DNA of 64,000 nucleotides, taken from contig CBDCSU010000006.1 of NCBI GenBank assembly GCA_965221775.1, positions 2,208,001 through 2,272,000 of the forward strand, read 5' to 3'. The DNA is from Candidatus Latescibacterota bacterium. Lineage in GTDB: Bacteria > Latescibacterota > UBA2968 > UBA8231. The first letter of the stretch is position 1, and the number at the start of each line of letters is the position of its first letter. This document shows, one piece after another, positions 1 through 64,000 of this stretch. The notes beneath the pieces were generated by a model that was not told the origin of the DNA, ran no database searches, and saw only the letters and a program-made list of their open reading frames with translations. The translations under genes and the position numbers were made by a program.

Positions 1-1278
1 CCCGAACCCGCTGATCCCCGCCGTCGGGGGGCGGCCGGCCTGCAGCGGCCAGGCGGTCTGCTCGGAGGTGACTCGCAAAGGCAGCTGGCCCCAGTCCATC
101 CGCGGGTTCGGCTCGTGGAAGTGGAGGTGCCGGGGAATCACTCCCCGCTGCATGGCCAGCACCACCTTGATCAGGCCGGCGACCCCGGCCGCCGGCTCGA
201 GGTGGCCGATGTTGGTCTTCACCGAGCCGATCAGCAGGGGGCGGTCCGTCTCGCGTCCCCTGCCGTAGGCGGCCGCCGCGGCCTCGAGCTCGATCGGGTC
301 TCCCACCTCCGTCCCGGTGCCGTGCGCCTCCAGGTAGTCCACCTCCGACGGCTGGACCCCCGCGCGGGACAAGGCGTCCCCGATCACGCGCTCCTGGGCG
401 GCCGCGCTCGGCACCGTCAGCCCCGGGGTGGCCCCGTCCTGGTTGACCGCCGAGCCGCGGATCACCCCCCAGATGCGGTCGCCGTCCGCCTCCGCCTGGC
501 GCAGGGGCTTGAGGACCACGATGCCACAGCCTTCACCCCGCACGTAGCCGTTGGCCGCGGCGTCGAAGGTCTTGCAGCGCCCGTCCGGCGCCAGCATCCC
601 CGCCTTGCCGCGCAGCTCGGACAGCCGTCCCGACAGGATCAGGTGAACGCCCCCGGCGAGGGCGAGGTCCGCTTCCCCCCGATGCAGGGCGGAGACCGCC
701 TGGTGAATGGCCACCAGCGACGAGGAGCAGGCGGTGTCCAGCGCCATCGCCGGTCCGGCCAGATCCAGCGCGAAGGCGACCCGGCCGATGGCGGTGTTGA
801 AGGAGGTGCCGCTCACCGCGTAGAGGCTGTCCGCCGGCTCGGTGATCTCCCTTCGGGACAGGATCAGACTGCGGTAGTCGTGATTGCTGATCCCGGCGTA
901 CACCCCGGTGCGGCTGCCCTTCAGGCGGCCGGGATCGATCCCGGCGTCCTCCAGGGCCCGCCAACAGGTCTCCAGCATCAGCCGCTGCTGCGGATCCAGC
1001 AGGTCCGCCTCGACCGGGGAGATCCGGAAGAAGGCGGCGTCGAAGAGGTCGATCCTGTCGAGGAAGCCACCGAACCGGCAGGACTCGCTCTGAACCTCGG
1101 CGTCCGGGAACAGCTCTCCGAAGCGCCCGACCCCGGAGCCCGGAACGACCTCGATGACCCCGTTCTCCCCGGCTTCGAGGAGGCGCCAGAATGCGGACAA
1201 GCCCTCTGCCTTGGGAAACCGGCACGCCATGCCGACGATCGCTACCGGCCGTTGCGCGGAAACGGGTGACTCGGTCAT
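1..1278 (-). CDS. Type I polyketide synthase, N-terminal ketosynthase domain (partial, runs off left edge); sup-type PKS-like
   Basis: Not in the ORF track; translated by hand from ATG 1278: MTESPVSAQRPVAIVGMACRFP...DPQQRLMLE...GPAMALDTACSSSLVA...EAHGTGTEVGDPIE...GSVKTNIGHLE...AGISGFG. The Cys-His-His triad is intact. Confidence 0.95.
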   Translation of the reverse strand, partial: MTESPVSAQRPVAIVGMACRFPKAEGLSAFWRLLEAGENGVIEVVPGSGVGRFGELFPDAEVQSESCRFGGFLDRIDLFDAAFFRISPVEADLLDPQQRLMLETCWRALEDAGIDPGRLKGSRTGVYAGISNHDYRSLILSRREITEPADSLYAVSGTSFNTAIGRVAFALDLAGPAMALDTACSSSLVAIHQAVSALHRGEADLALAGGVHLILSGRLSELRGKAGMLAPDGRCKTFDAAANGYVRGEGCGIVVLKPLRQAEADGDRIWGVIRGSAVNQDGATPGLTVPSAAAQERVIGDALSRAGVQPSEVDYLEAHGTGTEVGDPIELEAAAAAYGRGRETDRPLLIGSVKTNIGHLEPAAGVAGLIKVVLAMQRGVIPRHLHFHEPNPRMDWGQLPLRVTSEQTAWPLQAGRPPTAGISGFG

Positions 1279-1330
1279 GATGCTCCATCCATGGGATTCG
1301 GAGGCGTCTCCAGATCGTTGCCTGCCCGGA

Positions 1331-1339
1331 ATGATACCA
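1331..1339 (-). promoter_or_regulatory. Candidate extended -10 (TGnTATCAT) for the PKS gene
   Basis: Reverse complement TGGTATCAT about 50 nt upstream of ATG 1278. Confidence 0.35.
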
Positions 1340-1440
1340 TGTGCCGGGGCTGGAGGCGACCCTGACGAGACGACATTGCACGAGGACCGGGCGGGACCGG
1401 GAATCTTCGATGACGGCCCGGACGGCGGCTGCCGGAGGAC

Positions 1441-1470
1441 TTGCCGGTGCAATGAAACATGCGCTACACT
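1441..1470 (+). promoter_or_regulatory. Candidate sigma70 promoter TTGCCG-N18-TACACT for the signalling operon
   Basis: Consensus-like -35/-10 pair about 58 nt upstream of ATG 1528. Confidence 0.4.
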
Positions 1471-1527
1471 CCCCGACTTGCGTACCTTACAGTCCGGCGA
1501 GCAGCGCATTGAAAGGCCAGTGACCGC

Positions 1528-2709
1528 ATGTCCAATCCTGGAACGACCATGGTGCCGAAGATCCTCGTGGTGGACGACGAGCCGGATCTCGAGGTGCTGC
1601 TCCGGCAGAAGTTCAGGCGCAAGACCCGCTCCGGACAGCTCAGCCTGATCTTCGCCCAGAACGGGGTCGAGGCCCTCAAGCAGCTCGAGGACCACGACGA
1701 TGTCGACCTGGTGCTTTCCGACATCAACATGCCCGAGATGGACGGTCTCACCCTCCTGCAGCAACTCGGCAGTCTCGACTACGACCTGCGGGCGGTGATG
1801 GTCACCGCCTACGGGGACATGAAGAACATCCGCACCGCCATGAACCGGGGCGCTTTCGACTTCGTCACCAAGCCGATCGACTTCGAGGATCTCGAGGCGA
1901 CGATCGACAAGACCCTCGAGCACCTGGTGATCATGCGAGAGGCGCTGCGGTCCCGGGACGAGCTGGTGGCCCTGCGCCAGGAACTCGGGGTGGCGGCGCA
2001 GATGCAGGAGTCCATCCTGCCCACCGATTTCCCCAGGGATCCCCGTTTCGAGCTTCACGCCTCCATGATCCCGGCGCGCGAGGTGGGCGGCGACTTCTAC
2101 GACTTCTTCCGGCTCGAGGATGAGCGCCTGGGTATCGTGGTGGCCGACGTATCCGGAAAGGGGGTGCCGGCGGCCCTCTTCATGATGGTGAGCCGCACCC
2201 TGATGAAGGGCACCGCCATCGGGGAGGGCGACCCGGGGGCCTGTCTCACCGAGGTGAACCAGCTCCTCACCGAGTCGAACGAGGAGTCGATGTTCGTCAC
2301 CGTCTTCTATACCAGCTTCAACCCGGAGACGGGGCACGTGGAATACGCCAATGCGGGGCACAATCTGCCGTACGTGGTCAAGCCCTCCGGCCAGGTCCGG
2401 CAGATCGACTGCCCCCCGGGTCTCGTCCTCGGCGTGCTTCCGGAGTTCGACTTTCCCGGCGGCAACCTCGACCTCGAGCCGGGAGACGCGCTGTTCTTCT
2501 ACACCGACGGCGTCAACGAGGCGATGGACGAGAACGGCGAGGAGTTCGGCGACGAGAGGCTGACCCGGGTCCTGGCGGAAGCCGCCGGATCGAGCGCCGC
2601 CGACTTCAGTCAGCGGATGGTGGAGGCCGTGCACGCCCACGCCGGCGAGGCCCCCCAGTCCGACGACATCACCTGCATGACCCTCCGCTACCTGGGAGGT
2701 GGCTCCTGA
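1528..2709 (+). CDS. Response regulator receiver + PP2C/SpoIIE phosphatase (RsbU/RsbP-like)
   Basis: REC motifs ILVVDDE, LSDINMPEMDG, FVTKP; SpoIIE motifs VGGDFYD, VADVSGKG, YANAGHN, FYTDGVNEA, SDDIT; alternative start 1549. Confidence 0.93.
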   Translation: MSNPGTTMVPKILVVDDEPDLEVLLRQKFRRKTRSGQLSLIFAQNGVEALKQLEDHDDVDLVLSDINMPEMDGLTLLQQLGSLDYDLRAVMVTAYGDMKNIRTAMNRGAFDFVTKPIDFEDLEATIDKTLEHLVIMREALRSRDELVALRQELGVAAQMQESILPTDFPRDPRFELHASMIPAREVGGDFYDFFRLEDERLGIVVADVSGKGVPAALFMMVSRTLMKGTAIGEGDPGACLTEVNQLLTESNEESMFVTVFYTSFNPETGHVEYANAGHNLPYVVKPSGQVRQIDCPPGLVLGVLPEFDFPGGNLDLEPGDALFFYTDGVNEAMDENGEEFGDERLTRVLAEAAGSSAADFSQRMVEAVHAHAGEAPQSDDITCMTLRYLGGGS

Positions 2710-2710
2710 G

Positions 2711-3898
2711 ATGACCCGGCTGGCCCTCCTCGCCGCCGCGGCGTTCGGGCTGGCCCCGGCGGCGGCGGTCGGGCAGGGGGCGCAGGGAGGCGGCGACGGG
2801 GTCCATGCCGACTCCATCCTCTTCGGCCAGTCGGCGGCGCTGAGCGGCCCGGCCGCCGAACTGGGCCGCAACATGAACCTCGGCATCCGCGCCGCCTTCG
2901 AGGAGGTCAACCGGTCCGGCGGCATCGGCGGCCGCCAACTGAAGCTCCTGGTGCGGGACGACGGTTACGAGCCCGAAGCCGCCGTCGCCAACACCCGGGA
3001 GCTCATCGCCCGCGGCGTCTTCGGCCTCATCGGCGCCGTCGGCACACCCACTTCCAACGCCGCCGAGCCGATCGCCAGCGGCGCCTCGGTCCCCTACATC
3101 GGACCCTTCACCGGCGCCGAGCTGCTCCGGGGGGACGACCAGCGCTACGTGGTGAACGTGCGCGCCTCCTACTTCCAGGAGACGGAAGAGATGGTGGCGC
3201 GGCTCACCGAGGACCTGGGCTTCCGCCGCATCGCCATCCTCTACCAGGACGACAGCTACGGCATGGCCGGCCTGACGGGGGTCCGCCAGGCCCTCGGCCG
3301 GCGCGGCATGGAGCTGGTGGGCGAGGTCACCTACATGCGCAACACGGTGGCCGTGAAGCGGGCCCTCCTCGGCCTTCAGGACAGCGACCCGGAGGCGGTC
3401 ATCATCATCGGCGCCTACCGCCCGGCGGCCCACTTCATCAAGTGGGCGCGGAAGATCGGCCTGGGCGCCGTCTTCGTGAACATCTCCTTCGTCGGCAGCA
3501 ACGCCCTGCTGCAGGAGCTGGGCCGCCACGGCGACGGCGTCGTGGTGACCCAGGTGGTGCCCTTCCCCCGGGACACCGGGATCCCGGTGGTGGTCCGCTA
3601 TCACGCCGCCCTGAAGGCGGTGGAAGCGGCGGCTCAACCGGGGTTCGTCTCCCTGGAGGGGTATCTCGCCGGGCGCCTGGTGGTCGATGCCCTGCGCGCC
3701 GCCACCGCCTCCGGCGACGGCGGACCGGTCCCGCCCACCCGCGAGGCCTTCCTCCGCGTTCTGGAGGAGGCCGGCCCCATCGACCTGGGGGGCTTCCGGG
3801 TCGAGTACGGACCGGGGGACAACCAGGGGTCCGACAGGGTCTTCCTGACCATGATCCGCGGGGGCCGGTTCGCCCCGGTGACCCACTTGTCGCGGTGA
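2711..3898 (+). CDS. Periplasmic ligand-binding protein (LivJ/type I PBP family) with signal peptide
   Basis: Signal peptide; FGQSAALSGPAAELG, DDGYEP, VGTPTS, NVRASYFQE, ISFVGS; no ABC permease or ATPase adjacent. Confidence 0.88.
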   Translation: MTRLALLAAAAFGLAPAAAVGQGAQGGGDGVHADSILFGQSAALSGPAAELGRNMNLGIRAAFEEVNRSGGIGGRQLKLLVRDDGYEPEAAVANTRELIARGVFGLIGAVGTPTSNAAEPIASGASVPYIGPFTGAELLRGDDQRYVVNVRASYFQETEEMVARLTEDLGFRRIAILYQDDSYGMAGLTGVRQALGRRGMELVGEVTYMRNTVAVKRALLGLQDSDPEAVIIIGAYRPAAHFIKWARKIGLGAVFVNISFVGSNALLQELGRHGDGVVVTQVVPFPRDTGIPVVVRYHAALKAVEAAAQPGFVSLEGYLAGRLVVDALRAATASGDGGPVPPTREAFLRVLEEAGPIDLGGFRVEYGPGDNQGSDRVFLTMIRGGRFAPVTHLSR

Positions 3899-6153
3899 AG
3901 GCGATGGACGACCGCATTCACGCCGCCTTCGCGTGGTTCCTGAAGCGGCTCCCGAGCCGTCTCGGGGCCCGTCTGCGCAGGGCCACGGGAGGCCGCTTCG
4001 GCATCGGCAGCCAGATCGTCGTGGTCCTGGGGGGCGGGGTGACCCTGACCATCGGCGCGGTGGTCCTGGCGCTGGTGCTGATGAGAGTCGTGAGCTCCCG
4101 CCAGAGCGAGGTCACCGAGGGCCACATGCCGGCCCTGGTGGCCGCCTTCGAGGTCGCCCGCAGCAGCTCCGAGCTGGTGCGGGCATCGCCCCGGCTCCTG
4201 GCCGCCGCCGATCCCGCGGGCCTCAAGCAGGTGGGACGGGACGTGGCCCGGGAGGAAGAAATCCTCCGGAGGTGGCTCGTGGAGGTGAAGCGGGCCGAGT
4301 CCAAGGGCGGCGTCGAGGGCGGGGTGGGGCACCGGGTCGTGCCGCTGGCCGACAGTCTGGTGGAGAGCATCACCCGGATCCAGGAGTCGGTGAGCCGCAG
4401 GATGGCGTACCGGGACCGGCTCCGGGAGCTGGAAGGGCGGGTGGAGAGCCTGGCCCTGGAGCTGCAGCTGTTGCTGGAGGAGCTGGTGGACGACCAGCAC
4501 TTCTTCATGCACACCGGACTCCGCGGCCTCGACGACGCCCCGGTCCCCGCCGCCCGGCGGACGTCGAGGTCCGAGCTCGCCCACTACGCCGGTCTCCTCG
4601 ACTTCCAGGCTTCGCAGAACGTCACCACCACCTTCGTGCAGCAGGCGATGACCGAGGATGACCCCGAGCTGTTGCGGGCGAACCGGGAGCGGGTGGAGAC
4701 GGCCATGAGCGACGTGAGGAGGGCCCTGTCCGGGATCCGGCCCGGGATCCGGTCGCGGCTCCAGCCTCGCGTGGAGGTCCTGAGAGATCTCTACGCCGCG
4801 TCCGACGGCGCTCTCGAGACCCGAACCCGCGAACTGGCGGAGATCCGCCGCTCCGAGGATCTCCTGGCGCGCAATCAGCAGACGACGGCGGACCTGGTGG
4901 CGATGGTGGAGGGCCTGGTGAAGGACGCCGAGGCCTCCACCCGGAACGCGGCCAATCGCTCGCGCAATCTGGTGCGCCTCGGGTTCTGGTTCCTGCTCGG
5001 GGTCACCCTGCTGACCCTGGTGGCTGCCTGCTTCGTCTGGAAGCTCTTCGGCGAGCGTCTGCTGGCGCGGATGGACAGCCTCTTCGACGCCACCCGGCGG
5101 ATGTCGGAGGGAGACCTGGAGGTGCAGGTGCGGATCGAGGGCAACGACGAGGTGACCGACATGGCCGGGGCCCTGGAGATCTTCCGGCAGCACGCCGTCG
5201 AGGTGCAGCGGCTCAATCTCGTGGAGAAGCTGGCGGCGGAGGTGCAGGCCAAGAACTCGGAGCTCGAGGCCACCAACTCCGAGCTGGAAACGACGCTGGA
5301 AGACCTCAAGCGCACCCAGCAGCAGGTCATCAGCCAGGAGAAGCTGGCCTCCCTGGGCGCCCTCACCGCCGGCATCGCCCACGAGATCCGGAACCCCCTG
5401 AACTTCGTGAACAACTTCGCCGGCCTGTCGTCGGAGCTGATCGACGAGTTGCGGGAAGAGCTGAAACGGGAGGGGAACGGCGAGGGCGAGGGGGACGGCG
5501 AGGGCGGCATGGACCGGGAACTGGTGGAGGAGATCCTCGACGATCTCGGCGGGAACGTGGTCAAGGTCAGGGAGCACGGCGAGCGCGCCAACCGCATCGT
5601 CGAGGGCATGCTGGCCCACTCCCGCAACGAGGCGGGACAGGTGGAAGCGGTGGACATCAACCTGATGGTGGACGAGTACGCCAAGCTCGCCTATCACGGT
5701 CTCAGGGGAACCGACTCGACCTTCAACGTCAACCTGGTGCAGGAGTTCGACGACAACGCCGGCGAGGTCGATGCCGTCTCCCGTGACTTGAGCCGGGTCT
5801 TCCTCAACGTGGTCACCAACGCCTGCCATGCCACCATCGCCCGCGGCAAGGAGGCGGAAGGGCCCTACGAGCCCACCGTGAGCCTGAAGACCGAGAGCCG
5901 CGGGGAGACCGTCTGCATCTCCATCCGCGACAATGGCACGGGTATCCCGGACCACATCGTCGACAAGATCTTCGACCCCTTCTTCACCACCAAGTCGGGG
6001 ACCCAGGGCACCGGTCTGGGGCTGTCGATCTCCCACGAGATCATCCGCGAGCACGGCGGGGAGTTCCAGGTGGAGACCGAGGTGGGGGAGTACACCGAGT
6101 TCAGGATCGTGCTGCCGCGAAAGCGCCTCGCTCCAGCGGCTGAGGGTTCCTGA
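3895..6153 (+). CDS. Sensor histidine kinase (TorS-like helical sensor, HAMP, HisKA, HATPase)
   Basis: Two TM helices; H-box AGIAHEIRNPLNFV; N-box NVVTNACHA; DNGTGI; FDPFFTTK; GTGLGL. GTG 3895 overlaps the upstream stop (alternative ATG 3904). Confidence 0.92.
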   Translation: MKAMDDRIHAAFAWFLKRLPSRLGARLRRATGGRFGIGSQIVVVLGGGVTLTIGAVVLALVLMRVVSSRQSEVTEGHMPALVAAFEVARSSSELVRASPRLLAAADPAGLKQVGRDVAREEEILRRWLVEVKRAESKGGVEGGVGHRVVPLADSLVESITRIQESVSRRMAYRDRLRELEGRVESLALELQLLLEELVDDQHFFMHTGLRGLDDAPVPAARRTSRSELAHYAGLLDFQASQNVTTTFVQQAMTEDDPELLRANRERVETAMSDVRRALSGIRPGIRSRLQPRVEVLRDLYAASDGALETRTRELAEIRRSEDLLARNQQTTADLVAMVEGLVKDAEASTRNAANRSRNLVRLGFWFLLGVTLLTLVAACFVWKLFGERLLARMDSLFDATRRMSEGDLEVQVRIEGNDEVTDMAGALEIFRQHAVEVQRLNLVEKLAAEVQAKNSELEATNSELETTLEDLKRTQQQVISQEKLASLGALTAGIAHEIRNPLNFVNNFAGLSSELIDELREELKREGNGEGEGDGEGGMDRELVEEILDDLGGNVVKVREHGERANRIVEGMLAHSRNEAGQVEAVDINLMVDEYAKLAYHGLRGTDSTFNVNLVQEFDDNAGEVDAVSRDLSRVFLNVVTNACHATIARGKEAEGPYEPTVSLKTESRGETVCISIRDNGTGIPDHIVDKIFDPFFTTKSGTQGTGLGLSISHEIIREHGGEFQVETEVGEYTEFRIVLPRKRLAPAAEGS

Positions 6154-6188
6154 TTCCACCAGCCAGGATTGGATTCCGAGGACAAGCG

Positions 6189-6959
6189 ATGAAGATCGAG
6201 TGCGCCGCCGTGGCGGCCCTGATGCTGGCCACCGGGGCCGCGGCGCCGGCGCAGACCGAGTTCCACCTGCAGTACGGCGAGTTGCTGAACCCGTTCTCCG
6301 CCACCGAAGAGGCGACCCTCGTGGTCACCGTCCAGAGGGCTTCCGGATGGCAGTTCGGGGACAGCTTCTTCTTCGTCGATTACCTCGACGACGGCGGCGA
6401 GGACGGCTTCAACGACAGGGAGTTCTACGCCGAGTGGTATCCGACGCTCAGCCTGGGCAAGCTCTCCGGCCGGGACCTGCGCCTGGGGCCGGTGGCCGAC
6501 CTCTCCCTCGTGGCCGGTATCAACGCCGGAGGCGACGGCAAGGTCGTGAAGTACCTCCCCGGTCTGAGGGCCTCCTGGGAGGTGCCGGGATTCCTGTTCC
6601 TCAACACCGATCTCACCGCCTATATCGACGATAACGCCGGCCTCGCCGCCGGCGGCCCCCCGGAGACCGGAAACAGCTTCACGCTCGACGTCAGCTGGGC
6701 CTTCCCCTTCGAGGCGGCCGGCCAGTCCTTCGCCGTCGGCGGCCACGCCGAGTACGTCGCCGGCAGCACCGACGAGGTCGATGGCGAGGTGAGGGGGTGG
6801 ATTCTCGCTCAGCCCCAGCTCACGTGGGACCTGGGCCGGGCGCTCATCGGGGCTCCCGGCCGGCTGCTGGCCGGCATCGAGTACCAGCACTGGCGCAACA
6901 AGCTCGGAACGGACCAGCAGGAGAGCACCGCCCAGCTGCTGCTGGTCTGGCGTCCCTGA
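6189..6959 (+). CDS. Outer-membrane nucleoside channel Tsx/OmpK-like (DUF5020-like)
   Basis: Signal peptide; GWQFGDSFFFVD, FYAEWYP, QPQLTWD, GIEYQHWRNKLG. Confidence 0.75.
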   Translation: MKIECAAVAALMLATGAAAPAQTEFHLQYGELLNPFSATEEATLVVTVQRASGWQFGDSFFFVDYLDDGGEDGFNDREFYAEWYPTLSLGKLSGRDLRLGPVADLSLVAGINAGGDGKVVKYLPGLRASWEVPGFLFLNTDLTAYIDDNAGLAAGGPPETGNSFTLDVSWAFPFEAAGQSFAVGGHAEYVAGSTDEVDGEVRGWILAQPQLTWDLGRALIGAPGRLLAGIEYQHWRNKLGTDQQESTAQLLLVWRP

Positions 6960-6971
6960 TCGGAGAGGGTC

Positions 6972-8711
6972 TTGGAAACCGCGCACGGCAACGAGAACAT
7001 CCGCTTCGAGCCGGATGAACAACCCCCCCACCCGGTTGCCGCCGGGGTCGGCTTTCAGGCCGCGGTGGTCGTCCTCGCCCCCGTGGTGCTCAGCGCCATC
7101 ATCATCGGGCGCGCCGGTGGTCAGGGTCCGGACTACCTGGCCTGGACCGCCTTCGCGGCGCTGGTGGTGAGCGGCGTTACCACGGTCCTGCAGGCGGTCC
7201 GCCTCGGGCGGATCGGGGCCGGCCACGTGCTCATCATGGGCACCTCCGGCGCCTTCATCGCGGTCTGCATCGCGGCCCTGGCCCAGGGGGGACCGCCCCT
7301 GATGGCGAGCCTGATCGCGGTCTCCGCGCTCTTCCAGTTCGCCCTGTCGGCGCGGCTCTCCCTGGTGCGCCGGGTGATCACCCCGGTCGTCTCCGGAACG
7401 GTGATCATGCTGATCGCGGTGACGGTCATGCCGATCATCTTCGGCCTGCTCACCGATGTGCCCGAGGGCACGCCCCCCGCCGCGGCGCCCTCCGCGGCGG
7501 GGGCGACCTTCCTCGCCCTGGTGGTGCTGGCCCTGCGCGCCCCGCCGGCCTGGCGGCTGTGGGCGCCCCTCATCGGCATCGCCGTGGGCTGCGTCACCGC
7601 CGTCCCCTTCGGGCTGTATGACGCCCAGTCCGTGATCGATGCGCCCTGGATCGGCTTTCCCGACAGCGCATGGCCGGGGCTGGACCTGAGCCTGGGCCCG
7701 GAGTTCTGGGCCCTGCTGCCGGCCTTCGTGGTCGTCACCGTCGTCGGCGCCATCGAGACCATCGGCGACGGGGTCGCCATCCAACGGGTCTCGAGGCGCC
7801 AGCCGCGGGCCACCGATTTCCGCGTGGTCCAGGGCGCTCTCAACGCCGACGGGGTGGGCAACCTGCTGTCCGGACTCGCCGGGACCCCTCCCAACACGAC
7901 CTACTCGACGAGCATATCCCTGGCCGAGCTCACCGGGGTCGCCGCGCGCCGGGTCGGGGTGTATATCGGCGTGATCTTCATGGTCCTGGCCCTCTCGCCC
8001 AAGGTGACGGCCCTGGTGATCGCCATCCCCAACCCCGTGGGGGCGGCGTATGTCACCCTGCTCATTGGCATGCTCTTCGTGCAGGGGATGAAGATCGTCG
8101 TCGCCGACGGTCTCGATCACCGCAAGGCGGCGATGGTGGGGCTGTCGTTCTGGATCGGCGTCGGCTTTCAGAACCAGGTGATCTTCGCCGATCTGCTGGG
8201 GAAGACCTGGGGCACCCTCCTCGGCAACGGCATGACCGCCGGCGGGATGGCGGCCATCGCCCTCACCGCCTTCATGGAGATCACCGCTCCCCGGCGCCGT
8301 CGCCTGGAGGCGAAGCTGGCGGCGGCGTCGCTGCCGGAGATCGACGCCTTCCTCGAGAAGTGGGCGGCCCGGGCGGGCTGGGGCGAGGCGTCGACGGGGC
8401 GGCTGCGCTCGGCGGGAGAGGAGACGCTGGCGATCCTGTTGCAGCAGGCGGAGGAGGACGGGGCGGCCGGCAGGGACCGGCGGCTGATCCTCACGGCGCG
8501 TCTTGCCGAGGGTGCCATGGAACTGGAGTTCTCGGCATCCTCCGGCGCCGGGAACCTGGAGGACCGGCTGGCCTTCCTGACCGACCAGCCCGAGTTCGTG
8601 GACGAGCGCGAGATTTCCTTCCGCCTGTTGCGGCACTATGCCACCTCGGTGCGCCACCAGAAGTACCACGACGTGGACATCGTCGCGGTGCAGGTCGCGC
8701 AATCGCCCTGA
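6972..8711 (+). CDS. Xanthine/uracil permease (NCS2) with C-terminal RsbW/HATPase_c_2-like extension
   Basis: NCS2 motifs LVVSGVTTVLQ, GTSGAFI, ETIGD, ADGVGNLLSGLAG-PNTTYS; about 140-aa soluble C-terminal domain; TTG start with GGAGAGG RBS. Confidence 0.85.
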   Translation: METAHGNENIRFEPDEQPPHPVAAGVGFQAAVVVLAPVVLSAIIIGRAGGQGPDYLAWTAFAALVVSGVTTVLQAVRLGRIGAGHVLIMGTSGAFIAVCIAALAQGGPPLMASLIAVSALFQFALSARLSLVRRVITPVVSGTVIMLIAVTVMPIIFGLLTDVPEGTPPAAAPSAAGATFLALVVLALRAPPAWRLWAPLIGIAVGCVTAVPFGLYDAQSVIDAPWIGFPDSAWPGLDLSLGPEFWALLPAFVVVTVVGAIETIGDGVAIQRVSRRQPRATDFRVVQGALNADGVGNLLSGLAGTPPNTTYSTSISLAELTGVAARRVGVYIGVIFMVLALSPKVTALVIAIPNPVGAAYVTLLIGMLFVQGMKIVVADGLDHRKAAMVGLSFWIGVGFQNQVIFADLLGKTWGTLLGNGMTAGGMAAIALTAFMEITAPRRRRLEAKLAAASLPEIDAFLEKWAARAGWGEASTGRLRSAGEETLAILLQQAEEDGAAGRDRRLILTARLAEGAMELEFSASSGAGNLEDRLAFLTDQPEFVDEREISFRLLRHYATSVRHQKYHDVDIVAVQVAQSP

Positions 8712-8817
8712 GCGGAGTGGCTCCCCACATGGTTGCCCCGAATTCCGTGGCATCCCTATCCTTCGTCCCGCGTCCTTCCATGCCAAGCTGCACACCCCCC
8801 CAGCGTTCCTCCGCGCC

Positions 8818-10002
8818 ATGACCGGGCCGGCACCCCCCAAGAGCTACCTCGAGGGATACGGGAAGGCCCGTCGGCACGACGCCGAGAGGGCCGACAACTA
8901 CATGCGCCACATCCACATCGGCGATCCTCCGCTGGACCAAGTGATGGAGGAACTGGCGTCCCTGCCGCCGCCGGACCTGCATCGCTTCATCCAGGCCGGC
9001 ATAGACCAGGAGAGCGAGGGCCTGCGCACCGCGCCGCGGGTCATGCGCGAGTTCTTCGACAGGGTCGACTCCGAGAATCCACCCTGGTTCGACTACGAGG
9101 CCTTCAGGCCCGGCGTCCGCGCCTTCCACTTGAACGCCACGCGGGTGCTCGTCGCCTTCGTCACGGGGGTGCTGATCGAGGGCTTCTCCACCCTCATCGC
9201 CAAGTCCTTCGCCACCACCGGGCGCGTGCTCAACCGGTCGACGGCGAGAAGGCGCCTCATGCAGAACAACCGGCATCTGCTGGAGGTGTTCTTTCCGGGC
9301 GGCCTGCGGCGCAACGGCGACGGCTGGAAGCTGTCCATGCGCCTGCGCTTCGTTCACGCCCGCGTGAGGCACCTGCTGGCGAACTCCGACGAATGGGATC
9401 AGGAGGCCCATGGCACGCCCCTGCACGCGGCGCACCTGGGCCTTGCCACGACCGTCTTCTCCATGCGCCTGCTGCAACACGCCGCCGCCGTGGGCGCCAT
9501 CTTCAACCAGGAAGAGCAGAAGAGCGTCATGGACATCTGGCGCTATACCGGCCACGTCATGGGTGTCCCCGAAGGCATGCTCTTCACCGACAGGGAAGAC
9601 GCGAAGGAGATCTTCAAGGTCGCTCACATGTGCGAGCCGGCCCCGGACCAGGACTCGGCCACCATGGCCAACGCGCTGATCGGGGCGATTCCACTGACCG
9701 CGGGAATAGCCGACCCGGACGAGCAGGAAGCGGTGATGAAGCTCGCCTACACTCTCTCCCGGGCCCTGATCGGCAACGAGATGGCCAACCAGCTGCAGTT
9801 TCCGAAGACCCGGACCTTCGGGGCCCTCTTCGCCTACCGGATCAAGCAACGCTTCCAAGGTCTGATCAAGAGCAAGGAGCTGCTCCGATCGGAGAACTTC
9901 TGCCAGCTCCTGGAGATCTCGGCGTACGACGAATCCGAGAAGACCGGCCTGAGCTACCGGATGCCCGACCACGTACGCGCATCCAGGTCGAGCCCCTGGT
10001 GA
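8818..10002 (+). CDS. Oxygenase MpaB / rubber oxygenase Lcp catalytic-domain family (DUF2236)
   Basis: GDPPLD, PPWFD, TGR, RLRFVHARVR (heme-His region), WRYTGHVMGV; start set at ATG 8818. Confidence 0.82.
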   Translation: MTGPAPPKSYLEGYGKARRHDAERADNYMRHIHIGDPPLDQVMEELASLPPPDLHRFIQAGIDQESEGLRTAPRVMREFFDRVDSENPPWFDYEAFRPGVRAFHLNATRVLVAFVTGVLIEGFSTLIAKSFATTGRVLNRSTARRRLMQNNRHLLEVFFPGGLRRNGDGWKLSMRLRFVHARVRHLLANSDEWDQEAHGTPLHAAHLGLATTVFSMRLLQHAAAVGAIFNQEEQKSVMDIWRYTGHVMGVPEGMLFTDREDAKEIFKVAHMCEPAPDQDSATMANALIGAIPLTAGIADPDEQEAVMKLAYTLSRALIGNEMANQLQFPKTRTFGALFAYRIKQRFQGLIKSKELLRSENFCQLLEISAYDESEKTGLSYRMPDHVRASRSSPW

Positions 10003-10005
10003 GGG

Positions 10006-12291
10006 ATGACGCTGGACCGCTACATCGCCGCTGTCCTCTCCTACCGGTGGCCCGTCGTCCTCCTCGCCTCGGTGGGGATGCTGGCCTTGGCGGCGGGTGC
10101 GCGCTTCATCACCGTCACCAACGACTACCGCATCCTCCTCGGTGAGGACAACCCGCAGCTGGCCGCCTTCGACGCCCTGCAGAACACCTACTCCGTCTCC
10201 AACCAGGTGTTGATCGCCGTAACGCCCCGGGACGGCACCGTCTTCAGCCGCCAGACCCTCGGCGTCATCGAGGAGTTGACCGAGGCCGGGTGGCGCACTC
10301 CCTACTCCGGCCGGGTGAACTCACTCACCAACTACACCCACAGCGAGGGCCTCGAGGACGACCTGGTGGTGGGCCCCCTCGTCGAGGACGCCCAGTCCCT
10401 GAGCGACAGGGATCTGCGGCGGGTGGAGGAGATCGCCCTCGGCGCGGCCGATATTGCCGGACGCCTCGTATCCCGGGACGGACGCACGGCCGGTCTGGCG
10501 ATCGACTTCGTCCTGCCCGAAGAGCACGACAAGGCGGTGGTGGAGATCACCGACTTCCTCCGTTCGGAGCTGGAGCAGGTCCGGGCGGACCATCCCGGCA
10601 TCGACTGCTACCTGACGGGCGACGTCGTCATGAGCCGGACCTTCGCCGACGCCACCCGGGACGATCTGGAGACCCTGACTCCGATCGTCTTTGTCATCAT
10701 CGTCGGCCTCACGGTGCTGATCCTGCGCTCCGTTCTGGGAGCCGCCGCGATCGTGGCGGTGCTGGTCTTCGTCGTCAACTCCACCGTGGGCTTCGCCGGA
10801 TGGAGGGGGGTCGTCTTCAGCCCCACCAATGCCGGCGTGCCGATCATCGTCATGGTCATCGCCATCGCCGATTCGATCCACATCGTCACGAGCGTCCTGC
10901 TGGGCCTGCGCCGTGGCCTGGAAAAGCACGCGGCGATCGCCGAATCGATGCGCATCAACGCCTATCCGGTCCTCATCACCTCGGTGACCACGGCCATCGG
11001 GTTCCTCAGTCTGAACGCCTCGGACTCGCCGCCCTTCCGGGTCCTCGGCAACTACGTGGCCTTCGGCGTGCTCTGCGCCTTCCTCTACACCATGACCCTC
11101 CTGCCCGCCCTGCTTTCCCTGCTGCCATTGCGGGCCCGTGCCGCCGGCGCGCAGCCGGGGAGAGCGGCGTTCTTCGACCGGCTGGCGGACTTCGTCATCG
11201 CCCGGCGCAAGCTCCTCCTCGGATCCCTCTCCCTGGGAGTAGTGGTCCTGATCATCGGCATCCCGCGCATCGAGCTGAGCGACAACATGGCCCGGTACTT
11301 CGACGACCGCTACGAGTTCCGGCGCCACACGGACTACATCGTCGACAACCTGACGGGCGTGGAGAAGCTGGAGTACTCCCTTGTTTCCGGGAGCGAAGGC
11401 GGCATCACCCGGCCCGAGTACCTGCGCAAGGTGGAGGCCTTCGCCGATTGGTTCCGCCAGCAGCCCGAGGTCACCCACGTGCAGGCTTTCCCGGATATCA
11501 TGAAACGTCTCAACAGGAACATGCACGGCGACGATCCGGCATACCATCGCGTGCCCGAAGACCCGGACCTGGCGGCGCAGTACCTGTTGCTCTACGAGCT
11601 CTCCCTTCCCTTCGGCAGCGACCTCAACGACCGCATCGACGTGGCCAAGTCGGCCACCCGCATGGTGGTGGTGACACGGAACGCCTGGTCCCGGGACCTG
11701 CGCGCTCTCGACCAGCGGGCCCTCGACTGGCTCGATGCGAATGTGCCCGACTTCTCCCAGGAGGCGTCCGGACTGAGCGTCGTCTTCGCCCACCTGTCCC
11801 TGCGGAACATCCACAGCATGCTGCGCGGGACGATCGTGGCCATGGCCCTCATCTCCTTCGTCCTCATATGGATCTTCCGGAGCGTCCGGGTCGGGCTCCT
11901 GAGTCTGCTTCCGAACTTCATACCGGCCCTCATGAGCTTTGGCCTGTGGGGCTATCTCGTGGGCCACGTGGGCATCGCTTCCTCCGTGGTGATCGCCGTC
12001 GTCTTCGGCATCGTCGTGGATGACACGGTTCACTTCCTGAGCAAGTACCTGAAGGCGCGGCGGGAGGGCCTTGAGGCCGCCGAGGCGGTGAGGTCCGCCT
12101 TTCACACGGTGGGTCATGCCTTGTGGACGACGACGGCGGTCCTCTCGGCCGGCTTCCTGGTCTTTGCCACATCGGGATTCGAGGTGAGCTGGGCCCTCGG
12201 CCTCCTCGTGACGTTCACGATCGTCTTCGCCCTGGTCGCCGATTTCCTGCTCCTTCCACCCCTGCTGATCGCCATCGACCGGAGGAAGTAG
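10006..12291 (+). CDS. MMPL/RND family lipid transporter
   Basis: Two repeats with IAIADSIH and GIVVDDTVH motifs, TSVTTAIGF, about 12 TM helices. Confidence 0.92.
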   Translation: MTLDRYIAAVLSYRWPVVLLASVGMLALAAGARFITVTNDYRILLGEDNPQLAAFDALQNTYSVSNQVLIAVTPRDGTVFSRQTLGVIEELTEAGWRTPYSGRVNSLTNYTHSEGLEDDLVVGPLVEDAQSLSDRDLRRVEEIALGAADIAGRLVSRDGRTAGLAIDFVLPEEHDKAVVEITDFLRSELEQVRADHPGIDCYLTGDVVMSRTFADATRDDLETLTPIVFVIIVGLTVLILRSVLGAAAIVAVLVFVVNSTVGFAGWRGVVFSPTNAGVPIIVMVIAIADSIHIVTSVLLGLRRGLEKHAAIAESMRINAYPVLITSVTTAIGFLSLNASDSPPFRVLGNYVAFGVLCAFLYTMTLLPALLSLLPLRARAAGAQPGRAAFFDRLADFVIARRKLLLGSLSLGVVVLIIGIPRIELSDNMARYFDDRYEFRRHTDYIVDNLTGVEKLEYSLVSGSEGGITRPEYLRKVEAFADWFRQQPEVTHVQAFPDIMKRLNRNMHGDDPAYHRVPEDPDLAAQYLLLYELSLPFGSDLNDRIDVAKSATRMVVVTRNAWSRDLRALDQRALDWLDANVPDFSQEASGLSVVFAHLSLRNIHSMLRGTIVAMALISFVLIWIFRSVRVGLLSLLPNFIPALMSFGLWGYLVGHVGIASSVVIAVVFGIVVDDTVHFLSKYLKARREGLEAAEAVRSAFHTVGHALWTTTAVLSAGFLVFATSGFEVSWALGLLVTFTIVFALVADFLLLPPLLIAIDRRK

Positions 12292-12294
12292 ATC

Positions 12295-13116
12295 ATGCCC
12301 CTGCCCCGGGTCCGACAAGTGCTCCGCTTCTCCTTCATGCCGGCCATGGCGTGGGCCCTTCTGGAAGTCCCGTCTCCCGCTCCATCCCGGGGATCCCCCG
12401 AGGAGGCGGCGGGGCTCCGGATCGCCAGGGAAGCCCGGTCCCTGGAGGAGGGCTTCGGCAGCTTCAGCGCCCGGCAGGTCATGGTGCTGCGCAACAAGCA
12501 GGGGCAGGAGAGCCGCCGCCAGCTGCGCGTGAGGGTTCTCGAGGTCCCGGGGGAGGGCGACAAGAGCCTCTTCGTCTTCGATGACCCTCCCGACGTGGAA
12601 GGCACGGCCCTGCTCATCCATGCGAACAAGGAAGACTCGGACGATCAGTGGCTGTATCTCCCGGCGCTGAAGCGCGTCAAGCGCATCAGCTCGTCGAACC
12701 GGTCGGGCTCCTTCATGGGCAGCGAGTTCGCCTATGAAGACCTGACCCCCCAGGCGGTGGAGAAGTTCACCTACCGGTACCTGCGGGACGAACCCTGCGG
12801 CCCGTCGACCTGCACGGTCTCCGAGCGGTTCCCCGTGGACAGGAAGTCGGGGTACAGCCGCCAGGTGGTCTGGCGCGACAAGGACGAGCTCCGGGTGTGG
12901 AAGGTCGAGTACTACGACCGCAAGGATGCCCATCTGAAGACGCTCACCCTCGATGACTATCAGCAGTACCTGGGGCGTTACTGGCGGGCGGGCGAGATGA
13001 CGATGGAGAACCACCTCACCGGCAAGAGCACCGTCCTGACCTGGACCGACTACCGGTTCGGTACCGACCTGGACAAGCGCGACTTCACACGGACCGGGCT
13101 GAGACGCGCCCGTTGA
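12295..13116 (+). CDS. Outer-membrane lipoprotein-sorting (LolA-like) protein
   Basis: FDDPPDVEGTALL, DDQWLYLPALKRVKRI, SFMGSEFAYED, YYDRK. Confidence 0.88.
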   Translation: MPLPRVRQVLRFSFMPAMAWALLEVPSPAPSRGSPEEAAGLRIAREARSLEEGFGSFSARQVMVLRNKQGQESRRQLRVRVLEVPGEGDKSLFVFDDPPDVEGTALLIHANKEDSDDQWLYLPALKRVKRISSSNRSGSFMGSEFAYEDLTPQAVEKFTYRYLRDEPCGPSTCTVSERFPVDRKSGYSRQVVWRDKDELRVWKVEYYDRKDAHLKTLTLDDYQQYLGRYWRAGEMTMENHLTGKSTVLTWTDYRFGTDLDKRDFTRTGLRRAR

Positions 13117-14384
13117 TGAGGCTTCGGGGCGGTCTGCACCGCGCGCTGCCCCCGGCGGTCTGGATCCTGGCCTCGGCTCTCGCCGGAGGAGCGGGAGCCG
13201 CCCCCTGGCTGGATCACCGGTTCTCCGGGAGCGCCCGTGTCGAGACGCGCTGGTTTCCGGAGGCCCCGGCCCACGCGGTGCAAGGCCGTCACGCGAGCGG
13301 GTTCGTGACGGCCCCGCGCCTCTACCTCTCGGACCCCGGGGGCCGGAGCCTCACCGTCGCGCCAATCTTCCGATATGACTCCGCGGACCCCCGCCGCACC
13401 CATGCCGACCTTCGGGAGGCGGCGCTGCTGCTCTTCGGGGAAGTCGGCGACGGGGAGTGGGAGCTGCGGGCGGGCCTCGACCAGGTCTTCTGGGGCGTCG
13501 CCGAATCCCAGCACCTGGTCGACATCGTGAACCAGGTCGACTTCGTCGAGCATCCCGACGGCGAGGCCAAGCTGGGACAGGCCATGGTTCATCTCACCTG
13601 GTCCGGCGACTGGGGGGCGCTGGAGTTGTTCGGCCTTCCCTTTCACCGGGCCCGGACCTTTCCGGGCTCCTCGGGCCGGCTGCGCCTGCCTCTTGTCGTG
13701 AAGGAGAGTCCAGTCGAGTACGAGAGCGAAGCCGGGGCGCGGCACCTGGATCTGGCCGCCAGGTACAGTCAGGGTATCGGCCCCGCCGACGTCGGCCTGA
13801 GCCTCTTCCGGGGCACCAGCCGGGAGCCCTTCCTGCTCCTGGGCGCGGAGCCGGAACGCGGGCCAGCCCTGATCCAGCACTACGAGCAGATCCGGCAGGC
13901 CGGGCTGGACGTGCAACTGACGACCGGTTCGTGGCTGATCAAGCTGGAGGCCATTCACCGCGCCGGAGCCCGCAACCGCCTCGGCCGGGACGAGGACTAC
14001 GCCGCCTCGGTCATGGGGGCGGAGCAGACGCTCTATTCAGTGCTTGGCACCACGGCCGATCTCGGCCTGCTGGGCGAATGGAGCTACGATGGACGGGGGC
14101 CCAGGGCCACGCCGGGACGCACCCCGAATACCCTGGAGAACGACCTCTTCGTCGGCGGACGCCTCGCCCTGAACGATGTCCAGAGCACCGAGATTCTCGG
14201 CGGCCTGGTGATGGACCTGGAGCGTTCCACGCGCACCTTCGCCATCGAGCTCAACCGGCGGATCTCCGGCCGCTGGTCCCTGCGCCTGGAGGCGGTCGGT
14301 CTTCTCGCCATCGACGCGGCGGATCTCCACTACCCGACGCGCCGCGACAGCTTCGTCGATCTGGGTCTGAGCTGGAATCTGTAG
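13113..14384 (+). CDS. Putative outer-membrane beta-barrel protein accompanying MMPL/LolA-like genes
   Basis: Signal peptide, DLREA, VFWGVAESQHLVDIVNQ, C-terminal aromatic strand LSWNL. Confidence 0.7.
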   Translation: MMRLRGGLHRALPPAVWILASALAGGAGAAPWLDHRFSGSARVETRWFPEAPAHAVQGRHASGFVTAPRLYLSDPGGRSLTVAPIFRYDSADPRRTHADLREAALLLFGEVGDGEWELRAGLDQVFWGVAESQHLVDIVNQVDFVEHPDGEAKLGQAMVHLTWSGDWGALELFGLPFHRARTFPGSSGRLRLPLVVKESPVEYESEAGARHLDLAARYSQGIGPADVGLSLFRGTSREPFLLLGAEPERGPALIQHYEQIRQAGLDVQLTTGSWLIKLEAIHRAGARNRLGRDEDYAASVMGAEQTLYSVLGTTADLGLLGEWSYDGRGPRATPGRTPNTLENDLFVGGRLALNDVQSTEILGGLVMDLERSTRTFAIELNRRISGRWSLRLEAVGLLAIDAADLHYPTRRDSFVDLGLSWNL

Positions 14385-14393
14385 CAGATGCGG

Positions 14394-14413
14394 CGGAGCC
14401 GGGTGCGGCTCCG
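14394..14413. terminator. Hairpin between convergent operons (candidate bidirectional terminator)
   Basis: CGGAGCCG-ggtg-CGGCTCCG perfect 8-bp stem; no U-tract. Confidence 0.45.
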
Positions 14414-14421
14414 AGCCCTCG

Positions 14422-15360
14422 TCAGGCGCCGGCGAGGCCGGGATTCAGGATGTCGGGAAGGCTGAAGCGCACGTTCTCGACGATCCCGTCCATCGTCGAG
14501 ATCTCCAGTTGGGCGTGTCCCTTCAACCTGTCGATGAGCTCGTGCACCAGCTCCTCCGGTGTCGAGGCGCCGGCGGTGATGCCGATGCTCTCGACTCCCG
14601 CCAGCCACTCGGGATCCAGCTTTGAAGGATCCTCGATCAGATAGCTGGGCACGCCGATGTCGTTGCCCACCTCGCACAGGCGATTGGAGTTGGAGCTGTT
14701 CTCCGCGCCCACGACCAGCAACAGGTCGACCTCGGCGGCGAGGGCGCGCACCGCGGCCTGGCGGTTCTGGGTGGCGTAGCAGATGTCCTTCACGTCGGGT
14801 CCGAGGATCTTCGGGAAGCGTCGCCGCAGGGCCGTGATCACCTCCCGCGTATCGTCGACGGACAGGGTCGTCTGGGTGATGTAGGCGACCTTTTCGGGAT
14901 CCCGCACCTCGAGGGCCTCCACCCCTTCCGCGTCGCTCACCAGGAGAACCGGCCCCGGGATCTGTCCCACCGTGCCTTCCACCTCCGGATGGTTCTCGTG
15001 GCCGATGAGGATGATGTCGTACCCCTTGGCGGCGTAGCGCCGGCCCTCCTTGTGCACCTTGGAGACCAGGGGGCAGGTGGCATCGAGGGAACGCAGGTCA
15101 CGCGTCGCGGCATCCTCCTCGACCTTCCTCGATACGCCATGGGCGCTGAAGACGGTGATCGCGCCGTTGGGTACCTGGTCGATCTGTTCCACGAACCGGA
15201 CCCCCTTGGCCCGGAGGTTCTCGACGACCCGTGGATTGTGGACGATCTCGTGCCGTACGTAGATCGGGGGGCCGTACTGCTCCAGCGCTGCCTCGACGAT
15301 CTCGATGGCCCGCTCAACGCCGGCGCAGAATCCGCGGGGCTGGGCAAGAATGACTCGCAT
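14422..15360 (-). CDS. ispH: 4-hydroxy-3-methylbut-2-enyl diphosphate reductase
   Basis: [50 protein letters not shown]. Confidence 0.97.
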
Positions 15361-15378
15361 CGTCTCTCCTCCTCTCGG

Positions 15379-16500
15379 CTACCTGTCGGCGACCTTCTTG
15401 AGGCCTGGGCGTCGTTCGGTGTTCAGGTCGGGGGAAGGCGGCGGCTCGAAACGCCCTCCCATGCGAGGTCGGGAGAGCCCTCGAGTCCACGCTTTGAAGA
15501 GGAGCTTCAAAGCCAGGTTGGAGCGCACCAGGGCACTGGTGACGAGGGCAACGGCCCGCACGCTGCGGCGGGAGATCTTCACTTCCTGTCCGTCCTTGAA
15601 GGACGGAGTGGCGTGAATGCGGCGCAAGGTGAGCACCGCCATCCCAAGGGCCCACAGACAGTGGCGGCGGATGCCGGTCTCGCGGGCGGGGATGATCAGG
15701 ATGTAGCCCAAGGCCTTCTCCAGGTGCCAGTGGGCGATGGCCACCAGCTCCAGGAGCCCGTCGATGAAGGCGGGGTCGTCCCGCCCGGCGGGAAGGGAGC
15801 GTATCTCGGAGCCGGCCTCGAGGAAGACGTCGCGCGGCAGCCAGCAGGCGCCGCGGCGGCGGTCGTCCCACATGTCCTTGAGGATGTTGGTCATCTGCAG
15901 GCCCTGCCCGAAGGAGACGGAGAGGGCGAGCAGGTCCTTGCGCCGTTCTGCGATTTCCGGTGAGTAGTCGCAGAACAGCTCGGTGAGCATCTCGCCGACG
16001 ACGCCGGCCACATGGTAGCAGTAGCGGTCGAGGTGTGGCAGATCGTCCAGGCCGTCCACCGTCGCCTGCTGCTGAAACTCGGACATCCCCCGGGACATGA
16101 TCCTCACGCAGCGCTCGAGGGCGGATCGCTGGGCGGGGCGGAAGCCCCGGGTGAGGCGGATGACCCGGGCGGTGTTGGCCACCAGGTCGTGCTCGCTCTC
16201 GGTCGTGGCGGAGGAGAGCAGGGCGCCGAGGTCGCGAGCGAAGGGCTGCGCCCCTTCGCGGCCGCTGACGACCTCGACGAAGCGCTCCGAGAAGGCCCGC
16301 TTCTGCGGGGCCGACAGGGCCGGCTCGTCCTCGATGGTGTCCGTGATCCGGCACAGGAGGTAGGCGTTGCCCACCACCTCGCGCAGCGGATCCGGAAGCT
16401 GCGGGATGGTGAGGGCGAAGGTCCGCGAGACCCCCTGGAGGATCTCCTCCTGGTAGGCGAGGTCGCTGTCTCTCGACCCGTTCGCCGAGGACCGCGTCAT
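15379..16500 (-). CDS. Squalene synthase-type head-to-head prenyltransferase (squalene/phytoene synthase family)
   Basis: Start ATG 16500 (MTRSSANG...); [47 protein letters not shown]. Confidence 0.9.
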
Positions 16501-17804
16501 CCCGGGGCCCTGCCGGCCGCCGGTATCCCGAAACGGTCGAGGGTGTTCTCCAGCGTCGGACGTCCGAGGCGGATCCGCCCGTCGTTCAACAGGAAGGAGA
16601 ACAGGTACCCGGCGGCGAGCATGAGGATGCCGATGAGGAAACAGTACATGACGGCCCTGTCGGGATAGACGTCCTTCAGGTGCCCCACGTAGAGCGGTCC
16701 GGCGATGCCGGCGGCGGCCCACGCCGTGAGGACCGCTCCGTAGATGGTGGACATCTTCTTCGTGCCGAAGACATCGAGGACGAAGGGCGGCATGGTGGCG
16801 AAGCCTCCCCCGAAGCAGAGAAGAACGTAGCAGACGAGGACGGAGAAGATCCAGGGGTTGGTCTCGGTCATGAGGATCCCGAAGACCACCATCTGACTGG
16901 CGAGAATGACTCGGAAGATCGTCACCCGTCCGAAGCGGTCGGAGAGCAATCCCCAGAACAGGCGCCCCAAGCCGTTGCAGATCGAGCTCACGGCGATGAG
17001 GGTGGCGCCGTACTCGGCCAGAGTGGTGGGCTCGATGGTGGTGTCCGCCAGGCCCCAGATCTCCTGGAGGAGCTCCGACTGGAAGCTGATCACGGAAATC
17101 CCGGCGGAGATGTTGAAGAAGAAGACGATCCACATGATGGTGAACTGGGTGGTGCGCAGGTAAGCGCCGGCGGAGTCGGGCTCGTCGAATCCGGGGGCCT
17201 CCTCCTCGGCGGCGGCGGGCAGTGCGGACTTCGGGGGATCGCTGAGGGCCAGGCTGCTGGGAATCAGGATGCAGGCGAAGACTATGCCGAGCCACACGAA
17301 GACCTGGGGCAGGGCTCCGGCGGTGCGGATGATCAGGAAGGGAGCCAGCCCCTTGCTCAGGAGAAAGGCCCCCACGCCGAAACCCATGACGACGATGCCG
17401 GTGGCCAGCCCCTTGCGGTCGGGGAACCACTTGGCAACCGTCGCCACCGGGGTCACGTATCCGAGGCCGATGCCCGCCCCGCCCACCACCCCGTAACCCA
17501 GGTAGAAGAGGGGCACCGAATCCAGGTGGAGGGCGGCCCCCGAGATCAGGTATCCAACCGAGAACAACAGGCTGCCGGCCACGGCGAGCCACCGCGGCCC
17601 GACCTTGGGAAGCATGTTGCCCGCCCAGGCGGCGGAGACGCCCAGGGTGAAGATGGCGATACTGAAGGCCCAGGCCGTCTCGGTATGGGTCCAGCCGACC
17701 TGCCGCACCAGCATGGTCTGGAAGAAGCTCCAGGCGTAGACCGTGCCGAAGCAGACCTGGAGGACCGTGCAGAAGAGGGCGATGACGCTTCGCGGCATGC
17801 GCAT
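16497..17804 (-). CDS. OFA (oxalate/formate antiporter-like) MFS transporter
   Basis: [56 protein letters not shown]. Confidence 0.9.
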
Positions 17805-17819
17805 CGCTGAACCGATCCC

Positions 17820-18563
17820 CTAGGGACGGCTCTCCGGCGGCGCCCCCGGCCCGTCCGGGGCCGGGGATCCACCCGAGACGTGGCGGAAGAGGCGGGCCAG
17901 GTCCCCTACCTCGTCATCGCGGGCCAGGAGCTCCTCCTTGGCGGCCTCCTCCTCAACCTCGCCGCCGGACAGCTCCACGGCATAGGAGAGCAGCGAGCCC
18001 AGCGGCTTGGCGGCGAGGTTGACGAGCCAGATGGAGGCCAGGACTCCGACGACGAGGAAGATGCTGATGAGGATCACCTGCTGGCCGATGGCCCGCTGAA
18101 TCTTGAGACCGATGATGTCGAGGTCCATGCCCACGTGGACGGTGCCGCCCACGCCGGCCAGGATCGGGCTGCCGACTTCCATGAAGTCGCCCATCCCCGG
18201 AATGCTCCGTTGGACGGGCTCGGTGCTGGCCGGATCGCTGGCGAGGACCTGCTCGGGTATGCCGGGCACGAAGGTGTGGGCCAGGTACTCGCCTTCTTCG
18301 CTGGTGATGTAGATGTAGCGGATCCCCTGGATCTCGACGAACTGGTCGATGAGGGATTGCAGCGTCGCCAGGTTTCTGTTGAGAAGGATGTCGACGCTGG
18401 AGTCGGCGATGCTCTTGGCGATGTTCCTGCAGTTGGTCTCGTACTCCTTCGACAGCTGAGTGTCCACCGTGTAAATGCACAGGGCGGAGGTGGACAGGAC
18501 GATCAGCCCGAAGAGGGCGAAGATGCCGAAGCGGGTCTTCTGAAAGAGCTTCTGGATCTTCAT
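17820..18563 (-). CDS. Membrane sensor protein (2 TM, Cache-like periplasmic domain, HAMP) lacking an output domain
   Basis: [10 protein letters not shown]..., [25 protein letters not shown]...[12 protein letters not shown], then a short Pro-rich tail and stop. Confidence 0.75.
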
Positions 18564-19900
18564 CAGGAGAGCCACCCCTGCCAGTCGTCGAGGGTCACGA
18601 AGCGGCCGTCGCGGACGACGGTGTAGTAGACCCGCTGCAGCCCCTGCCGGCGAGTGGGTCCGAAGGAGACCTGCTCGCCGATGCCGAGATCGAAGTCGCG
18701 CACCGAGAACACCGCTTCCTCCAGCCCGGCCCTGTCGGGGGCGCCCTCCAGGCGCCGCAGGATCTCGGCCATCAGCTTGGCGTCGAGGAAGCCCTCCAGG
18801 CTGACGAAGCTCTGGGGGAACGGGCTGTAGGGTTCCTTGACGAGCTCCTCCGGAATCTGGGGGTCGTAGTGCGCCATCCGCTCGCGGTACTCCCGAACCG
18901 CGGGAATGGAGGTGTCCTCGTAGCTGGGTACGACCTGGGAGTTGACCAGGAGCCGCGTGTAGGGCTCGGGGTCGTCGCGGCCCTCGGTGAGCAGCTTGAG
19001 GAGGTTCTCGCTGCCCACGAAGGAGAGATTGGCGATGGGGACCCGAAGGCCCAGGTCGACAGCGTCGCGGGCGAAGCCGGCGCAGGCCGCGTAGGACCCG
19101 ATGCAGATGACGGCGTCGGGCGAGGCCCCCGTCAGGATCTCGACCTGACGCCTCATGCTGCCGGTGAACCTCTGACCCCGGCGGTAGGTCGCCTCGCCGA
19201 CGATCTTGCCGTCATGCTTCCTGAGGGCCGCCCGCACCCCCGCCCAGCCGCTGCGGCCGTAGGCGTCGGCCTGGTAGAACACGGCGATGCGCTTCCGGCC
19301 CGCGCGAACGAAGTTGTCCACGAGGCCGGCGGTCTCCTGGCGGTAGGAAGCGCGGAGGTTGAAGGCGAAGTCGCCGTAGGGCGGCTCCCTCTGGGGCTGG
19401 GCCCCGGTGAAGGGGAAGAACAGGTAGACCCGCTCGTCCTGGAACTTCTTCAGCAGCGGCAGGACGCGGGTGACGGTAGGCGTGCCCACGTAGCCGAAGA
19501 GCAGGAAGACGCGGTCCTCCAGCATGAGCTTCATGGTGTTGCGCACGCACGGGTCCGGCTGGTAGCCGTCGTCGTAGAGCTTGAGGGTGATCCGGCGGCC
19601 GCCGATGCCGCCGTTGTCGTTGACGTGGTTGAAGCAGGCCTTGGCGCCGCGGTAGAGCTCGCTGCCCAGGCCGCGGGAGGGACCGGAGAAGGCGGCGGAC
19701 ATACCGAGGACGATCTCGTCCTCGGAGGCCCGGTAGGGCTCGACGCCGGCGGCCCGGCCCGCCGACAAGAGCACGCCGGCGGCCCCGGAGCCGGCGCCCA
19801 AGCCCAGCCAGGGCGCCGCCAGGAGCCCGGACAGGCCGCGGCGGAGCAGGGCCCTCCGCGTCAGGACCTTCTCTTGGCCGGCAGCCTCGGGCGGGTGCAT
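18563..19900 (-). CDS. Tat-exported periplasmic ligand-binding protein (LivJ/type I PBP family)
   Basis: LTRRALL Tat-like signal; GMSAAFSGPSRGLG, DDGYQP, VGTPT, NLRASYRQE, LSFVGS; paralog of 2711..3898. Confidence 0.87.
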   Translation of the reverse strand: MHPPEAAGQEKVLTRRALLRRGLSGLLAAPWLGLGAGSGAAGVLLSAGRAAGVEPYRASEDEIVLGMSAAFSGPSRGLGSELYRGAKACFNHVNDNGGIGGRRITLKLYDDGYQPDPCVRNTMKLMLEDRVFLLFGYVGTPTVTRVLPLLKKFQDERVYLFFPFTGAQPQREPPYGDFAFNLRASYRQETAGLVDNFVRAGRKRIAVFYQADAYGRSGWAGVRAALRKHDGKIVGEATYRRGQRFTGSMRRQVEILTGASPDAVICIGSYAACAGFARDAVDLGLRVPIANLSFVGSENLLKLLTEGRDDPEPYTRLLVNSQVVPSYEDTSIPAVREYRERMAHYDPQIPEELVKEPYSPFPQSFVSLEGFLDAKLMAEILRRLEGAPDRAGLEEAVFSVRDFDLGIGEQVSFGPTRRQGLQRVYYTVVRDGRFVTLDDWQGWLS

Positions 19901-21015
19901 CAGAAGTTGTAGGTGAAGTGGAGGTCCACCCGGTTGGCCGTGCCGTCGTCGAGTCCCTTGTACTCGGTCGTCCAGTAGATGTACTCGATGGCGGCCTGGA
20001 AGCTCTTCCACGGCCGGTAGCGGTTCACCACGTAGAAGGCCTGATTCGCGGTACGACCTCCTTCGGGCACGCCATCTTCTTCAGGCGTGTCCATCATCGC
20101 TCCGGCGTACAGCTTCCAGCCGTCGCCCGGCTTGACCAGGAGATGCACCCAGCCTCCGTAGGAGTCGATCTCCTCGCCGGTCTCCTTGTTGACGCCCTGG
20201 CCGATGCCGCCGCGGATGTCGGAGAGGTTGCTGCCCGTCCAGCCTTCTCCCTCGACTGTCAGCCTGTCGGCGGGGGATACCGAGAAGTCCACTCCCACCA
20301 CCATGGAGGTGAAGCTGGTATTGCCACCCACGGGAGTGGCCGTCTTCTCCGACCCCCGGTGGGCCCAGGCTCCGGCCTTGAACTTCGCCTGCTCCATCCC
20401 GACCCGCGCCTGCACGAAGGGCACCGTCGCCTCCGAGCCGTCGAGGGTCCCGTTCTTGTCCAGGTCCTTCTTGTCCACCGCCCCGGTCTGGCCGAGGGCG
20501 ACCGCGGCGGAGACGCCGGTCCCCGGCTTCCAGGTGAGCCGCGCCTGGGGATGCCGGTCTCCGAGGTTGCCGGTGTTCCACATCATGCCGTCGTTGTTGG
20601 CCGCCGGGAACAGGGGAGAGATGAGGTCCCAGGTCTGGCCGGCCAGGAAGTGCCAGTCCCCACTCTTCAGGTTGAAGTATGCCTTGCGCAGGCGCAGGAC
20701 CTGTCGCGATTCGCTGCCGCCGTTCTGGAAATCGGTCTCGATGACCCCGCTGATCTCGCGGTCCCCCCCCAAGTCGACCGGGGCGAGCTTGGCCCCGAGC
20801 CGGGTCAGCCGGGGGTGGATGGTCAGGTTGCCCTTGTTCTCCGCGCCCGGTGCCTCTGGCAGCACCCAGTTGGGATACTGATGGTGGCTCAGCTTGGAGT
20901 CGTCGAGGACGGCGTCGAAGCGGACGAACCCGTAGGGGGTGAGCTCGCCGGCGGGGGCAGGGCCCATCCAGCCTGGAAGACAGCCCAGCACGGCAACTGC
21001 AAGCACCTTCTTCAC
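19900..21015 (-). CDS. DcaP-like outer-membrane porin
   Basis: GTG start with AAGGAG RBS; YGFVRFD, TRLG, IETDF, LRLRKAY, LAGQTW, C-terminal YNF. Confidence 0.75.
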   Translation of the reverse strand: MKKVLAVAVLGCLPGWMGPAPAGELTPYGFVRFDAVLDDSKLSHHQYPNWVLPEAPGAENKGNLTIHPRLTRLGAKLAPVDLGGDREISGVIETDFQNGGSESRQVLRLRKAYFNLKSGDWHFLAGQTWDLISPLFPAANNDGMMWNTGNLGDRHPQARLTWKPGTGVSAAVALGQTGAVDKKDLDKNGTLDGSEATVPFVQARVGMEQAKFKAGAWAHRGSEKTATPVGGNTSFTSMVVGVDFSVSPADRLTVEGEGWTGSNLSDIRGGIGQGVNKETGEEIDSYGGWVHLLVKPGDGWKLYAGAMMDTPEEDGVPEGGRTANQAFYVVNRYRPWKSFQAAIEYIYWTTEYKGLDDGTANRVDLHFTYNF

Positions 21016-21169
21016 GGATCTCTCCTTGGCAAGGGGTCCTGTCGTCGGGTGGCCGGTAACTCTAGGCAGGCCATGCCGGGCTGTCGAGCGGACCGGGAGC
21101 CGCTGCCGGATTCGGGAAGGGAGGCGCGGGCGGGACGGTGGGAGGCGCCGGGAGAGCATCCTCGGCGGG

Positions 21170-21397
21170 CTAGATCTCGACGGTCTCCTTCTCGCCGTCG
21201 CGGTTGCGGAACCGGTCCACGTAGGTCTGGCCCTTGTCATACGCTTCGGAGACTCCGCGGCGCACCGAGTCGCGGGACTCGCGGCCGCTGCGGGGAGCGA
21301 GCAGGATGCCGGCGGCCAGTCCGAGGGCCAGGCCGCCCATCAGGCCGGCGCCGAAGAGTCCCATGGAGAGCCCTATGGTTTTGGCATGACGATTCAC
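21170..21397 (-). CDS. YtxH-domain small protein
   Basis: AGGAGG RBS + GTG; GLAAGILLAPRSGRESR motif. Confidence 0.8.
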   Translation of the reverse strand: MNRHAKTIGLSMGLFGAGLMGGLALGLAAGILLAPRSGRESRDSVRRGVSEAYDKGQTYVDRFRNRDGEKETVEI

Positions 21398-21492
21398 GCG
21401 ATCCTCCTGTGAGATGGGAAGAGCCTGGTTTCGGGAGATCCGCATACCCATTTGGCTAGGATAACCGCAACTCGCCGATTTCGTCAATCGGA

Positions 21493-22269
21493 TCATTCGC
21501 CGATGACACTGGGCCTGTGCTGGTTGCCGCACAGCAGTTGGGTCGCCAGATCGCCGGGGTCGTCGATCCTGGCGAGCTGGCTGCGCATGTCCTCCTGGGG
21601 GATGAACCACGGCATCAGGTACATGCCGAGCAGGCAGGAACGCGGCCGGTCGCTGCGGTTCGGCCGCGACGTGTGCCACCAGGCGCCGTGGGCCACCACC
21701 ACCGAGCCGCGTCGCCCGGTGAGGATCTCGCCCTCGGGGCGCCACCGGTCGGTGGGGGCGTCGGGCGGGTGTCCCTTCCGGTGCGAGAACGGGATGGTCC
21801 CGGTAGCCCCGTTCTCCTCGGTGAAGTCGTCGAGGAGCCACATGGTCTGACCCGCGAACCGGCCCGCCGGCCAGGGCGGTTTCAGGGACCAGAAGGGATA
21901 GTCGGCGTGCCAGCCGATGGCGTCGTGGCCCGGGTAGATGGTGTTGGCCGTCCACGAGGAGCACATGATGTCGTCGCCGAGGTAGCGCTTCCAGAGCGAC
22001 ACGATCAGCGGATGGCACATCAACTCCAAAAAGACCGGGTCCTTGTGGGCAATGCCGCCGACGCGCTGGTGCCTGCTCTCGCGGGCGCCGTCGTCGATCT
22101 CCGCCTGCAGGAGTCCTTCGAGAATGGTGCGCGCCTGGTCCGCCCGTTCCGGGGAGATCACGCCCTGGAGGACGCAGTAGCCCCGGTCGTCGATCTCGGC
22201 GATCACCGCGTCGAGGTCGATGGAGTTGGTGGCTGCGTTCATGGGCTGGCCGTGCGGCTGCGTTTGCAT
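21493..22269 (-). CDS. Phytanoyl-CoA dioxygenase (PhyH) family Fe(II)/2OG dioxygenase
   Basis: GYCVLQGVI, WHAD, LDDFTEENGAT, PFSH, WWH. Confidence 0.9.
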   Translation of the reverse strand: MQTQPHGQPMNAATNSIDLDAVIAEIDDRGYCVLQGVISPERADQARTILEGLLQAEIDDGARESRHQRVGGIAHKDPVFLELMCHPLIVSLWKRYLGDDIMCSSWTANTIYPGHDAIGWHADYPFWSLKPPWPAGRFAGQTMWLLDDFTEENGATGTIPFSHRKGHPPDAPTDRWRPEGEILTGRRGSVVVAHGAWWHTSRPNRSDRPRSCLLGMYLMPWFIPQEDMRSQLARIDDPGDLATQLLCGNQHRPSVIGE

Positions 22270-22317
22270 TTCCGTTGACTCCGTCAGCGGTTGACGCGTT
22301 CACCCTTGGAGAAGAGC

Positions 22318-23316
22318 ATGACCTTGGCGCACTGGGTACGACCGCTCGTCCTCGCGGCCGTGCTGGCCGCGGCTCCCGCCGCGGTGGAGGCCGGGACCCC
22401 CGGCGACCACGGCGATGAGGGGACGTCGGGTCTGGAGAACACCCTCAAGGAGATGGTGGGCTCCGAAGAGCTGAGCGCCGGCATCATCCTCGGAGCCCTG
22501 GCGCTGGCCCTCCTGGCCGGCGCCGCCCACGGCCTGGAGCCGGGCCACGGCAAGACGATCGTCGCCGCCTACCTCGTGGGCAGCCGCGGCACCGTGAGCC
22601 ATGCCATGTTCCTCGGGGGCGTGGTCACCTTCACCCACACCTTCAGCATCCTTCTCCTGGGCCTGATGGCCCTCTTCGCCACCCAGTGGATCGATTACAA
22701 GGAGATCATGCCGTGGATGGGAACGGCCTCCGGGCTGCTCATCGTGGCCCTGGGCGGGTGGCTGCTGGTCAACCAGCTCAGGGGCCCAGGTCATGGTCAC
22801 CACCATCACCACCACGGGGACCACGACCATGGGGGAGGCCACGACCATGGGGGAGGCCACGACCATGGGGGAGGCCACGACCATGGAGACCATCACCACG
22901 AGGACCATGACCATGGGGATCACGAGCACGGCCACGGAGAGGGTCATCACCACGGCCATGGCCACAGCCACGAGATTCCCGCCAAGGTGACCCTCGGGAG
23001 CCTGCTGACCCTGGGCATCTCCGGAGGGATCGTGCCCTGTCCGGGGGCCCTGGTGATCCTGCTGCTGGCCGTGGGCCTGGACCGGATCGCCTTCGGCCTG
23101 GTGCTCCTGGTGGTATTCAGTTTCGGCCTGGCGGCGGTGCTCATCGCCGTGGGCGTGCTCTTCGTCAAGGCGCGGCCGCTGGTGGAACGCTTCTCCGGCG
23201 ACGGCAAGTGGATCCGGCGTCTTCCCATGGCGAGCTCGGCCTTCATCATCTGCGTGGGCTTCGCCATCACCTTGAAGACGCTCACGGACATGGGCGTGCT
23301 GGACATCCACCTGTAA
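22318..23316 (+). CDS. Nickel/cobalt transporter RcnA/NicO-like with His-rich loop
   Basis: GAAHGLEPGHGKT, TFTHT, His-rich insert, GGIVPCPGAL. Confidence 0.88.
   Translation: MTLAHWVRPLVLAAVLAAAPAAVEAGTPGDHGDEGTSGLENTLKEMVGSEELSAGIILGALALALLAGAAHGLEPGHGKTIVAAYLVGSRGTVSHAMFLGGVVTFTHTFSILLLGLMALFATQWIDYKEIMPWMGTASGLLIVALGGWLLVNQLRGPGHGHHHHHHGDHDHGGGHDHGGGHDHGGGHDHGDHHHEDHDHGDHEHGHGEGHHHGHGHSHEIPAKVTLGSLLTLGISGGIVPCPGALVILLLAVGLDRIAFGLVLLVVFSFGLAAVLIAVGVLFVKARPLVERFSGDGKWIRRLPMASSAFIICVGFAITLKTLTDMGVLDIHL
22822..22886 (+). repeat. 18-bp in-frame tandem repeat (HDHGGG) x3.6
   Basis: cacgaccatgggggaggc at 22822, 22840 and 22858, plus a partial copy at 22876. Confidence 0.95.
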
Positions 23317-23334
23317 GTCGGCCAGGGACCGCCA

Positions 23335-24753
23335 TCACTTCGGCTTCCGGGCCACGGCGACGAGGGCCAGCCCGGGGAGCGGCACGACGCGGTCGAGGAT
23401 CCGCCAGAGCCACACGAGGGAGTCGAAGGTCTTGAGCTGGATCAGGCCGAGCCTCCTCCTCCTCAGGATCCTGCCGCTCACGAGCCACGGCAGGCAGCTG
23501 ATCCGGTTGAAGTCGAAGAGCTTCTCGACCTCGAGTCCCGCCGCTTCGCAGCTCTCGCGCAGGAGCTTCTTCGAATAGCGCCGCCGGTGTCCCAGGGCCC
23601 GGTCGAGGGCCCCCATGAGCAGGCGGCCCTGGGGCACCAGCACGATGGCGGTCCCTCCCGGCTCGAGGGCGCGGCGGATGTTGGCCAGCCCCCGTTGCGG
23701 CTCCGCCACGTGCTCCAGGACGTTCAGGCAGACCACCGTGTCGAAGCTCTCTTCCAGCGTGTCGAAGTCCCCCTCCTCCTGCACGTCCAGGCGCCGCACC
23801 TCGACGTGGGGATAGCCCCGGAACCGGTTCTCCAGGTACTCCAGGTGCAGCTCGTCCGAGTCGGTCACGGCGTAGCGGTCCGTGGGGATCAGCTGCAGGG
23901 TGATGGTGCCCAGTCCCGCCCCGATCTCGAGGACGCGGTCACCCACGTGGGCGCGGACGGCGTCGGCGATCCAGCGGTTGAACCGGTGCGTCCGGGAGAG
24001 CGAGTGGAGAAGGGTGTGGCCGTAGCGCTCCTCGTAGAGGTCGTCGACGATGCGGTACCAGACCATGGTGGCGAAGGCCTTCACGCCGTCCCACCAGGTG
24101 ATCTTCTTGCCTTCCTGGTAGCTCCGGCCCCGGTAGGAGATGGGGACCTCGTAGATCCGGCAGCCCCGCCTGGCGAGCTTGGCCGTGAGCTCGGGCTCGA
24201 TGCCGAACCGGTTGCTGCGGATGGGGAGGGACTTGAGGAGGCTGGTCTTGACGACCTTGTAGCACGTCTCCATGTCCGTCAGATTGAGATTCGTGAAGGC
24301 ATTCGACACGAGGGTGAGGAACTGGTTGCCCACGGAGTGCCAGAAGAACAGGACCCTGCGGTACTCGCTGCCTGCGAACCGCGAGCCGTAGACGACGTCG
24401 GCGTCGCCGGCCAGGAGCGGCCGCAGGAGCCGGGGGTAGTCGGCGGGGTCGTACTCCAGGTCGGCGTCCTGGATGATGCACAGGTCTCCCGTGGCCAGCC
24501 CGATGGCGGTGCGGATCGCCGCCCCCTTGCCCTGGTTGATCTCGTGGAAGTGAAGGCGGACGTGCTCCGGATGAGCCTGGGCGAGTTCCTGAAGGATGTC
24601 CCGGGTGCCGTCGGTGGAGCCGTCGTCGACGATGACGAGCTCCCTCTCCAGGCCTCCCGGAAGCGCCTGGGCCAGCACCAGGGAGACGATCTCGCGGATG
24701 GTGAAGCGCTCGTTGTACGCGGGGATGAGGATGCTCAGCTTCTGGAAAGTCAT
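23335..24753 (-). CDS. Bifunctional GT2 glycosyltransferase / class I SAM methyltransferase
   Basis: IPAYNE, IVDDGSTDGT, NQGKG, IQDADLEYDP, TDMETCYK; C-terminal VLEIGAGLG, NVLEHV. Confidence 0.9.
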   Translation of the reverse strand: MTFQKLSILIPAYNERFTIREIVSLVLAQALPGGLERELVIVDDGSTDGTRDILQELAQAHPEHVRLHFHEINQGKGAAIRTAIGLATGDLCIIQDADLEYDPADYPRLLRPLLAGDADVVYGSRFAGSEYRRVLFFWHSVGNQFLTLVSNAFTNLNLTDMETCYKVVKTSLLKSLPIRSNRFGIEPELTAKLARRGCRIYEVPISYRGRSYQEGKKITWWDGVKAFATMVWYRIVDDLYEERYGHTLLHSLSRTHRFNRWIADAVRAHVGDRVLEIGAGLGTITLQLIPTDRYAVTDSDELHLEYLENRFRGYPHVEVRRLDVQEEGDFDTLEESFDTVVCLNVLEHVAEPQRGLANIRRALEPGGTAIVLVPQGRLLMGALDRALGHRRRYSKKLLRESCEAAGLEVEKLFDFNRISCLPWLVSGRILRRRRLGLIQLKTFDSLVWLWRILDRVVPLPGLALVAVARKPK

Positions 24754-24962
24754 CGGCGAAGTCAGGGGTGCAGAGGGGGCCGCGGCGGGCCATCGGGCCG
24801 GATCTGTGACCGGCGGCCCCTATAGTAAGGGCGGGCCCGAAACCGGTCGATACGGACTCGCCCGAGGCCGGAGGACCCGGGCGGACCCCGCAACGGGGGC
24901 GGTGTGGTGCGCGCCGGGCGCACCCCTATTTTCCCGGGCACACCGACTCATGGGAGAACGAC

Positions 24963-27068
24963 TTGAACAGCGCGCCTGAGCCGGCGGGCGGGACCATCCT
25001 CTCCGTCGACATCGGCGGGACCTTCACCGACCTCGTCATGTGCCACGGCCCCACGGGCCGCATGGCGGTGGCCAAGGTGCTGACCACCGACCCGGACCCG
25101 TCCGAGGGGGTGCTGGGCGGCGTCCGCCAGCTGCTGGCCGGCGGCGGGCCGACGGCGGAGGTGAGCCGGCTGATCCACGGCACGACGCTGATCACCAACG
25201 CCCTCATCGAGCGCAAGGGGGCCCTCACCGGGCTGATCACCACCGAGGGGTTCCGCGATGTCCTCGAGATCGGCCGCGAGGGCCGCTACGACATCTACGA
25301 CCTGTTCCTGGAGCTGCCCGAGCCCCTGGCCGAGCGCCGGCTGCGGCTGGAGGTGGCCGGGCGCCTGAAGTCCAGCGGCGAGGTGATGGCGCCCCTCGAC
25401 GAGGAGGGCCTGCGCCGCGCCTGCGCCGTCCTCCGGGAGGCCGGTGTCGAGGCGGTGGCCGTGGCCTTCCTGCACTGCTACGCGAACCCCGGACACGAGC
25501 GCCGGGCCGCGGCGGTCGTGCGCGAGGAGCTGCCCGGGGCGGCCCTATCCCTGTCCCACGAGGTGGCCCCGGAGGTGCGCGAGTACGAGCGCACCTCGAC
25601 GGCGGTGGCCAACGCCTACGTGCAGCCCATGGCCTCGGGCTACCTGGCCAACCTGGAGCGGGGCCTGCGGGACGAGTGCGGGATCGAGGCGCCGCTGCAC
25701 ATCATGCTCTCCAACGGCGGCACCTGCGCCGCCGACACGGCGGCGAGGTTTCCCGTGCGCCTCGTGGAGTCCGGCCCCAGCGGCGGCGTCCTGGCGGCGA
25801 TCGACGCCGGCCGCCGGTCGGGTTTCGAGCGGGTGCTGGCCTTCGACATGGGCGGCACCACGGCCAAGGCCTGTCTGAGCCAGGACGGCGAGCTGCCGGT
25901 GACCACCGAGTCGGAGGTGGCCCGCGTCTACCGCTTCAAGAAGGGCAGCGGCCTGCCGCTGCTGGTGCCCGTCCTCGACATGATCGAGATCGGCGCCGGC
26001 GGCGGCAGCCTGGCTCGGATCAACGAGCTGGGCCTGCCCCAGGTGGGGCCCGAGAGCGCCGGCTCCGAGCCCGGTCCGGCCTGCTACGGCCGCGGGGGCC
26101 GCGAGCCCACGGTGACCGACGCCGATCTCGTCCTCGGCCTGCTGAACCCGGGGTTCTTCCTGGGGGGGCGCATGGAGCTGGACGCCGGCGCCGCCGAGAC
26201 GGCGGTCCTGTCCCTGGCGCAGCGCCTGGAGCAGGAGGGCGTGGCCGCGGCCCGGGGCATCCACCAGCTGGTCAACGAGAACATGGCCAACGCCGCGCGC
26301 GTCCACGCCGCCGAGCGCGGCATCGACCTGCGCGGCTTCGCCATGGTGGCCACGGGCGGCGCCGGCCCGGTGCACGCCTGCGGGGTGGCGGAGCGCCTCG
26401 CCATCGACACCGTGGTCGTGCCCGGCGCCGCGGGGGTGGGGTCCGCCGTGGGCCTGATGCTGGCCCCCATCAGCTTCGACTTCGCCCGCAGCTACGTGAC
26501 CCGCCTCGGCGAGGTCGACCTCGGCCGGCTGCGCGGGCTCTTCGAGGAGATGGAAGCCGAGGGCCGCCGCATCGTGGCCGAGGCGGGCGTGCCACCGGCC
26601 CGGATGCAGGTGGAACGGACGGCGGACCTGCGCTACGTCGGCCAGGGCCACGAGATCCGCGTGCCCGTCTCCGGCGGCGGCCTCGACCCGCCGGCCCTGC
26701 AGCGGCTGCAGGCCGACTTCGACCGCGAGTACACCCGGCTCTACGGGCGCACCTGCGAGGGCGTCGACGTGCAGTGCATGCACTGGCGCACCACGGTCTC
26801 GGGTCCGCGCCCGGCCCTGGGACGGCTGCACCAGGACCGGCCGGGCGCCACCCCGTCGGCGGAGAAGCCGTCGCGGCAGGTGTGGTTCGAGAGGCCGGGA
26901 AAGGAGGGGGAGACCCCCGTCTACGACCGCTATGCCCTTGCAGAGGGCTTTGGCGCCGCGGGTCCGGCGATCGTGGAGGAGGCGGAGTCGACCACGGTGG
27001 TCCCTCCCGGATGGGGCCTGGAGGTCGATGCGGCAGGCAACCTCATCGTCAGGAGAGTGAGGGGATGA
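24963..27068 (+). CDS. Hydantoinase/oxoprolinase subunit A
   Basis: VDIGGTFTD, HGTTLITN, REYERTST, ESGP, DMGGTT, IGAGGGS, PGPACY. Confidence 0.93.
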   Translation: MNSAPEPAGGTILSVDIGGTFTDLVMCHGPTGRMAVAKVLTTDPDPSEGVLGGVRQLLAGGGPTAEVSRLIHGTTLITNALIERKGALTGLITTEGFRDVLEIGREGRYDIYDLFLELPEPLAERRLRLEVAGRLKSSGEVMAPLDEEGLRRACAVLREAGVEAVAVAFLHCYANPGHERRAAAVVREELPGAALSLSHEVAPEVREYERTSTAVANAYVQPMASGYLANLERGLRDECGIEAPLHIMLSNGGTCAADTAARFPVRLVESGPSGGVLAAIDAGRRSGFERVLAFDMGGTTAKACLSQDGELPVTTESEVARVYRFKKGSGLPLLVPVLDMIEIGAGGGSLARINELGLPQVGPESAGSEPGPACYGRGGREPTVTDADLVLGLLNPGFFLGGRMELDAGAAETAVLSLAQRLEQEGVAAARGIHQLVNENMANAARVHAAERGIDLRGFAMVATGGAGPVHACGVAERLAIDTVVVPGAAGVGSAVGLMLAPISFDFARSYVTRLGEVDLGRLRGLFEEMEAEGRRIVAEAGVPPARMQVERTADLRYVGQGHEIRVPVSGGGLDPPALQRLQADFDREYTRLYGRTCEGVDVQCMHWRTTVSGPRPALGRLHQDRPGATPSAEKPSRQVWFERPGKEGETPVYDRYALAEGFGAAGPAIVEEAESTTVVPPGWGLEVDAAGNLIVRRVRG

Positions 27069-28765
27069 GCGATTCCCGGACCGCCATGGATCCCGTGCTG
27101 CTAGAGGTCCTGTGGAACCGGCTGATCTCGATCGTCAACGAGCAGGCGGCGGCGCTGATGCACGCCTCCTTCACCACCGTGGTCCGCGAGGCGGGGGACC
27201 TGTCGGCGGGGATCTTCGACCGCGGGGGCAACATGCTCGCCCAGGCCGTGACCGGCACGCCGGGCCACATCAACACCATGGCCACCGGCGTCCGGCACTT
27301 CGTGCGCGCCCATCCGATCGATTCCCTGGAGCCCGGGGACAGCCTGCTGACAAACGACCCGTGGATGGTCTCCGGCCACCTCCACGACATCACCGTGGTC
27401 ACCCCCGTCTTCCACGGCGGACGCGGCATCGGCTGGTTCGCCAACACCTGCCACGCCATGGACATCGGCGGCCGCACCCTCGGCGCCGACGCCCGCGAGG
27501 TCTTCGAGGAGGGTCTGGCCATCCCGATCATGAAGCTCTTCGACCGGGGGCGGATCAACGACGACCTGGTGCGCATCGTGCGGGCCAACGTGCGCGAGCC
27601 GGACGCGGTGGTGGGCGACCTCTACGCCCAGCAGGCCGGCAACGACGTGGGCGCCGCCAAGCTGGCGGACATGATGGAGGAGTACGGCCTCGCCGACGTG
27701 GAGGACCTGGGGGAGCAGATCCGGGGCCGCTCGGAGCAGGCCACGGGGGATGCCATCGAGGCGGTCGGCGACGGCACCTGGGAGGACGAGGTGGAGATCG
27801 ACGGCTTCGACGAACCCCTGGTGATCCGCATCGCCCTGACCGTGGAGGGCCGGCGGCTGCTCGTCGACTACGCCGGCACCTCGCCCCAGGTCGACCGCGG
27901 CATCAACGTCGTCTACAACTACACCCACGCCTACACCACCTATCCCCTGGCCTGCGCCATCAGCCCCCACGTGCCCAACAACGAGGGCAGCTTCCGGCCG
28001 GTGACGGTGACCGCCCCCGAGGGCTCGATCCTCAACGCCCGCCGCCCCTGCGCCGTCGGCGCCCGCCACCTGATCGGCCACTTCCTCTCCCAGGCGGTCT
28101 TCGGCGCCCTCTCCCGGGTGGTGCCCGGCCGCGTCCTCGCCGACGGCTCCGCCGGCCTGTGGAACACGCAGCTGGAGGGCCGCGGCCCCGACGGCCGTCT
28201 CTTCGCCTACATCTTCTTCTCCGCCGGCGGCATGGGCGCCCGCCCCACCGCCGACGGGCTGTCGGCCACGGCCTTCCCGAGCGGCATCCGCGGCGTCCCG
28301 GCGGAGGCGATCGAGTCGGTCTCGCCGACGCTGATGCTCAAGCGGGCCCTGCGCCCCGACTCGGGCGGCGCCGGACGCTTCCGTGGCGGCCTCGGGCAGG
28401 AGATGGTCCTCGCCGTGGACAGCGACCACCCCGCCCTGCACTCGCCGATGTACGACCGCACCCGCTGCGCCGCCCGCGGTTTCGCCGGCGGCCGGGACGG
28501 CGCCGTGGGTCAGATGGTGCTCTCCGACGGCACGGCCCTGCACCCGAAGCGGAAGTACCTGCTCCAGCCCGGCCAGCAGGTGACCCTGCGGCTGCCGGGC
28601 GGCGGCGGCTACGGCCCGCCCCTCGAGCGGGACCCCCAGGCCGTCCTGGAGGACGTGCGCCAGGGCCGGGTCTCGGCGGAAGCGGCCCGGCGGGAGTACG
28701 GCGTCGCCGTGGACGTGGAGGGGTGGACCGTGGACGAGGAGGAGACCCGCCGGCTGCGCGGGTAA
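27065..28765 (+). CDS. Hydantoinase B/oxoprolinase subunit B
   Basis: Start ATG 27065 (ATGA overlap); LEVLWNRL, NDPW, GHLHD, HAMDIGG, DSGGAGRFRGG, GGGGYG. Confidence 0.93.
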   Translation: MSDSRTAMDPVLLEVLWNRLISIVNEQAAALMHASFTTVVREAGDLSAGIFDRGGNMLAQAVTGTPGHINTMATGVRHFVRAHPIDSLEPGDSLLTNDPWMVSGHLHDITVVTPVFHGGRGIGWFANTCHAMDIGGRTLGADAREVFEEGLAIPIMKLFDRGRINDDLVRIVRANVREPDAVVGDLYAQQAGNDVGAAKLADMMEEYGLADVEDLGEQIRGRSEQATGDAIEAVGDGTWEDEVEIDGFDEPLVIRIALTVEGRRLLVDYAGTSPQVDRGINVVYNYTHAYTTYPLACAISPHVPNNEGSFRPVTVTAPEGSILNARRPCAVGARHLIGHFLSQAVFGALSRVVPGRVLADGSAGLWNTQLEGRGPDGRLFAYIFFSAGGMGARPTADGLSATAFPSGIRGVPAEAIESVSPTLMLKRALRPDSGGAGRFRGGLGQEMVLAVDSDHPALHSPMYDRTRCAARGFAGGRDGAVGQMVLSDGTALHPKRKYLLQPGQQVTLRLPGGGGYGPPLERDPQAVLEDVRQGRVSAEAARREYGVAVDVEGWTVDEEETRRLRG

Positions 28766-28774
28766 GGCCGCGGC

Positions 28775-29722
28775 TCAGCGCCGGAGCCCGGGCCCCGGCA
28801 GCTTCAGCAGATTGACCCGCGCCGGCCCGTCCGCGTTCGCCAGCAGCTCGATCTGTTCCACCGTCTCCACCAGTACCGTGACCCGCCCCCGGGGGACGGG
28901 CAGGACCGGGCGGTCCCGGGTGGTGTCGGGCGGCTGGGCCTGCAGATGGCCTTCCAGTTGTTGAAGCACCTTCCCCCGAACCGCCGCCGCCATGGCCGGC
29001 CCATCGAAGCAGGTGGCCGCGAACCGTTCGATGCCGGCGCGGGCCACCGGCAGGCGCAGGCGGTCCAGGGCCAGGGCCGCCACCAGGTGCCGCAGGAGCA
29101 GGGGGAAGTCGGCCGGGGGGTGCCACTTGCGCACCAGGGGCCGCAGGGCGTCTTCGGGCAGGCTGGCGAGGAACCGGGCCCGCTCCGACACGTGCAGGTA
29201 GCGGGCGAACTCCGGCGCCGGGTCCACGGGCTCGGCCGCGCCGCCTGTTCCGGCGGCGGTCCAGGACTCCGGGACCAGCGTCGTCCAGCGTTCCAGTTCC
29301 CCCCGCCACTCGTCCAGCAGTTCCGGCCACGGCCCGCGCAGATGGGCCGCCGACTCTCGGCGCATCTCGTCGAGGGTGTTCCAGGCCCTTTCCCACCCCT
29401 GCCGGCGGAAGTCCTCCAAGTCGGCGGCGGCGAGCAGGTCGATCGCCTGCTCCACGTCGTCCCCGGCGGCGGCCTGAAGCCCCGCCTCCACGCAGGTGAA
29501 GCCCTGGCGCACCCCGGCCTCGAGGGAATCCCGGTCGATGGCGATGCCGGTGCGGTACCGGCGCGCGTGGTTCGTGGCGTGGAGGCGGAGGAAGGCCATC
29601 AGCCCGTCCTCGAGTCCGCGGGGCAGGCGGTGGTGGTCCCGTCCGAGGACCAGGACCCTGCCGAGGAAGCGGTCCGTGCCGGCCGCGATCCGGTTGAGAT
29701 CGGGGTGCGCGAGACCGGTCAT
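28775..29722 (-). CDS. Hypothetical protein, resembles C-terminal half of DUF6178-like proteins
   Basis: ATG 29722 overlaps upstream stop; motif VEAGLQAAAGDDVEQAIDLL...FRRQGW; family resemblance from memory only. Confidence 0.55.
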   Translation of the reverse strand: MTGLAHPDLNRIAAGTDRFLGRVLVLGRDHHRLPRGLEDGLMAFLRLHATNHARRYRTGIAIDRDSLEAGVRQGFTCVEAGLQAAAGDDVEQAIDLLAAADLEDFRRQGWERAWNTLDEMRRESAAHLRGPWPELLDEWRGELERWTTLVPESWTAAGTGGAAEPVDPAPEFARYLHVSERARFLASLPEDALRPLVRKWHPPADFPLLLRHLVAALALDRLRLPVARAGIERFAATCFDGPAMAAAVRGKVLQQLEGHLQAQPPDTTRDRPVLPVPRGRVTVLVETVEQIELLANADGPARVNLLKLPGPGLRR

Positions 29723-30468
29723 CCGGTGCCGTGGAGCCGGCGGGTGGCGTTGACGACGGCCGGGGCCAGGAGCTCGGGCGCCGCTTCCCACAAGGCGTCG
29801 AGGACCTCCGCCGCGGCCGGATCGGTGACGTACTCCCCGGGCCGGTCTCCGACGAATCCTTCGGTGAGGGCCTGGTAGCGGCTGACGGCGGCGACCTCGG
29901 TGCCGGGGAGGGTCCCCCCCAGGTCGAGGTCGGTGAGCCGGTCCATGACCGCCTCCTCCAGGGCCGCGGGGTCGACGGCGCGCAGCAGCGCCGCCGCCTG
30001 GTTCGGGTCGTTGAGGGCGGCGACGGCCTCGAGCCACTCCCAGGCGACGCTCGTGCGCAGGTCGGGGTTGTCGATGGGATCGAGCACGTCCCGCACGGTG
30101 CGGTCGAAGACCCGCGGCGACATGGCCCGCAGGATCGCGGGGTTGTAGCGGCCGTGGCGGGCGTCGGGGGCGGCGAGCCGGGCGAGCAGCTCGGAGGGAA
30201 GGCGGTCGACCACCTCGCGGCTGTAGGCGGGCAGACCCCGGCCGTCGGTGGCGGTCAGGGCCAGGACCTGCTCGGGGTCGGCGTCGATGGCGACGAGGGC
30301 CGCCTGCTCCTCGGCGGACCGGGACCGCAGCAGGGCGCGGGCCTCGTCGGCTCGCTCCTCGGACAGCAGGCGGTGGATCCGCCGGCTGTCGTCCGCCAGC
30401 TCGGCCAGGGTGCCGGACCAGTCGCCGGAGCGGACGATCGATCCTTCGACGCGGACGTTGTCGGCCAT
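29719..30468 (-). CDS. Hypothetical helical protein, resembles N-terminal half of DUF6178-like proteins
   Basis: Strong RBS GAAGGAGG upstream of ATG 30468; coding-like codon usage. Confidence 0.65.
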   Translation of the reverse strand: MADNVRVEGSIVRSGDWSGTLAELADDSRRIHRLLSEERADEARALLRSRSAEEQAALVAIDADPEQVLALTATDGRGLPAYSREVVDRLPSELLARLAAPDARHGRYNPAILRAMSPRVFDRTVRDVLDPIDNPDLRTSVAWEWLEAVAALNDPNQAAALLRAVDPAALEEAVMDRLTDLDLGGTLPGTEVAAVSRYQALTEGFVGDRPGEYVTDPAAAEVLDALWEAAPELLAPAVVNATRRLHGTG

Positions 30469-30519
30469 CCCACCACCTCCTTCGAAGGGGACTGCAAGGA
30501 AGAAGGTGCCGCGCCTGGA

Positions 30520-30605
30520 CAATGTCAATAAACATTTGTAAATATTGAAGTTACGGAATCCCTGTCATTTGACGGGAAGGGCTTCGGAGTCTATTTTCTA
30601 CATAT
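30520..30605. promoter_or_regulatory. AT-rich regulatory region with inverted repeat and a perfect minus-strand TTGACA
   Basis: TTGACA (rc of 30523-30528); TCAATA-N12-TATTGA; strongly AT-rich compared with the flanks. Confidence 0.5.
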
Positions 30606-30654
30606 CGCGGCAAGCTCGGACCGCAAGTTCCCCCGCTCGGTCACACCGCCCGCC

Positions 30655-31479
30655 CTACCCCTCCACACAGCGTTTCAGCTTCTCAAGTCCCTCGCGGGCC
30701 ACGGCCGCCGGACCCCTGGCGCGGTAGCCCTCGTTGAAGAGCTCCAGCGAGAGCATCCCCTCGTAGCCGATCCCCTCGAGCATGGCCACGACCCGCGGCC
30801 ACGGGGCCAGCCCGTCCCCCGGATAGACGCGGTCGGCATCGGTCACCTCCGACCGCCCCGGCGCCGCCGGGTAGTCGTTCACATGAACCAGCCCCAGGCG
30901 GCCGTTGCCGAAGTGCTCGAGTCCGAAGTGGTGGCCGCTGCCCTTGTACATGTGGAAGACATCGGTCAGCATCTGCACCCCCGGCCGTCCGCACTCCGCC
31001 GCCACCAGCAGGATCTCGCCCGTGCTTCCAAGGGTCTGCGCGATTCCCCAGTACTCCAGCAACGGGGTCACTCCAGACTTGGCGGCCAGGTCCACCAGGG
31101 CGGCGTAGCGTTCGGCCACCGGGCCCAGCTCCACGCGGCGGTCGTGGATCCCCGAGGGCGGGGCGGCCACGTGGGGGCAGGCCAGCTCGCGGGCGATCTC
31201 GAAGCAGCGGACCGCCTCCTCCAGGCCGCGGGACCGGCGGTCGTCCTCCGGCACCGCCCACTCCGGGAAGCCGATGAGGTTGACGATCGCCAGGTCCCGC
31301 TCCCGCGCCCGGGCGCGGACTTGCCGCAGGGTCCCGCCGCCGGCCACCCAGTCGTCCAGCTCCTGCGCCCACGGCTCGATGCCGTCCCAGCCGGCGTCGG
31401 CGGCGATGTCGATGGCGTCCACGATGGACAGGCCTTCGGTGCGGATGGTGCTGGTGTTCAGGCAGTAGGAGAATGGCAT
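30655..31479 (-). CDS. Sugar phosphate isomerase/epimerase (xylose isomerase-like TIM barrel)
   Basis: LNTSTIR, GWDGIEPW, LLEYWG, DVFHMY, VHVND, DRVYPGDG, SLELF. Confidence 0.9.
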   Translation of the reverse strand: MPFSYCLNTSTIRTEGLSIVDAIDIAADAGWDGIEPWAQELDDWVAGGGTLRQVRARARERDLAIVNLIGFPEWAVPEDDRRSRGLEEAVRCFEIARELACPHVAAPPSGIHDRRVELGPVAERYAALVDLAAKSGVTPLLEYWGIAQTLGSTGEILLVAAECGRPGVQMLTDVFHMYKGSGHHFGLEHFGNGRLGLVHVNDYPAAPGRSEVTDADRVYPGDGLAPWPRVVAMLEGIGYEGMLSLELFNEGYRARGPAAVAREGLEKLKRCVEG

Positions 31480-31579
31480 TTCGCATCCCTTGAGAGTGTG
31501 GTGCCGGCCGCTTGCCGCTGCCCGGCAGGTGCGCCACCTTTGGCGATGAACCTAACCTCAAGAACAGGCGGGGACTTCC

Positions 31580-32239
31580 ATGCTGAGATTCCCGGAAGAG
31601 CTCATGCTTCTCATCCTCGACGACGAGGACGGGAGGTTCGCCAGGGTGCCCGACCGCCAGCTGCGCTACGCCCTCGCCGGCGGCGTGCTGATGGACCTGG
31701 CCCTGGAGAACCGCATCGACACCGACCTCAAGCAACTCATGCTCGTCGACGCAGCCCCCCTGGGCGACAGCCTCCTCGACCCGACACTGGCCGACATCGC
31801 CGCGGCGACGGAGACCCACGACGCGCGCTTCTGGGTGGAGCGCACCGCCCTGCGCAGCGCCGAGGCCATCCGCGAGGCCGCCCTCGATCGCCTGGTGGAA
31901 CGGGGGATCCTGCAGCGCCAGGAGGACCGCTTCCTGTGGGTCTTCCGGTCGCGGCGCTACCCGGCCATCGACGACCGGGTGGAGCGGGAGGTCAAGCTGC
32001 GGATCATGGAGATCCTCTTCAGCGACGAGATCCCCACCCCGCGCGACGTCGTCATCATCGGCCTGGCCCACGCCTGCAACCTCTTCGAGCAGATCCTCTC
32101 GGCCCGCGAGGTCGAGCACATCGCCCCCCGCATCGACGAGGTGCGCCGTCTCGACCTGATCAGCCAGGCCATGTCGCAGGCGATCTCCGACATCGAGGTC
32201 TCCCTGGCCCTGGCCATGCACATGCCTCCCTACAGCTGA
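31580..32239 (+). CDS. GPP34/GOLPH3 family protein
   Basis: EELMLLILDD, ALAGGVLMDLALENRI, LVERGIL, FLWVFRSRRYP. Confidence 0.85.
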   Translation: MLRFPEELMLLILDDEDGRFARVPDRQLRYALAGGVLMDLALENRIDTDLKQLMLVDAAPLGDSLLDPTLADIAAATETHDARFWVERTALRSAEAIREAALDRLVERGILQRQEDRFLWVFRSRRYPAIDDRVEREVKLRIMEILFSDEIPTPRDVVIIGLAHACNLFEQILSAREVEHIAPRIDEVRRLDLISQAMSQAISDIEVSLALAMHMPPYS

Positions 32240-32243
32240 GAGG

Positions 32244-33518
32244 ATGGCTGACCGCCCGGAGGTGCGTCTCGGCGCCCCGGCGCGTTTCGACTGGCGCGTC
32301 GAGCGCGTTACCGACACCGCCGGGCACCGCCTCTCCGGGGGCAGCGGCGCCAGCGGCTGGGGCTACAACCAGTCCAACCTCGTTCGCTGCGGCGACGACC
32401 TCTACGCCCTGAGCTGGCGGGACGACCTCACCCTGTGCGTCTTCCGGCGGCTCTCCGCGGGGAGCTGGGAGGCGGGGCCGGTGCTGCCGCCCGTCCCGCA
32501 GAACGGCAACCTTCTGGTCGACTCCTCGGGACGGCTGCACGTCATCGGCGGCGACTGCGCCAGCTGGCACGCGCGCTTCGACGAGCCGGGGCGTCTCGAC
32601 CGCTGGGAGCTGCGCCGCCGGGTCAGCGCCGACTCCCGCTTCGGCGCCGCCATCGACGAGCGTGACCGCGTGCTCGTCGCCGGGGGGCTGCCGCGCCTCG
32701 CCTGGTACGTCCTCGACGGCTCCGCCGACTTCGCTGCCGCCGCCGAGGGCCAGATCCCCCACTCCACCGCTCGCGGATACCAGTTCGTCCTCTTCCGGGA
32801 CGGCGCCGGCCACACCTTCTGCTCCGACGACTACTTCGTCGCCGGCGACCGCTTCCCCGACCAGCGCATCACCGTGCCCGACCCGGCCACGGGCGGCACC
32901 CGCACGAAACGCACGCCCAAGGGCATCTACCCGGTCCTGAAGGCGTATTACTACTACAACCCGGATCTGCTCGGCTCTCCCGAAGACTGGCGGTGCACGC
33001 TGGTCAGCGACGTGAGCGACACCTGTGACGAGGACTCGGGGGCGCGCGGCACCACCGACCACCAGGACCTGTTCGCCGACGACGAGGGGCTGATCCACCT
33101 GGTCTACTACGAGAACCGCCAGCCGGCGCGCAGCGTGTGGGCCGCCATGGAGCAGGACGCCGCCCGCTCGCGCCTCTACCACGCCGTGGGACCGCCGGGC
33201 GGCCCCTTCCGCGCCTGGTGCCTGGGCGCCTTCAACAGCGGCCGCCTCTACCAGACCCCGGACAGACGCGTCCACTACCTGCTCACCCGGGGCCGCCGCT
33301 CGGCGGCCGAGTCGGTGTGGTACGCCGCCGGCGAGCCCGGCGACTGGGGGCGCATCAGCGAGCCGGTGAAGCTCGAGGGCATCGGCCCCCTGTGGCACCT
33401 GTTCCTCAACTCCACCCGCGCCGGCGGCACCCGCGCCGGGGTGATCGACGCGTACTGGACCGGCCCTTACGGCGGCAACAGCCACGAGGTTTTCCACGGG
33501 TGCCTGAAACCCTCGTGA
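32244..33518 (+). CDS. Hypothetical protein (probable BNR-like beta-propeller)
   Basis: Repeated D..GRLHV / D.EGLIHLVY strands; GAGAGG RBS. Confidence 0.6.
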   Translation: MADRPEVRLGAPARFDWRVERVTDTAGHRLSGGSGASGWGYNQSNLVRCGDDLYALSWRDDLTLCVFRRLSAGSWEAGPVLPPVPQNGNLLVDSSGRLHVIGGDCASWHARFDEPGRLDRWELRRRVSADSRFGAAIDERDRVLVAGGLPRLAWYVLDGSADFAAAAEGQIPHSTARGYQFVLFRDGAGHTFCSDDYFVAGDRFPDQRITVPDPATGGTRTKRTPKGIYPVLKAYYYYNPDLLGSPEDWRCTLVSDVSDTCDEDSGARGTTDHQDLFADDEGLIHLVYYENRQPARSVWAAMEQDAARSRLYHAVGPPGGPFRAWCLGAFNSGRLYQTPDRRVHYLLTRGRRSAAESVWYAAGEPGDWGRISEPVKLEGIGPLWHLFLNSTRAGGTRAGVIDAYWTGPYGGNSHEVFHGCLKPS

Positions 33519-33531
33519 AAGGTCTGCCATC

Positions 33532-34671
33532 ATGAAGGTCTGCATCGTCGGCGCCGGGATCTTCGGCATGGCCGCCGCCCTGGAGCTGCGCCGCAGGGGG
33601 CACGAGGTGACCCTCATCGAGAGCGGCGAGATCCCCAACCCGGAGGCGTCGAGCACCGACGTCTCCAAGGTGATCCGCCGCACCATGTACCCGAACGAGA
33701 TCTACGTCGAGCTGGTGACTCGGGCGGCGGCCCAGTGGCGGGAGTGGCACGAGCGCACCAGCCGCTCGATCTACTTCCAGACCGGCAAGCTGATCGCCGT
33801 GCGCGGCTTCGGACCCGACCACGAGGCCCTGACCGGCTGGGAGACCCTGAGCCGCCTGGGCAAGGACGTCACCGAGCTGACGGTGGCGGAGGTGAACCGG
33901 CGGTTCCCCCAGTTCTCCGTCGGCGCCGAGGACCGGCTCTTCCACGATCCCTGGGCCGGGTACCTGCGCAGCGGCCAGGCCCTGGCCGACCTGGCGGGGC
34001 TGGCCCGGGACTCGGGAGTGGAGATCCGCCAGAACACGCGGGTCACCGCCGTCGAGGAGACCGCTTCCGGCGCCAGGGTGAGATGGGCCTCGGAGTCCCG
34101 CGACTGGGACCGCGCGGTCGTGGCGGCCGGACCGTGGGTCGGGGAGCTGCTGCCGGCGATGAAGCCGCGGGTGCGCATCACCCGGCAGCAGATGGCCTTC
34201 TTTGCGCCGCGGGATCCCGCCCCCTTCGAGCGCGGCCGTTTCCCCGTGTGGTCGATCCTGTCGCCCGGCAACCTCTGGTACGGATTCCCGCGGCTGCCCG
34301 AGGGGTTCGTGAAGATCGCCGAGGACAGCAAGGTCGATGACGCCGCCGTCGACGTCTCGCGGGAGCCGACGCCGGAGTTCCTCGACTGGGCGCGGCAGTT
34401 CGCGGCGGAGCGCATCCCCGCCCTCGGCGCCGAGATCGTCGGCGGCCGGTCGTGCCTCTACACCAACATGGCCGACATGGAGGACGAGCAGTTCGTCATC
34501 GACTGGGCCCCGGGGTGCCAGCGGGTGCTGATCGCCGGCTGCGGTTGCGGCCACGGCTTCAAGTTCGGGGGCGCCATCGGCCCGGTGATCGCCGACGCCC
34601 TGGAGGAGAGGGAGAACCACCTCGGAGATCTGTTCAGGATCGGAAACCGTTTCGAGAAGGGAGCGGCGTGA
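33532..34671 (+). CDS. FAD-dependent oxidoreductase, sarcosine oxidase/fructosyl-amino acid oxidase-like
   Basis: IVGAGIFG, ASSTDVSKVIR, SCLYT, FVID, GHGFKFG. Confidence 0.88.
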   Translation: MKVCIVGAGIFGMAAALELRRRGHEVTLIESGEIPNPEASSTDVSKVIRRTMYPNEIYVELVTRAAAQWREWHERTSRSIYFQTGKLIAVRGFGPDHEALTGWETLSRLGKDVTELTVAEVNRRFPQFSVGAEDRLFHDPWAGYLRSGQALADLAGLARDSGVEIRQNTRVTAVEETASGARVRWASESRDWDRAVVAAGPWVGELLPAMKPRVRITRQQMAFFAPRDPAPFERGRFPVWSILSPGNLWYGFPRLPEGFVKIAEDSKVDDAAVDVSREPTPEFLDWARQFAAERIPALGAEIVGGRSCLYTNMADMEDEQFVIDWAPGCQRVLIAGCGCGHGFKFGGAIGPVIADALEERENHLGDLFRIGNRFEKGAA

Positions 34672-35678
34672 TGTCGAGCGAGGCGAGGAGGATCTACGAC
34701 GAGGCGGTGGTCATCGACGGGCTGAATGTCAGCAACTGGGAGAGCGACGCCGTCTTCGAGGGGCTGCGGGCCGGCGACGTGACCGCCATCAACGCCACGG
34801 TGGCCACGTGGGAGAACTTCGCCCAGACCATGGCCCACCTGGCGGTCTGGATGCGGCGCTTCCGCGAGCGCGACGACATCCTGCAGGTGAAGGAGACGGC
34901 CGACATCCACGCCGCCAAGAGGCTCGGAAAGACGGGGATCATCCTCGGCTTCCAGAACGCCTCGCCCATCGAGAACGAGCTCGACCGCCTGGGGCTGTTC
35001 CTGGCCCTCGGGGTGCGGGTCATCCAGCTGACCTACCACGAGACCAACCTCCTCGGCAGCGGCTGCTGGGAGCGCAACGACGCCGGCCTGAGCAACTTCG
35101 GCGTCGACGCGGTGCGCGAGATGAACCAGCTCGGCATCGTCATCGATCTGTCGCACGTCGGTCCGAAAACGACCCTGGAGGCGATCGAGGTCTCCGAGCA
35201 GCCGGTGGCCATCACCCACGCCAACGCGCTCAGCTTCTGCGGCCACCCGCGCAACAAGGAGGAGGAGGCCCTGGTGGCCCTCGCCGAGAAGGGAGGCGTG
35301 GTGGGCGCCACGTCCTTCGCCAACTTCCTTCCGAGGGGGTTCGACTCGACGGTGGAGGATTTCGTCGATGCCATCGACGACATGGTGGGGCGAATCGGCA
35401 TCGACCACGTGGCCATCGGCACCGACTCCACCCACGATCAGCCCCTCGAGTTCTGGCACTACATCGTGTCGCAGCAGGGCACGAAGTTCCCCTCCACCTT
35501 CGCCGATGGGTCGGTGCCGTACACGGAGCTGAGCTTCCAGCCGAAGGGGATGGAGACCCCGGCGGAGTTCCCCAACCTAGCGGAGGCCCTGGCCGCCCGC
35601 GGCTACGGCGCCGACGAGATCGGCAAGCTGCTGGGCGGCAACTGGCTGAGTCTCTTCGAGCGGGTGTGGAATCCGTGA
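34668..35678 (+). CDS. Membrane dipeptidase (peptidase M19) family
   Basis: VIDGL, GFQN, QLTY, IDLSHVG, THAN, HPRNK, IGTD, LGGNW. Confidence 0.9.
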   Translation: MMSSEARRIYDEAVVIDGLNVSNWESDAVFEGLRAGDVTAINATVATWENFAQTMAHLAVWMRRFRERDDILQVKETADIHAAKRLGKTGIILGFQNASPIENELDRLGLFLALGVRVIQLTYHETNLLGSGCWERNDAGLSNFGVDAVREMNQLGIVIDLSHVGPKTTLEAIEVSEQPVAITHANALSFCGHPRNKEEEALVALAEKGGVVGATSFANFLPRGFDSTVEDFVDAIDDMVGRIGIDHVAIGTDSTHDQPLEFWHYIVSQQGTKFPSTFADGSVPYTELSFQPKGMETPAEFPNLAEALAARGYGADEIGKLLGGNWLSLFERVWNP

Positions 35679-36595
35679 GGGAGGGACCGCGGAGCGAGGA
35701 CATCGCCCGCATCGGGGACCTCACCGGCCGGCGCCCCACCGGCTTCCGCCGGGCCGCCGGAGGCTATACGCCGGCGGAGCGCTGGGTAGTGGAGCTGGAA
35801 GGCGGCGACAGGGTATTCGCCAAGATCGGCGTCGATGCGGGGACGGCGGGGTGGCTGCGCGACGAGCACCGGGCCTACACCGTCCTCGCCGGGGAGTTCA
35901 TGCCCAGGCTGCGCGGGTGGGACGACGGCGAGCGGCCGCTGCTGCTCCTGGAGGACCTGAGCCGCTGCTCCTGGCCGCCCCCCTGGGACGCCTCCCGGGT
36001 CGATCAGGTGCTCGAGGCTCTGGCCGCGCTCCGGGCGGTTGATGCCGCCGGCGTCCTGCCCCCGGTGGGCGAGCTGACGGGCGGCTGGCGGCAGGTCGCC
36101 GCGGAGCCGGAACCGTTCCTGTCCCTCGGGCTGGCCACCGGGCGCTGGCTGCGCGACCACGCCCCGGTGCTGGTTGCGGCCGCGGACGAGGCGTCCCTCG
36201 ACGGGCCCTCTCCCGCCCACCTGGACGTGCGCAGCGACAACCTCTGCTTCCGCGGCGGCCGGGCGGTGCTGGTAGACTGGAACCACGCCGTGGTCGCCCA
36301 CCCGGACCTCGACATCGCCGGATGGGCGCCGAGCCTGCATGCCGAGGGTGGCCCGCCGCCGGAGGAGATCCTGCCCGGCGCGGGACCCCTGGCCGCCGTC
36401 ATCAGCGGCTACTTCGCCGACAGGGCCGGCCAGCCGGTGATCCCCACGGCGCCGCGGGTGCGCGACGTGCAGCGCCGGCAGTTGCGCACGGCCCTGCCCT
36501 GGGCGGTGCGCGCCCTGGGGCTGGCGCCCCTCGACGGACCCGCCGCCGGCGGAGAAGCGTCCCTCAACCCCATTCAAGGGAGAATGACCCCGTGA
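35675..36595 (+). CDS. Aminoglycoside phosphotransferase/choline kinase-like protein
   Basis: GTG 35675 overlapping stop; VFAK, LLLEDL, HLDVRSDN, LVDW. Confidence 0.8.
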   Translation: MREGPRSEDIARIGDLTGRRPTGFRRAAGGYTPAERWVVELEGGDRVFAKIGVDAGTAGWLRDEHRAYTVLAGEFMPRLRGWDDGERPLLLLEDLSRCSWPPPWDASRVDQVLEALAALRAVDAAGVLPPVGELTGGWRQVAAEPEPFLSLGLATGRWLRDHAPVLVAAADEASLDGPSPAHLDVRSDNLCFRGGRAVLVDWNHAVVAHPDLDIAGWAPSLHAEGGPPPEEILPGAGPLAAVISGYFADRAGQPVIPTAPRVRDVQRRQLRTALPWAVRALGLAPLDGPAAGGEASLNPIQGRMTP

Positions 36596-37161
36596 CAACC
36601 CTGCCCGAGCTGTGGCTTCCCATCGTGGTGTCGGGAGCCCTGGTCTGGATCGTCAGCGCCGTCGTGTGGATGGCGCTGCCCCACCACAAGTCCGACTACC
36701 GCGGCTTGCCCGACGAAGAGGCGGCGCGCCAGGCGCTGCAGCCGCAGGAGCTGGCGCCCGGACTCTACAACATCCCCAACCTCGCCTCGCGGGCGGCGAT
36801 GAAGGAGCCCGAGAACCAGAGGAAGTTCGCCGAGGGCCCGGTGGCGTTCATTACGGTGCTGCCCAAGGGGGACCCGGCCATGGCCCGCCAGATGGTGACC
36901 ACCTTCGTCTACTTCCTCGTCGCCGGGGCCGCCGTGGCCTACGTCACCGGCCGCGCCCTCGGGCCCGGAGCCGAGTCGATGGCGGTCTTCCGCCTGGCCG
37001 GCGCCGTGGCCTGGCTTCTCTACGGCTGGGGGCGCGTCCTGGAGTCGGTGTGGTTCGGCGTGCCGTGGTCCCAGCAGGTCAAGCAGCTCTTCGACGCCCT
37101 GCTGTATGCCCTGGTGACCGCCGCCGTCTTCTCCTGGCTGTGGCCGGCCATGGGCGGGTAG
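36592..37161 (+). CDS. Hypothetical membrane protein
   Basis: GTG 36592; LWLPIVVSG...WMALPHHKSD, about 4 TM helices. Confidence 0.75.
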   Translation: MTTLPELWLPIVVSGALVWIVSAVVWMALPHHKSDYRGLPDEEAARQALQPQELAPGLYNIPNLASRAAMKEPENQRKFAEGPVAFITVLPKGDPAMARQMVTTFVYFLVAGAAVAYVTGRALGPGAESMAVFRLAGAVAWLLYGWGRVLESVWFGVPWSQQVKQLFDALLYALVTAAVFSWLWPAMGG

Positions 37162-37346
37162 GCGCCCATGGCGCCGCGCGGGGTCTCGATGCTGACCTGG
37201 GCCCCGGCCCCGGCGGCCAGGGCCGGAAACAGCAGCAGGGAGGAGGCGGCCGGTTCGTCCATCGTGCGGCGCCGGCCTATCCTTTGCCCGCGGCTGTCAG
37301 AGGGTCCCACATACGCAGGAACCAGAGGCAAGGCGAGGAGCGCAAG

Positions 37347-38471
37347 ATGAAGATGTCGAAGATCCCCGGGTCGAGCGGGTGGCCCCTGCTGGCGCTGGTG
37401 CTGCTGGCCGCGTGCGGCCCGTCCGAGGAGAGGGAGTGGCAGGACGCCAGGATGAAGCGCAGCGCCGAGGCGTATGAGCAGTTCCTGGAGAAATACCCCG
37501 AGGGCGAGTTCGCCGCCGACGCCCGCGAGGCGCTGGAGACCCTGCGCTTCAAGCAGGCCCAGAAGGAGAACACCCTCGACGCTTTCACCGGATTCCTCGA
37601 GCTCCATCCCGACGGCCAGCATGCCGAGGAGGCCACCCGGACGGTGGAGATGATGCACTGGGTCCAGGCCCAGAGGCAGAACACCCAGGGCTCCTACGAG
37701 CGCTACCTCGAGAAGTACCCCGAGGGCCGCTTCGCCGACGACGCCGGGGAGCGGATCGCCCCCTTCCTGCTGGCCGGGCTCGCCCGCAGCCGCGAGCCCG
37801 CCGACTTCGAGGCCTTCCTGGAGCGCAATCCCGAGGGGGCGGCGGCGGACCACGCCCGCTCCCTCCTCGAGCGGCTGGTCTACCAGGAGGCGCGCGCGGC
37901 GGGCACGCCGGAGGCTTACCAAGCCTTCCTGGAGCGTTTCCCGGAGGGCAGGTACGCCGAAGAGGCGAGGCGCCGGGGAGCTCCCGGGATCCGTGCCGCC
38001 GCCGGCGAGTCGCGCTTGTGGACGCACTACGACGGCGGTGCGCCGGCCGGGTCCGGTGAAGGCTGGTCCTTCGCCGCGGGAGGCCCGCCCGCCGTGGTCT
38101 CCTACGGCGAGGGCGAGGCGCCGGCGCCGCGGACCGGGGCCTGGCGCGAGGTGATCGTCCGGCTCGAGAACAAGGCGTCCGAGAGCCGGAGCCTCACCTT
38201 CGAGGAAACGCTGGCCACGGGTTCGAGCGCCCTGGTCGCCGATGGCCGGCGGACGCTGGAGCGGCCGGTGGAGTTGCAGGCCTTCCGGATTCCCGGCACC
38301 CCGGCGGAGGCGGCCTCGCTGCTGGCCCCGGAGCTTGCGGGGGCGCTGGAGCTGCGCCTCGGCGCCGGCGGCAAGACCTGGCTCCTGCTGCTGTTCGATG
38401 TCCCTCCCAACCGCAACTCCCTGACGGTCGAGGTGGCGGGCCTGGACCCCGTGGAATTCGCCCTGCAGTAG
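37347..38471 (+). CDS. Lipoprotein with five (Y/F)xxFLE.(Y/H)PxG helical repeats
   Basis: GAGGAG RBS; lipobox LAAC; repeats EAYEQFLEKYPEG, DAFTGFLELHPDG, GSYERYLEKYPEG, ADFEAFLERNPEG, EAYQAFLERFPEG. Confidence 0.75.
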   Translation: MKMSKIPGSSGWPLLALVLLAACGPSEEREWQDARMKRSAEAYEQFLEKYPEGEFAADAREALETLRFKQAQKENTLDAFTGFLELHPDGQHAEEATRTVEMMHWVQAQRQNTQGSYERYLEKYPEGRFADDAGERIAPFLLAGLARSREPADFEAFLERNPEGAAADHARSLLERLVYQEARAAGTPEAYQAFLERFPEGRYAEEARRRGAPGIRAAAGESRLWTHYDGGAPAGSGEGWSFAAGGPPAVVSYGEGEAPAPRTGAWREVIVRLENKASESRSLTFEETLATGSSALVADGRRTLERPVELQAFRIPGTPAEAASLLAPELAGALELRLGAGGKTWLLLLFDVPPNRNSLTVEVAGLDPVEFALQ

Positions 38472-38484
38472 GGGACACGGGCGC

Positions 38485-39642
38485 GTGAGGGGGGTGCGGG
38501 GCAAGGTCCTGCTGGCGGTCGGCGGCCTGACGGCCGGCCTGCTGCTGAGCGAAGGGCTGCTCGCCTGGTGGAAGCCGCAGGTTTCCCGCCAGCCCTCCCT
38601 GTGGCGCTTCGACGACCGGCTGGGATGGCACCACGTCCCCGGCGCCTCGGGGTGGATGCGGCGGCCGGAGTTCGAGGTCGAGATGCGCATCAACGCCGAC
38701 GGGCTGCGGGACCGGGAGTATCCGCTGGACAGGCCGTCCGGCGGCTGGAGGCTCCTGGTCTTCGGCGACTCCTTCGTCGAGGGCTGGGGGGTGCAGGCGG
38801 AGGACGCGGTGAGCAGCCGGCTGGAGGCGAGGCTGCAGTCCGAGGCGCCCGGCACCCCGGTGGAGGCGATCAACTTCGGCGTGGCGGGGTACGGCACCGA
38901 CCAGGAGCTGCTCCTCTTCGAGCAGTCGGGCAGGCGCTACCGGCCCGATCAGGTGCTCCTGTTCTTCTACGCCAACGACCTGATCAACAACGCCAGCGAC
39001 AAGGGGATCGGCTCGGAGCGCGGGTACAAGCCGTACTTCCGCGTCGATCCGCGGGGGCGGCTGCGCCTCCTCGGGGTGCCGGTGAAGAGGAGCCGCTTCT
39101 GGGACGGATCGAGCGCCTGGCCGTGGGAGCACCGCCTGGACAAGTACCTCAAGGAGCGTCTCCACGTGTACGCCGCGGTGCGCAAGGCCTTCTCCGGCGC
39201 GGGGGTGCCCGAAGGGTCCCGGCAGCGCTTCTACGAGGTCCTCTACGGGGTGGAGGACGATCCGGCGGCCGAGCGCTACTGGCGGCTCACGGGGCAGATC
39301 CTGCGGGCCTTCCGGGAGAGCGCCTCGAGGGCCGGGGCCGAGCTGATCCTGGTGTACGCGCCGGCCATCGTGCAGGTGGAGGAGGAGAACTGGCGGATGA
39401 AGCGGGACCTCTTCGGGCTCATCGGCGAGTTCGACCTGGACAAGCCCAACCGCCGCCTGGCGGCGGCGGCGGCCCGCGACGGCATCCCGCTGCTGGACCT
39501 GTCTCCGGCGTTCCGCAAGCACACCGGGCCCCGGCGCCTCTACTACGAAGAGAGCCACTGGACGCCGGAGGGCCACGCCCTGGCGGCGCGTCTGGCGGCC
39601 GACTACCTGCTCCAGCGGCGGCGGCAGGAGGCCTCCCGCTAG
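38485..39642 (+). CDS. SGNH/GDSL hydrolase family (AlgX/AlgJ-like), membrane anchored
   Basis: FGDSFVEG, NFGVAGYGTDQ, YAND, ESHWTPEGH. Confidence 0.85.
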   Translation: MRGVRGKVLLAVGGLTAGLLLSEGLLAWWKPQVSRQPSLWRFDDRLGWHHVPGASGWMRRPEFEVEMRINADGLRDREYPLDRPSGGWRLLVFGDSFVEGWGVQAEDAVSSRLEARLQSEAPGTPVEAINFGVAGYGTDQELLLFEQSGRRYRPDQVLLFFYANDLINNASDKGIGSERGYKPYFRVDPRGRLRLLGVPVKRSRFWDGSSAWPWEHRLDKYLKERLHVYAAVRKAFSGAGVPEGSRQRFYEVLYGVEDDPAAERYWRLTGQILRAFRESASRAGAELILVYAPAIVQVEEENWRMKRDLFGLIGEFDLDKPNRRLAAAAARDGIPLLDLSPAFRKHTGPRRLYYEESHWTPEGHALAARLAADYLLQRRRQEASR

Positions 39643-39737
39643 CCCGTGGGAGGCGGCGTCCCGGTTGTCCCCGCCAGGCCCGGAGGGCCCGAAGGCCGCC
39701 CGCCAGGCGCGCCGCCGCCGGGGGGCGGTGAGCGCCG

Positions 39738-40979
39738 ATGAGCGCCGTCGCCGCGGTGTGCGGCTTCCGGCCGCGCAGCTTCAACCGCAACGTCCGGTCG
39801 TTCTACCTCTACGGGTTGTCCATCAACGCCGGGATGACCCTCTACTGGCTGCTCTACAACCTCTACCTGCTGCGCCTGAGCTACCAGGAGGACTTCATCG
39901 GCCAGATGGCGAGCATGGCGCCCCTGGCCACGGCCCTGCTGGCCCTGCCCACGGGGGTGCTCAGCGACCGCCTGGGGCGCCGCCCCTTCCTGATCGCCTC
40001 GGGTCTGCTCCTGGCCCTGTCGCAGGTGGGGCTGTGCCTGTCCACGGCCTCCACCGCCCTGCTGGCCTTCTCCTTCGTCGGCGGCGTGGCCAACGCCTTC
40101 ATCTGGGTCAACCACGTGCCCTTCCTCTCCGACAACGCCCATCCCTCCCGGCGCGCCGAGGCGATCGTCGTCTGGTCGGCGGTGCAGATCGTGGTGCGTA
40201 TGCTCCTGAGCCTCGTGGGCGGCTTCCTCCCCGGAGCGATGGCCTGGTTCCTCGGGACCTCCACCGAGCTGCCCGAGCCCTTCCGCTACGCCCTGTTCCT
40301 CGGGGCCGCCTGCTCCCTGGTCTCGGTGGTGCCCCTGCTGCGCATCCGCCGGCAGCCGGATGCGGCGCCGGTGCCGGAGCGAGACCCGGACGAGGGGGAG
40401 GACCCCCGCCGGCCGAGGGGCGTCTTCGCCGTCGTCGCCGTCACCGCCGGCATGCGCGGCTTCTCCATGGGGCTCACCTACCCCTTCTTCAACGTCTTCT
40501 TCGAGGAGGAGCTGCACATCGGCCCGGCGGCGATCGGCGCCGTGTTCTTCCTCAGCCACCTCGTGGGCCTGCCCTTCACCTTCAGCGTGCCGGCCCTGGT
40601 GCGCCGCTTCGGCGCCACCCTGACGATCCTGGCCAGCCGGGCGGTCTCCGGCGGAGCGGTGGGGATCATGGGCGCCCTCGTCACCCTGCCGGTGGCGCTC
40701 CCCATGTTCCTGCTGGCGCGCGCCGGTGAGGTCATCGACATCCCAGCCGACCAGCACTTCACCACCCGGGTGCTGCCGCGGCGCTACTGGGCGAGGGTCC
40801 AGTCCATCCGCGTCTGCGGCTTCCAGCTGCTGGCCTTCCTCGGCAGCCTGGCCGGCGGCGTCCTCATCCTCGAGCACGGCTACCTCCTGGTCTTCGGGCT
40901 GGCCGCTCTCTCGCGGACGGCGAGCGGACTGGTCATGGCGGCCTGGTTCGGGATGAGGCCGGACCGAGCGGCGCCATGA
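39738..40979 (+). CDS. MFS transporter
   Basis: 12 TM helices; GVLSDRLGRR motif A. Confidence 0.88.
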   Translation: MSAVAAVCGFRPRSFNRNVRSFYLYGLSINAGMTLYWLLYNLYLLRLSYQEDFIGQMASMAPLATALLALPTGVLSDRLGRRPFLIASGLLLALSQVGLCLSTASTALLAFSFVGGVANAFIWVNHVPFLSDNAHPSRRAEAIVVWSAVQIVVRMLLSLVGGFLPGAMAWFLGTSTELPEPFRYALFLGAACSLVSVVPLLRIRRQPDAAPVPERDPDEGEDPRRPRGVFAVVAVTAGMRGFSMGLTYPFFNVFFEEELHIGPAAIGAVFFLSHLVGLPFTFSVPALVRRFGATLTILASRAVSGGAVGIMGALVTLPVALPMFLLARAGEVIDIPADQHFTTRVLPRRYWARVQSIRVCGFQLLAFLGSLAGGVLILEHGYLLVFGLAALSRTASGLVMAAWFGMRPDRAAP

Positions 40980-42583
40980 GTCCGGGTCCCGAGGGCTCGG
41001 CGCGAGGCCGCCGCAAGGTCCTGGCCACGGGTGGACTCGCCCATGCCATCCACGACGGTTTCACCGACTGCATCTACGTGCTGCTGCCGATGTGGGCGGC
41101 GGCCTTCGCCCTGACCCACACCGAGGTGGGGGCCCTCAAGCTGGTCATGTCGGGCTTTCTGGCGGCGACCCAGGTGCCGGCAGGCATCGTCGCCGAGCGC
41201 TACGGAGAGCGGGCCGTGCTCGTCGTCGGCACGGTCCTGGCCGGGGTCGCCTACGTGCTGCTGGGGTGGGCGGGCGGCTTCCTGAGCCTGGCCGCCTTCC
41301 TGGTGGTGGCGGGAACGGGCTGCGGCACCCAGCACCCCCTGGTCTCGGCCATCATCTCGAGGGCCTACCCGGCGTCGGGGCGGCGGGCGGCGCTGGGCAC
41401 CTACAACTTCACCGGGGACCTCGGCAAGGTGGTGGCGCCGGCGGCGGTGGCGGCGGGGGCGGCGGCGTACGGCTGGCCGGCGAGCGCCGCGGCGTACGGG
41501 ATCTTCGCCCTCTGCGGCGCCGCCGCCCTGGGGGCGCTGCTCCCGGGGAGGACCGCCTCGCCCAGGGAAGCGGAGCCCCGGCCGCGGAGGCAGGAGCCGA
41601 AGGGATGGGGCATCACCGACCGGCGCGGCTTCGCCATCCTCTCCGCCATCGGCATGATCGACAGCGGCGCCCGCCTCTCCTTCCTCACCTACCTGCCCTT
41701 CCTGCTGGTGGAGAAGGGCGCCTCGATCGCGACGATCGGCCAGGCCCTGGCGCTGGTCTTCGCCGGAGGGGCTGCCGGCAAGCTGGTCTGCGGCCACGTG
41801 GCCGAGCGCGCCGGCATCCTGCGCACGGTGGTCCTCACCGAGGCCGCCACCACGGCGCTCATCGCTGCCGCCATCCTGCTGCCCCTGGACATGACGATGG
41901 CGGTCCTGCCACTGCTCGGGGTAGCCCTCAACGGCACCTCCTCCGTACTCTACGGGACGATCGGCGACTTCGTGGAAGGCGACCGCCAGGCTCGCGCCTA
42001 CGGCCTGTTCTACACCCTGGGGATCGGCGCCGGCGCGGTCTCCCCCCTGGTCTTCGGCGTGGTCAGCGACCTGTGGGGCGTGGCCACGGCCCTGGCGGCG
42101 ATCGCCGGGTTCGTGGTCCCCGTGCTGCCCATGTGCCGGGTGCTGGGGCCGCGCCTGCGGGGAGCGGACTCGGAGCGGCGGCTGGTGCTGAGGCCGGCGA
42201 AAGCCGAGGATTCGGAGTTCGCCTTCGGCGTGAGGGCGGCGGCGTTTGGGTGGGACGAGGGCGAGGAGCGCCGGCGGCACGAGAGGCGCTTCCGGGAGCA
42301 GGAGTTCGAGGTGATCGAATGGGAGGGTGAACCCGCCGGCATCGTGGCCCTGGCCATGTCCGAGAACTGCCTGTGGCTGAAGCAGATCTGCATCGCTCCG
42401 AGCCACCAGGGGCGGGGCATCGGCGGCGCTTGCCTGCGGCGGCTGCTCGAGCGCGCCGAAAAGCGCGGCGTGCCGGTGCGCCTGCAGTCGCTGAAGGTCA
42501 ACCCGCGGGCCCTGGCCTTCTACGAGCGTCACGGCTTCCGCCGCACCGGCGAGACCGACACCCACTACCTGCTGGAGCATTGA
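40976..42583 (+). CDS. MFS transporter (Fsr-like) fused to a C-terminal GNAT acetyltransferase
   Basis: HAIHDGF, QHP, GTYNFTGDLGK; C-terminal LRPA...ICIAPSHQGRGIG...NPRALAFYERHGF. Confidence 0.82.
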   Translation: MSPGPEGSARGRRKVLATGGLAHAIHDGFTDCIYVLLPMWAAAFALTHTEVGALKLVMSGFLAATQVPAGIVAERYGERAVLVVGTVLAGVAYVLLGWAGGFLSLAAFLVVAGTGCGTQHPLVSAIISRAYPASGRRAALGTYNFTGDLGKVVAPAAVAAGAAAYGWPASAAAYGIFALCGAAALGALLPGRTASPREAEPRPRRQEPKGWGITDRRGFAILSAIGMIDSGARLSFLTYLPFLLVEKGASIATIGQALALVFAGGAAGKLVCGHVAERAGILRTVVLTEAATTALIAAAILLPLDMTMAVLPLLGVALNGTSSVLYGTIGDFVEGDRQARAYGLFYTLGIGAGAVSPLVFGVVSDLWGVATALAAIAGFVVPVLPMCRVLGPRLRGADSERRLVLRPAKAEDSEFAFGVRAAAFGWDEGEERRRHERRFREQEFEVIEWEGEPAGIVALAMSENCLWLKQICIAPSHQGRGIGGACLRRLLERAEKRGVPVRLQSLKVNPRALAFYERHGFRRTGETDTHYLLEH

Positions 42584-42596
42584 AAGGGACCCCGAA

Positions 42597-44165
42597 ATGA
42601 TGGCGCGGCTCTCCGGCCTGGTCCTGCTGCTCCTCGGCGCCTCCGTCCAGAACGGCTCGGCCCGCGAGCATGCCGTTATGATGGGCGAGGCCGTCCTGTC
42701 CGGCGGCATCGCCTGGTCGCCCGACGGCGCCTGGCTGGCGGTGCCGGGCAGCTCGGGCATCTGGCTCCATGATGCGCGCGGCGGACGGCTCGAGATCCAT
42801 CACGACGCGGGTCTGGCCAGGTCCGTTGCGTTCTCGCCGGACAGCGGGACCCTGGCCGCCGGCATCGGCAGCGAGGTCCGGCTGTGGGAGGTCGACACCG
42901 GCCAGCCGAAGGCCGGCTGGGACGGCCAGACCTTCCTTCGGTCCGTTGCGTTCTCGCCGGACGGCGGAACCCTGGCCGGCGGCGGAGGGGATCACGCGAT
43001 CCGGTTGTGGGAGGTGGAGAGCGGCCGGCTCGAGGCGACTCTCGAAGGACATGCGGGCGAGGTCGAGTCCGTCGCGTTCTCAGCGGACGGCGGGACCCTG
43101 GCCAGCGGCGGCGGCGACTACACCGTCCGGTTGTGGGATCTGGAGACCGCCGCGCAGAGAGCCGTCCTTCAGGGGCATTCGGGCCGGATCGAGTCCGTCG
43201 CGTTCTCGCCGGACGCCAGGACCGTGGCCAGCGGCGGTTGGGACGGGACCGTCCGCCTGTGGGATGCGGAGACCGGACAGCCCGGGGCCATCCTGGAAGG
43301 GCGGGGGAGGTACGGGTCCGCCGGCTGGGTCTGGTCCGTGGCGTTCGTGGATGACGGGACGGTGGTCAGCGGCCATGACGATGGGATCCGGTTGTGGGAT
43401 GGGGAGACCGGCCGGCTCGAGTCCACCCTCACCCTCGACGGACACACGAGCTGGGTGTCGTCGGTGGCGGTCTCTCCCGACGGCAGGACCCTGGCCAGCG
43501 GCAGCCGGAGCGGCGGGGAGAGCCGCAGCGACGGCCGGTTCTACACGGTGCTGCCGTGGGATCTCAAGCCCCGCGCAAAGGTGGAGGCCAGGGTGACGGG
43601 TGCGGGGGCCGCGGGCCTGAACATCGACTTCTCCAGGAGCATCTCGGGCCGCCGGCCGCACTACGCCTGGAGCGCCGTCACCGACGCGTCCGGGCGCCTG
43701 CGACTGACCCTCTTCGGCGGAGCCACCGGTCTCTACCAGGCCCGCGCCATGACGACTGCCGGCGAGGCGGTGGCCAGTTGGTACAGCCTGCCCATCAACA
43801 GTCACAGGCTGGAGTCGCTGAACCTGACCGGTCCGGTGGCGGCCGGCCCGGCTCCGGCGGGCAAGGCGGCGGCTTCCGGGGAGGCGGCCGGGAGCGAGTT
43901 GCACCCGAACACGCCGAATCCCTTCAACGCCGGCACGCAGATCGCCTACCGGCTGGCCGACGCCGGCCCGGTGCGGCTGAGGATCTACAATCTCCTGGGC
44001 CAGCCGGTGCATACGCTGGTGGACGAGGTCCAGCCCGCGGGGGAGCACCGGCTGTCCTGGGACGGACGCGACCTGCGCGGCGCCGCGGTGGCGGCGGGCA
44101 TCTATGTCGTACGGCTGGACCATCCCGGAGGCGTGCAGACCCGGAGAGTGATGTGCCTCAAGTAG
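42597..44165 (+). CDS. Secreted WD40-repeat protein with C-terminal FlgD-Ig/T9SS-type domain
   Basis: About 7 SVAFSPDG..LASG...RLWD repeats; NTPNPFNAGTQIAY...IYNLLGQ...WDGRD..G..VAAGIY. Confidence 0.9.
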   Translation: MMARLSGLVLLLLGASVQNGSAREHAVMMGEAVLSGGIAWSPDGAWLAVPGSSGIWLHDARGGRLEIHHDAGLARSVAFSPDSGTLAAGIGSEVRLWEVDTGQPKAGWDGQTFLRSVAFSPDGGTLAGGGGDHAIRLWEVESGRLEATLEGHAGEVESVAFSADGGTLASGGGDYTVRLWDLETAAQRAVLQGHSGRIESVAFSPDARTVASGGWDGTVRLWDAETGQPGAILEGRGRYGSAGWVWSVAFVDDGTVVSGHDDGIRLWDGETGRLESTLTLDGHTSWVSSVAVSPDGRTLASGSRSGGESRSDGRFYTVLPWDLKPRAKVEARVTGAGAAGLNIDFSRSISGRRPHYAWSAVTDASGRLRLTLFGGATGLYQARAMTTAGEAVASWYSLPINSHRLESLNLTGPVAAGPAPAGKAAASGEAAGSELHPNTPNPFNAGTQIAYRLADAGPVRLRIYNLLGQPVHTLVDEVQPAGEHRLSWDGRDLRGAAVAAGIYVVRLDHPGGVQTRRVMCLK

Positions 44166-44218
44166 GCGGGCGGCCCGGGAGCCGCCGGACCGGCTTGACC
44201 ACGGAAAGGAACCCTGCC

Positions 44219-44956
44219 ATGCGCGTCGTATGGAACACGCTCCTCGTCCTCGCCTGTCTCCTCGGGCACGGGGTGACCGCGGCCGGAGCGCAGGACGCCT
44301 CCTCTTTCGTCGTCGATGGAGACTGGCGCGACTGGGGCGGCGGCGGACCGGGTGAAGGGGACGAGCTATACGACGTCGCCCCCGACTCCAACAACACCAT
44401 AGATGTCATCACCTACGCCTACGGACACGGCTCCTTCGGCGAGCGCCGCCTCTTCACCTTCATCTTCCGGTTCCTGGAGGCTCCCTTCCAGGGATCCAGC
44501 GACACCTCGGTGCAACTGTTCTTCGACGTATCGGCGGACACGACCCAGGGCGAGGCCCAGCCTCCGTGGGTTGCCTTTCTCCCCGAGTACCAGATCGAGA
44601 TCGTCGGCCGCGACGGCGGCCTCACGACGGAGATCCACCGCCGTCTCGCCGGCGATGAGTGGGTCGTGACCGAAGGGGACGACATCGCCGAGGTGGAGGT
44701 GGCCCTGTCGGGTGAGTGGCTGGAAGGAGCGGTCCCCTGGCCGGCGCTGGGCGATCCCGGGACCACGGCGGAAGAGGAAGAGCGGGGGTACTGGCATTTC
44801 AAGTGGACGGTCCGGACGGGCCAGGACGGCTCCCATGACTACGTGCCGGACGGCACGAGCTATCCGGGAGTGCCGTGGGGTCCCATGGGAGGGCGCGTCT
44901 CGACCATGGTCTCCTCCGGAGGCTGGGGGTGGATCAAGAACGGAGTGTCGGAGTGA
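44219..44956 (+). CDS. Secreted hypothetical protein with C-terminal ..WGWIK motif
   Basis: AAGGA RBS, ATG 44219, signal peptide, VDGDWRDW start of mature domain. Confidence 0.7.
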   Translation: MRVVWNTLLVLACLLGHGVTAAGAQDASSFVVDGDWRDWGGGGPGEGDELYDVAPDSNNTIDVITYAYGHGSFGERRLFTFIFRFLEAPFQGSSDTSVQLFFDVSADTTQGEAQPPWVAFLPEYQIEIVGRDGGLTTEIHRRLAGDEWVVTEGDDIAEVEVALSGEWLEGAVPWPALGDPGTTAEEEERGYWHFKWTVRTGQDGSHDYVPDGTSYPGVPWGPMGGRVSTMVSSGGWGWIKNGVSE

Positions 44957-47088
44957 GGGTCCTCGGGCTGCCGCGTCTTGCGCTGTTGTTCCTGTGCCCC
45001 GGCATGGGGCTGGCGCAGGAGGAGTTTCCCATCGGGGCCTGGTTCCCGGGTCTGTTCAACGACCAGTCCGAGCGGTTCGCAGAGCGCCTCGACCAGGTCG
45101 AGGCGGCCCACTTCAACACGATCCACTCCGCCATCGAGGTCAGGAATGACGCCGCCGTCAACCGCGTCTTCATGGACCTCGCCCACGAGCGGGGGCTGAG
45201 GGTCCAGCTCTACAGCTGGAACGTGCCTCCCGGGTGGAGGGCCGCCAGCCGCCGCTACTGGACCAAGTCCCTGGAAGCGACGAGCCCCAGGTACTTCGTC
45301 CATCCCGTGGGAGAGCGGGCCGGAGGCGCATGGTTCGCCAATACCGGGGAGCACACCCCCGGCCTGATGCTGGACACGCCGTCCGAGGGCCGCGGCATCT
45401 TCCTGCGCTACCGGGAGCAGAAGCTGAACAGCCGGGGCCAGATCGTGGCCCCCAGGGCGCGGTACGTGGTCCATGTCTTCCGCATGAAGACCGACGACAA
45501 TGCCGGCGCCGACATAGTCGCCACCCTGCGCATTCTGCGACACTCGGATGGAGCCGTGCTGCGCACGCGAAGCGTGCGCAAGCTGCAGTTCCATGCCGCC
45601 GACACGTACCAGGACTTCGTGCTCAGGTATGTCCCGGCTGCCAACACCTATGTCAGGTACCAGGTGGAGTGGACCGGAGCGGCGAACCTCTGGGTGGACC
45701 AGATCCGGGCCCACGACGACTACTCCCACAGGCTCTTCGCGGGGCACCATGACGAGGCGATCCGGAGCGACCTGGCCGCCTATGACGGTGTCTCCGCCCC
45801 CGAGCCATGGCGGTTCTATGCCGACGACGAGCCCCAGTGGACGGAGAAGGACGAGAGCGTCGCCTACGTGAACCGCTTCATCAGGGAGCAGACCGGCAAG
45901 TCGGGGGTGGTGGCCTTCAACCGGCCGCAAAGGGACCTGCTGCGGCACTTCGTGGGCACGGTGGAGCCTTCGGAACTCCTGGTGGACTTCTACACCTTCG
46001 GGCTCAACGTGCCGAGCCCCGGTCAGAGTGGCTATGCCGCCGGTCTGCAGGGCGCCCTGGCCAGTCTCGTCTCCTGGTACGGGACCGCGCGGGAGGTGGT
46101 CCGGGAGGCGGGCATCCCGCTGTGGGTCCTCGTACAGGCCCATAGCTGGCCCGGCGGCCTGCGGGACCCGTCACCGCAGGAGATCCGCGTCCAGGTTCAC
46201 CTGGCCCTGGCCCACGGTGCCAAGGGCATCTACTACTTCATGTACTCCAGCCACACCAACGACGATGGCCGGCCCGACCTGCAGGGCCTGGTGGACCCAC
46301 ACTACAGAATCACCCCCAAATGGCGCGAAGTACAGGCCCTCAACCGGATGTTGCAGGAACACCAGGACACCCTCCTGCGGCTGGCTTCCGAGGCTGTCTT
46401 CGCCGGCGATGCGCCAACATCGTTCGTGCAGGGCCTCTCGGATCCGTCCGACTACCACCTCGGCACCTTCACCCACGCCGATGGAACCCGCTACCTGATG
46501 GTGGTCAACCGCCGCTGCCAACCCTCCCGCAACGTTCGCACAGTGACCATCGACCTGGATCCCTCTCGCCTGAACGGACCGGGTCGTCCCTACCTGGTGA
46601 GGGAGCTCTACGAGAAAGACGCGGTCGTCACCAACGGCGCCTTCCCCTCCGTTACCGCCTCCTTCGCTCCGGGTGAGGGCAAGCTGTTCCGGGTCGAGCC
46701 GTGGCCGGATCAGGTCACGCTGACCGGCGACGTGACGATTCCCGCGGGGGTGAAGCTCACCCTCCCCGAGGGCGGCACCGTGGTCTTCGCCCCGGGCGAC
46801 GAGACCGGGGGCGGTGAGGACGAGATGCGCTCGGAAGTCATCGTCGAGGGGGCTCTCGACGCCGGCGCGGGGGGCGTCACCTTCCGGTCATCGGATGACG
46901 CCGACAGTTCGTCGGGCAGCTGGTACGGCATCCGCGTGGCCCCGACGGGTCATGCCGACTTGTCCGGCGCCACGATCCGGGGCGGACTCCGCTGCGTCGA
47001 GGCCTGGGAGGCGAGCACCCTCGATGTGACGGGCGCGAACCTGGTCGACTGCGGCGAGGGGATCGCGCGGCTCCCGGCGGCGCCCTGA
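44953..47088 (+). CDS. Secreted putative glycoside hydrolase (GH-A-like barrel) with C-terminal beta-helix-like segment
   Basis: GTG 44953; FPIGAW, YADDEP, VDFY, VQAH, PSPQEIRVQVHLALAHGAKGIYYF. Confidence 0.6.
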   Translation: MRVLGLPRLALLFLCPGMGLAQEEFPIGAWFPGLFNDQSERFAERLDQVEAAHFNTIHSAIEVRNDAAVNRVFMDLAHERGLRVQLYSWNVPPGWRAASRRYWTKSLEATSPRYFVHPVGERAGGAWFANTGEHTPGLMLDTPSEGRGIFLRYREQKLNSRGQIVAPRARYVVHVFRMKTDDNAGADIVATLRILRHSDGAVLRTRSVRKLQFHAADTYQDFVLRYVPAANTYVRYQVEWTGAANLWVDQIRAHDDYSHRLFAGHHDEAIRSDLAAYDGVSAPEPWRFYADDEPQWTEKDESVAYVNRFIREQTGKSGVVAFNRPQRDLLRHFVGTVEPSELLVDFYTFGLNVPSPGQSGYAAGLQGALASLVSWYGTAREVVREAGIPLWVLVQAHSWPGGLRDPSPQEIRVQVHLALAHGAKGIYYFMYSSHTNDDGRPDLQGLVDPHYRITPKWREVQALNRMLQEHQDTLLRLASEAVFAGDAPTSFVQGLSDPSDYHLGTFTHADGTRYLMVVNRRCQPSRNVRTVTIDLDPSRLNGPGRPYLVRELYEKDAVVTNGAFPSVTASFAPGEGKLFRVEPWPDQVTLTGDVTIPAGVKLTLPEGGTVVFAPGDETGGGEDEMRSEVIVEGALDAGAGGVTFRSSDDADSSSGSWYGIRVAPTGHADLSGATIRGGLRCVEAWEASTLDVTGANLVDCGEGIARLPAAP

Positions 47089-47093
47089 GCCGA

Positions 47094-47891
47094 TCAGGCA
47101 GGCAACTCGAAGTACCCCAGCTCTTCCATCCTCCGCAGCCAGCGGCCCCGCCTCGGGCTGCCGGCGGGATTCGTCAGCCATTCGGGCGGGTAGGAGGGCT
47201 CTCCCGGCCGTCCGAACTGGGCGCCCACATCCTTCGAGCCCACGGCGCGCTTGCGGGCGGCGGCCTCCTCGACCTCACCCCGGGGATTGTTGTAGAAGAC
47301 GCAGGTGCACATGCGGCGGCCGGCGGCGCCCCCCGAACTGGCGTGCCAGCAGCGCATGTCGAAGGCGACCACGTCGCCGGGTTCCGACCGGCAGACGTAC
47401 GCGGGGACGTCGGCCACCTCGAGCTCGAGGGCGCCCAGGGTGTCGCGCAGGTGTTCGTGGAAGCCGCGGCGGTGCGACCCCGGGATGAGCCGCAAGGCGC
47501 CGCTGCCGGCGTCCACCGGATCGAGGTAGAAGGCGAACTTGACGCCGTGGCAGTCCTCGTCCGGATCGGCCCGGTGGTCGGGGTGCCAGCGGGTGTCGCC
47601 CACGTAGCGGTTGGCGTCGGTGCCGATGCCGATGACGTCCTCGCCGTAGAGTTGCTCCGCCACCACGCAGAACCGCTCGTCCTCGAGGAGGCTGGCGAAG
47701 AGGGGGGTGCGCGGGTGCAGCATCATCGCCCAGTAGCGCTTCTCCCCGGTGAAGGGCTGATCGGCGTAGAGATGGTCGAGCTCGGTCTCGTACTCGAGGC
47801 GCAGGGTCTCCACCTCCTCCGGCGTGAAGAGGCCGCGGAGGGTGACGAAGCCGAAGGTCCGGTAGTGGGCGAGTTGCTGTTCGGTCAACAT
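47094..47891 (-). CDS. PhyH family dioxygenase
   Basis: MLTEQQLAHYRTFGFVTLRGLF, WHPD, GALRLIPGSH, PGDVVAFD..CWH. Confidence 0.88.
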   Translation of the reverse strand: MLTEQQLAHYRTFGFVTLRGLFTPEEVETLRLEYETELDHLYADQPFTGEKRYWAMMLHPRTPLFASLLEDERFCVVAEQLYGEDVIGIGTDANRYVGDTRWHPDHRADPDEDCHGVKFAFYLDPVDAGSGALRLIPGSHRRGFHEHLRDTLGALELEVADVPAYVCRSEPGDVVAFDMRCWHASSGGAAGRRMCTCVFYNNPRGEVEEAAARKRAVGSKDVGAQFGRPGEPSYPPEWLTNPAGSPRRGRWLRRMEELGYFELPA

Positions 47892-48003
47892 GGAAGGCTC
47901 TCCCGCGGGGGTGATCGATCGAGTGGGATCAAAGCCCCGGCCAGGGGGAGGTGCAAGTCCGGGACGGCTGGCTATCTTTGGCCGGCCTACGAGGAGAGAC
48001 GAG

Positions 48004-49326
48004 ATGACGAAGGAACTGCTCGCCGGCGCCGGCGGCACCCGGATCACGCCGCCCACCGGGCATCCCATGGGCGGCTACGGCGCCCGCGATCACGGAGCCG
48101 AGGGCGTCCACGATCACCTGCATGCCCACGCCCTGTTCCTCGACGACGGCACCACGCAGGCGGTGATCATCGCCAGCGACCTGATCGGCATGCGCTTCGA
48201 GCAGGTGGCCCGCGTGCGCGAGCTGGTGCACCGGGCCACGGGAGTGCCCGCGGCCAACGTCTTCCTCGCCTTCTCCCACACCCACGGCGGCCCCCTGATG
48301 TACACCGACTTCAGGGAGATGGAGGAGGCGGAGGCGACCTTCATCGACGCACTCTGCCACCTCATGGCCGGCACCGCCCGGCAGGCGGCCACCGCGGCGG
48401 GGCCGGTGCGCTGGGGCACGGGCCGGCAGCCGCTGCGGGTCGGCGTCAACCGCCGCGAGCGCCAGCCGGACGGCACGACCCGCATCGGCGTCAACCCGGA
48501 GGGCCCGGTGGCGCCCTGGGTCGACTCGGTCTGGTTCGAGCGCCTCGACGGCACACCCCTTGTGGTGCTCTGGCAGCACGCCGCCCACGGGACCTGCCTG
48601 GTGAGCGACAACTACCTGTTCACCGCCGACTGGATGGGCGCCGCCATGCGCCGGATCGAGGGCCAGCGGCGGGGGGAGACGGCCCTCTTCCTCAACGGCT
48701 GCGCCGGCAACATCAACCCCCATCCACGCGGCTCCTACGAGCTGGCCGGGGTGCACGGGAGCCGCGCCGGAGAGGCCGTGCTGAAGACGGTGCCGGAGGC
48801 GGGGGAGATGAGACGGGGCGGCCGTCTGCGCTGCGCGCAGCACGCCTTCGAGCTGCCCCTGGAGCCGATGCCCTCCCAGCAGGAGTGCGAGCGCGAGCTG
48901 GCCGAGTGGGAGCCCGCCTTTCTGGAACTCCAGGGCGAGTTCCACCGCAACTGGCGGGTCTGCCGCCACTACTGCGCCGCCCGGGAGCGCCTGCAGGCCC
49001 ACCGGAGCAATTCGGTAGCGTCGGGCCTGCCCCTTCAGATCCAGGCCCTGGCCCTGGACGACGTCGCCCTCGTCGGCCTGCCGGGGGAGATCTTCGTCGA
49101 GACGGGGACGGCCATCGCCGAGGCCTCGCCCTTCGCCCTCACCCTGCCGGTGGGCTACGCCAACGGCGCCATCGGCTACGTCCCCACCAGCGAGGAGGTG
49201 CCCCACGGCGGCTACGAGGTCCTCGACGCGAGGGCCCGCCACCAGGGGCGCAGGCTCGCCGACGATGCGGACCGGGCCCTGGCGGCCGGCGCCCTGCGGG
49301 CCCTGGAGCTGGCCGCGGAGGGCTGA
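48004..49326 (+). CDS. Neutral/alkaline ceramidase-like metallohydrolase
   Basis: ITPP...MGGY, HDHLHAHAL, SHTHGGP, HAAH, GCAGNINP, PGEIF, GYANG..GYVP. Confidence 0.8.
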   Translation: MTKELLAGAGGTRITPPTGHPMGGYGARDHGAEGVHDHLHAHALFLDDGTTQAVIIASDLIGMRFEQVARVRELVHRATGVPAANVFLAFSHTHGGPLMYTDFREMEEAEATFIDALCHLMAGTARQAATAAGPVRWGTGRQPLRVGVNRRERQPDGTTRIGVNPEGPVAPWVDSVWFERLDGTPLVVLWQHAAHGTCLVSDNYLFTADWMGAAMRRIEGQRRGETALFLNGCAGNINPHPRGSYELAGVHGSRAGEAVLKTVPEAGEMRRGGRLRCAQHAFELPLEPMPSQQECERELAEWEPAFLELQGEFHRNWRVCRHYCAARERLQAHRSNSVASGLPLQIQALALDDVALVGLPGEIFVETGTAIAEASPFALTLPVGYANGAIGYVPTSEEVPHGGYEVLDARARHQGRRLADDADRALAAGALRALELAAEG

Positions 49327-49336
49327 CCTCTTTCCC

Positions 49337-50497
49337 GTGGGTTACCTCGAAGCGCTGCTGACAGGTGTCGAGGCAGTGAGGCAGCGTCTGCCGGCGGTTT
49401 CTCACGCCGCCGAACGGGTGGCCGCGCGCCTCGAGGCCGGGGGCCGGCTCTGCCTGGCCAGCGTCCGTCCCGACTTCACGTCCGAAGGTTACACGCGCTC
49501 CGGGGGGCTGATGCTGGCGGAGGAGTGGACGCCGGAGACGGCGCTGTCGCCGCAGGACGCGGTGATCCTCGGCTGGTCCGGCGCCCCGCCGGAGCGGGAG
49601 CTGGAGTTGCTGGAGCAGTTGCGCTCCACGGGCGCCCTGATCGCCGCTATCGGTCCGGCCGGATGGCCGGGGGCGGATCCGCGGGCGGACGATCTCGCCC
49701 TGGAGAGCTCGTTCGCTTGGCCCGAGGCGGCGACCGCCCCCTTCGGCGGCGAGGCCTACCCGCTGACCTCGCTGCAGAACCTGCTCCTCCTGTGGGCCCT
49801 CACCGGAGAGATCGTCGCCGCCCTCACCCGCGCCGGGCGAATGCCGGCCATGTACCAGAGCGTGCTGGTGCCGGGAGCGAGGGAGCGCAACGCCCGCTTC
49901 GCCGGTTCCCCCTTTCACGAGACCCACGAGGTGCCGGCGATCCCCGCGGGGCGGCTGGGCGGGGACTACCTGGATCGCATGGCGGCGATCCTGCGGGCCC
50001 TGATAGCGGAAGAGGCGGGGGCGATCGAGGCCGTCGGCGCGGTCTGCGCCGAGGTCCTGGATGCCGGCGGCTGCATTCACGCGGGGCTGATCTCGCACTT
50101 CCCCATGTATCAGCTCGGGGCGCCGGGGGACCCGCCCTACATGCGGCCCCTGGCGCGGCTGCAGGGCGAGTCCCCGCGGGTGTCCGAGCTCGAGGAGAAG
50201 CTGCGGCCCGGGGACCTGCTCTTCTTTCTCGGGTACTACCGCCGTCCGGTGGATGCGTACGTCGCCGCGAGACGGGCGGGGGCGCGCATCGTCGAGGTGA
50301 TCACCGGCGACGGCACGGACGATCCACCGCCGCCGTCGCCGGACCACGTCATCCGTCCGAAGTGGCCCTTCGGCGACGCGGTGACGCCGGTGCCGGGGTA
50401 CGACGTGGAGATCCTGCCCGGCTCGGGGATCGTGCAGGCGGCGGTCTACTGGGCGGTGGTGGCGTCGATCAAGCAGGCCCGGGAGGGCAATGGATGA
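49337..50497 (+). CDS. Hypothetical protein with two SIS-like (sugar isomerase) half-domains
   Basis: AAERVAARLEAGGRL and VGAVCAEVLDAGGCI repeats; GDA...PGYD..ILPGSG; start uncertain. Confidence 0.6.
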   Translation: MGYLEALLTGVEAVRQRLPAVSHAAERVAARLEAGGRLCLASVRPDFTSEGYTRSGGLMLAEEWTPETALSPQDAVILGWSGAPPERELELLEQLRSTGALIAAIGPAGWPGADPRADDLALESSFAWPEAATAPFGGEAYPLTSLQNLLLLWALTGEIVAALTRAGRMPAMYQSVLVPGARERNARFAGSPFHETHEVPAIPAGRLGGDYLDRMAAILRALIAEEAGAIEAVGAVCAEVLDAGGCIHAGLISHFPMYQLGAPGDPPYMRPLARLQGESPRVSELEEKLRPGDLLFFLGYYRRPVDAYVAARRAGARIVEVITGDGTDDPPPPSPDHVIRPKWPFGDAVTPVPGYDVEILPGSGIVQAAVYWAVVASIKQAREGNG

Positions 50498-50538
50498 TGC
50501 GGCGCGGCGAAGAGCCGGCGCCCGAGGAGGAGGAGGCG

Positions 50539-51615
50539 ATGAGCACGGCGGAGAGAACGACGGTGCCCCTCGACAGCGGGGAGAGGCTCACCGTCCGGGT
50601 GTGCGAGCCGCCCTTTCCCGGCGGCGGGGAGAACCTCTGCTGGTGGGGGGACGTCGCCGCCGACGTGATGGCGGGGAAGCTGCGGCCGTGGCTGCGCACG
50701 GCCTGGTACCTCGGCGAGATCGACGGCGAGCGGGCCGGGTACATGAGCTGCTGGACCCCCGCCGCCAGCCGCGAGATCGGGATCGTCGAGTTCGTCCGGA
50801 CGGCGGAGGCGCACCAGCGAAAGGGGGTCGCCTCGATCCTGCTGGGCCGCCTCGTGGAGGACTTCACCCGGGCCGGGGGCTTGGCCCTCTACCTGTGCAC
50901 GACCAACCCCCATGCCGGCCGGCTCTACGAGAGCCGCGGGTTCCGCTATCTCGTCGGCGACGGGATGCGCTACCTGGCGCCCGGCGCCGGGGAGTTCGAC
51001 CGCGACTACCTCGGCGGCGGCGGTCCGGCCGTGGTCCGCGATGCCACCTGGGCGGACCTGCCCGGGGCGGCGGCGCTCTTCAATCACCCGGAGCCGCGGT
51101 GGATCGTGAAGGACTCCCTGAGCCGGTGCTTCCACGACACCCGCTACGAGAGCCACTTCCTGAAGACCTTCCGGCGGCTGGAGGGCGGGCGGGGGGTCTG
51201 CGTGGCCCTGGAGAACGCCGCCGGCCGACTCGTCGGCCTGGCCACGACCGAGCGGCGGGACACCTGGGCCGAGCAGCACACGGCGGTGCTCAGCTTCCGC
51301 GTGGCGCCGGCCTTCACGAGTCGCTGCGCCGCCCTGCTGGGCGCGGCCGTGGAGCGCAGCGCCGCCCTGGGGATCTCGGTCATCCACGTCCACGCCGCCG
51401 ACTGCGACGAGGATCAGAAACAGCTGCTGCAGGGGGCCGGGTTCGCCGAGGAGGCGCGCTTCAGGGACCGGCTGCGCGTCGGTGGCGGCTTCGTGGACCT
51501 GGTGGTCTACGGGCGGAGGTCATCGCCGCCGGCGGCCCCTTCCTCCGACGAGGGCGAGTTCTACGGCGGGCGCCAGCCGTGGCAGCGGCAGCGCGTGGCG
51601 GATATGGGAGAGTGA
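50539..51615 (+). CDS. Tandem GNAT acetyltransferase
   Basis: AGGAGG RBS; VRTAEAHQRKGVAS, AGRLYESRGF; second RimJ-like domain AGFAEEARFRD. Confidence 0.78.
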   Translation: MSTAERTTVPLDSGERLTVRVCEPPFPGGGENLCWWGDVAADVMAGKLRPWLRTAWYLGEIDGERAGYMSCWTPAASREIGIVEFVRTAEAHQRKGVASILLGRLVEDFTRAGGLALYLCTTNPHAGRLYESRGFRYLVGDGMRYLAPGAGEFDRDYLGGGGPAVVRDATWADLPGAAALFNHPEPRWIVKDSLSRCFHDTRYESHFLKTFRRLEGGRGVCVALENAAGRLVGLATTERRDTWAEQHTAVLSFRVAPAFTSRCAALLGAAVERSAALGISVIHVHAADCDEDQKQLLQGAGFAEEARFRDRLRVGGGFVDLVVYGRRSSPPAAPSSDEGEFYGGRQPWQRQRVADMGE

Positions 51616-51640
51616 TCACCGACGCGCCAGGACCCAGGAA

Positions 51641-52822
51641 CTAGAACCCGTACTCCTCCTTGACCTCCGCGAAGGAGCGGACGGCGAAGTCCAGATCGTC
51701 CCGCGTGTGGGCCGCGGAGATCTGGGTGCGGATGCGCGCCCTGCCCTCGGGGACCACTGGATAGAAGAAGCCGATGGCGAAAACGCCCTTCTCCAGCAGG
51801 CGGGCGGCCACCTTCTGGGCCAGCGCAGCGTCGCCGAGCATGATGGGGACGATGGGGTGATTGCCGTCGTTGAGCTCGAAGCCGCGGGCCGACATGGCGG
51901 CCTTGAAGTACCTCGTGTTGGCGTGCAGCCGCTCGCGCAGCTCGCCGGAGGCGGAGATGATCTCGAGAGCCTTGAGGGAGGCGCTGACGATGCTCGGCGC
52001 CAGGGTGTTGGAGAACAGGTACGGCCGCGAACGCTGGCGCAGCAGCTCGACGATCTCCCGCCGGCCGCTGGTGTAGCCGCCGCTGGCGCCTCCCAGCGCC
52101 TTGCCGAGGGTGCCGGTGATGATGTCGACGCGGTCCATCACCTGGCAGAGCTCGTGGGTGCCGCGGCCGTTCTCGCCCAGGAAGCCGACGGCGTGCGAGT
52201 CGTCGATCATCACCAGGGCGTCGTGCTCGTCGGCCAGGTCGCAGACCCCCTTCAGGTCGGCGATGATGCCGTCCATGGAGAACACGCCGTCAGTGACGAT
52301 CAGGCGGAACCGGCAGTCGGCGGCTTGTACCAGCTTAGCCTTCAGGTCCTCGAGATCGGAGTTCCGGTAGCGCAGCCGCTTCGCCTTGCACAGGCGGATG
52401 CCGTCGATGATGCTGGCGTGGTTCAGCTCGTCGCTGATCACCGCGTCCTCGGGTCCGAGCAAGGTCTCGAAGAGGCCGCCGTTGGCGTCGAAGCAGGAGC
52501 TGTAGAGGATCGCCGCTTCGGCGCCGAGGAACTCCGCGATCCGGGACTCCAGCTCGTGGTGGATCGGCTGGGTGCCGCAGATGAAGCGCACCGAGGACAG
52601 GCCGTAGCCCCACTCGTCGAGACTCGCCCGGGCGGCCTCGACGATCTCCGGGTGGCCGGCCAGCCCCAGGTAGTTGTTGGCGCACATGTTGAGCACGCGG
52701 CGCCCGGCCACGTCGACCCGGGACTGCTGCGGCCCGGCGATCACCCGCTCGCGCTTGTAGAGCCCGTCCTGCTCGATACGCGCCAGCTGATCCCTGAGTT
52801 GCTCCTTCATCGTTCCGTACAT
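51641..52822 (-). CDS. kbl: Glycine C-acetyltransferase (2-amino-3-ketobutyrate CoA ligase)
   Basis: [52 protein letters not shown]. Confidence 0.96.
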
Positions 52823-52833
52823 CGATCACTCCA

Positions 52834-53589
52834 CTAGATCATGAGATCGCCGCCGTTGATGTCGAAGGCGGCGCCGGTGATGTAGGGCGCGTCCCTCACC
52901 AGGAACAGCACCAGCCGCGCCACCTCCGCGGGCGTCCCGAGGCGGGCGATGGGGAAGCTCTCCTCGTAGGCCTGCAGCCGTTCGGGAGTGCAGTTGGCGC
53001 GGACCATCTCCGTGTCGATCAGGCCGGGGCAGATCGAGTTCGCCGTGATGCCGTGGGGCGCCATCTCCTTGGCGAGGGCCCGCGTGAAGCCGAGGACCCC
53101 GGCCTTGGCGGCCGTGTAGTGGGCGCCGCCGAGGGTGCTGACACTGCGGCCGGCTGACGACGACATGTTGATGATCCGTCCGTATCCGTTCGCCTTCATC
53201 GAACCGAGGACCGCCCGGCTGCACAGGAAGGTCCCCTTGAGATTGGCCTCCACCACGAGGTCCCACTCCGCCGCCGAGATCTCCTCGACTCTCGTCGGGC
53301 GCAGGACGCCGGCGTTGTTCACGAGGATGTCGACCTTGCCGAACCTCTCCAGGGCCCCGGCCACCAGCTCGTCGACGGCGGACTCGTCGGTCACGTCACA
53401 GCGCCGGCCCACGGCGCGGCCGCCGTCGGGGTCGATCTCGGCCGCGGTCCGCTCGACCTGATCGCGGTTCAGGTCACAGAGCACGACCCTCGCGCCGTCC
53501 TCCGCCAGGGTCCGGGCGATCTGCGCGCCCATCCCTTGCGCGGCGCCGGTGACGATGGCGACCTGGGGTTTTGACTCAGCCGGTGACAT
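52834..53589 (-). CDS. Classical short-chain dehydrogenase/reductase (FabG-like)
   Basis: TGAAQGMG, NNAG, YTAAK, PGLIDT, ITG..FDINGG. Confidence 0.92.
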   Translation of the reverse strand: MSPAESKPQVAIVTGAAQGMGAQIARTLAEDGARVVLCDLNRDQVERTAAEIDPDGGRAVGRRCDVTDESAVDELVAGALERFGKVDILVNNAGVLRPTRVEEISAAEWDLVVEANLKGTFLCSRAVLGSMKANGYGRIINMSSSAGRSVSTLGGAHYTAAKAGVLGFTRALAKEMAPHGITANSICPGLIDTEMVRANCTPERLQAYEESFPIARLGTPAEVARLVLFLVRDAPYITGAAFDINGGDLMI

Positions 53590-53640
53590 CTCTCCACTCT
53601 CGCTTCCGGCCGTCGAGTTCCGGCTCGACGTTGACGGCGA

Positions 53641-53860
53641 TCACTTCTGCCCGTCTCACTGCTTGCGGGGACCCGACAGGGCCAAGGCTTCGTCGCGGGC
53701 AGAACCCGTGGTGACAGGACGCGCAGTAGGCATACGGCCGCCCAGGGTCACCTGCCCGAGGAGCGTCTCCACCGTACGCGAGTGCGACGCTCGCGCACGC
53801 AGACGGCGCTCACACTGGGGGCAGGGGCCTCTTTTGCGTCAGCAACGGGCTGCGGCGGCG
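53641..53860 (-). mobile_element. Decayed ISKra4/ISLre2-like transposase fragment (frameshifts and stop)
   Basis: Stitched translation CPQCERRLRARASHSRTVETLLGQVTL/RPYAYCASCHHGFCP/RDEALALSGPRKQ*DGQK resembles the N-terminal zinc-finger region of these transposases. Confidence 0.6.
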
Positions 53861-54017
53861 CTCGCCGCTGGCAACGCCTCAACTTATGACTCATCTATTT
53901 CTGCTATTTCTGCGCGGTGCCTTAGGAGGGTTCATAGGGTCTTCCCCTTGGGGAGCGGGAGTGATTCGCACCGGAGCAGGCTCCAACCTTGCGAGCTGGC
54001 AGGATTTCAGAGGGCTT

Positions 54018-54464
54018 CTACGACAGTGTCTCACCAGAAAAGTCCTCCACAAGAATCACCGTCCCATCCGTGTACAATTTGGCTATGAATGGTGGGCGAT
54101 GCTTCTTGACAAACTTCTCCATTCGGCGCCCGGCACGGAGGATGGTGGCCGCCATGGCCTCGCCGCCAAGCCTCTTGCCGACCAGAGCGAACAGGCGCGC
54201 CCCTGAGTCCTGTACGGCCAGCCTTTCGGATAGTCGGTGCTGGATCTTGCGGTCTTTGGTCAGTATAACCCATCCCTGCCGCGCGACGTGGGGAATCCAC
54301 TCTTCATCGGGGGCCGCTTGGTCAAAGTGGTCGTCGTGAGCCTGCACCTCAAGACCGGCTTTGCGGAGAGTACAAACGACAGTCTTGCCCCCCATGTTGC
54401 GGTCTATGAATAGCGGAGGCAGGTCAGGCGGCGAGGAGGTGCCGGGCTTCGAACCGGATGGCAT
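54018..54464 (-). CDS. VapC45-like PIN-domain toxin
   Basis: FIDRNMG, HDDHF..APDEEWI..VARQGWVILTKDRKI. Confidence 0.82.
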   Translation of the reverse strand: MPSGSKPGTSSPPDLPPLFIDRNMGGKTVVCTLRKAGLEVQAHDDHFDQAAPDEEWIPHVARQGWVILTKDRKIQHRLSERLAVQDSGARLFALVGKRLGGEAMAATILRAGRRMEKFVKKHRPPFIAKLYTDGTVILVEDFSGETLS

Positions 54465-55218
54465 CTTCGATTATTCTCGGTTCTTGCCCGTAGTCCTGCG
54501 ATAGCACTTCGAAGGAGTCCCCGCCTTGGTATCTCTCGGCCAAGACAGCCGTGGGTATACCGGTGCCCCTGATCACTGGTCGGCCGAATGAAATCTTGGG
54601 GTTGATCATGACAATAGCCGCATCGTCGGCGGCAGAACATCCCTCTGAATCACTTCTAGGAGGATCTATGAATGGGAAGAATCGGACGGCGATTCCTTCG
54701 TCTCGCTCTATGCGTTTCAAATAGCGCCGCAGTAACTCCTTCAGGACGATCTGACCTTCTTGGGTCACACTCTCAACCACCGGATGCCCAAGCCCATCAA
54801 GGGTGAGCTGGTCGACGAATACATCCGTGCCGTCGGTCTCCATGTCTACTTCGATCAGAGGATGAGCCGAATCGTACTCCTTCTTCATGTAGGCAATGGC
54901 CCGGCGCATCTTCTGCAAGGACACACCCTGATTGCGAATGGAGCTCAAGACATGAGCTTCAACCAAGTTTCTAAAGGAGAGAAGACGGCTTCCCTCGGGG
55001 AAGTCGAAGACAGGGGCAAAGTTCACCCCGCCACTGAACCAAGAGTTCAGGGTAGAGGGAGGCGTATGGATGTACAGGGCGGCCTCGCTGCCACTGTACG
55101 CCGGTAGCCCCAGCACGTCGCGGGTCACTGCCTTGACGATCCGATTAGCATTGGCGACGGGTTTCTCTCGGCTGGGGTAAGGAGGGGACCGCACGCCCCC
55201 ACAGTCGATGCTGCTCAT
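54424..55218 (-). CDS. VapB45-like antitoxin (HTH + DUF433)
   Basis: PAYS.SEAA.Y..P.STL.SW, LSFRNLVEAHVL, INPKISFGRPVIRGTGIPT, IEDAIRFE; start uncertain (55218 or 55128). Confidence 0.85.
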   Translation of the reverse strand: MSSIDCGGVRSPPYPSREKPVANANRIVKAVTRDVLGLPAYSGSEAALYIHTPPSTLNSWFSGGVNFAPVFDFPEGSRLLSFRNLVEAHVLSSIRNQGVSLQKMRRAIAYMKKEYDSAHPLIEVDMETDGTDVFVDQLTLDGLGHPVVESVTQEGQIVLKELLRRYLKRIERDEGIAVRFFPFIDPPRSDSEGCSAADDAAIVMINPKISFGRPVIRGTGIPTAVLAERYQGGDSFEVLSQDYGQEPRIIEDAIRFEARHLLAA

Positions 55219-55290
55219 AGGGGCACCGATTTGGCATGAAAATAGGGACTCTTGGCTGAGGCGCAATCTCGCACGGGTGAGCTCCCAAGA

Positions 55291-55482
55291 GCGGCGGCTC
55301 CATGCGTGCGTCCATCGCGACGCTCAGATACACGAAGCCGTCCCCGTGTGCGTGTAGCGAGGCCCGCGACCCATATGCGGGCCGGCGACCGAAACTCCCC
55401 ACCGACCAAGTCGGAGGCGCCCCCCCACAGGCCGGCGACGGGTCGTGGAGAACCGTCGCCACCGGCAGACGCCACCTAACCC
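55291..55482 (-). mobile_element. Decayed IS3-family transposase (OrfB/rve) fragment
   Basis: Stitched translation GLGGVCRWRRFSTTRRRP../ASDLVGGEF..RIWVAG/..GFVYLSVAMDA/WSRR matches the IS3 PDLV..F....N..WVADITY....GF.YLA...D..SRR pattern. Confidence 0.75.
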
Positions 55483-55662
55483 AGAAGAAACGCCGCCCAG
55501 GTGAGCGGTTCTCTGGTATTCATGTCGTCCACTCTTGCGGGGTACTTCCCTTCAACGTGTCGGCAGCCTCATGTCACGTCCGTATGGATGGCTTTGGGCC
55601 CCATCACCCCTGAAGCCCGATCACATCATCTGCGACGATGGTGGTCGTTCGGCCGATCAAAT

Positions 55663-55676
55663 GGAGGTTGGCCTCC
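55663..55676 (-). terminator. Weak hairpin just after the LamG gene stop
   Basis: GGAGG-ccaa-CCTCC followed by ATTT on the minus strand. Confidence 0.3.
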
Positions 55677-55679
55677 CGT

Positions 55680-57809
55680 TCACTCCACCGCTTCCGGCCA
55701 CTGGTACACGTGGACCTCCAGGGGCTGGAAGAGGTCGGTGAAGCTGCGGGACTCGGCCCCCGCCGAGCGGTCCTCGAACATCGCCCGGGGCCGCACCGGC
55801 CGGTCGAAACGCCAGGTGCCCAGGGCCAGCTCCGGCGTCACGTTGACGGCGATCAGGGTGTGGACGCCGTCGTGGAGGCGCTCGGTGAACTGGATCGCCT
55901 CTCCTTCCTGCTCCAGCTGCACGCTCCGCACCGTGGCGCCGGCGGCCAGGGTCGGGGCCAGGTGGCGGATCTCGCTGGAGAGCTTGAGGACCTCCGTCCA
56001 TTGCCGCGGATAGATCGCCACGTCGTTGGTGTACGGGGTACCGGGGATCCTGCCCCCGGCCGCGTAGAACACGAGCCCCTTCACGCCCCGCACCAGGGCC
56101 AGGTAGTTCATGGCCCGGATCTCCTCGCGGCTGGGGCGGAAACCCCCCTCGAGGGTGACGATCCGGCCGCGGTTGCTGTCGAGGCGGTAGTCGAAGGTCT
56201 GGGAGCAGAACCACACCTGCTTGCCCTCGGGTCCGGCGGCCTCGAAGGCCGCGTCGAGGGTCAGCTCGTCCATGGAGGTGATCGAGTTGTCGGGCAGCAG
56301 CGGGTTGAGGATGGGGTAGGAGTAGACGAAGTAGGCGTCCCCCAGGGCCCCACCCCACTGGAGCATGAAGGTGACGGGGTGGTTCGGGTCCCTCTCCCGG
56401 ATGAACCGGTAGGTCTCGGCGGCCAGGGCCGCCTGGTTCTCGCTGGCGTACTCGTTCCACCAGGCCAGGGTGGCGGGGTGGTCCTTGACTCGGGCGATCA
56501 GGTCGGTGAGACGACCGGGGTCGCCGCGGCCCAGGGCCTGGGAGGCGTAGTAGAAGTGGATGAGCCCCTTCATACCGATGGCCAGCAGGTCGTCCAGGGT
56601 CCGGGTGGAGGCTTCGCCGATGAGCTTGTAGTTGATCCCGGCCTCGACCGCCTGGGCCAGGTAGGGCATGTGACTCTTCTGCGAGACGTTGGAGGAGTAG
56701 ATGCCGACCGGGAAGAAGGGCTCGCCGTTGACGCGGAAGACATCCCCGTCGAAGCCCGACACCACCGTTACGGGCGCGTTGACGCCGAAGCGCCAGCGCA
56801 GCCGGTTGCCGGCGTTGCCCGCCCGGTCCGAGAGGGAGACGTCCACCTGGTGGACGCCGTCGGCCAGGGTCCCGGCGGCGTAGCGGAACCCGTCGCCGGT
56901 GATCTCGGCGCGGGAGGTGACGTCCTCGCCGTCGAGCAGGATCCGGATCGAGGCGGGGTCGACCCCCGAGCCGTCCTCGCGGAACCCGGCCGAGAGCAGC
57001 GGCGGACCCTCCACCGTCGAGTCCGGGGTCGGTCGAGGGAGCACCAGGGCCGGGGGCGTCGTGTCCTCTTGTGAGACCGGGGAGATCCGCGCCTTCATCC
57101 GGTCCAGCACCGTGATCCTCAGCTCCTTCCCGGCCTCGTACTGGGCGGCGATCTCGGCCTCGGACAGGGCCCGGCCGTAGAGCCGGACGTCGTCGATCTG
57201 GCCGGTGAAGAAGCCGCCCGGGCCCGGACCGTACACGCGGGTCCCCACGTAGAGGGACGCCTCCAGGGTGCCGGCCTCGAAGGGGTCGTTGTCCTGCGTT
57301 CCCCGAAGCTGGCCGTTCACGTAGACCCGGACCTCGCCGTCCTCGAAGGTGCCGGCCAGGTGGGCCCAGGTCTGCTGGCCGGGGCCGGGCCCGGAGGCGT
57401 TCCTGCCCTCGGGACAGTCGGTGACGCCGAAGTTCACCCGGTTCCGCGCCAGACTGAGACGGTAGTTCTGGCGCAGGATGCTGCAGCCGTTCTTCGCCAG
57501 CACTGCCTGCGAGGAGTTGACGGGCGTGTTGATCCAGCAGCTCACGGTGTGCGGCCCCGAGAACCGCAGGTGCTCCGAGTCGGGGATCTCCACGTGATCG
57601 TCCTGCCCGTCGAAGCGCAGGGCGTACCCCTCCGGCAGCGGCACGTACTCCGCCCCGTGGATGACACCGTCGAGGCCGTGGCCGCCGGCATCGCGGGCGA
57701 CGGTGCCTTCGCCCTCGTCGAAGGAGTAGTGGGCCACGAGGCCGTCCTCCTGGGCCGGGGCGCCGGCGGCGAGGAGGAGACCGAGGAGGATCAGCGTTCT
57801 GGATCGCAT
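55680..57809 (-). CDS. Secreted LamG + Ig-like + putative GH-A-like catalytic domain protein
   Basis: ATG 57809, signal peptide; LVAHYSFDEG, GQIDDVRLYGRALS; DTTPP..DRAGN Ig domain; VNGEPFFPVGIY, WWNE, PSREEIRAMNYLALVRGVKGLVFY. Confidence 0.8.
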   Translation of the reverse strand: MRSRTLILLGLLLAAGAPAQEDGLVAHYSFDEGEGTVARDAGGHGLDGVIHGAEYVPLPEGYALRFDGQDDHVEIPDSEHLRFSGPHTVSCWINTPVNSSQAVLAKNGCSILRQNYRLSLARNRVNFGVTDCPEGRNASGPGPGQQTWAHLAGTFEDGEVRVYVNGQLRGTQDNDPFEAGTLEASLYVGTRVYGPGPGGFFTGQIDDVRLYGRALSEAEIAAQYEAGKELRITVLDRMKARISPVSQEDTTPPALVLPRPTPDSTVEGPPLLSAGFREDGSGVDPASIRILLDGEDVTSRAEITGDGFRYAAGTLADGVHQVDVSLSDRAGNAGNRLRWRFGVNAPVTVVSGFDGDVFRVNGEPFFPVGIYSSNVSQKSHMPYLAQAVEAGINYKLIGEASTRTLDDLLAIGMKGLIHFYYASQALGRGDPGRLTDLIARVKDHPATLAWWNEYASENQAALAAETYRFIRERDPNHPVTFMLQWGGALGDAYFVYSYPILNPLLPDNSITSMDELTLDAAFEAAGPEGKQVWFCSQTFDYRLDSNRGRIVTLEGGFRPSREEIRAMNYLALVRGVKGLVFYAAGGRIPGTPYTNDVAIYPRQWTEVLKLSSEIRHLAPTLAAGATVRSVQLEQEGEAIQFTERLHDGVHTLIAVNVTPELALGTWRFDRPVRPRAMFEDRSAGAESRSFTDLFQPLEVHVYQWPEAVE

Positions 57810-57902
57810 GGGGATTCGCTCCGGAAAGGGGCGTGACTTGCTCTCGGGCTGGGAATCCCCAAGTCTAGGCGCCTCGCTCGCAATCAGCCACGGGAGGCCA
57901 GG

Positions 57903-58853
57903 ATGCCGGAACACCGCACGAAGCCGGGGCCCGATTGGGAATGCGTCACCCGCCAGGCCCCCTGGCAGGCCCGGGACTCGCAGGGGGAGTTCGTCCACGA
58001 CGGCCACCTGTGGATCCTGGGCGGCTGGTTCTCGCCCACCACCACGGGCCCCCGGGACGTGTGGAAGTCGCCGGACGGGGCCCGCTGGACCTGCACGGTC
58101 GCGGAGGCGCCCTGGGAGTACGGCGACCTGCCGGCCACCCTCTCCTACGGCGGCCGCATGTGGGTCATGGGCGGCCGGCGCATGCCCGGCGCCGCCAACT
58201 GCAACCAGGTCTGGTCCTCCACCGACGGCGCCGACTGGAGCCTGGTGAACGCCAGCGCCGGCTGGTGCCCCCGGGTCTCGCCCTCCTTCGCCGTCTTCCG
58301 CGACCGCATGTGGATCATGGCCGGCACCGAGAACTTCTACGAGGACACGGCCGACACCCTGAAGAACGACGTCTGGTCCTCCGCCGCCGGGGAGAGCTGG
58401 CGCCTGGAGACCCGCCGCGCCGAGTGGCCGAAACGCACCCACGCCCAGGCCGCCGTCTTCGACGGCAGACTCTGGATCATGGGCGGCGGCGCCTGGCGGC
58501 CGAAGACGATCCCCCGCAACGACGTGTGGTGCTCGGAGGACGGCGTTCGCTGGACCTGCGTCACCGAGGCGGCGCCGTGGAAGCCGCGCATGTGGTTCTC
58601 GGTGGTCGTCTACCGGGGGTGCATGTGGCTCCTGGGCGGCTGGAACCGCGAGGACGGCAACTTCGGGGACGTCTGGTACACGCGGGACGGCGCCCGGTGG
58701 ACGGAGGTGAAGTCCCGGGTGATCTGGAGCCCTCGCCACGAGCACTCGGCGTACGCATTCCGCGACCGGATCTGGGTCGCCGGCGGCTACGGCGAGGAGC
58801 TGGACAGCGAGGTCTGGTCCCTGCACGTGCCCCCGGACTTCCCCGAGGGCTGA
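57903..58853 (+). CDS. Kelch-like beta-propeller protein
   Basis: About 6 repeats of W..R......F.GRLWIMGG....NDVW.S.DG..W. Confidence 0.82.
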   Translation: MPEHRTKPGPDWECVTRQAPWQARDSQGEFVHDGHLWILGGWFSPTTTGPRDVWKSPDGARWTCTVAEAPWEYGDLPATLSYGGRMWVMGGRRMPGAANCNQVWSSTDGADWSLVNASAGWCPRVSPSFAVFRDRMWIMAGTENFYEDTADTLKNDVWSSAAGESWRLETRRAEWPKRTHAQAAVFDGRLWIMGGGAWRPKTIPRNDVWCSEDGVRWTCVTEAAPWKPRMWFSVVVYRGCMWLLGGWNREDGNFGDVWYTRDGARWTEVKSRVIWSPRHEHSAYAFRDRIWVAGGYGEELDSEVWSLHVPPDFPEG

Positions 58854-58885
58854 CGAGCAGCGCCGCCTCGCGTCCGCGGAGTTCC

Positions 58886-59398
58886 TCACCCGCGCAGGGA
58901 GTCCAGGAAGTCCCGCACCTCCGCATCCGACCGCAGGATCACCACGTTCTTCTGCGGCCGGACCTGGTCCAGCCGCCGCAGTATGCCCGGCAGGCGCGTC
59001 CTGTTGTAGCTCCAGATCCAGCGGAGGAACTCGACGCTCGGACGCTGCTCCCGGCACCCGGGGTGCAGGTCCGGGCGGCTTCGGCCCCAGTGGCGGAGGC
59101 TCCGCTTGAAGACGCGGAGGAGGCAGGTCGCGCGCGAGCGGGCCAGGAGGATCACGGTGTCGCTGGCGGCGATCCGATCCTCCATGGTGCCGCCGTAGTT
59201 GCCGTCGAGGATCCAGGCTTCGGGCCGAAGGAGCTCCGCGTGGCGGCGCTCCCACTCCTCCTTCGGCGGTCTCTCCCATCCGGCGCGCCAGTGGACGGCG
59301 TCCAGGTGGACCACCGGCAGGCCGAGCCGCGATCCCAGCTCCACGGCCAGGCGGGACTTGCCCGAGCTGGAGCAGCCGATGATGGAGATCCTGCGCAC
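58886..59398 (-). CDS. DNA topology modulation protein FlaR-like (P-loop kinase)
   Basis: IIGCSSSGKS, HLDAVHW, WILDGNY, FLRWIW. Confidence 0.85.
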   Translation of the reverse strand: MRRISIIGCSSSGKSRLAVELGSRLGLPVVHLDAVHWRAGWERPPKEEWERRHAELLRPEAWILDGNYGGTMEDRIAASDTVILLARSRATCLLRVFKRSLRHWGRSRPDLHPGCREQRPSVEFLRWIWSYNRTRLPGILRRLDQVRPQKNVVILRSDAEVRDFLDSLRG

Positions 59399-59410
59399 TC
59401 TCGGGCCCCG

Positions 59411-61795
59411 TTACACGGCCTCCAGGAACTCGACGATCACGCCGGCCAGCTCCCGCGGCTTGTGCCAGCCGACGTCGTGGATGGTGTCGGGGATCCAGTG
59501 AACGCGCCCCTTGGGGATCGTCCGTTCCGCCAGGTCCATCATGCGCTCGCGCATGAGGCCGAAGTCGGTGGGGGCTTCCTCTGCCGGGGGGCGGGCGGCC
59601 ACCATCAGGGTCGGGCAGCTCAGGCGCGGCCAGGCGTCGGTGACGGGGTCGTCCCACATGGCACGGAGTATCTGCGCATGGTGCCCGGGCTGCAGGATGT
59701 CGTACGTCAGTCCGTCCCGGTCGTGGACCATGGTCTGCACGATGCGCTCGACCTCGCTGTTCCAGCAGACCGAGAGCTGGCCGCCGATGCGGGCCAGGAA
59801 CTCGGCCCGGGTACCCGACACGTCCCGCGGCCGGAACGTGTGCCTGAACTCCTCCCTGGTGGCGCCCGGCATCATCTTCGGGGCGACGAAGCCGCCGTCG
59901 ATCAGGACCAGCGCCCGCACTCGCTCCGGAAAGTGGACCGCCGCGGCGACGGCCACGTTGCCGCCCCAGGAGTGTCCGAAGAGGATGGCCTGCTCGAGGC
60001 CCAGCACGTCGAGCAGCCCCATGGCGTCAGCGGCGATCGAGGGCCCGTCGTAGCCCTCCGGGGCCTGGGTCGTGCGGCCGTGGCCGCGCTGGTCGGGCGC
60101 GATGATCCGGAAGCGCGCGCGGAGCTCGGGAGCGAGGAGGTCGTACCAGTGGGCGGAGGAGGCCAGGCCGTGAAGGGCCAGCACCGGTTGGCCGTCGCCG
60201 CCCCAGTCGAAGTAGCGCATTCTCAGGGACCTCACCTCCGCCCACTCTTCGCGGGGGCGGCGACTCGAGGTCTCGATCGGTTCGAAGGGATGGAGGTCGG
60301 GTTCGCAGGCGGTCGGAGCCTCTGGGCTTCCATCTGCCTCGGGCCTGGGGACCGCATCGGCGATGCCCTTGAGCATGTCCGAGAAGACGAGGCGGTGGAG
60401 CGGCCAGACGCCGTACCAGTAGGCCAGCCCGAGGAGCCCGACAGGGTCGAAGATCGCCGTCTGGCGAATGGTGGAGGAGCCTTCGACCTCGAACTCCAGC
60501 CACGCCCGTCCGGGCAGCTTCATCTCGGCCATCAGCCGCAGGCGGCGTCCCGGCTCGATCGCCTCCACCCGCCAGCAGTCGAGGGCATCGCCAACGGCGA
60601 GGGTTTCCGGGTGGCGCCGGCCGCGGCGCATGCCGACACCTCCGGCGGCCAGGTCCACCAGTCCGCGCAGCCTCCACAGCCAGTTGCCGTAGTACCAGCC
60701 GGTGCTTCCACCGATGCGCTCGACGGGCCCGAAGGCCGCGGCCGGCGGGCAGTCCACGCGCACGGTGCGGGAATCGACGAGGCGGCTCCCGAAACGTACC
60801 CCGCCCCAGTCGCGGAGGCCGCCGCTCGAAGCGAGGGCATCGGACCAGCGCGTCTCGGCGAAGTCGCGATCCTCGTTGCGGAGAGCGCCGGCGATCGCTT
60901 CGCCGACACCTTGGGGCTGGATGTGCGGGAAGGCGCGCCGCGCGGCGTCGCCGCGGACGACGGTCGGATGGCGGATGCTGTCGATGAGCTTGCGGCCGAC
61001 CCTGGCGTAGACGGGTGTCACCAGACCGAGCCAGAGGCTGGAGAGGCGAGGGGTCAGCAGCGGCACGGGGACCATCAGGCGGCGGAGTCGGCGCTGGCGG
61101 GCGTACTCCCGCATGAGGTCGCCGTACGAGACGCAGTCGGGGCCTCCGATCTCGAAGACCTCGTTGCCGTCCGTCTCCAGGTCGAGGGCGGCGGAGAGGT
61201 ACTGCAGCAGGTCCGTGATCGCTATGGGCTGGGCCGTGACCTTCACCCACTTCGGCGTCACCATGAGGGGGAGGCGTTCCACGAGGGAGCGGATCATCTC
61301 GAAGGAGAGACTCCCGGAGCCGATGACGACGGAAGCCCGGAACTCGAGGACCTGCACCCCCGACTCCCGGAGGACCTCGGCGACCTCGAGGCGGCTCCTG
61401 AGATGCGCGGAGAGCTCCTCGCTTCCATCGCCGAGTCCGCCGAGGTAGACGATGCGGCCCACGCCGGCACGGCTCGCTTCCTCAGCGAAATTGCGGGCGG
61501 CCCGGCGGTCCTGCTCCTCGAAGTCACCCCTCGAGCCCATGGAGTGCACCATGTAGAAGGCGGCGCGAACGCTCTCCATCGTTCCCTGCACGCTCTCGCG
61601 GTGGAGGAGGTCGCCCTCGACGATTTCGGTCGTCGCCGCGACGCGGCCCTCGAGGGCCCAGGGACGCCGGGACAGGCAGCGGACGCGTTGGCCCGCCGCT
61701 TCCAGCGCGCGCAGCAGCCGCCCGCCGACGTAGCCGGTGGCGCCGGTGAGGAGGACCGGCGAGTCCCGGTCCTCAGGGGCGGCGCTGGTAGGCAA
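59411..61795 (-). CDS. YbjT-like atypical SDR + DUF2867 fused to an alpha/beta hydrolase
   Basis: LTGATGYVGG, YMVHSM, IGG..GWYYGNWLWRLRG, EMKLPGRAWLEF; then LHGL, DQRGHG, GHSWGG, HDV. Confidence 0.85.
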   Translation of the reverse strand: MPTSAAPEDRDSPVLLTGATGYVGGRLLRALEAAGQRVRCLSRRPWALEGRVAATTEIVEGDLLHRESVQGTMESVRAAFYMVHSMGSRGDFEEQDRRAARNFAEEASRAGVGRIVYLGGLGDGSEELSAHLRSRLEVAEVLRESGVQVLEFRASVVIGSGSLSFEMIRSLVERLPLMVTPKWVKVTAQPIAITDLLQYLSAALDLETDGNEVFEIGGPDCVSYGDLMREYARQRRLRRLMVPVPLLTPRLSSLWLGLVTPVYARVGRKLIDSIRHPTVVRGDAARRAFPHIQPQGVGEAIAGALRNEDRDFAETRWSDALASSGGLRDWGGVRFGSRLVDSRTVRVDCPPAAAFGPVERIGGSTGWYYGNWLWRLRGLVDLAAGGVGMRRGRRHPETLAVGDALDCWRVEAIEPGRRLRLMAEMKLPGRAWLEFEVEGSSTIRQTAIFDPVGLLGLAYWYGVWPLHRLVFSDMLKGIADAVPRPEADGSPEAPTACEPDLHPFEPIETSSRRPREEWAEVRSLRMRYFDWGGDGQPVLALHGLASSAHWYDLLAPELRARFRIIAPDQRGHGRTTQAPEGYDGPSIAADAMGLLDVLGLEQAILFGHSWGGNVAVAAAVHFPERVRALVLIDGGFVAPKMMPGATREEFRHTFRPRDVSGTRAEFLARIGGQLSVCWNSEVERIVQTMVHDRDGLTYDILQPGHHAQILRAMWDDPVTDAWPRLSCPTLMVAARPPAEEAPTDFGLMRERMMDLAERTIPKGRVHWIPDTIHDVGWHKPRELAGVIVEFLEAV

Positions 61796-62555
61796 TGGCG
61801 TAGAAGGCGCGGGTCCGGCCGCTGCGGTTGGGCTCGCTGCGGTGCCAGGTGTAGTTGGTGAAGAACAGGCCGTCTCCCGGCTTCGTGGCGACCAGCTTCT
61901 CGCGGGAGGAATCGACCTGATCCGGAGGGACCCGGTGGCGCATGAAGGGCTTGAACCCGTCGTCGTCCATGCGGCCCATGGGTGGATCGTCGTAGTAGGA
62001 CTCGTGGTCGACGAGGCGCCAGCCGCGGTGACTGGCAGGCATCACCGCCAGGGCGCTGGCCTCGGCGGCGACCTCCGTCAGGGGGATCCAGCAGTTGCAC
62101 CCCAGCTCGGGGGCGATCTTCCAGTAGAACGAGTCCTGGTGGAAGTAGCTGCGACCGCCCTGTTCCTCGGCGACGACGGCGTGCTTGACGCCGATCTGAT
62201 CGGTGTAGCGCTCCACCGGACCGTCGAGCAGGGCGGCCATGGCCGCCGCGAGCCTCGGATGGTCGGCGATCCGGGAGAAGACCTGTTCCTGGCTGGCCGG
62301 CTGCTGGATGCCGCCCGGCAGCGGGTCCCCCCCGGCCGACTCGTACCGTCGCGGGTCGAGGACCTGGAAGTGCCTCGACGGCCAGTCGGCCGGACCTCGG
62401 GCCAGCTCCATGGTGCGCCGGCGGGCGGCCTCGACCAGATCGGCGGGGATCAGGCCCTCGATCAGGCAGTAACCCTCCTCCCGGTACTGCCGCAGGTGGG
62501 CCGCCGTCGCGGCGCCGGTGTCGCGGCCCCCTGAAGAGGGCCTGTCGTTCTTCAT
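61773..62555 (-). CDS. PhyH family dioxygenase
   Basis: YREEGYCLIEGL, FHQDSFYW, WIPL, PASH, PGDGLFF..TWHRS. Confidence 0.88.
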   Translation of the reverse strand: MKNDRPSSGGRDTGAATAAHLRQYREEGYCLIEGLIPADLVEAARRRTMELARGPADWPSRHFQVLDPRRYESAGGDPLPGGIQQPASQEQVFSRIADHPRLAAAMAALLDGPVERYTDQIGVKHAVVAEEQGGRSYFHQDSFYWKIAPELGCNCWIPLTEVAAEASALAVMPASHRGWRLVDHESYYDDPPMGRMDDDGFKPFMRHRVPPDQVDSSREKLVATKPGDGLFFTNYTWHRSEPNRSGRTRAFYAIAYQRRP

Positions 62556-62556
62556 G

Positions 62557-63303
62557 TCAGCGGTACCTCGTCTTGCGGGCGACGACGATCATGCGGTCGC
62601 TGCCTCGATGAAAGGGTTCGCCGTTCAGGGAACCGAAGGCGGATTCCACCTCGAGTCCCGCCGCGGCGAGGAGTCCGCGCATCTGCGCCCGCGTGTAGAG
62701 GCGCTGGGAGGACCGGCTCTCCTCCGCCGGGATGCCGGCGATCACGCGCCGCCCCACGAGCCGCTCCCTCCGCGCGTCCCACCGAGACCGGTAGCGAACG
62801 CCGTGCTTGACGTCGAGGGGCCGGAAGTTGCGCAGGATCCGCTCGCGGTTCAGCTGGTCGATCAGGAGCCGTCCCCCCGGGCGCAAGGCGCGGGCGAAGC
62901 GCCGCACCAGGTCGGCGTTCTCGTCATCGGAAAAGTAACCGAAGCTGTTGAACCAGTTGCACACGGCATGGAACTCGTTCTCGAAGTCGATGGCCCGCAT
63001 GTCCAGGCACCGGAGATCGGCACGCACTCCCTCCCTTCGGAATCGCCGCCGGGCACGATCGACGAAGGTCCGTCGCAGGTCGATGCCGACGACCTTCACC
63101 CCGTGCCGCGCCAGGGGAAGGGCGACCCGTCCGGCGCCGCAAGGGGCGTCCAGGAGGTGCTGCCCCTTGCGGACCCGCAGCAGGCGGCGGAGGGAATCCG
63201 CCTCTTCTTCCCCGCCCTCGTCCGGGCGCAGCCACAGGTCTTCGTGCAGGGTCTGGAACCACTCCTGTCGTCGAGAAGGCCTGTCGCGGGAAGGAGTCGC
63301 CAT
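62557..63303 (-). CDS. Class I SAM-dependent methyltransferase
   Basis: LLDAPCGAGR, DMRAI, NSFGYF, LRPGGRLLID. Confidence 0.9.
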   Translation of the reverse strand: MATPSRDRPSRRQEWFQTLHEDLWLRPDEGGEEEADSLRRLLRVRKGQHLLDAPCGAGRVALPLARHGVKVVGIDLRRTFVDRARRRFRREGVRADLRCLDMRAIDFENEFHAVCNWFNSFGYFSDDENADLVRRFARALRPGGRLLIDQLNRERILRNFRPLDVKHGVRYRSRWDARRERLVGRRVIAGIPAEESRSSQRLYTRAQMRGLLAAAGLEVESAFGSLNGEPFHRGSDRMIVVARKTRYR

Positions 63304-63317
63304 GGCTCAGCGCGACG

Positions 63318-63878
63318 TCAGGATTCCCGATGAGGGTCCGATGGGATCTCCAGGTCTTCTCCGCAGGAGCCGCACCTCACTCGGATCTCAGTGAGGACCT
63401 TCGGCACGCGGTTCTCCGATCCGCAGCGGGGACATCTCACCAGGCGCGGCTGCAGGGGCTGCGCGAGGAACCCGGCCCGGGGCGTCCTGCCGAGTTGCAC
63501 GGGGAAGGCACTTGCGGCCACGTCCATGGCCTTCACGATCACGGTCAGTGGCGCCCGAAAGAACTCCTTACCCGGATTGACGCGATGGTCCTCCAGGGCC
63601 GAGTGGGTCCGGCCTTCCGCACGATTTCGATCCGAGACATGGACGAAGTAGACGAGCTTGAACTCCCCGTATACCGACGTCGAGGTGCTCAACTCGGATA
63701 CACGGGCATCCGGTGGCCTGGAGGACTGGCCGATCTTGTAGACGGGATCGACGAAGGAGCTGTTGCTGCAGGCATAGATCCAGCCCAGTCTCCGGTACTC
63801 CCGCCGCCTCTTGTCGAAGGAGGCGATCGCGGCATAGCTCAGCTGGATCGGATCGATGCCGGGGTGAGAGGTCAACAC
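63318..63878 (-). CDS. GIY-YIG (T5orf172/MUG113-like) domain protein with C-terminal zinc ribbon
   Basis: GWIY..SNSS, YKIGQS.R.P..RV.EL..STSV, EGRTH, KEFF; CPRC...CGSC; GTG/TTG start overlaps the upstream stop. Confidence 0.8.
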   Translation of the reverse strand: MLTSHPGIDPIQLSYAAIASFDKRRREYRRLGWIYACSNSSFVDPVYKIGQSSRPPDARVSELSTSTSVYGEFKLVYFVHVSDRNRAEGRTHSALEDHRVNPGKEFFRAPLTVIVKAMDVAASAFPVQLGRTPRAGFLAQPLQPRLVRCPRCGSENRVPKVLTEIRVRCGSCGEDLEIPSDPHRES

Positions 63879-64000
63879 TTCCGTCCCGCGATGAGGAGTT
63901 TCCGGGGCAGTCCCTCGAGCGGGGCGTGTTCCCACGATTCCGGTCCATCGCCGACCTCGTCAAACTTGACCAGATCGGCTCCCTGCTCGATGACGGCGTT
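63872..64000 (-). CDS. C-terminal end of a gene entering from the right edge (possibly a SAM methyltransferase)
   Basis: Open frame NAVIEQGADLVKFDEVGDGPESWEHAPLEGLPRKLLIAGRKC*, not in the ORF track. Confidence 0.55.
   Translation of the reverse strand, partial: NAVIEQGADLVKFDEVGDGPESWEHAPLEGLPRKLLIAGRKC

Follow-up and report, generated by a model that had tools for sequence, protein, structure and literature searches.

A candidate partner-switching circuit beside an NCS2-fold permease with an RsbW-fold pseudokinase tail

Five tightly packed genes on the + strand, at 1528-8711 of the 64-kb stretch of DNA analysed here (the window), encode a REC-PP2C phosphatase, a secreted binding protein, a membrane histidine kinase, a Tsx-family channel and an NCS2-fold permease that ends in an RsbW-fold tail. 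We tentatively favour reading this block as part of a partner-switching circuit, contributing sensor and phosphatase and lying beside the transporter that it most likely controls, with a kinase-dead tail that would bind an unphosphorylated STAS protein. The arrangement suggests that a switch normally used on sigma factors acts here directly on a transporter, which, if true, would be a new variant of partner switching and would do in trans what SLC26/SulP transporters do with their built-in STAS domain.

An earlier, sequence-only reading had described five close, co-oriented genes with these domains, a divergent PKS and a binding protein without an ABC permease or ATPase. These observations were confirmed, the five genes by Pfam profiles at unchanged coordinates, while the interpretation attached to them was partly supported. 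Codon-position GC (GC3 0.86-0.94) distinguishes the five genuine frames from numerous spurious high-GC ORFs, and the intergenic gaps are, in order, -11/+1, -4, 35 and 12 nt. The proposed end of the run at 8711 did not hold: after a gap of 106 nt, a tight run in the same direction (MpaB-like, MMPL, LolA-like and one unnamed gene) continues to 14384. Upstream, a 249-bp divergent intergenic region (1279..1527), in which a consensus scan found no sigma-70-like promoter, separates the phosphatase gene from the N-terminal ketosynthase domain of the PKS (1..1278, - strand; PF00109, E 2.3e-81; PF02801, E 8.2e-45), which starts at 1278 and is cut by the left end of the window.

The first gene (1528..2709, +) encodes a phosphatase of 393 aa, which matches the Response_reg (E 3.3e-26) and SpoIIE/PP2C (E 1e-55) profiles over their full length; its nearest NCBIfam model, Pseudomonas RssB, stays far under cut-off (109.5 versus 700 bits). 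It is followed by a LivJ-family binding protein (2699..3898, alternative ATG at 2711, +; Peripla_BP_6, E 3.8e-58) with a signal-peptide-like stretch at its N-terminus; among solved structures it is closest to 4kv7 (E 6.2e-62), an entry deposited as a probable Leu/Ile/Val-binding protein. ABC_tran and BPD_transp domains were found in none of the gene-like window ORFs scanned. The third gene (3895..6153, +) encodes a histidine kinase of 752 aa with the order TM1, a helical periplasmic domain of ~300 residues, TM2, HAMP, HisKA and HATPase_c. Its longest ORF begins at 3442, and the start common to its relatives is 3895, which overlaps the binding-protein stop by 4 nt; these two overlapping or abutting frames are encoded together with the phosphatase. 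A binding protein signals through a membrane kinase in TorT-TorS and LuxP-LuxQ, which the pair resembles in its 4-nt gene overlap and in having no ABC transporter nearby. Unlike those systems, it combines a Peripla_BP_6 protein with a kinase that lacks receiver and HPt domains and is not hybrid. The kinase had been called TorS-like; its HAMP architecture stands, and the likeness to TorS comes only from a sub-threshold Pfam match to TorS_sensor_domain (E 0.077) and an NCBIfam match across the TM2-HAMP-DHp part, with TorS absent among the PDB profile hits. Language-model look-alikes of the kinase are four-helix-bundle sensors (0.91-0.93), which we treat as a lead only.

Among 80 related loci, full-length phosphatase orthologues occur in nine, and the trio of phosphatase, binding protein and kinase lies within 10 kb of the permease in nine loci from Latescibacterota/Gemmatimonadota, Opitutales and Dehalococcoidia. 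The binding-protein/kinase pairing is kept in 9/9 of them, and the trio takes five arrangements relative to the permease: co-directional, co-directional but with the kinase and STAS genes lying further upstream, flanking, divergent and convergent. Mapping presence of the trio on a tree of 85 permeases requires at least three changes, two of them forced by well-supported branches. The trio adjoins the permease in at least three permease lineages and three phyla, a recurrence that chance would not easily produce; the loci with the trio are few, and some of them are close relatives. Co-localisation elsewhere, predicted for all five genes, was thus seen for the trio and permease, while the full five-gene order is restricted to 4/80 loci, all close relatives.

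The trio's proposed membership of a partner-switching system is borne out by the genes that adjoin the phosphatase in related loci. They encode kinases of the HATPase_c_2 family (E 6.1e-28) and STAS proteins (E 3.2e-23), the latter sharing a conserved loop, Tyr-Ile-Ser-Ser-Ser/Ala-Gly-Leu. A canonical RsbW-like kinase flanks the trio in six of the nine trio loci and a STAS gene does so in five; in L003 and L004, a STAS-kinase-binding protein-histidine kinase operon lies on one side of the channel-permease pair and a STAS-phosphatase-kinase operon on the other. Related loci therefore place side by side the same four gene types as the RsbK-RsbY-RsbV-RsbW system of Bacillus cereus, in which a sensor histidine kinase controls a REC-PP2C phosphatase acting on a phospho-STAS protein that an RsbW-type kinase re-phosphorylates. 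They differ from it in the pairing of the histidine kinase with a secreted binding protein, in the lack of a sigma factor and in the proposed STAS reader, a kinase-dead RsbW fold fused to a transporter. The window differs further: as first noted from its letters, it has no STAS gene, and neither six-frame HMM searches for STAS and a free RsbW-like kinase (best E 4.5-9) nor tblastn (no match at E<=1e-3) found one in the 64 kb. The circuit is locally incomplete, since a phosphatase without an opposing kinase makes no cycle. The closest relatives of the window's permease (P0004 and P0005) probably do have STAS, judging from STAS proteins 95% identical to that of L010, which presumably share contigs with them: these proteins belong to single-contig clusters whose contigs have the same lengths (143,028 and 795,955) as those bearing P0004 and P0005. 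The STAS and kinase genes of the present system are probably on the same replicon but outside the window, perhaps on the far side of the PKS.

The permease gene (6972-8711) matches Xan_ur_permease over residues 26-399 and continues into a tail of ~145 residues, for which an RsbW-like fold had been proposed. AF2 and Foldseek agree with this proposal and define an RsbW/SpoIIAB-fold domain at residues ~436-579 (8277..8711 with the stop codon, +). Modelled by itself, the tail reaches a pLDDT of 81.4 and a pTM of 0.80, and its top Foldseek matches (E 2.8e-8 to 2.5e-6) are Mycobacterium tuberculosis UsfX (8ih8_D, the best PDB match, E 2.8e-8), Bacillus subtilis RsbW (6m37_C, E 1.5e-7, TMt 0.83) and SpoIIAB (1l0o, 1tid and 1th8), with 9-17% sequence identity; the first histidine-kinase ATP-binding domain appears only at rank 20 (E 7.2e-4, TM 0.42). 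Profile comparison points the same way less firmly. Pfam HATPase_c_2 matches the tail at E 0.05 only, an RsbW HMM built here did not detect it, and hhalign against the free RsbW-like kinases of related loci gave a probability of 64% (E 6.5e-5, 84 columns), a moderate match at the level of sequence profiles that counts against the reading we favour. In this profile alignment, the tail has Ala where the free kinases have their invariant N-box Asn, and Ala/Ser where they have the G1 Asp; by eye, their invariant Gly-Gly-Leu-Gly (the Gly-rich G2 box) has no counterpart in the tail. The replaced Asn and Asp rule out an RsbW-type kinase, and without these ATP-binding residues the tail is a pseudokinase. 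UsfX, RsbW and SpoIIAB are anti-sigma factors with STAS antagonists; unlike them, the tail lacks all three elements, is fused to a 14-helix permease and has no known sigma factor partner. Its own invariant motifs are Gly-Glu-Glu-Thr-Leu and Ser-x-Arg-Leu-Leu. The permease-tail fusion is a large uncharacterised family, which comprises 480 clusters at E<=1e-10 and was confirmed in 492 genome stretches.

A complex model of the L003 tail with the L003 STAS protein scored 0.81, whereas the best of three controls, which were unrelated proteins and not other STAS proteins, scored 0.00. The docking mark is reached by 116/157 solved complexes and 2/215 mismatched pairs, counts that apply only roughly, because the present models were built with the analysis's own alignments. 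At least 96% of contacts are shared between runs, with a partner pLDDT of at least 91, and the runs place the phospho-serine loop of STAS on the invariant tail motifs (tail residues 48-49, 51-52 and 112-116; STAS residues 51 and 53-55). This position, against the N-box and lid region, presumably resembles that in kinase-substrate complexes, and the pass may reflect likeness to the solved SpoIIAB-SpoIIAA, RsbW-RsbV and UsfX-RsfB complexes. Across 58 tails, 6/21 interface residues are invariant versus 12/122 elsewhere (one-sided Fisher p 0.028), an enrichment that is gone when nearly invariant residues are added (8/21 versus 34/122, p 0.24).

On these grounds, we propose that a periplasmic ligand, not shown to be a nucleobase, would load the binding protein and thereby modulate the histidine kinase, which would phosphorylate the receiver domain and switch on the PP2C domain, as in B. 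cereus RsbK-RsbY. The phosphatase would strip phosphate from a small STAS protein, and a free RsbW-like kinase would put it on. Unphosphorylated STAS would then dock through its phospho-serine loop on the Gly-Glu-Glu-Thr-Leu and Ser-x-Arg-Leu-Leu motifs and change transport, so that the kinase-dead tail would sense whether STAS is phosphorylated but would not itself alter that state.

The wider neighbourhoods invite another interpretation, in which the block consists of two separate neighbouring units. In 71/80 related loci none of these genes (trio, STAS or kinase) lies within 10 kb of the permease and tail; either STAS binding, if real, cannot depend on adjacent genes, or the tail may serve some other, general function. 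The commonest neighbours are different genes, namely a lactate-type MFS transporter (24/81 loci, counting the first 22 kb of the window), a binding-protein/sCache/MFS module, carbonic anhydrases and a BicA-like SulP. The divergent PKS-phosphatase junction, in turn, is kept in L001 and L002, with a 68-residue ketosynthase remnant in L010. The trio might then feed a conventional switch with a sigma factor or other cytoplasmic target encoded elsewhere, whose output could influence the divergent PKS or the lipid-export genes downstream, and the tail might be a general dimerisation or regulatory domain that acts like STAS in SLC26 dimers and binds something other than STAS, or nothing. A dimerising tail is plausible, because RsbW and SpoIIAB both form dimers and NCS2 transporters function in dimeric form. 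We nevertheless consider two separate units rather unlikely: the trio recurs beside the permease across lineages, phyla and arrangements, the modelled docking site of STAS coincides with invariant residues of the tail, and the five-gene block and the window ORFs scanned yielded neither a sigma factor nor a transcription regulator.

The SulP neighbours raise the further idea that the tail pairs with a STAS domain built into a membrane protein, either a BicA-like SulP or some other one, which would couple two transporters, for example in bicarbonate or small-anion handling, and make the partner-switch genes a lineage-specific add-on. A SulP+STAS gene (BicA-like, 465 bits versus a cut-off of 880) lies two genes downstream of the permease in six loci, with a seventh copy further off in L071, and carbonic anhydrases abut the permease in eight loci (alpha-type in five; beta-type between two permease copies in three). 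Such coupling appears improbable for the present block, as the window contains neither a SulP nor a carbonic anhydrase and most loci lack both. The permease itself resembles SLC26/SulP transporters in joining a 7+7 inverted-repeat fold to a cytoplasmic C-terminal domain from the partner-switching toolkit. Its tail differs in being the RsbW half of the pair and not STAS, so in the reading favoured here STAS would have to come in trans and its phosphorylation could gate association.

The transmembrane part of the permease (6972..8276, +) has a non-canonical NCS2/NAT fold (7+7; Xan_ur_permease, E 5.9e-47). The whole-permease model matches UapA (5i6c, E 2e-14) and UraA in Foldseek, with SLC26Dg, BicA and prestin as lower hits. 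Like the canonical transporters UapA, UraA and XanQ, it keeps the fold and, aligned to UapA, the TMS8 motif Glu-x-x-Gly-Asp; unlike them, it carries the extra pseudokinase tail, reads Thr-Ser-Ile-Ser in TMS10 where UapA has Gln-Asn-Asn-Gly (signature Gln-Asn-x-Gly), and has Gln-Ala in place of Gln-His in TMS1. The TMS10 signature and TMS1 Gln-His are among the motifs that define canonical nucleobase transporters, and divergent prokaryotic NAT branches of unknown function exist, according to PMC5972032; by this definition, the permease fails two of three motifs.

These substitutions bear on the circuit first proposed for the block, in which the Tsx-like channel admits a nucleoside or nucleobase, the binding protein and kinase sense it, and the phosphatase acts directly on the tail of a nucleobase permease. 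That circuit is suggested by family names only (Channel_Tsx, Xan_ur_permease and NCBIfam matches of xanthine-permease type, the last all under cut-off; pbuX, 203.7 versus 414 bits), and one contact between a GHKL kinase and a PP2C phosphatase is known, the activation of RsbU by RsbT. It now seems very improbable. With the NAT signature and TMS1 His missing, nucleobase or nucleoside sensing and transport are without support, and the binding protein belongs to a LivJ/amide/urea-type family and not to the nucleoside binders. Direct action on the tail fares no better: phosphatases of this kind act on phospho-STAS, STAS is encoded beside the phosphatase in related loci, and the complex model pairs the tail with a STAS protein, a type that the window does not encode.

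A canonical nucleobase is accordingly an unlikely solute for the permease and for the adjoining outer-membrane channel (6189..6959, +; 256 aa with a signal peptide), and the two probably carry the same small solute across both membranes. The Channel_Tsx match of the latter (E 1.5e-6) is barely past its cut-off (28.6 versus 27.2 bits), and its language-model look-alikes are Channel_Tsx clusters (atlas score 0.98). By tblastn, a channel match lies directly upstream of the permease in 18/80 loci, two of them partial, and all 18 fall among the 24 loci from diderm phyla (L001-L024).

Five co-directional genes occupy positions 1528–8711 of the plus strand, and Pfam searches bore out the domain families that the sequence-only reading had named for them. 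The window has a G+C content of ~70% and abounds in long spurious ORFs, from which real frames were told by codon-position G+C (GC3 0.86–0.94, GC2 0.38–0.50). The first gene encodes a response regulator whose output domain is of the PP2C/SpoIIE type (Response_reg E 3.3e-26, SpoIIE E 1e-55); the match spans positions 2–191 of the 192-position SpoIIE/PP2C profile, as befits the PP2C-family serine phosphatase of an RsbU/RsbV/RsbW system. The second, whose ORF meets or overlaps the stop codon of the phosphatase gene, encodes a binding protein of the Peripla_BP_6 family (E 3.8e-58) that has a signal-peptide-like N-terminus. The third encodes a HAMP-HisKA-HATPase_c histidine kinase, for which a start at 3442 was replaced by 3895, the start that matches the 752 residues of its relatives and leaves a 4-nt overlap with the stop of the binding protein gene. 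The fourth and fifth genes, which follow after gaps of 35 and 12 nt, encode a 256-residue Tsx-family channel with a signal peptide and a 579-residue permease, in which a Xan_ur_permease domain (residues 26–399, E 5.9e-47) is followed by ~145 further residues without Pfam assignment, here called the tail. The PKS is indeed divergent from this block, with its ketosynthase starting at 1278 on the minus strand, and the reported lack of ABC components also held: the window ORFs scanned contain no ABC permease or ATPase, nor a sigma factor, a STAS gene, or a free RsbW-like gene. Within the window, Rfam gave zero matches, a promoter scan gave 0 promoter-like sites (0.5 in shuffles), and a terminator scan gave 8 terminator-like sites (5.3 in shuffles), none of them at gene ends.

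The tail was folded alone with 66 homologues (pLDDT 81.4, pTM 0.80); in the model, a strand leads into two long helices and a beta hairpin, after which a poorly ordered loop connects to a second hairpin. Foldseek comparison with the PDB returned UsfX (8ih8_D, E 2.8e-8) and RsbW (6m37_C, E 1.5e-7, TMt 0.83), with SpoIIAB (1l0o, 1tid, 1til, 1th8) also among the leading matches. UsfX, RsbW, and SpoIIAB account for all of the top 12 matches listed (E 2.8e-8 to 2.5e-6), and ATP-binding domains of histidine kinases first appear at rank 20 (E 7.2e-4, TM about 0.4). The modelled fold thus places the tail in the RsbW/SpoIIAB structural family (Bergerat-type alpha/beta, HATPase_c_2). Sequence support for this family is weak (Pfam HATPase_c_2 E 0.05): profile–profile comparison with six free RsbW-like kinases of related loci aligned 84 columns with an hhalign probability of 64% (E 6.5e-5), and the tail profile searched against PDB chains by sequence alone gave no meaningful match (a methyltransferase scored best, at E 0.69), so that fold comparison alone succeeded. 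The RsbW-like fold proposed earlier for the end of the permease therefore stands, but the residues that bind ATP have been lost. In the profile alignment, the invariant N-box Asn of the free kinases lies opposite Ala in the tail and their G1 Asp opposite Ala/Ser; the tail has an invariant Ser-x-Arg-Leu-Leu and, by eye, since the profile alignment stops earlier, no counterpart of their invariant Gly-Gly-Leu-Gly. Since the N-box Asn, the G1 Asp, and the Gly-rich G2 are absent, the tail is a predicted pseudokinase that should not bind ATP. It is the sole RsbW-fold domain of the window, which thus offers no active GHKL kinase with N, G1, and G2 boxes.

A search with the tail region returned 1416 proteins at E ≤ 1e-3 among 8000 candidates scored, and nearly all of the 120 matches listed have 575–580 residues and carry PF00860. 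Against 1.84 billion representatives, the tail profile matched 714 clusters at E ≤ 1e-3, 480 at E ≤ 1e-10, and 122 at E ≤ 1e-30; about 29 of the 150 matches listed have 540–650 residues with the tail at the end. Shorter matches look mostly like gene fragments, though some may be stand-alone forms: of 10 tail-only matches examined, 2 start inside the last membrane helix and are fragments, 6 have no more than 25 residues ahead of the tail, one proved to be full length, and the remaining one is an unusual protein of 397 residues. Genome contigs yielded 492 confirmed stretches encoding the permease–tail fusion, of which the best 80 were retained as L001–L080; their titles assign them to MAGs from Latescibacterota/Gemmatimonadota, Opitutales, Dehalococcoidia/Chloroflexota, Vicinamibacterales, and Spongiisociaceae. 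With at least 480 clusters at 50% identity across Latescibacterota, Gemmatimonadota, Chloroflexota, Acidobacteriota, Actinomycetota, and Verrucomicrobiota, the fusion proteins constitute a large unnamed family of SLC23/NCS2 fold.

The carriers are largely uncultured bacteria, and the permease sequences are 53–92% identical across six phyla. In the permease tree, Opitutales fall inside the Latescibacterota clade and Spongiisociaceae (Actinomycetota) inside the Chloroflexota clade, a nesting that suggests transfer between phyla. The titles of four of the 80 loci name the sponge-associated Candidatus Spongiisocius or its family Spongiisociaceae; with a sponge-associated genus among the carriers, both solute and signal may be part of host–symbiont exchange.

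The model of the whole permease (pLDDT 72) matches UapA (5i6c, E 2e-14, TMt 0.75) and UraA. By published criteria, motifs in TMS1, TMS8, and TMS10 together define a canonical nucleobase–ascorbate transporter; the same source reports that replacement of the Gln abolishes nucleobase binding and that divergent prokaryotic branches of these transporters without known function exist (PMC5972032). The permease family keeps the TMS8 Glu-x-x-Gly-Asp, as Glu-Thr-Ile-Gly-Asp aligned to the UapA motif. The TMS10 signature is lost, Gln-Asn-Asn-Gly of UapA standing opposite Thr-Ser-Ile-Ser with the final Thr-Gly alone kept, and in TMS1 the Gln-His pair is broken, the invariant Gln29 being followed by Ala where UapA has His. 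All NCBIfam xanthine-permease models were missed widely (pbuX, 203.7 vs 414 bits). Given the missing TMS10 and TMS1 motifs and the missed models, the permease sequence argues for a substrate that is probably not a canonical nucleobase, and the “xanthine/uracil permease” annotations in this family are probably wrong about substrate. The circuit first proposed for the block, which would sense nucleobases or nucleosides and let the phosphatase act directly on the tail, draws on the Channel_Tsx and Xan_ur_permease matches; with the TMS10 and TMS1 motifs failing, we regard it as highly improbable.

The channel meets the Channel_Tsx gathering score marginally (28.6 vs 27.2 bits), its language-model look-alikes are Channel_Tsx clusters (Atlas score 0.98), and a PDB search found no sequence match to any solved structure; the protein is a marginal, profile-based candidate member of the Tsx nucleoside-specific channel family. 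Carbonic anhydrase genes abut the fusion gene in 8 loci, as alpha-type genes in L011, L012, L015, L018, and L024 and as a beta-type gene between two permease copies in L048, L061, and L079, and a BicA-like SulP-STAS transporter lies near it in 7 (L003, L004, L014, L018, L019, L024, and L071). These neighbours hint that the family may handle bicarbonate or another small anion and not nucleobases.

Gene neighbourhoods were compared by tblastn of window proteins against the 80 loci, ORF clustering, Pfam searches on cluster representatives, and our own HMMs. The phosphatase, binding protein, and histidine kinase occur together within 10 kb of the permease in nine of the 80 loci (L001, L002, L003, L004, L010, L017, L020, L022, and L033), with binding protein identities of 56–94%. 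The co-localization expected for the block is thus found elsewhere for this trio and the permease, whereas the full five-gene order recurs only in L001, L002, and L020, and in L010 with the channel reduced to a remnant. In 18 of the 80 loci (2 partial matches), all within the 24 loci of diderm phyla, the channel gene immediately precedes that of the permease. The more distant trio loci have canonical genes of partner switching beside the phosphatase: free HATPase_c_2 kinases (E 6.1e-28), which have N, G1, and G2 boxes, flank it in six of the nine trio loci (L003, L004, L010, L017, L022, and L033), and STAS proteins with a conserved serine loop (E 3.2e-23) adjoin it in five (the same loci except L033). 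The layouts vary. In Opitutales (L017 and L022), a STAS–phosphatase–kinase–binding protein–histidine kinase operon points away from an ABC operon whose last gene is the permease, the two being divergent. In L003 and L004, the channel–permease pair lies between a STAS–kinase–binding protein–histidine kinase–(unnamed)–Amt operon and a STAS–phosphatase–kinase operon. L010 shows kinase–STAS–Amt–binding protein, then a ketosynthase remnant, then phosphatase–binding protein–histidine kinase–permease, and in the Dehalococcoidia locus L033 the partner-switch module with the trio is convergent with the permease.

On a FastTree phylogeny of 85 permeases, presence of the trio needs at least three changes, two of them forced by starred branches, and 0 of 500 shuffles needed as few. 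None of the trio, STAS, or kinase genes lies within 10 kb in 71 of the 80 loci, so the linkage is recurrent but confined to a minority. Other genes are commoner neighbours: besides the carbonic anhydrases and SulP transporters, they include a Peripla_BP_6/sCache/MFS module and an MFS protein passing the NCBIfam L-lactate transporter model (334 vs 320 bits) in 24 of 81 loci, counting the first 22 kb of the window. Such a distribution would suit the main alternative, in which the genes are independent neighbours and the tail has another function; the recurrence of the trio on the tree speaks for a functional link, and we consider the alternative rather unlikely.

The Peripla_BP_6/sCache/MFS module, a second conserved set that travels with the fusion gene, lies in the window at 16497–21240 on the minus strand. 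There an unnamed protein (missing in some loci) and a small sCache_3_2 protein accompany the MFS protein and a Peripla_BP_6 paralogue, which is a further binding protein lacking an ABC system. The module is also present in L001, L002, L005, L012, L014, L015, L017, L018, L019, L022, and L024, and the MFS gene alone directly follows the permease in 10 Dehalococcoidia loci. An Amt gene lies in or beside the STAS/kinase/binding protein/histidine kinase operons of L003 (2152–3537), L004 (2034–3428), and L010 (1346–2686), a placement that may link several transporters to the partner switch or may reflect a nitrogen theme. The permease reading frame of L002 (10001–11736) is broken near residue 110, possibly through an assembly error or as a pseudogene, and Pfam assigned no domain to the small ORFs that immediately precede the phosphatase in L001, L002, and L020.

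The statement that the window lacks a STAS gene was upheld by dedicated searches. For a single-domain STAS protein with a phosphorylatable serine, tblastn over the 64 kb gave nothing at E ≤ 1e-3 and six-frame HMM search a best E of 6.7; six-frame searches for a STAS or RsbW-like gene gave best E values of 4.5–9, and tblastn likewise turned up no RsbW-like gene. A STAS or kinase gene hidden in the window was thereby ruled out. A search with the STAS protein of L010 found 95%-identical proteins in single-contig clusters, on contigs of 143,028 and 795,955. The contigs with P0004 and P0005, the closest relatives of the window permease (tail identities to it of 97% and 88%), have the same sizes, and from this we infer that the same contigs carry the STAS proteins and these permeases. 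In L010, a 68-residue remnant of a PKS ketosynthase (4634–4834, minus strand) separates the binding protein gene from the phosphatase; a PKS was therefore gained or lost at that junction, and the gene order of L010 makes it plausible that the STAS and kinase genes of the window's genome lie beyond the PKS.

No sigma factor occurs among the scanned ORFs; a complex model makes the tail a candidate target of the switch. The L003 tail (58-sequence alignment) was modelled with the adjacent STAS protein (7-sequence alignment), giving a docking score of 0.81, with 0.00 for the best of 3 controls. Of 157 solved complexes, 116 attain the mark, as do 2 of 215 mismatched pairs; for the tail–STAS pair this calibration is rough only, because its alignments were our own. 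Agreement between runs covers at least 96% of contacts, with a partner pLDDT of at least 91, and residues 51 and 53–55 of the STAS serine loop contact tail residues 48–49, 51–52, and 112–116, which lie in invariant motifs. Invariant residues make up 6 of the 21 interface residues and 12 of the 122 elsewhere (p 0.028), an enrichment that is lost when nearly invariant residues are included (p 0.24). Since similar complexes have been solved, the high score may merely echo them; it indicates likeness and not binding.

Partner switching is textbook sigma-factor control, and to our knowledge its non-transcriptional outputs in Gram-negative or uncultured bacteria are mostly undescribed. In the mechanism we propose, the binding protein would signal to the histidine kinase, which would activate the REC-PP2C phosphatase; this would remove phosphate from the STAS protein, which would then dock on the tail and change transport. 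We hold this full chain tentatively, as a plausible reading of the block. A broader claim, that the kinase-dead RsbW domain of this SLC23/NCS2-fold family is a docking site for unphosphorylated STAS and that the cascade acts directly on transport and not on a sigma factor, is possible but doubtful. If the chain operates, a non-nucleobase solute would be transported at a rate that the binding protein and histidine kinase adjust within seconds and without transcription, and one non-transcriptional output would gain a physical address in a transporter that bears a kinase-dead anti-sigma domain. The fusion would be a mirror image of SLC26-STAS, with an association switchable by phosphorylation; it would provide a simple model of how an elevator-type (7+7) transporter can be controlled post-translationally, and would be relevant to the retention of a STAS domain by SLC26 transporters. 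Partner switching, REC-PP2C phosphatases, and binding-protein-dependent kinases were established before. Full-text literature searches listed no description of an NCS2-fold permease with an RsbW-fold or anti-sigma-like tail, nor of partner switching directed at a transporter. A comparable oddity is TciR, which joins REC to an RsbW-like domain and was reported as uncharacterised in 2025 (PMC12826045).

The periplasmic domain of the histidine kinase matches the Pfam TorS_sensor_domain below the cut-off (E 0.077), and its Atlas look-alikes are helical-bundle sensors (0.91–0.93). A PDB profile search with its N-terminal 420 residues found no TorS chain at E ≤ 10, the matches being HAMP-containing transducers only, over the last part of the profile (best E 0.0093). 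Unlike TorS of the TorT/TorS system, a hybrid kinase with receiver and HPt domains, the kinase of the block has only HAMP, HisKA, and HATPase_c.

After a 106-nt gap from the permease, a plus-strand run at 8818–14384 encodes MpaB-like (MpaB/Lcp-like), MMPL (RND-type), LolA-like, and unnamed proteins, followed on the opposite strand by LytB/IspH (14422–15360). Codon-position G+C identified the MpaB-like gene as 8818–10002 and the alternative ORF 8733–10145 as a wrong frame. In relatives, the MpaB/MMPL/LolA group travels with squalene-synthase-like genes (near it in L010, L017, and L022) and LytB genes, and the run would form a separate lipid-export unit, apparently for isoprenoids or hopanoids. 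Between 54000 and 56000, G+C falls to 0.61 against about 0.70 elsewhere around a DUF433/HTH gene (54424–55266) whose neighbouring ORFs have no Pfam domain; this segment may be foreign DNA. The window further contains three PhyH dioxygenase genes (21493–22269, 47094–48068, and 61773–62555) and members of the eukaryote-like WD40 (42597–44165), Kelch (57903–58853), and GPP34 (Golgi phosphoprotein 3-like, 31580–32239) families, and GPP34 homologues also adjoin the permease in 11 related loci.
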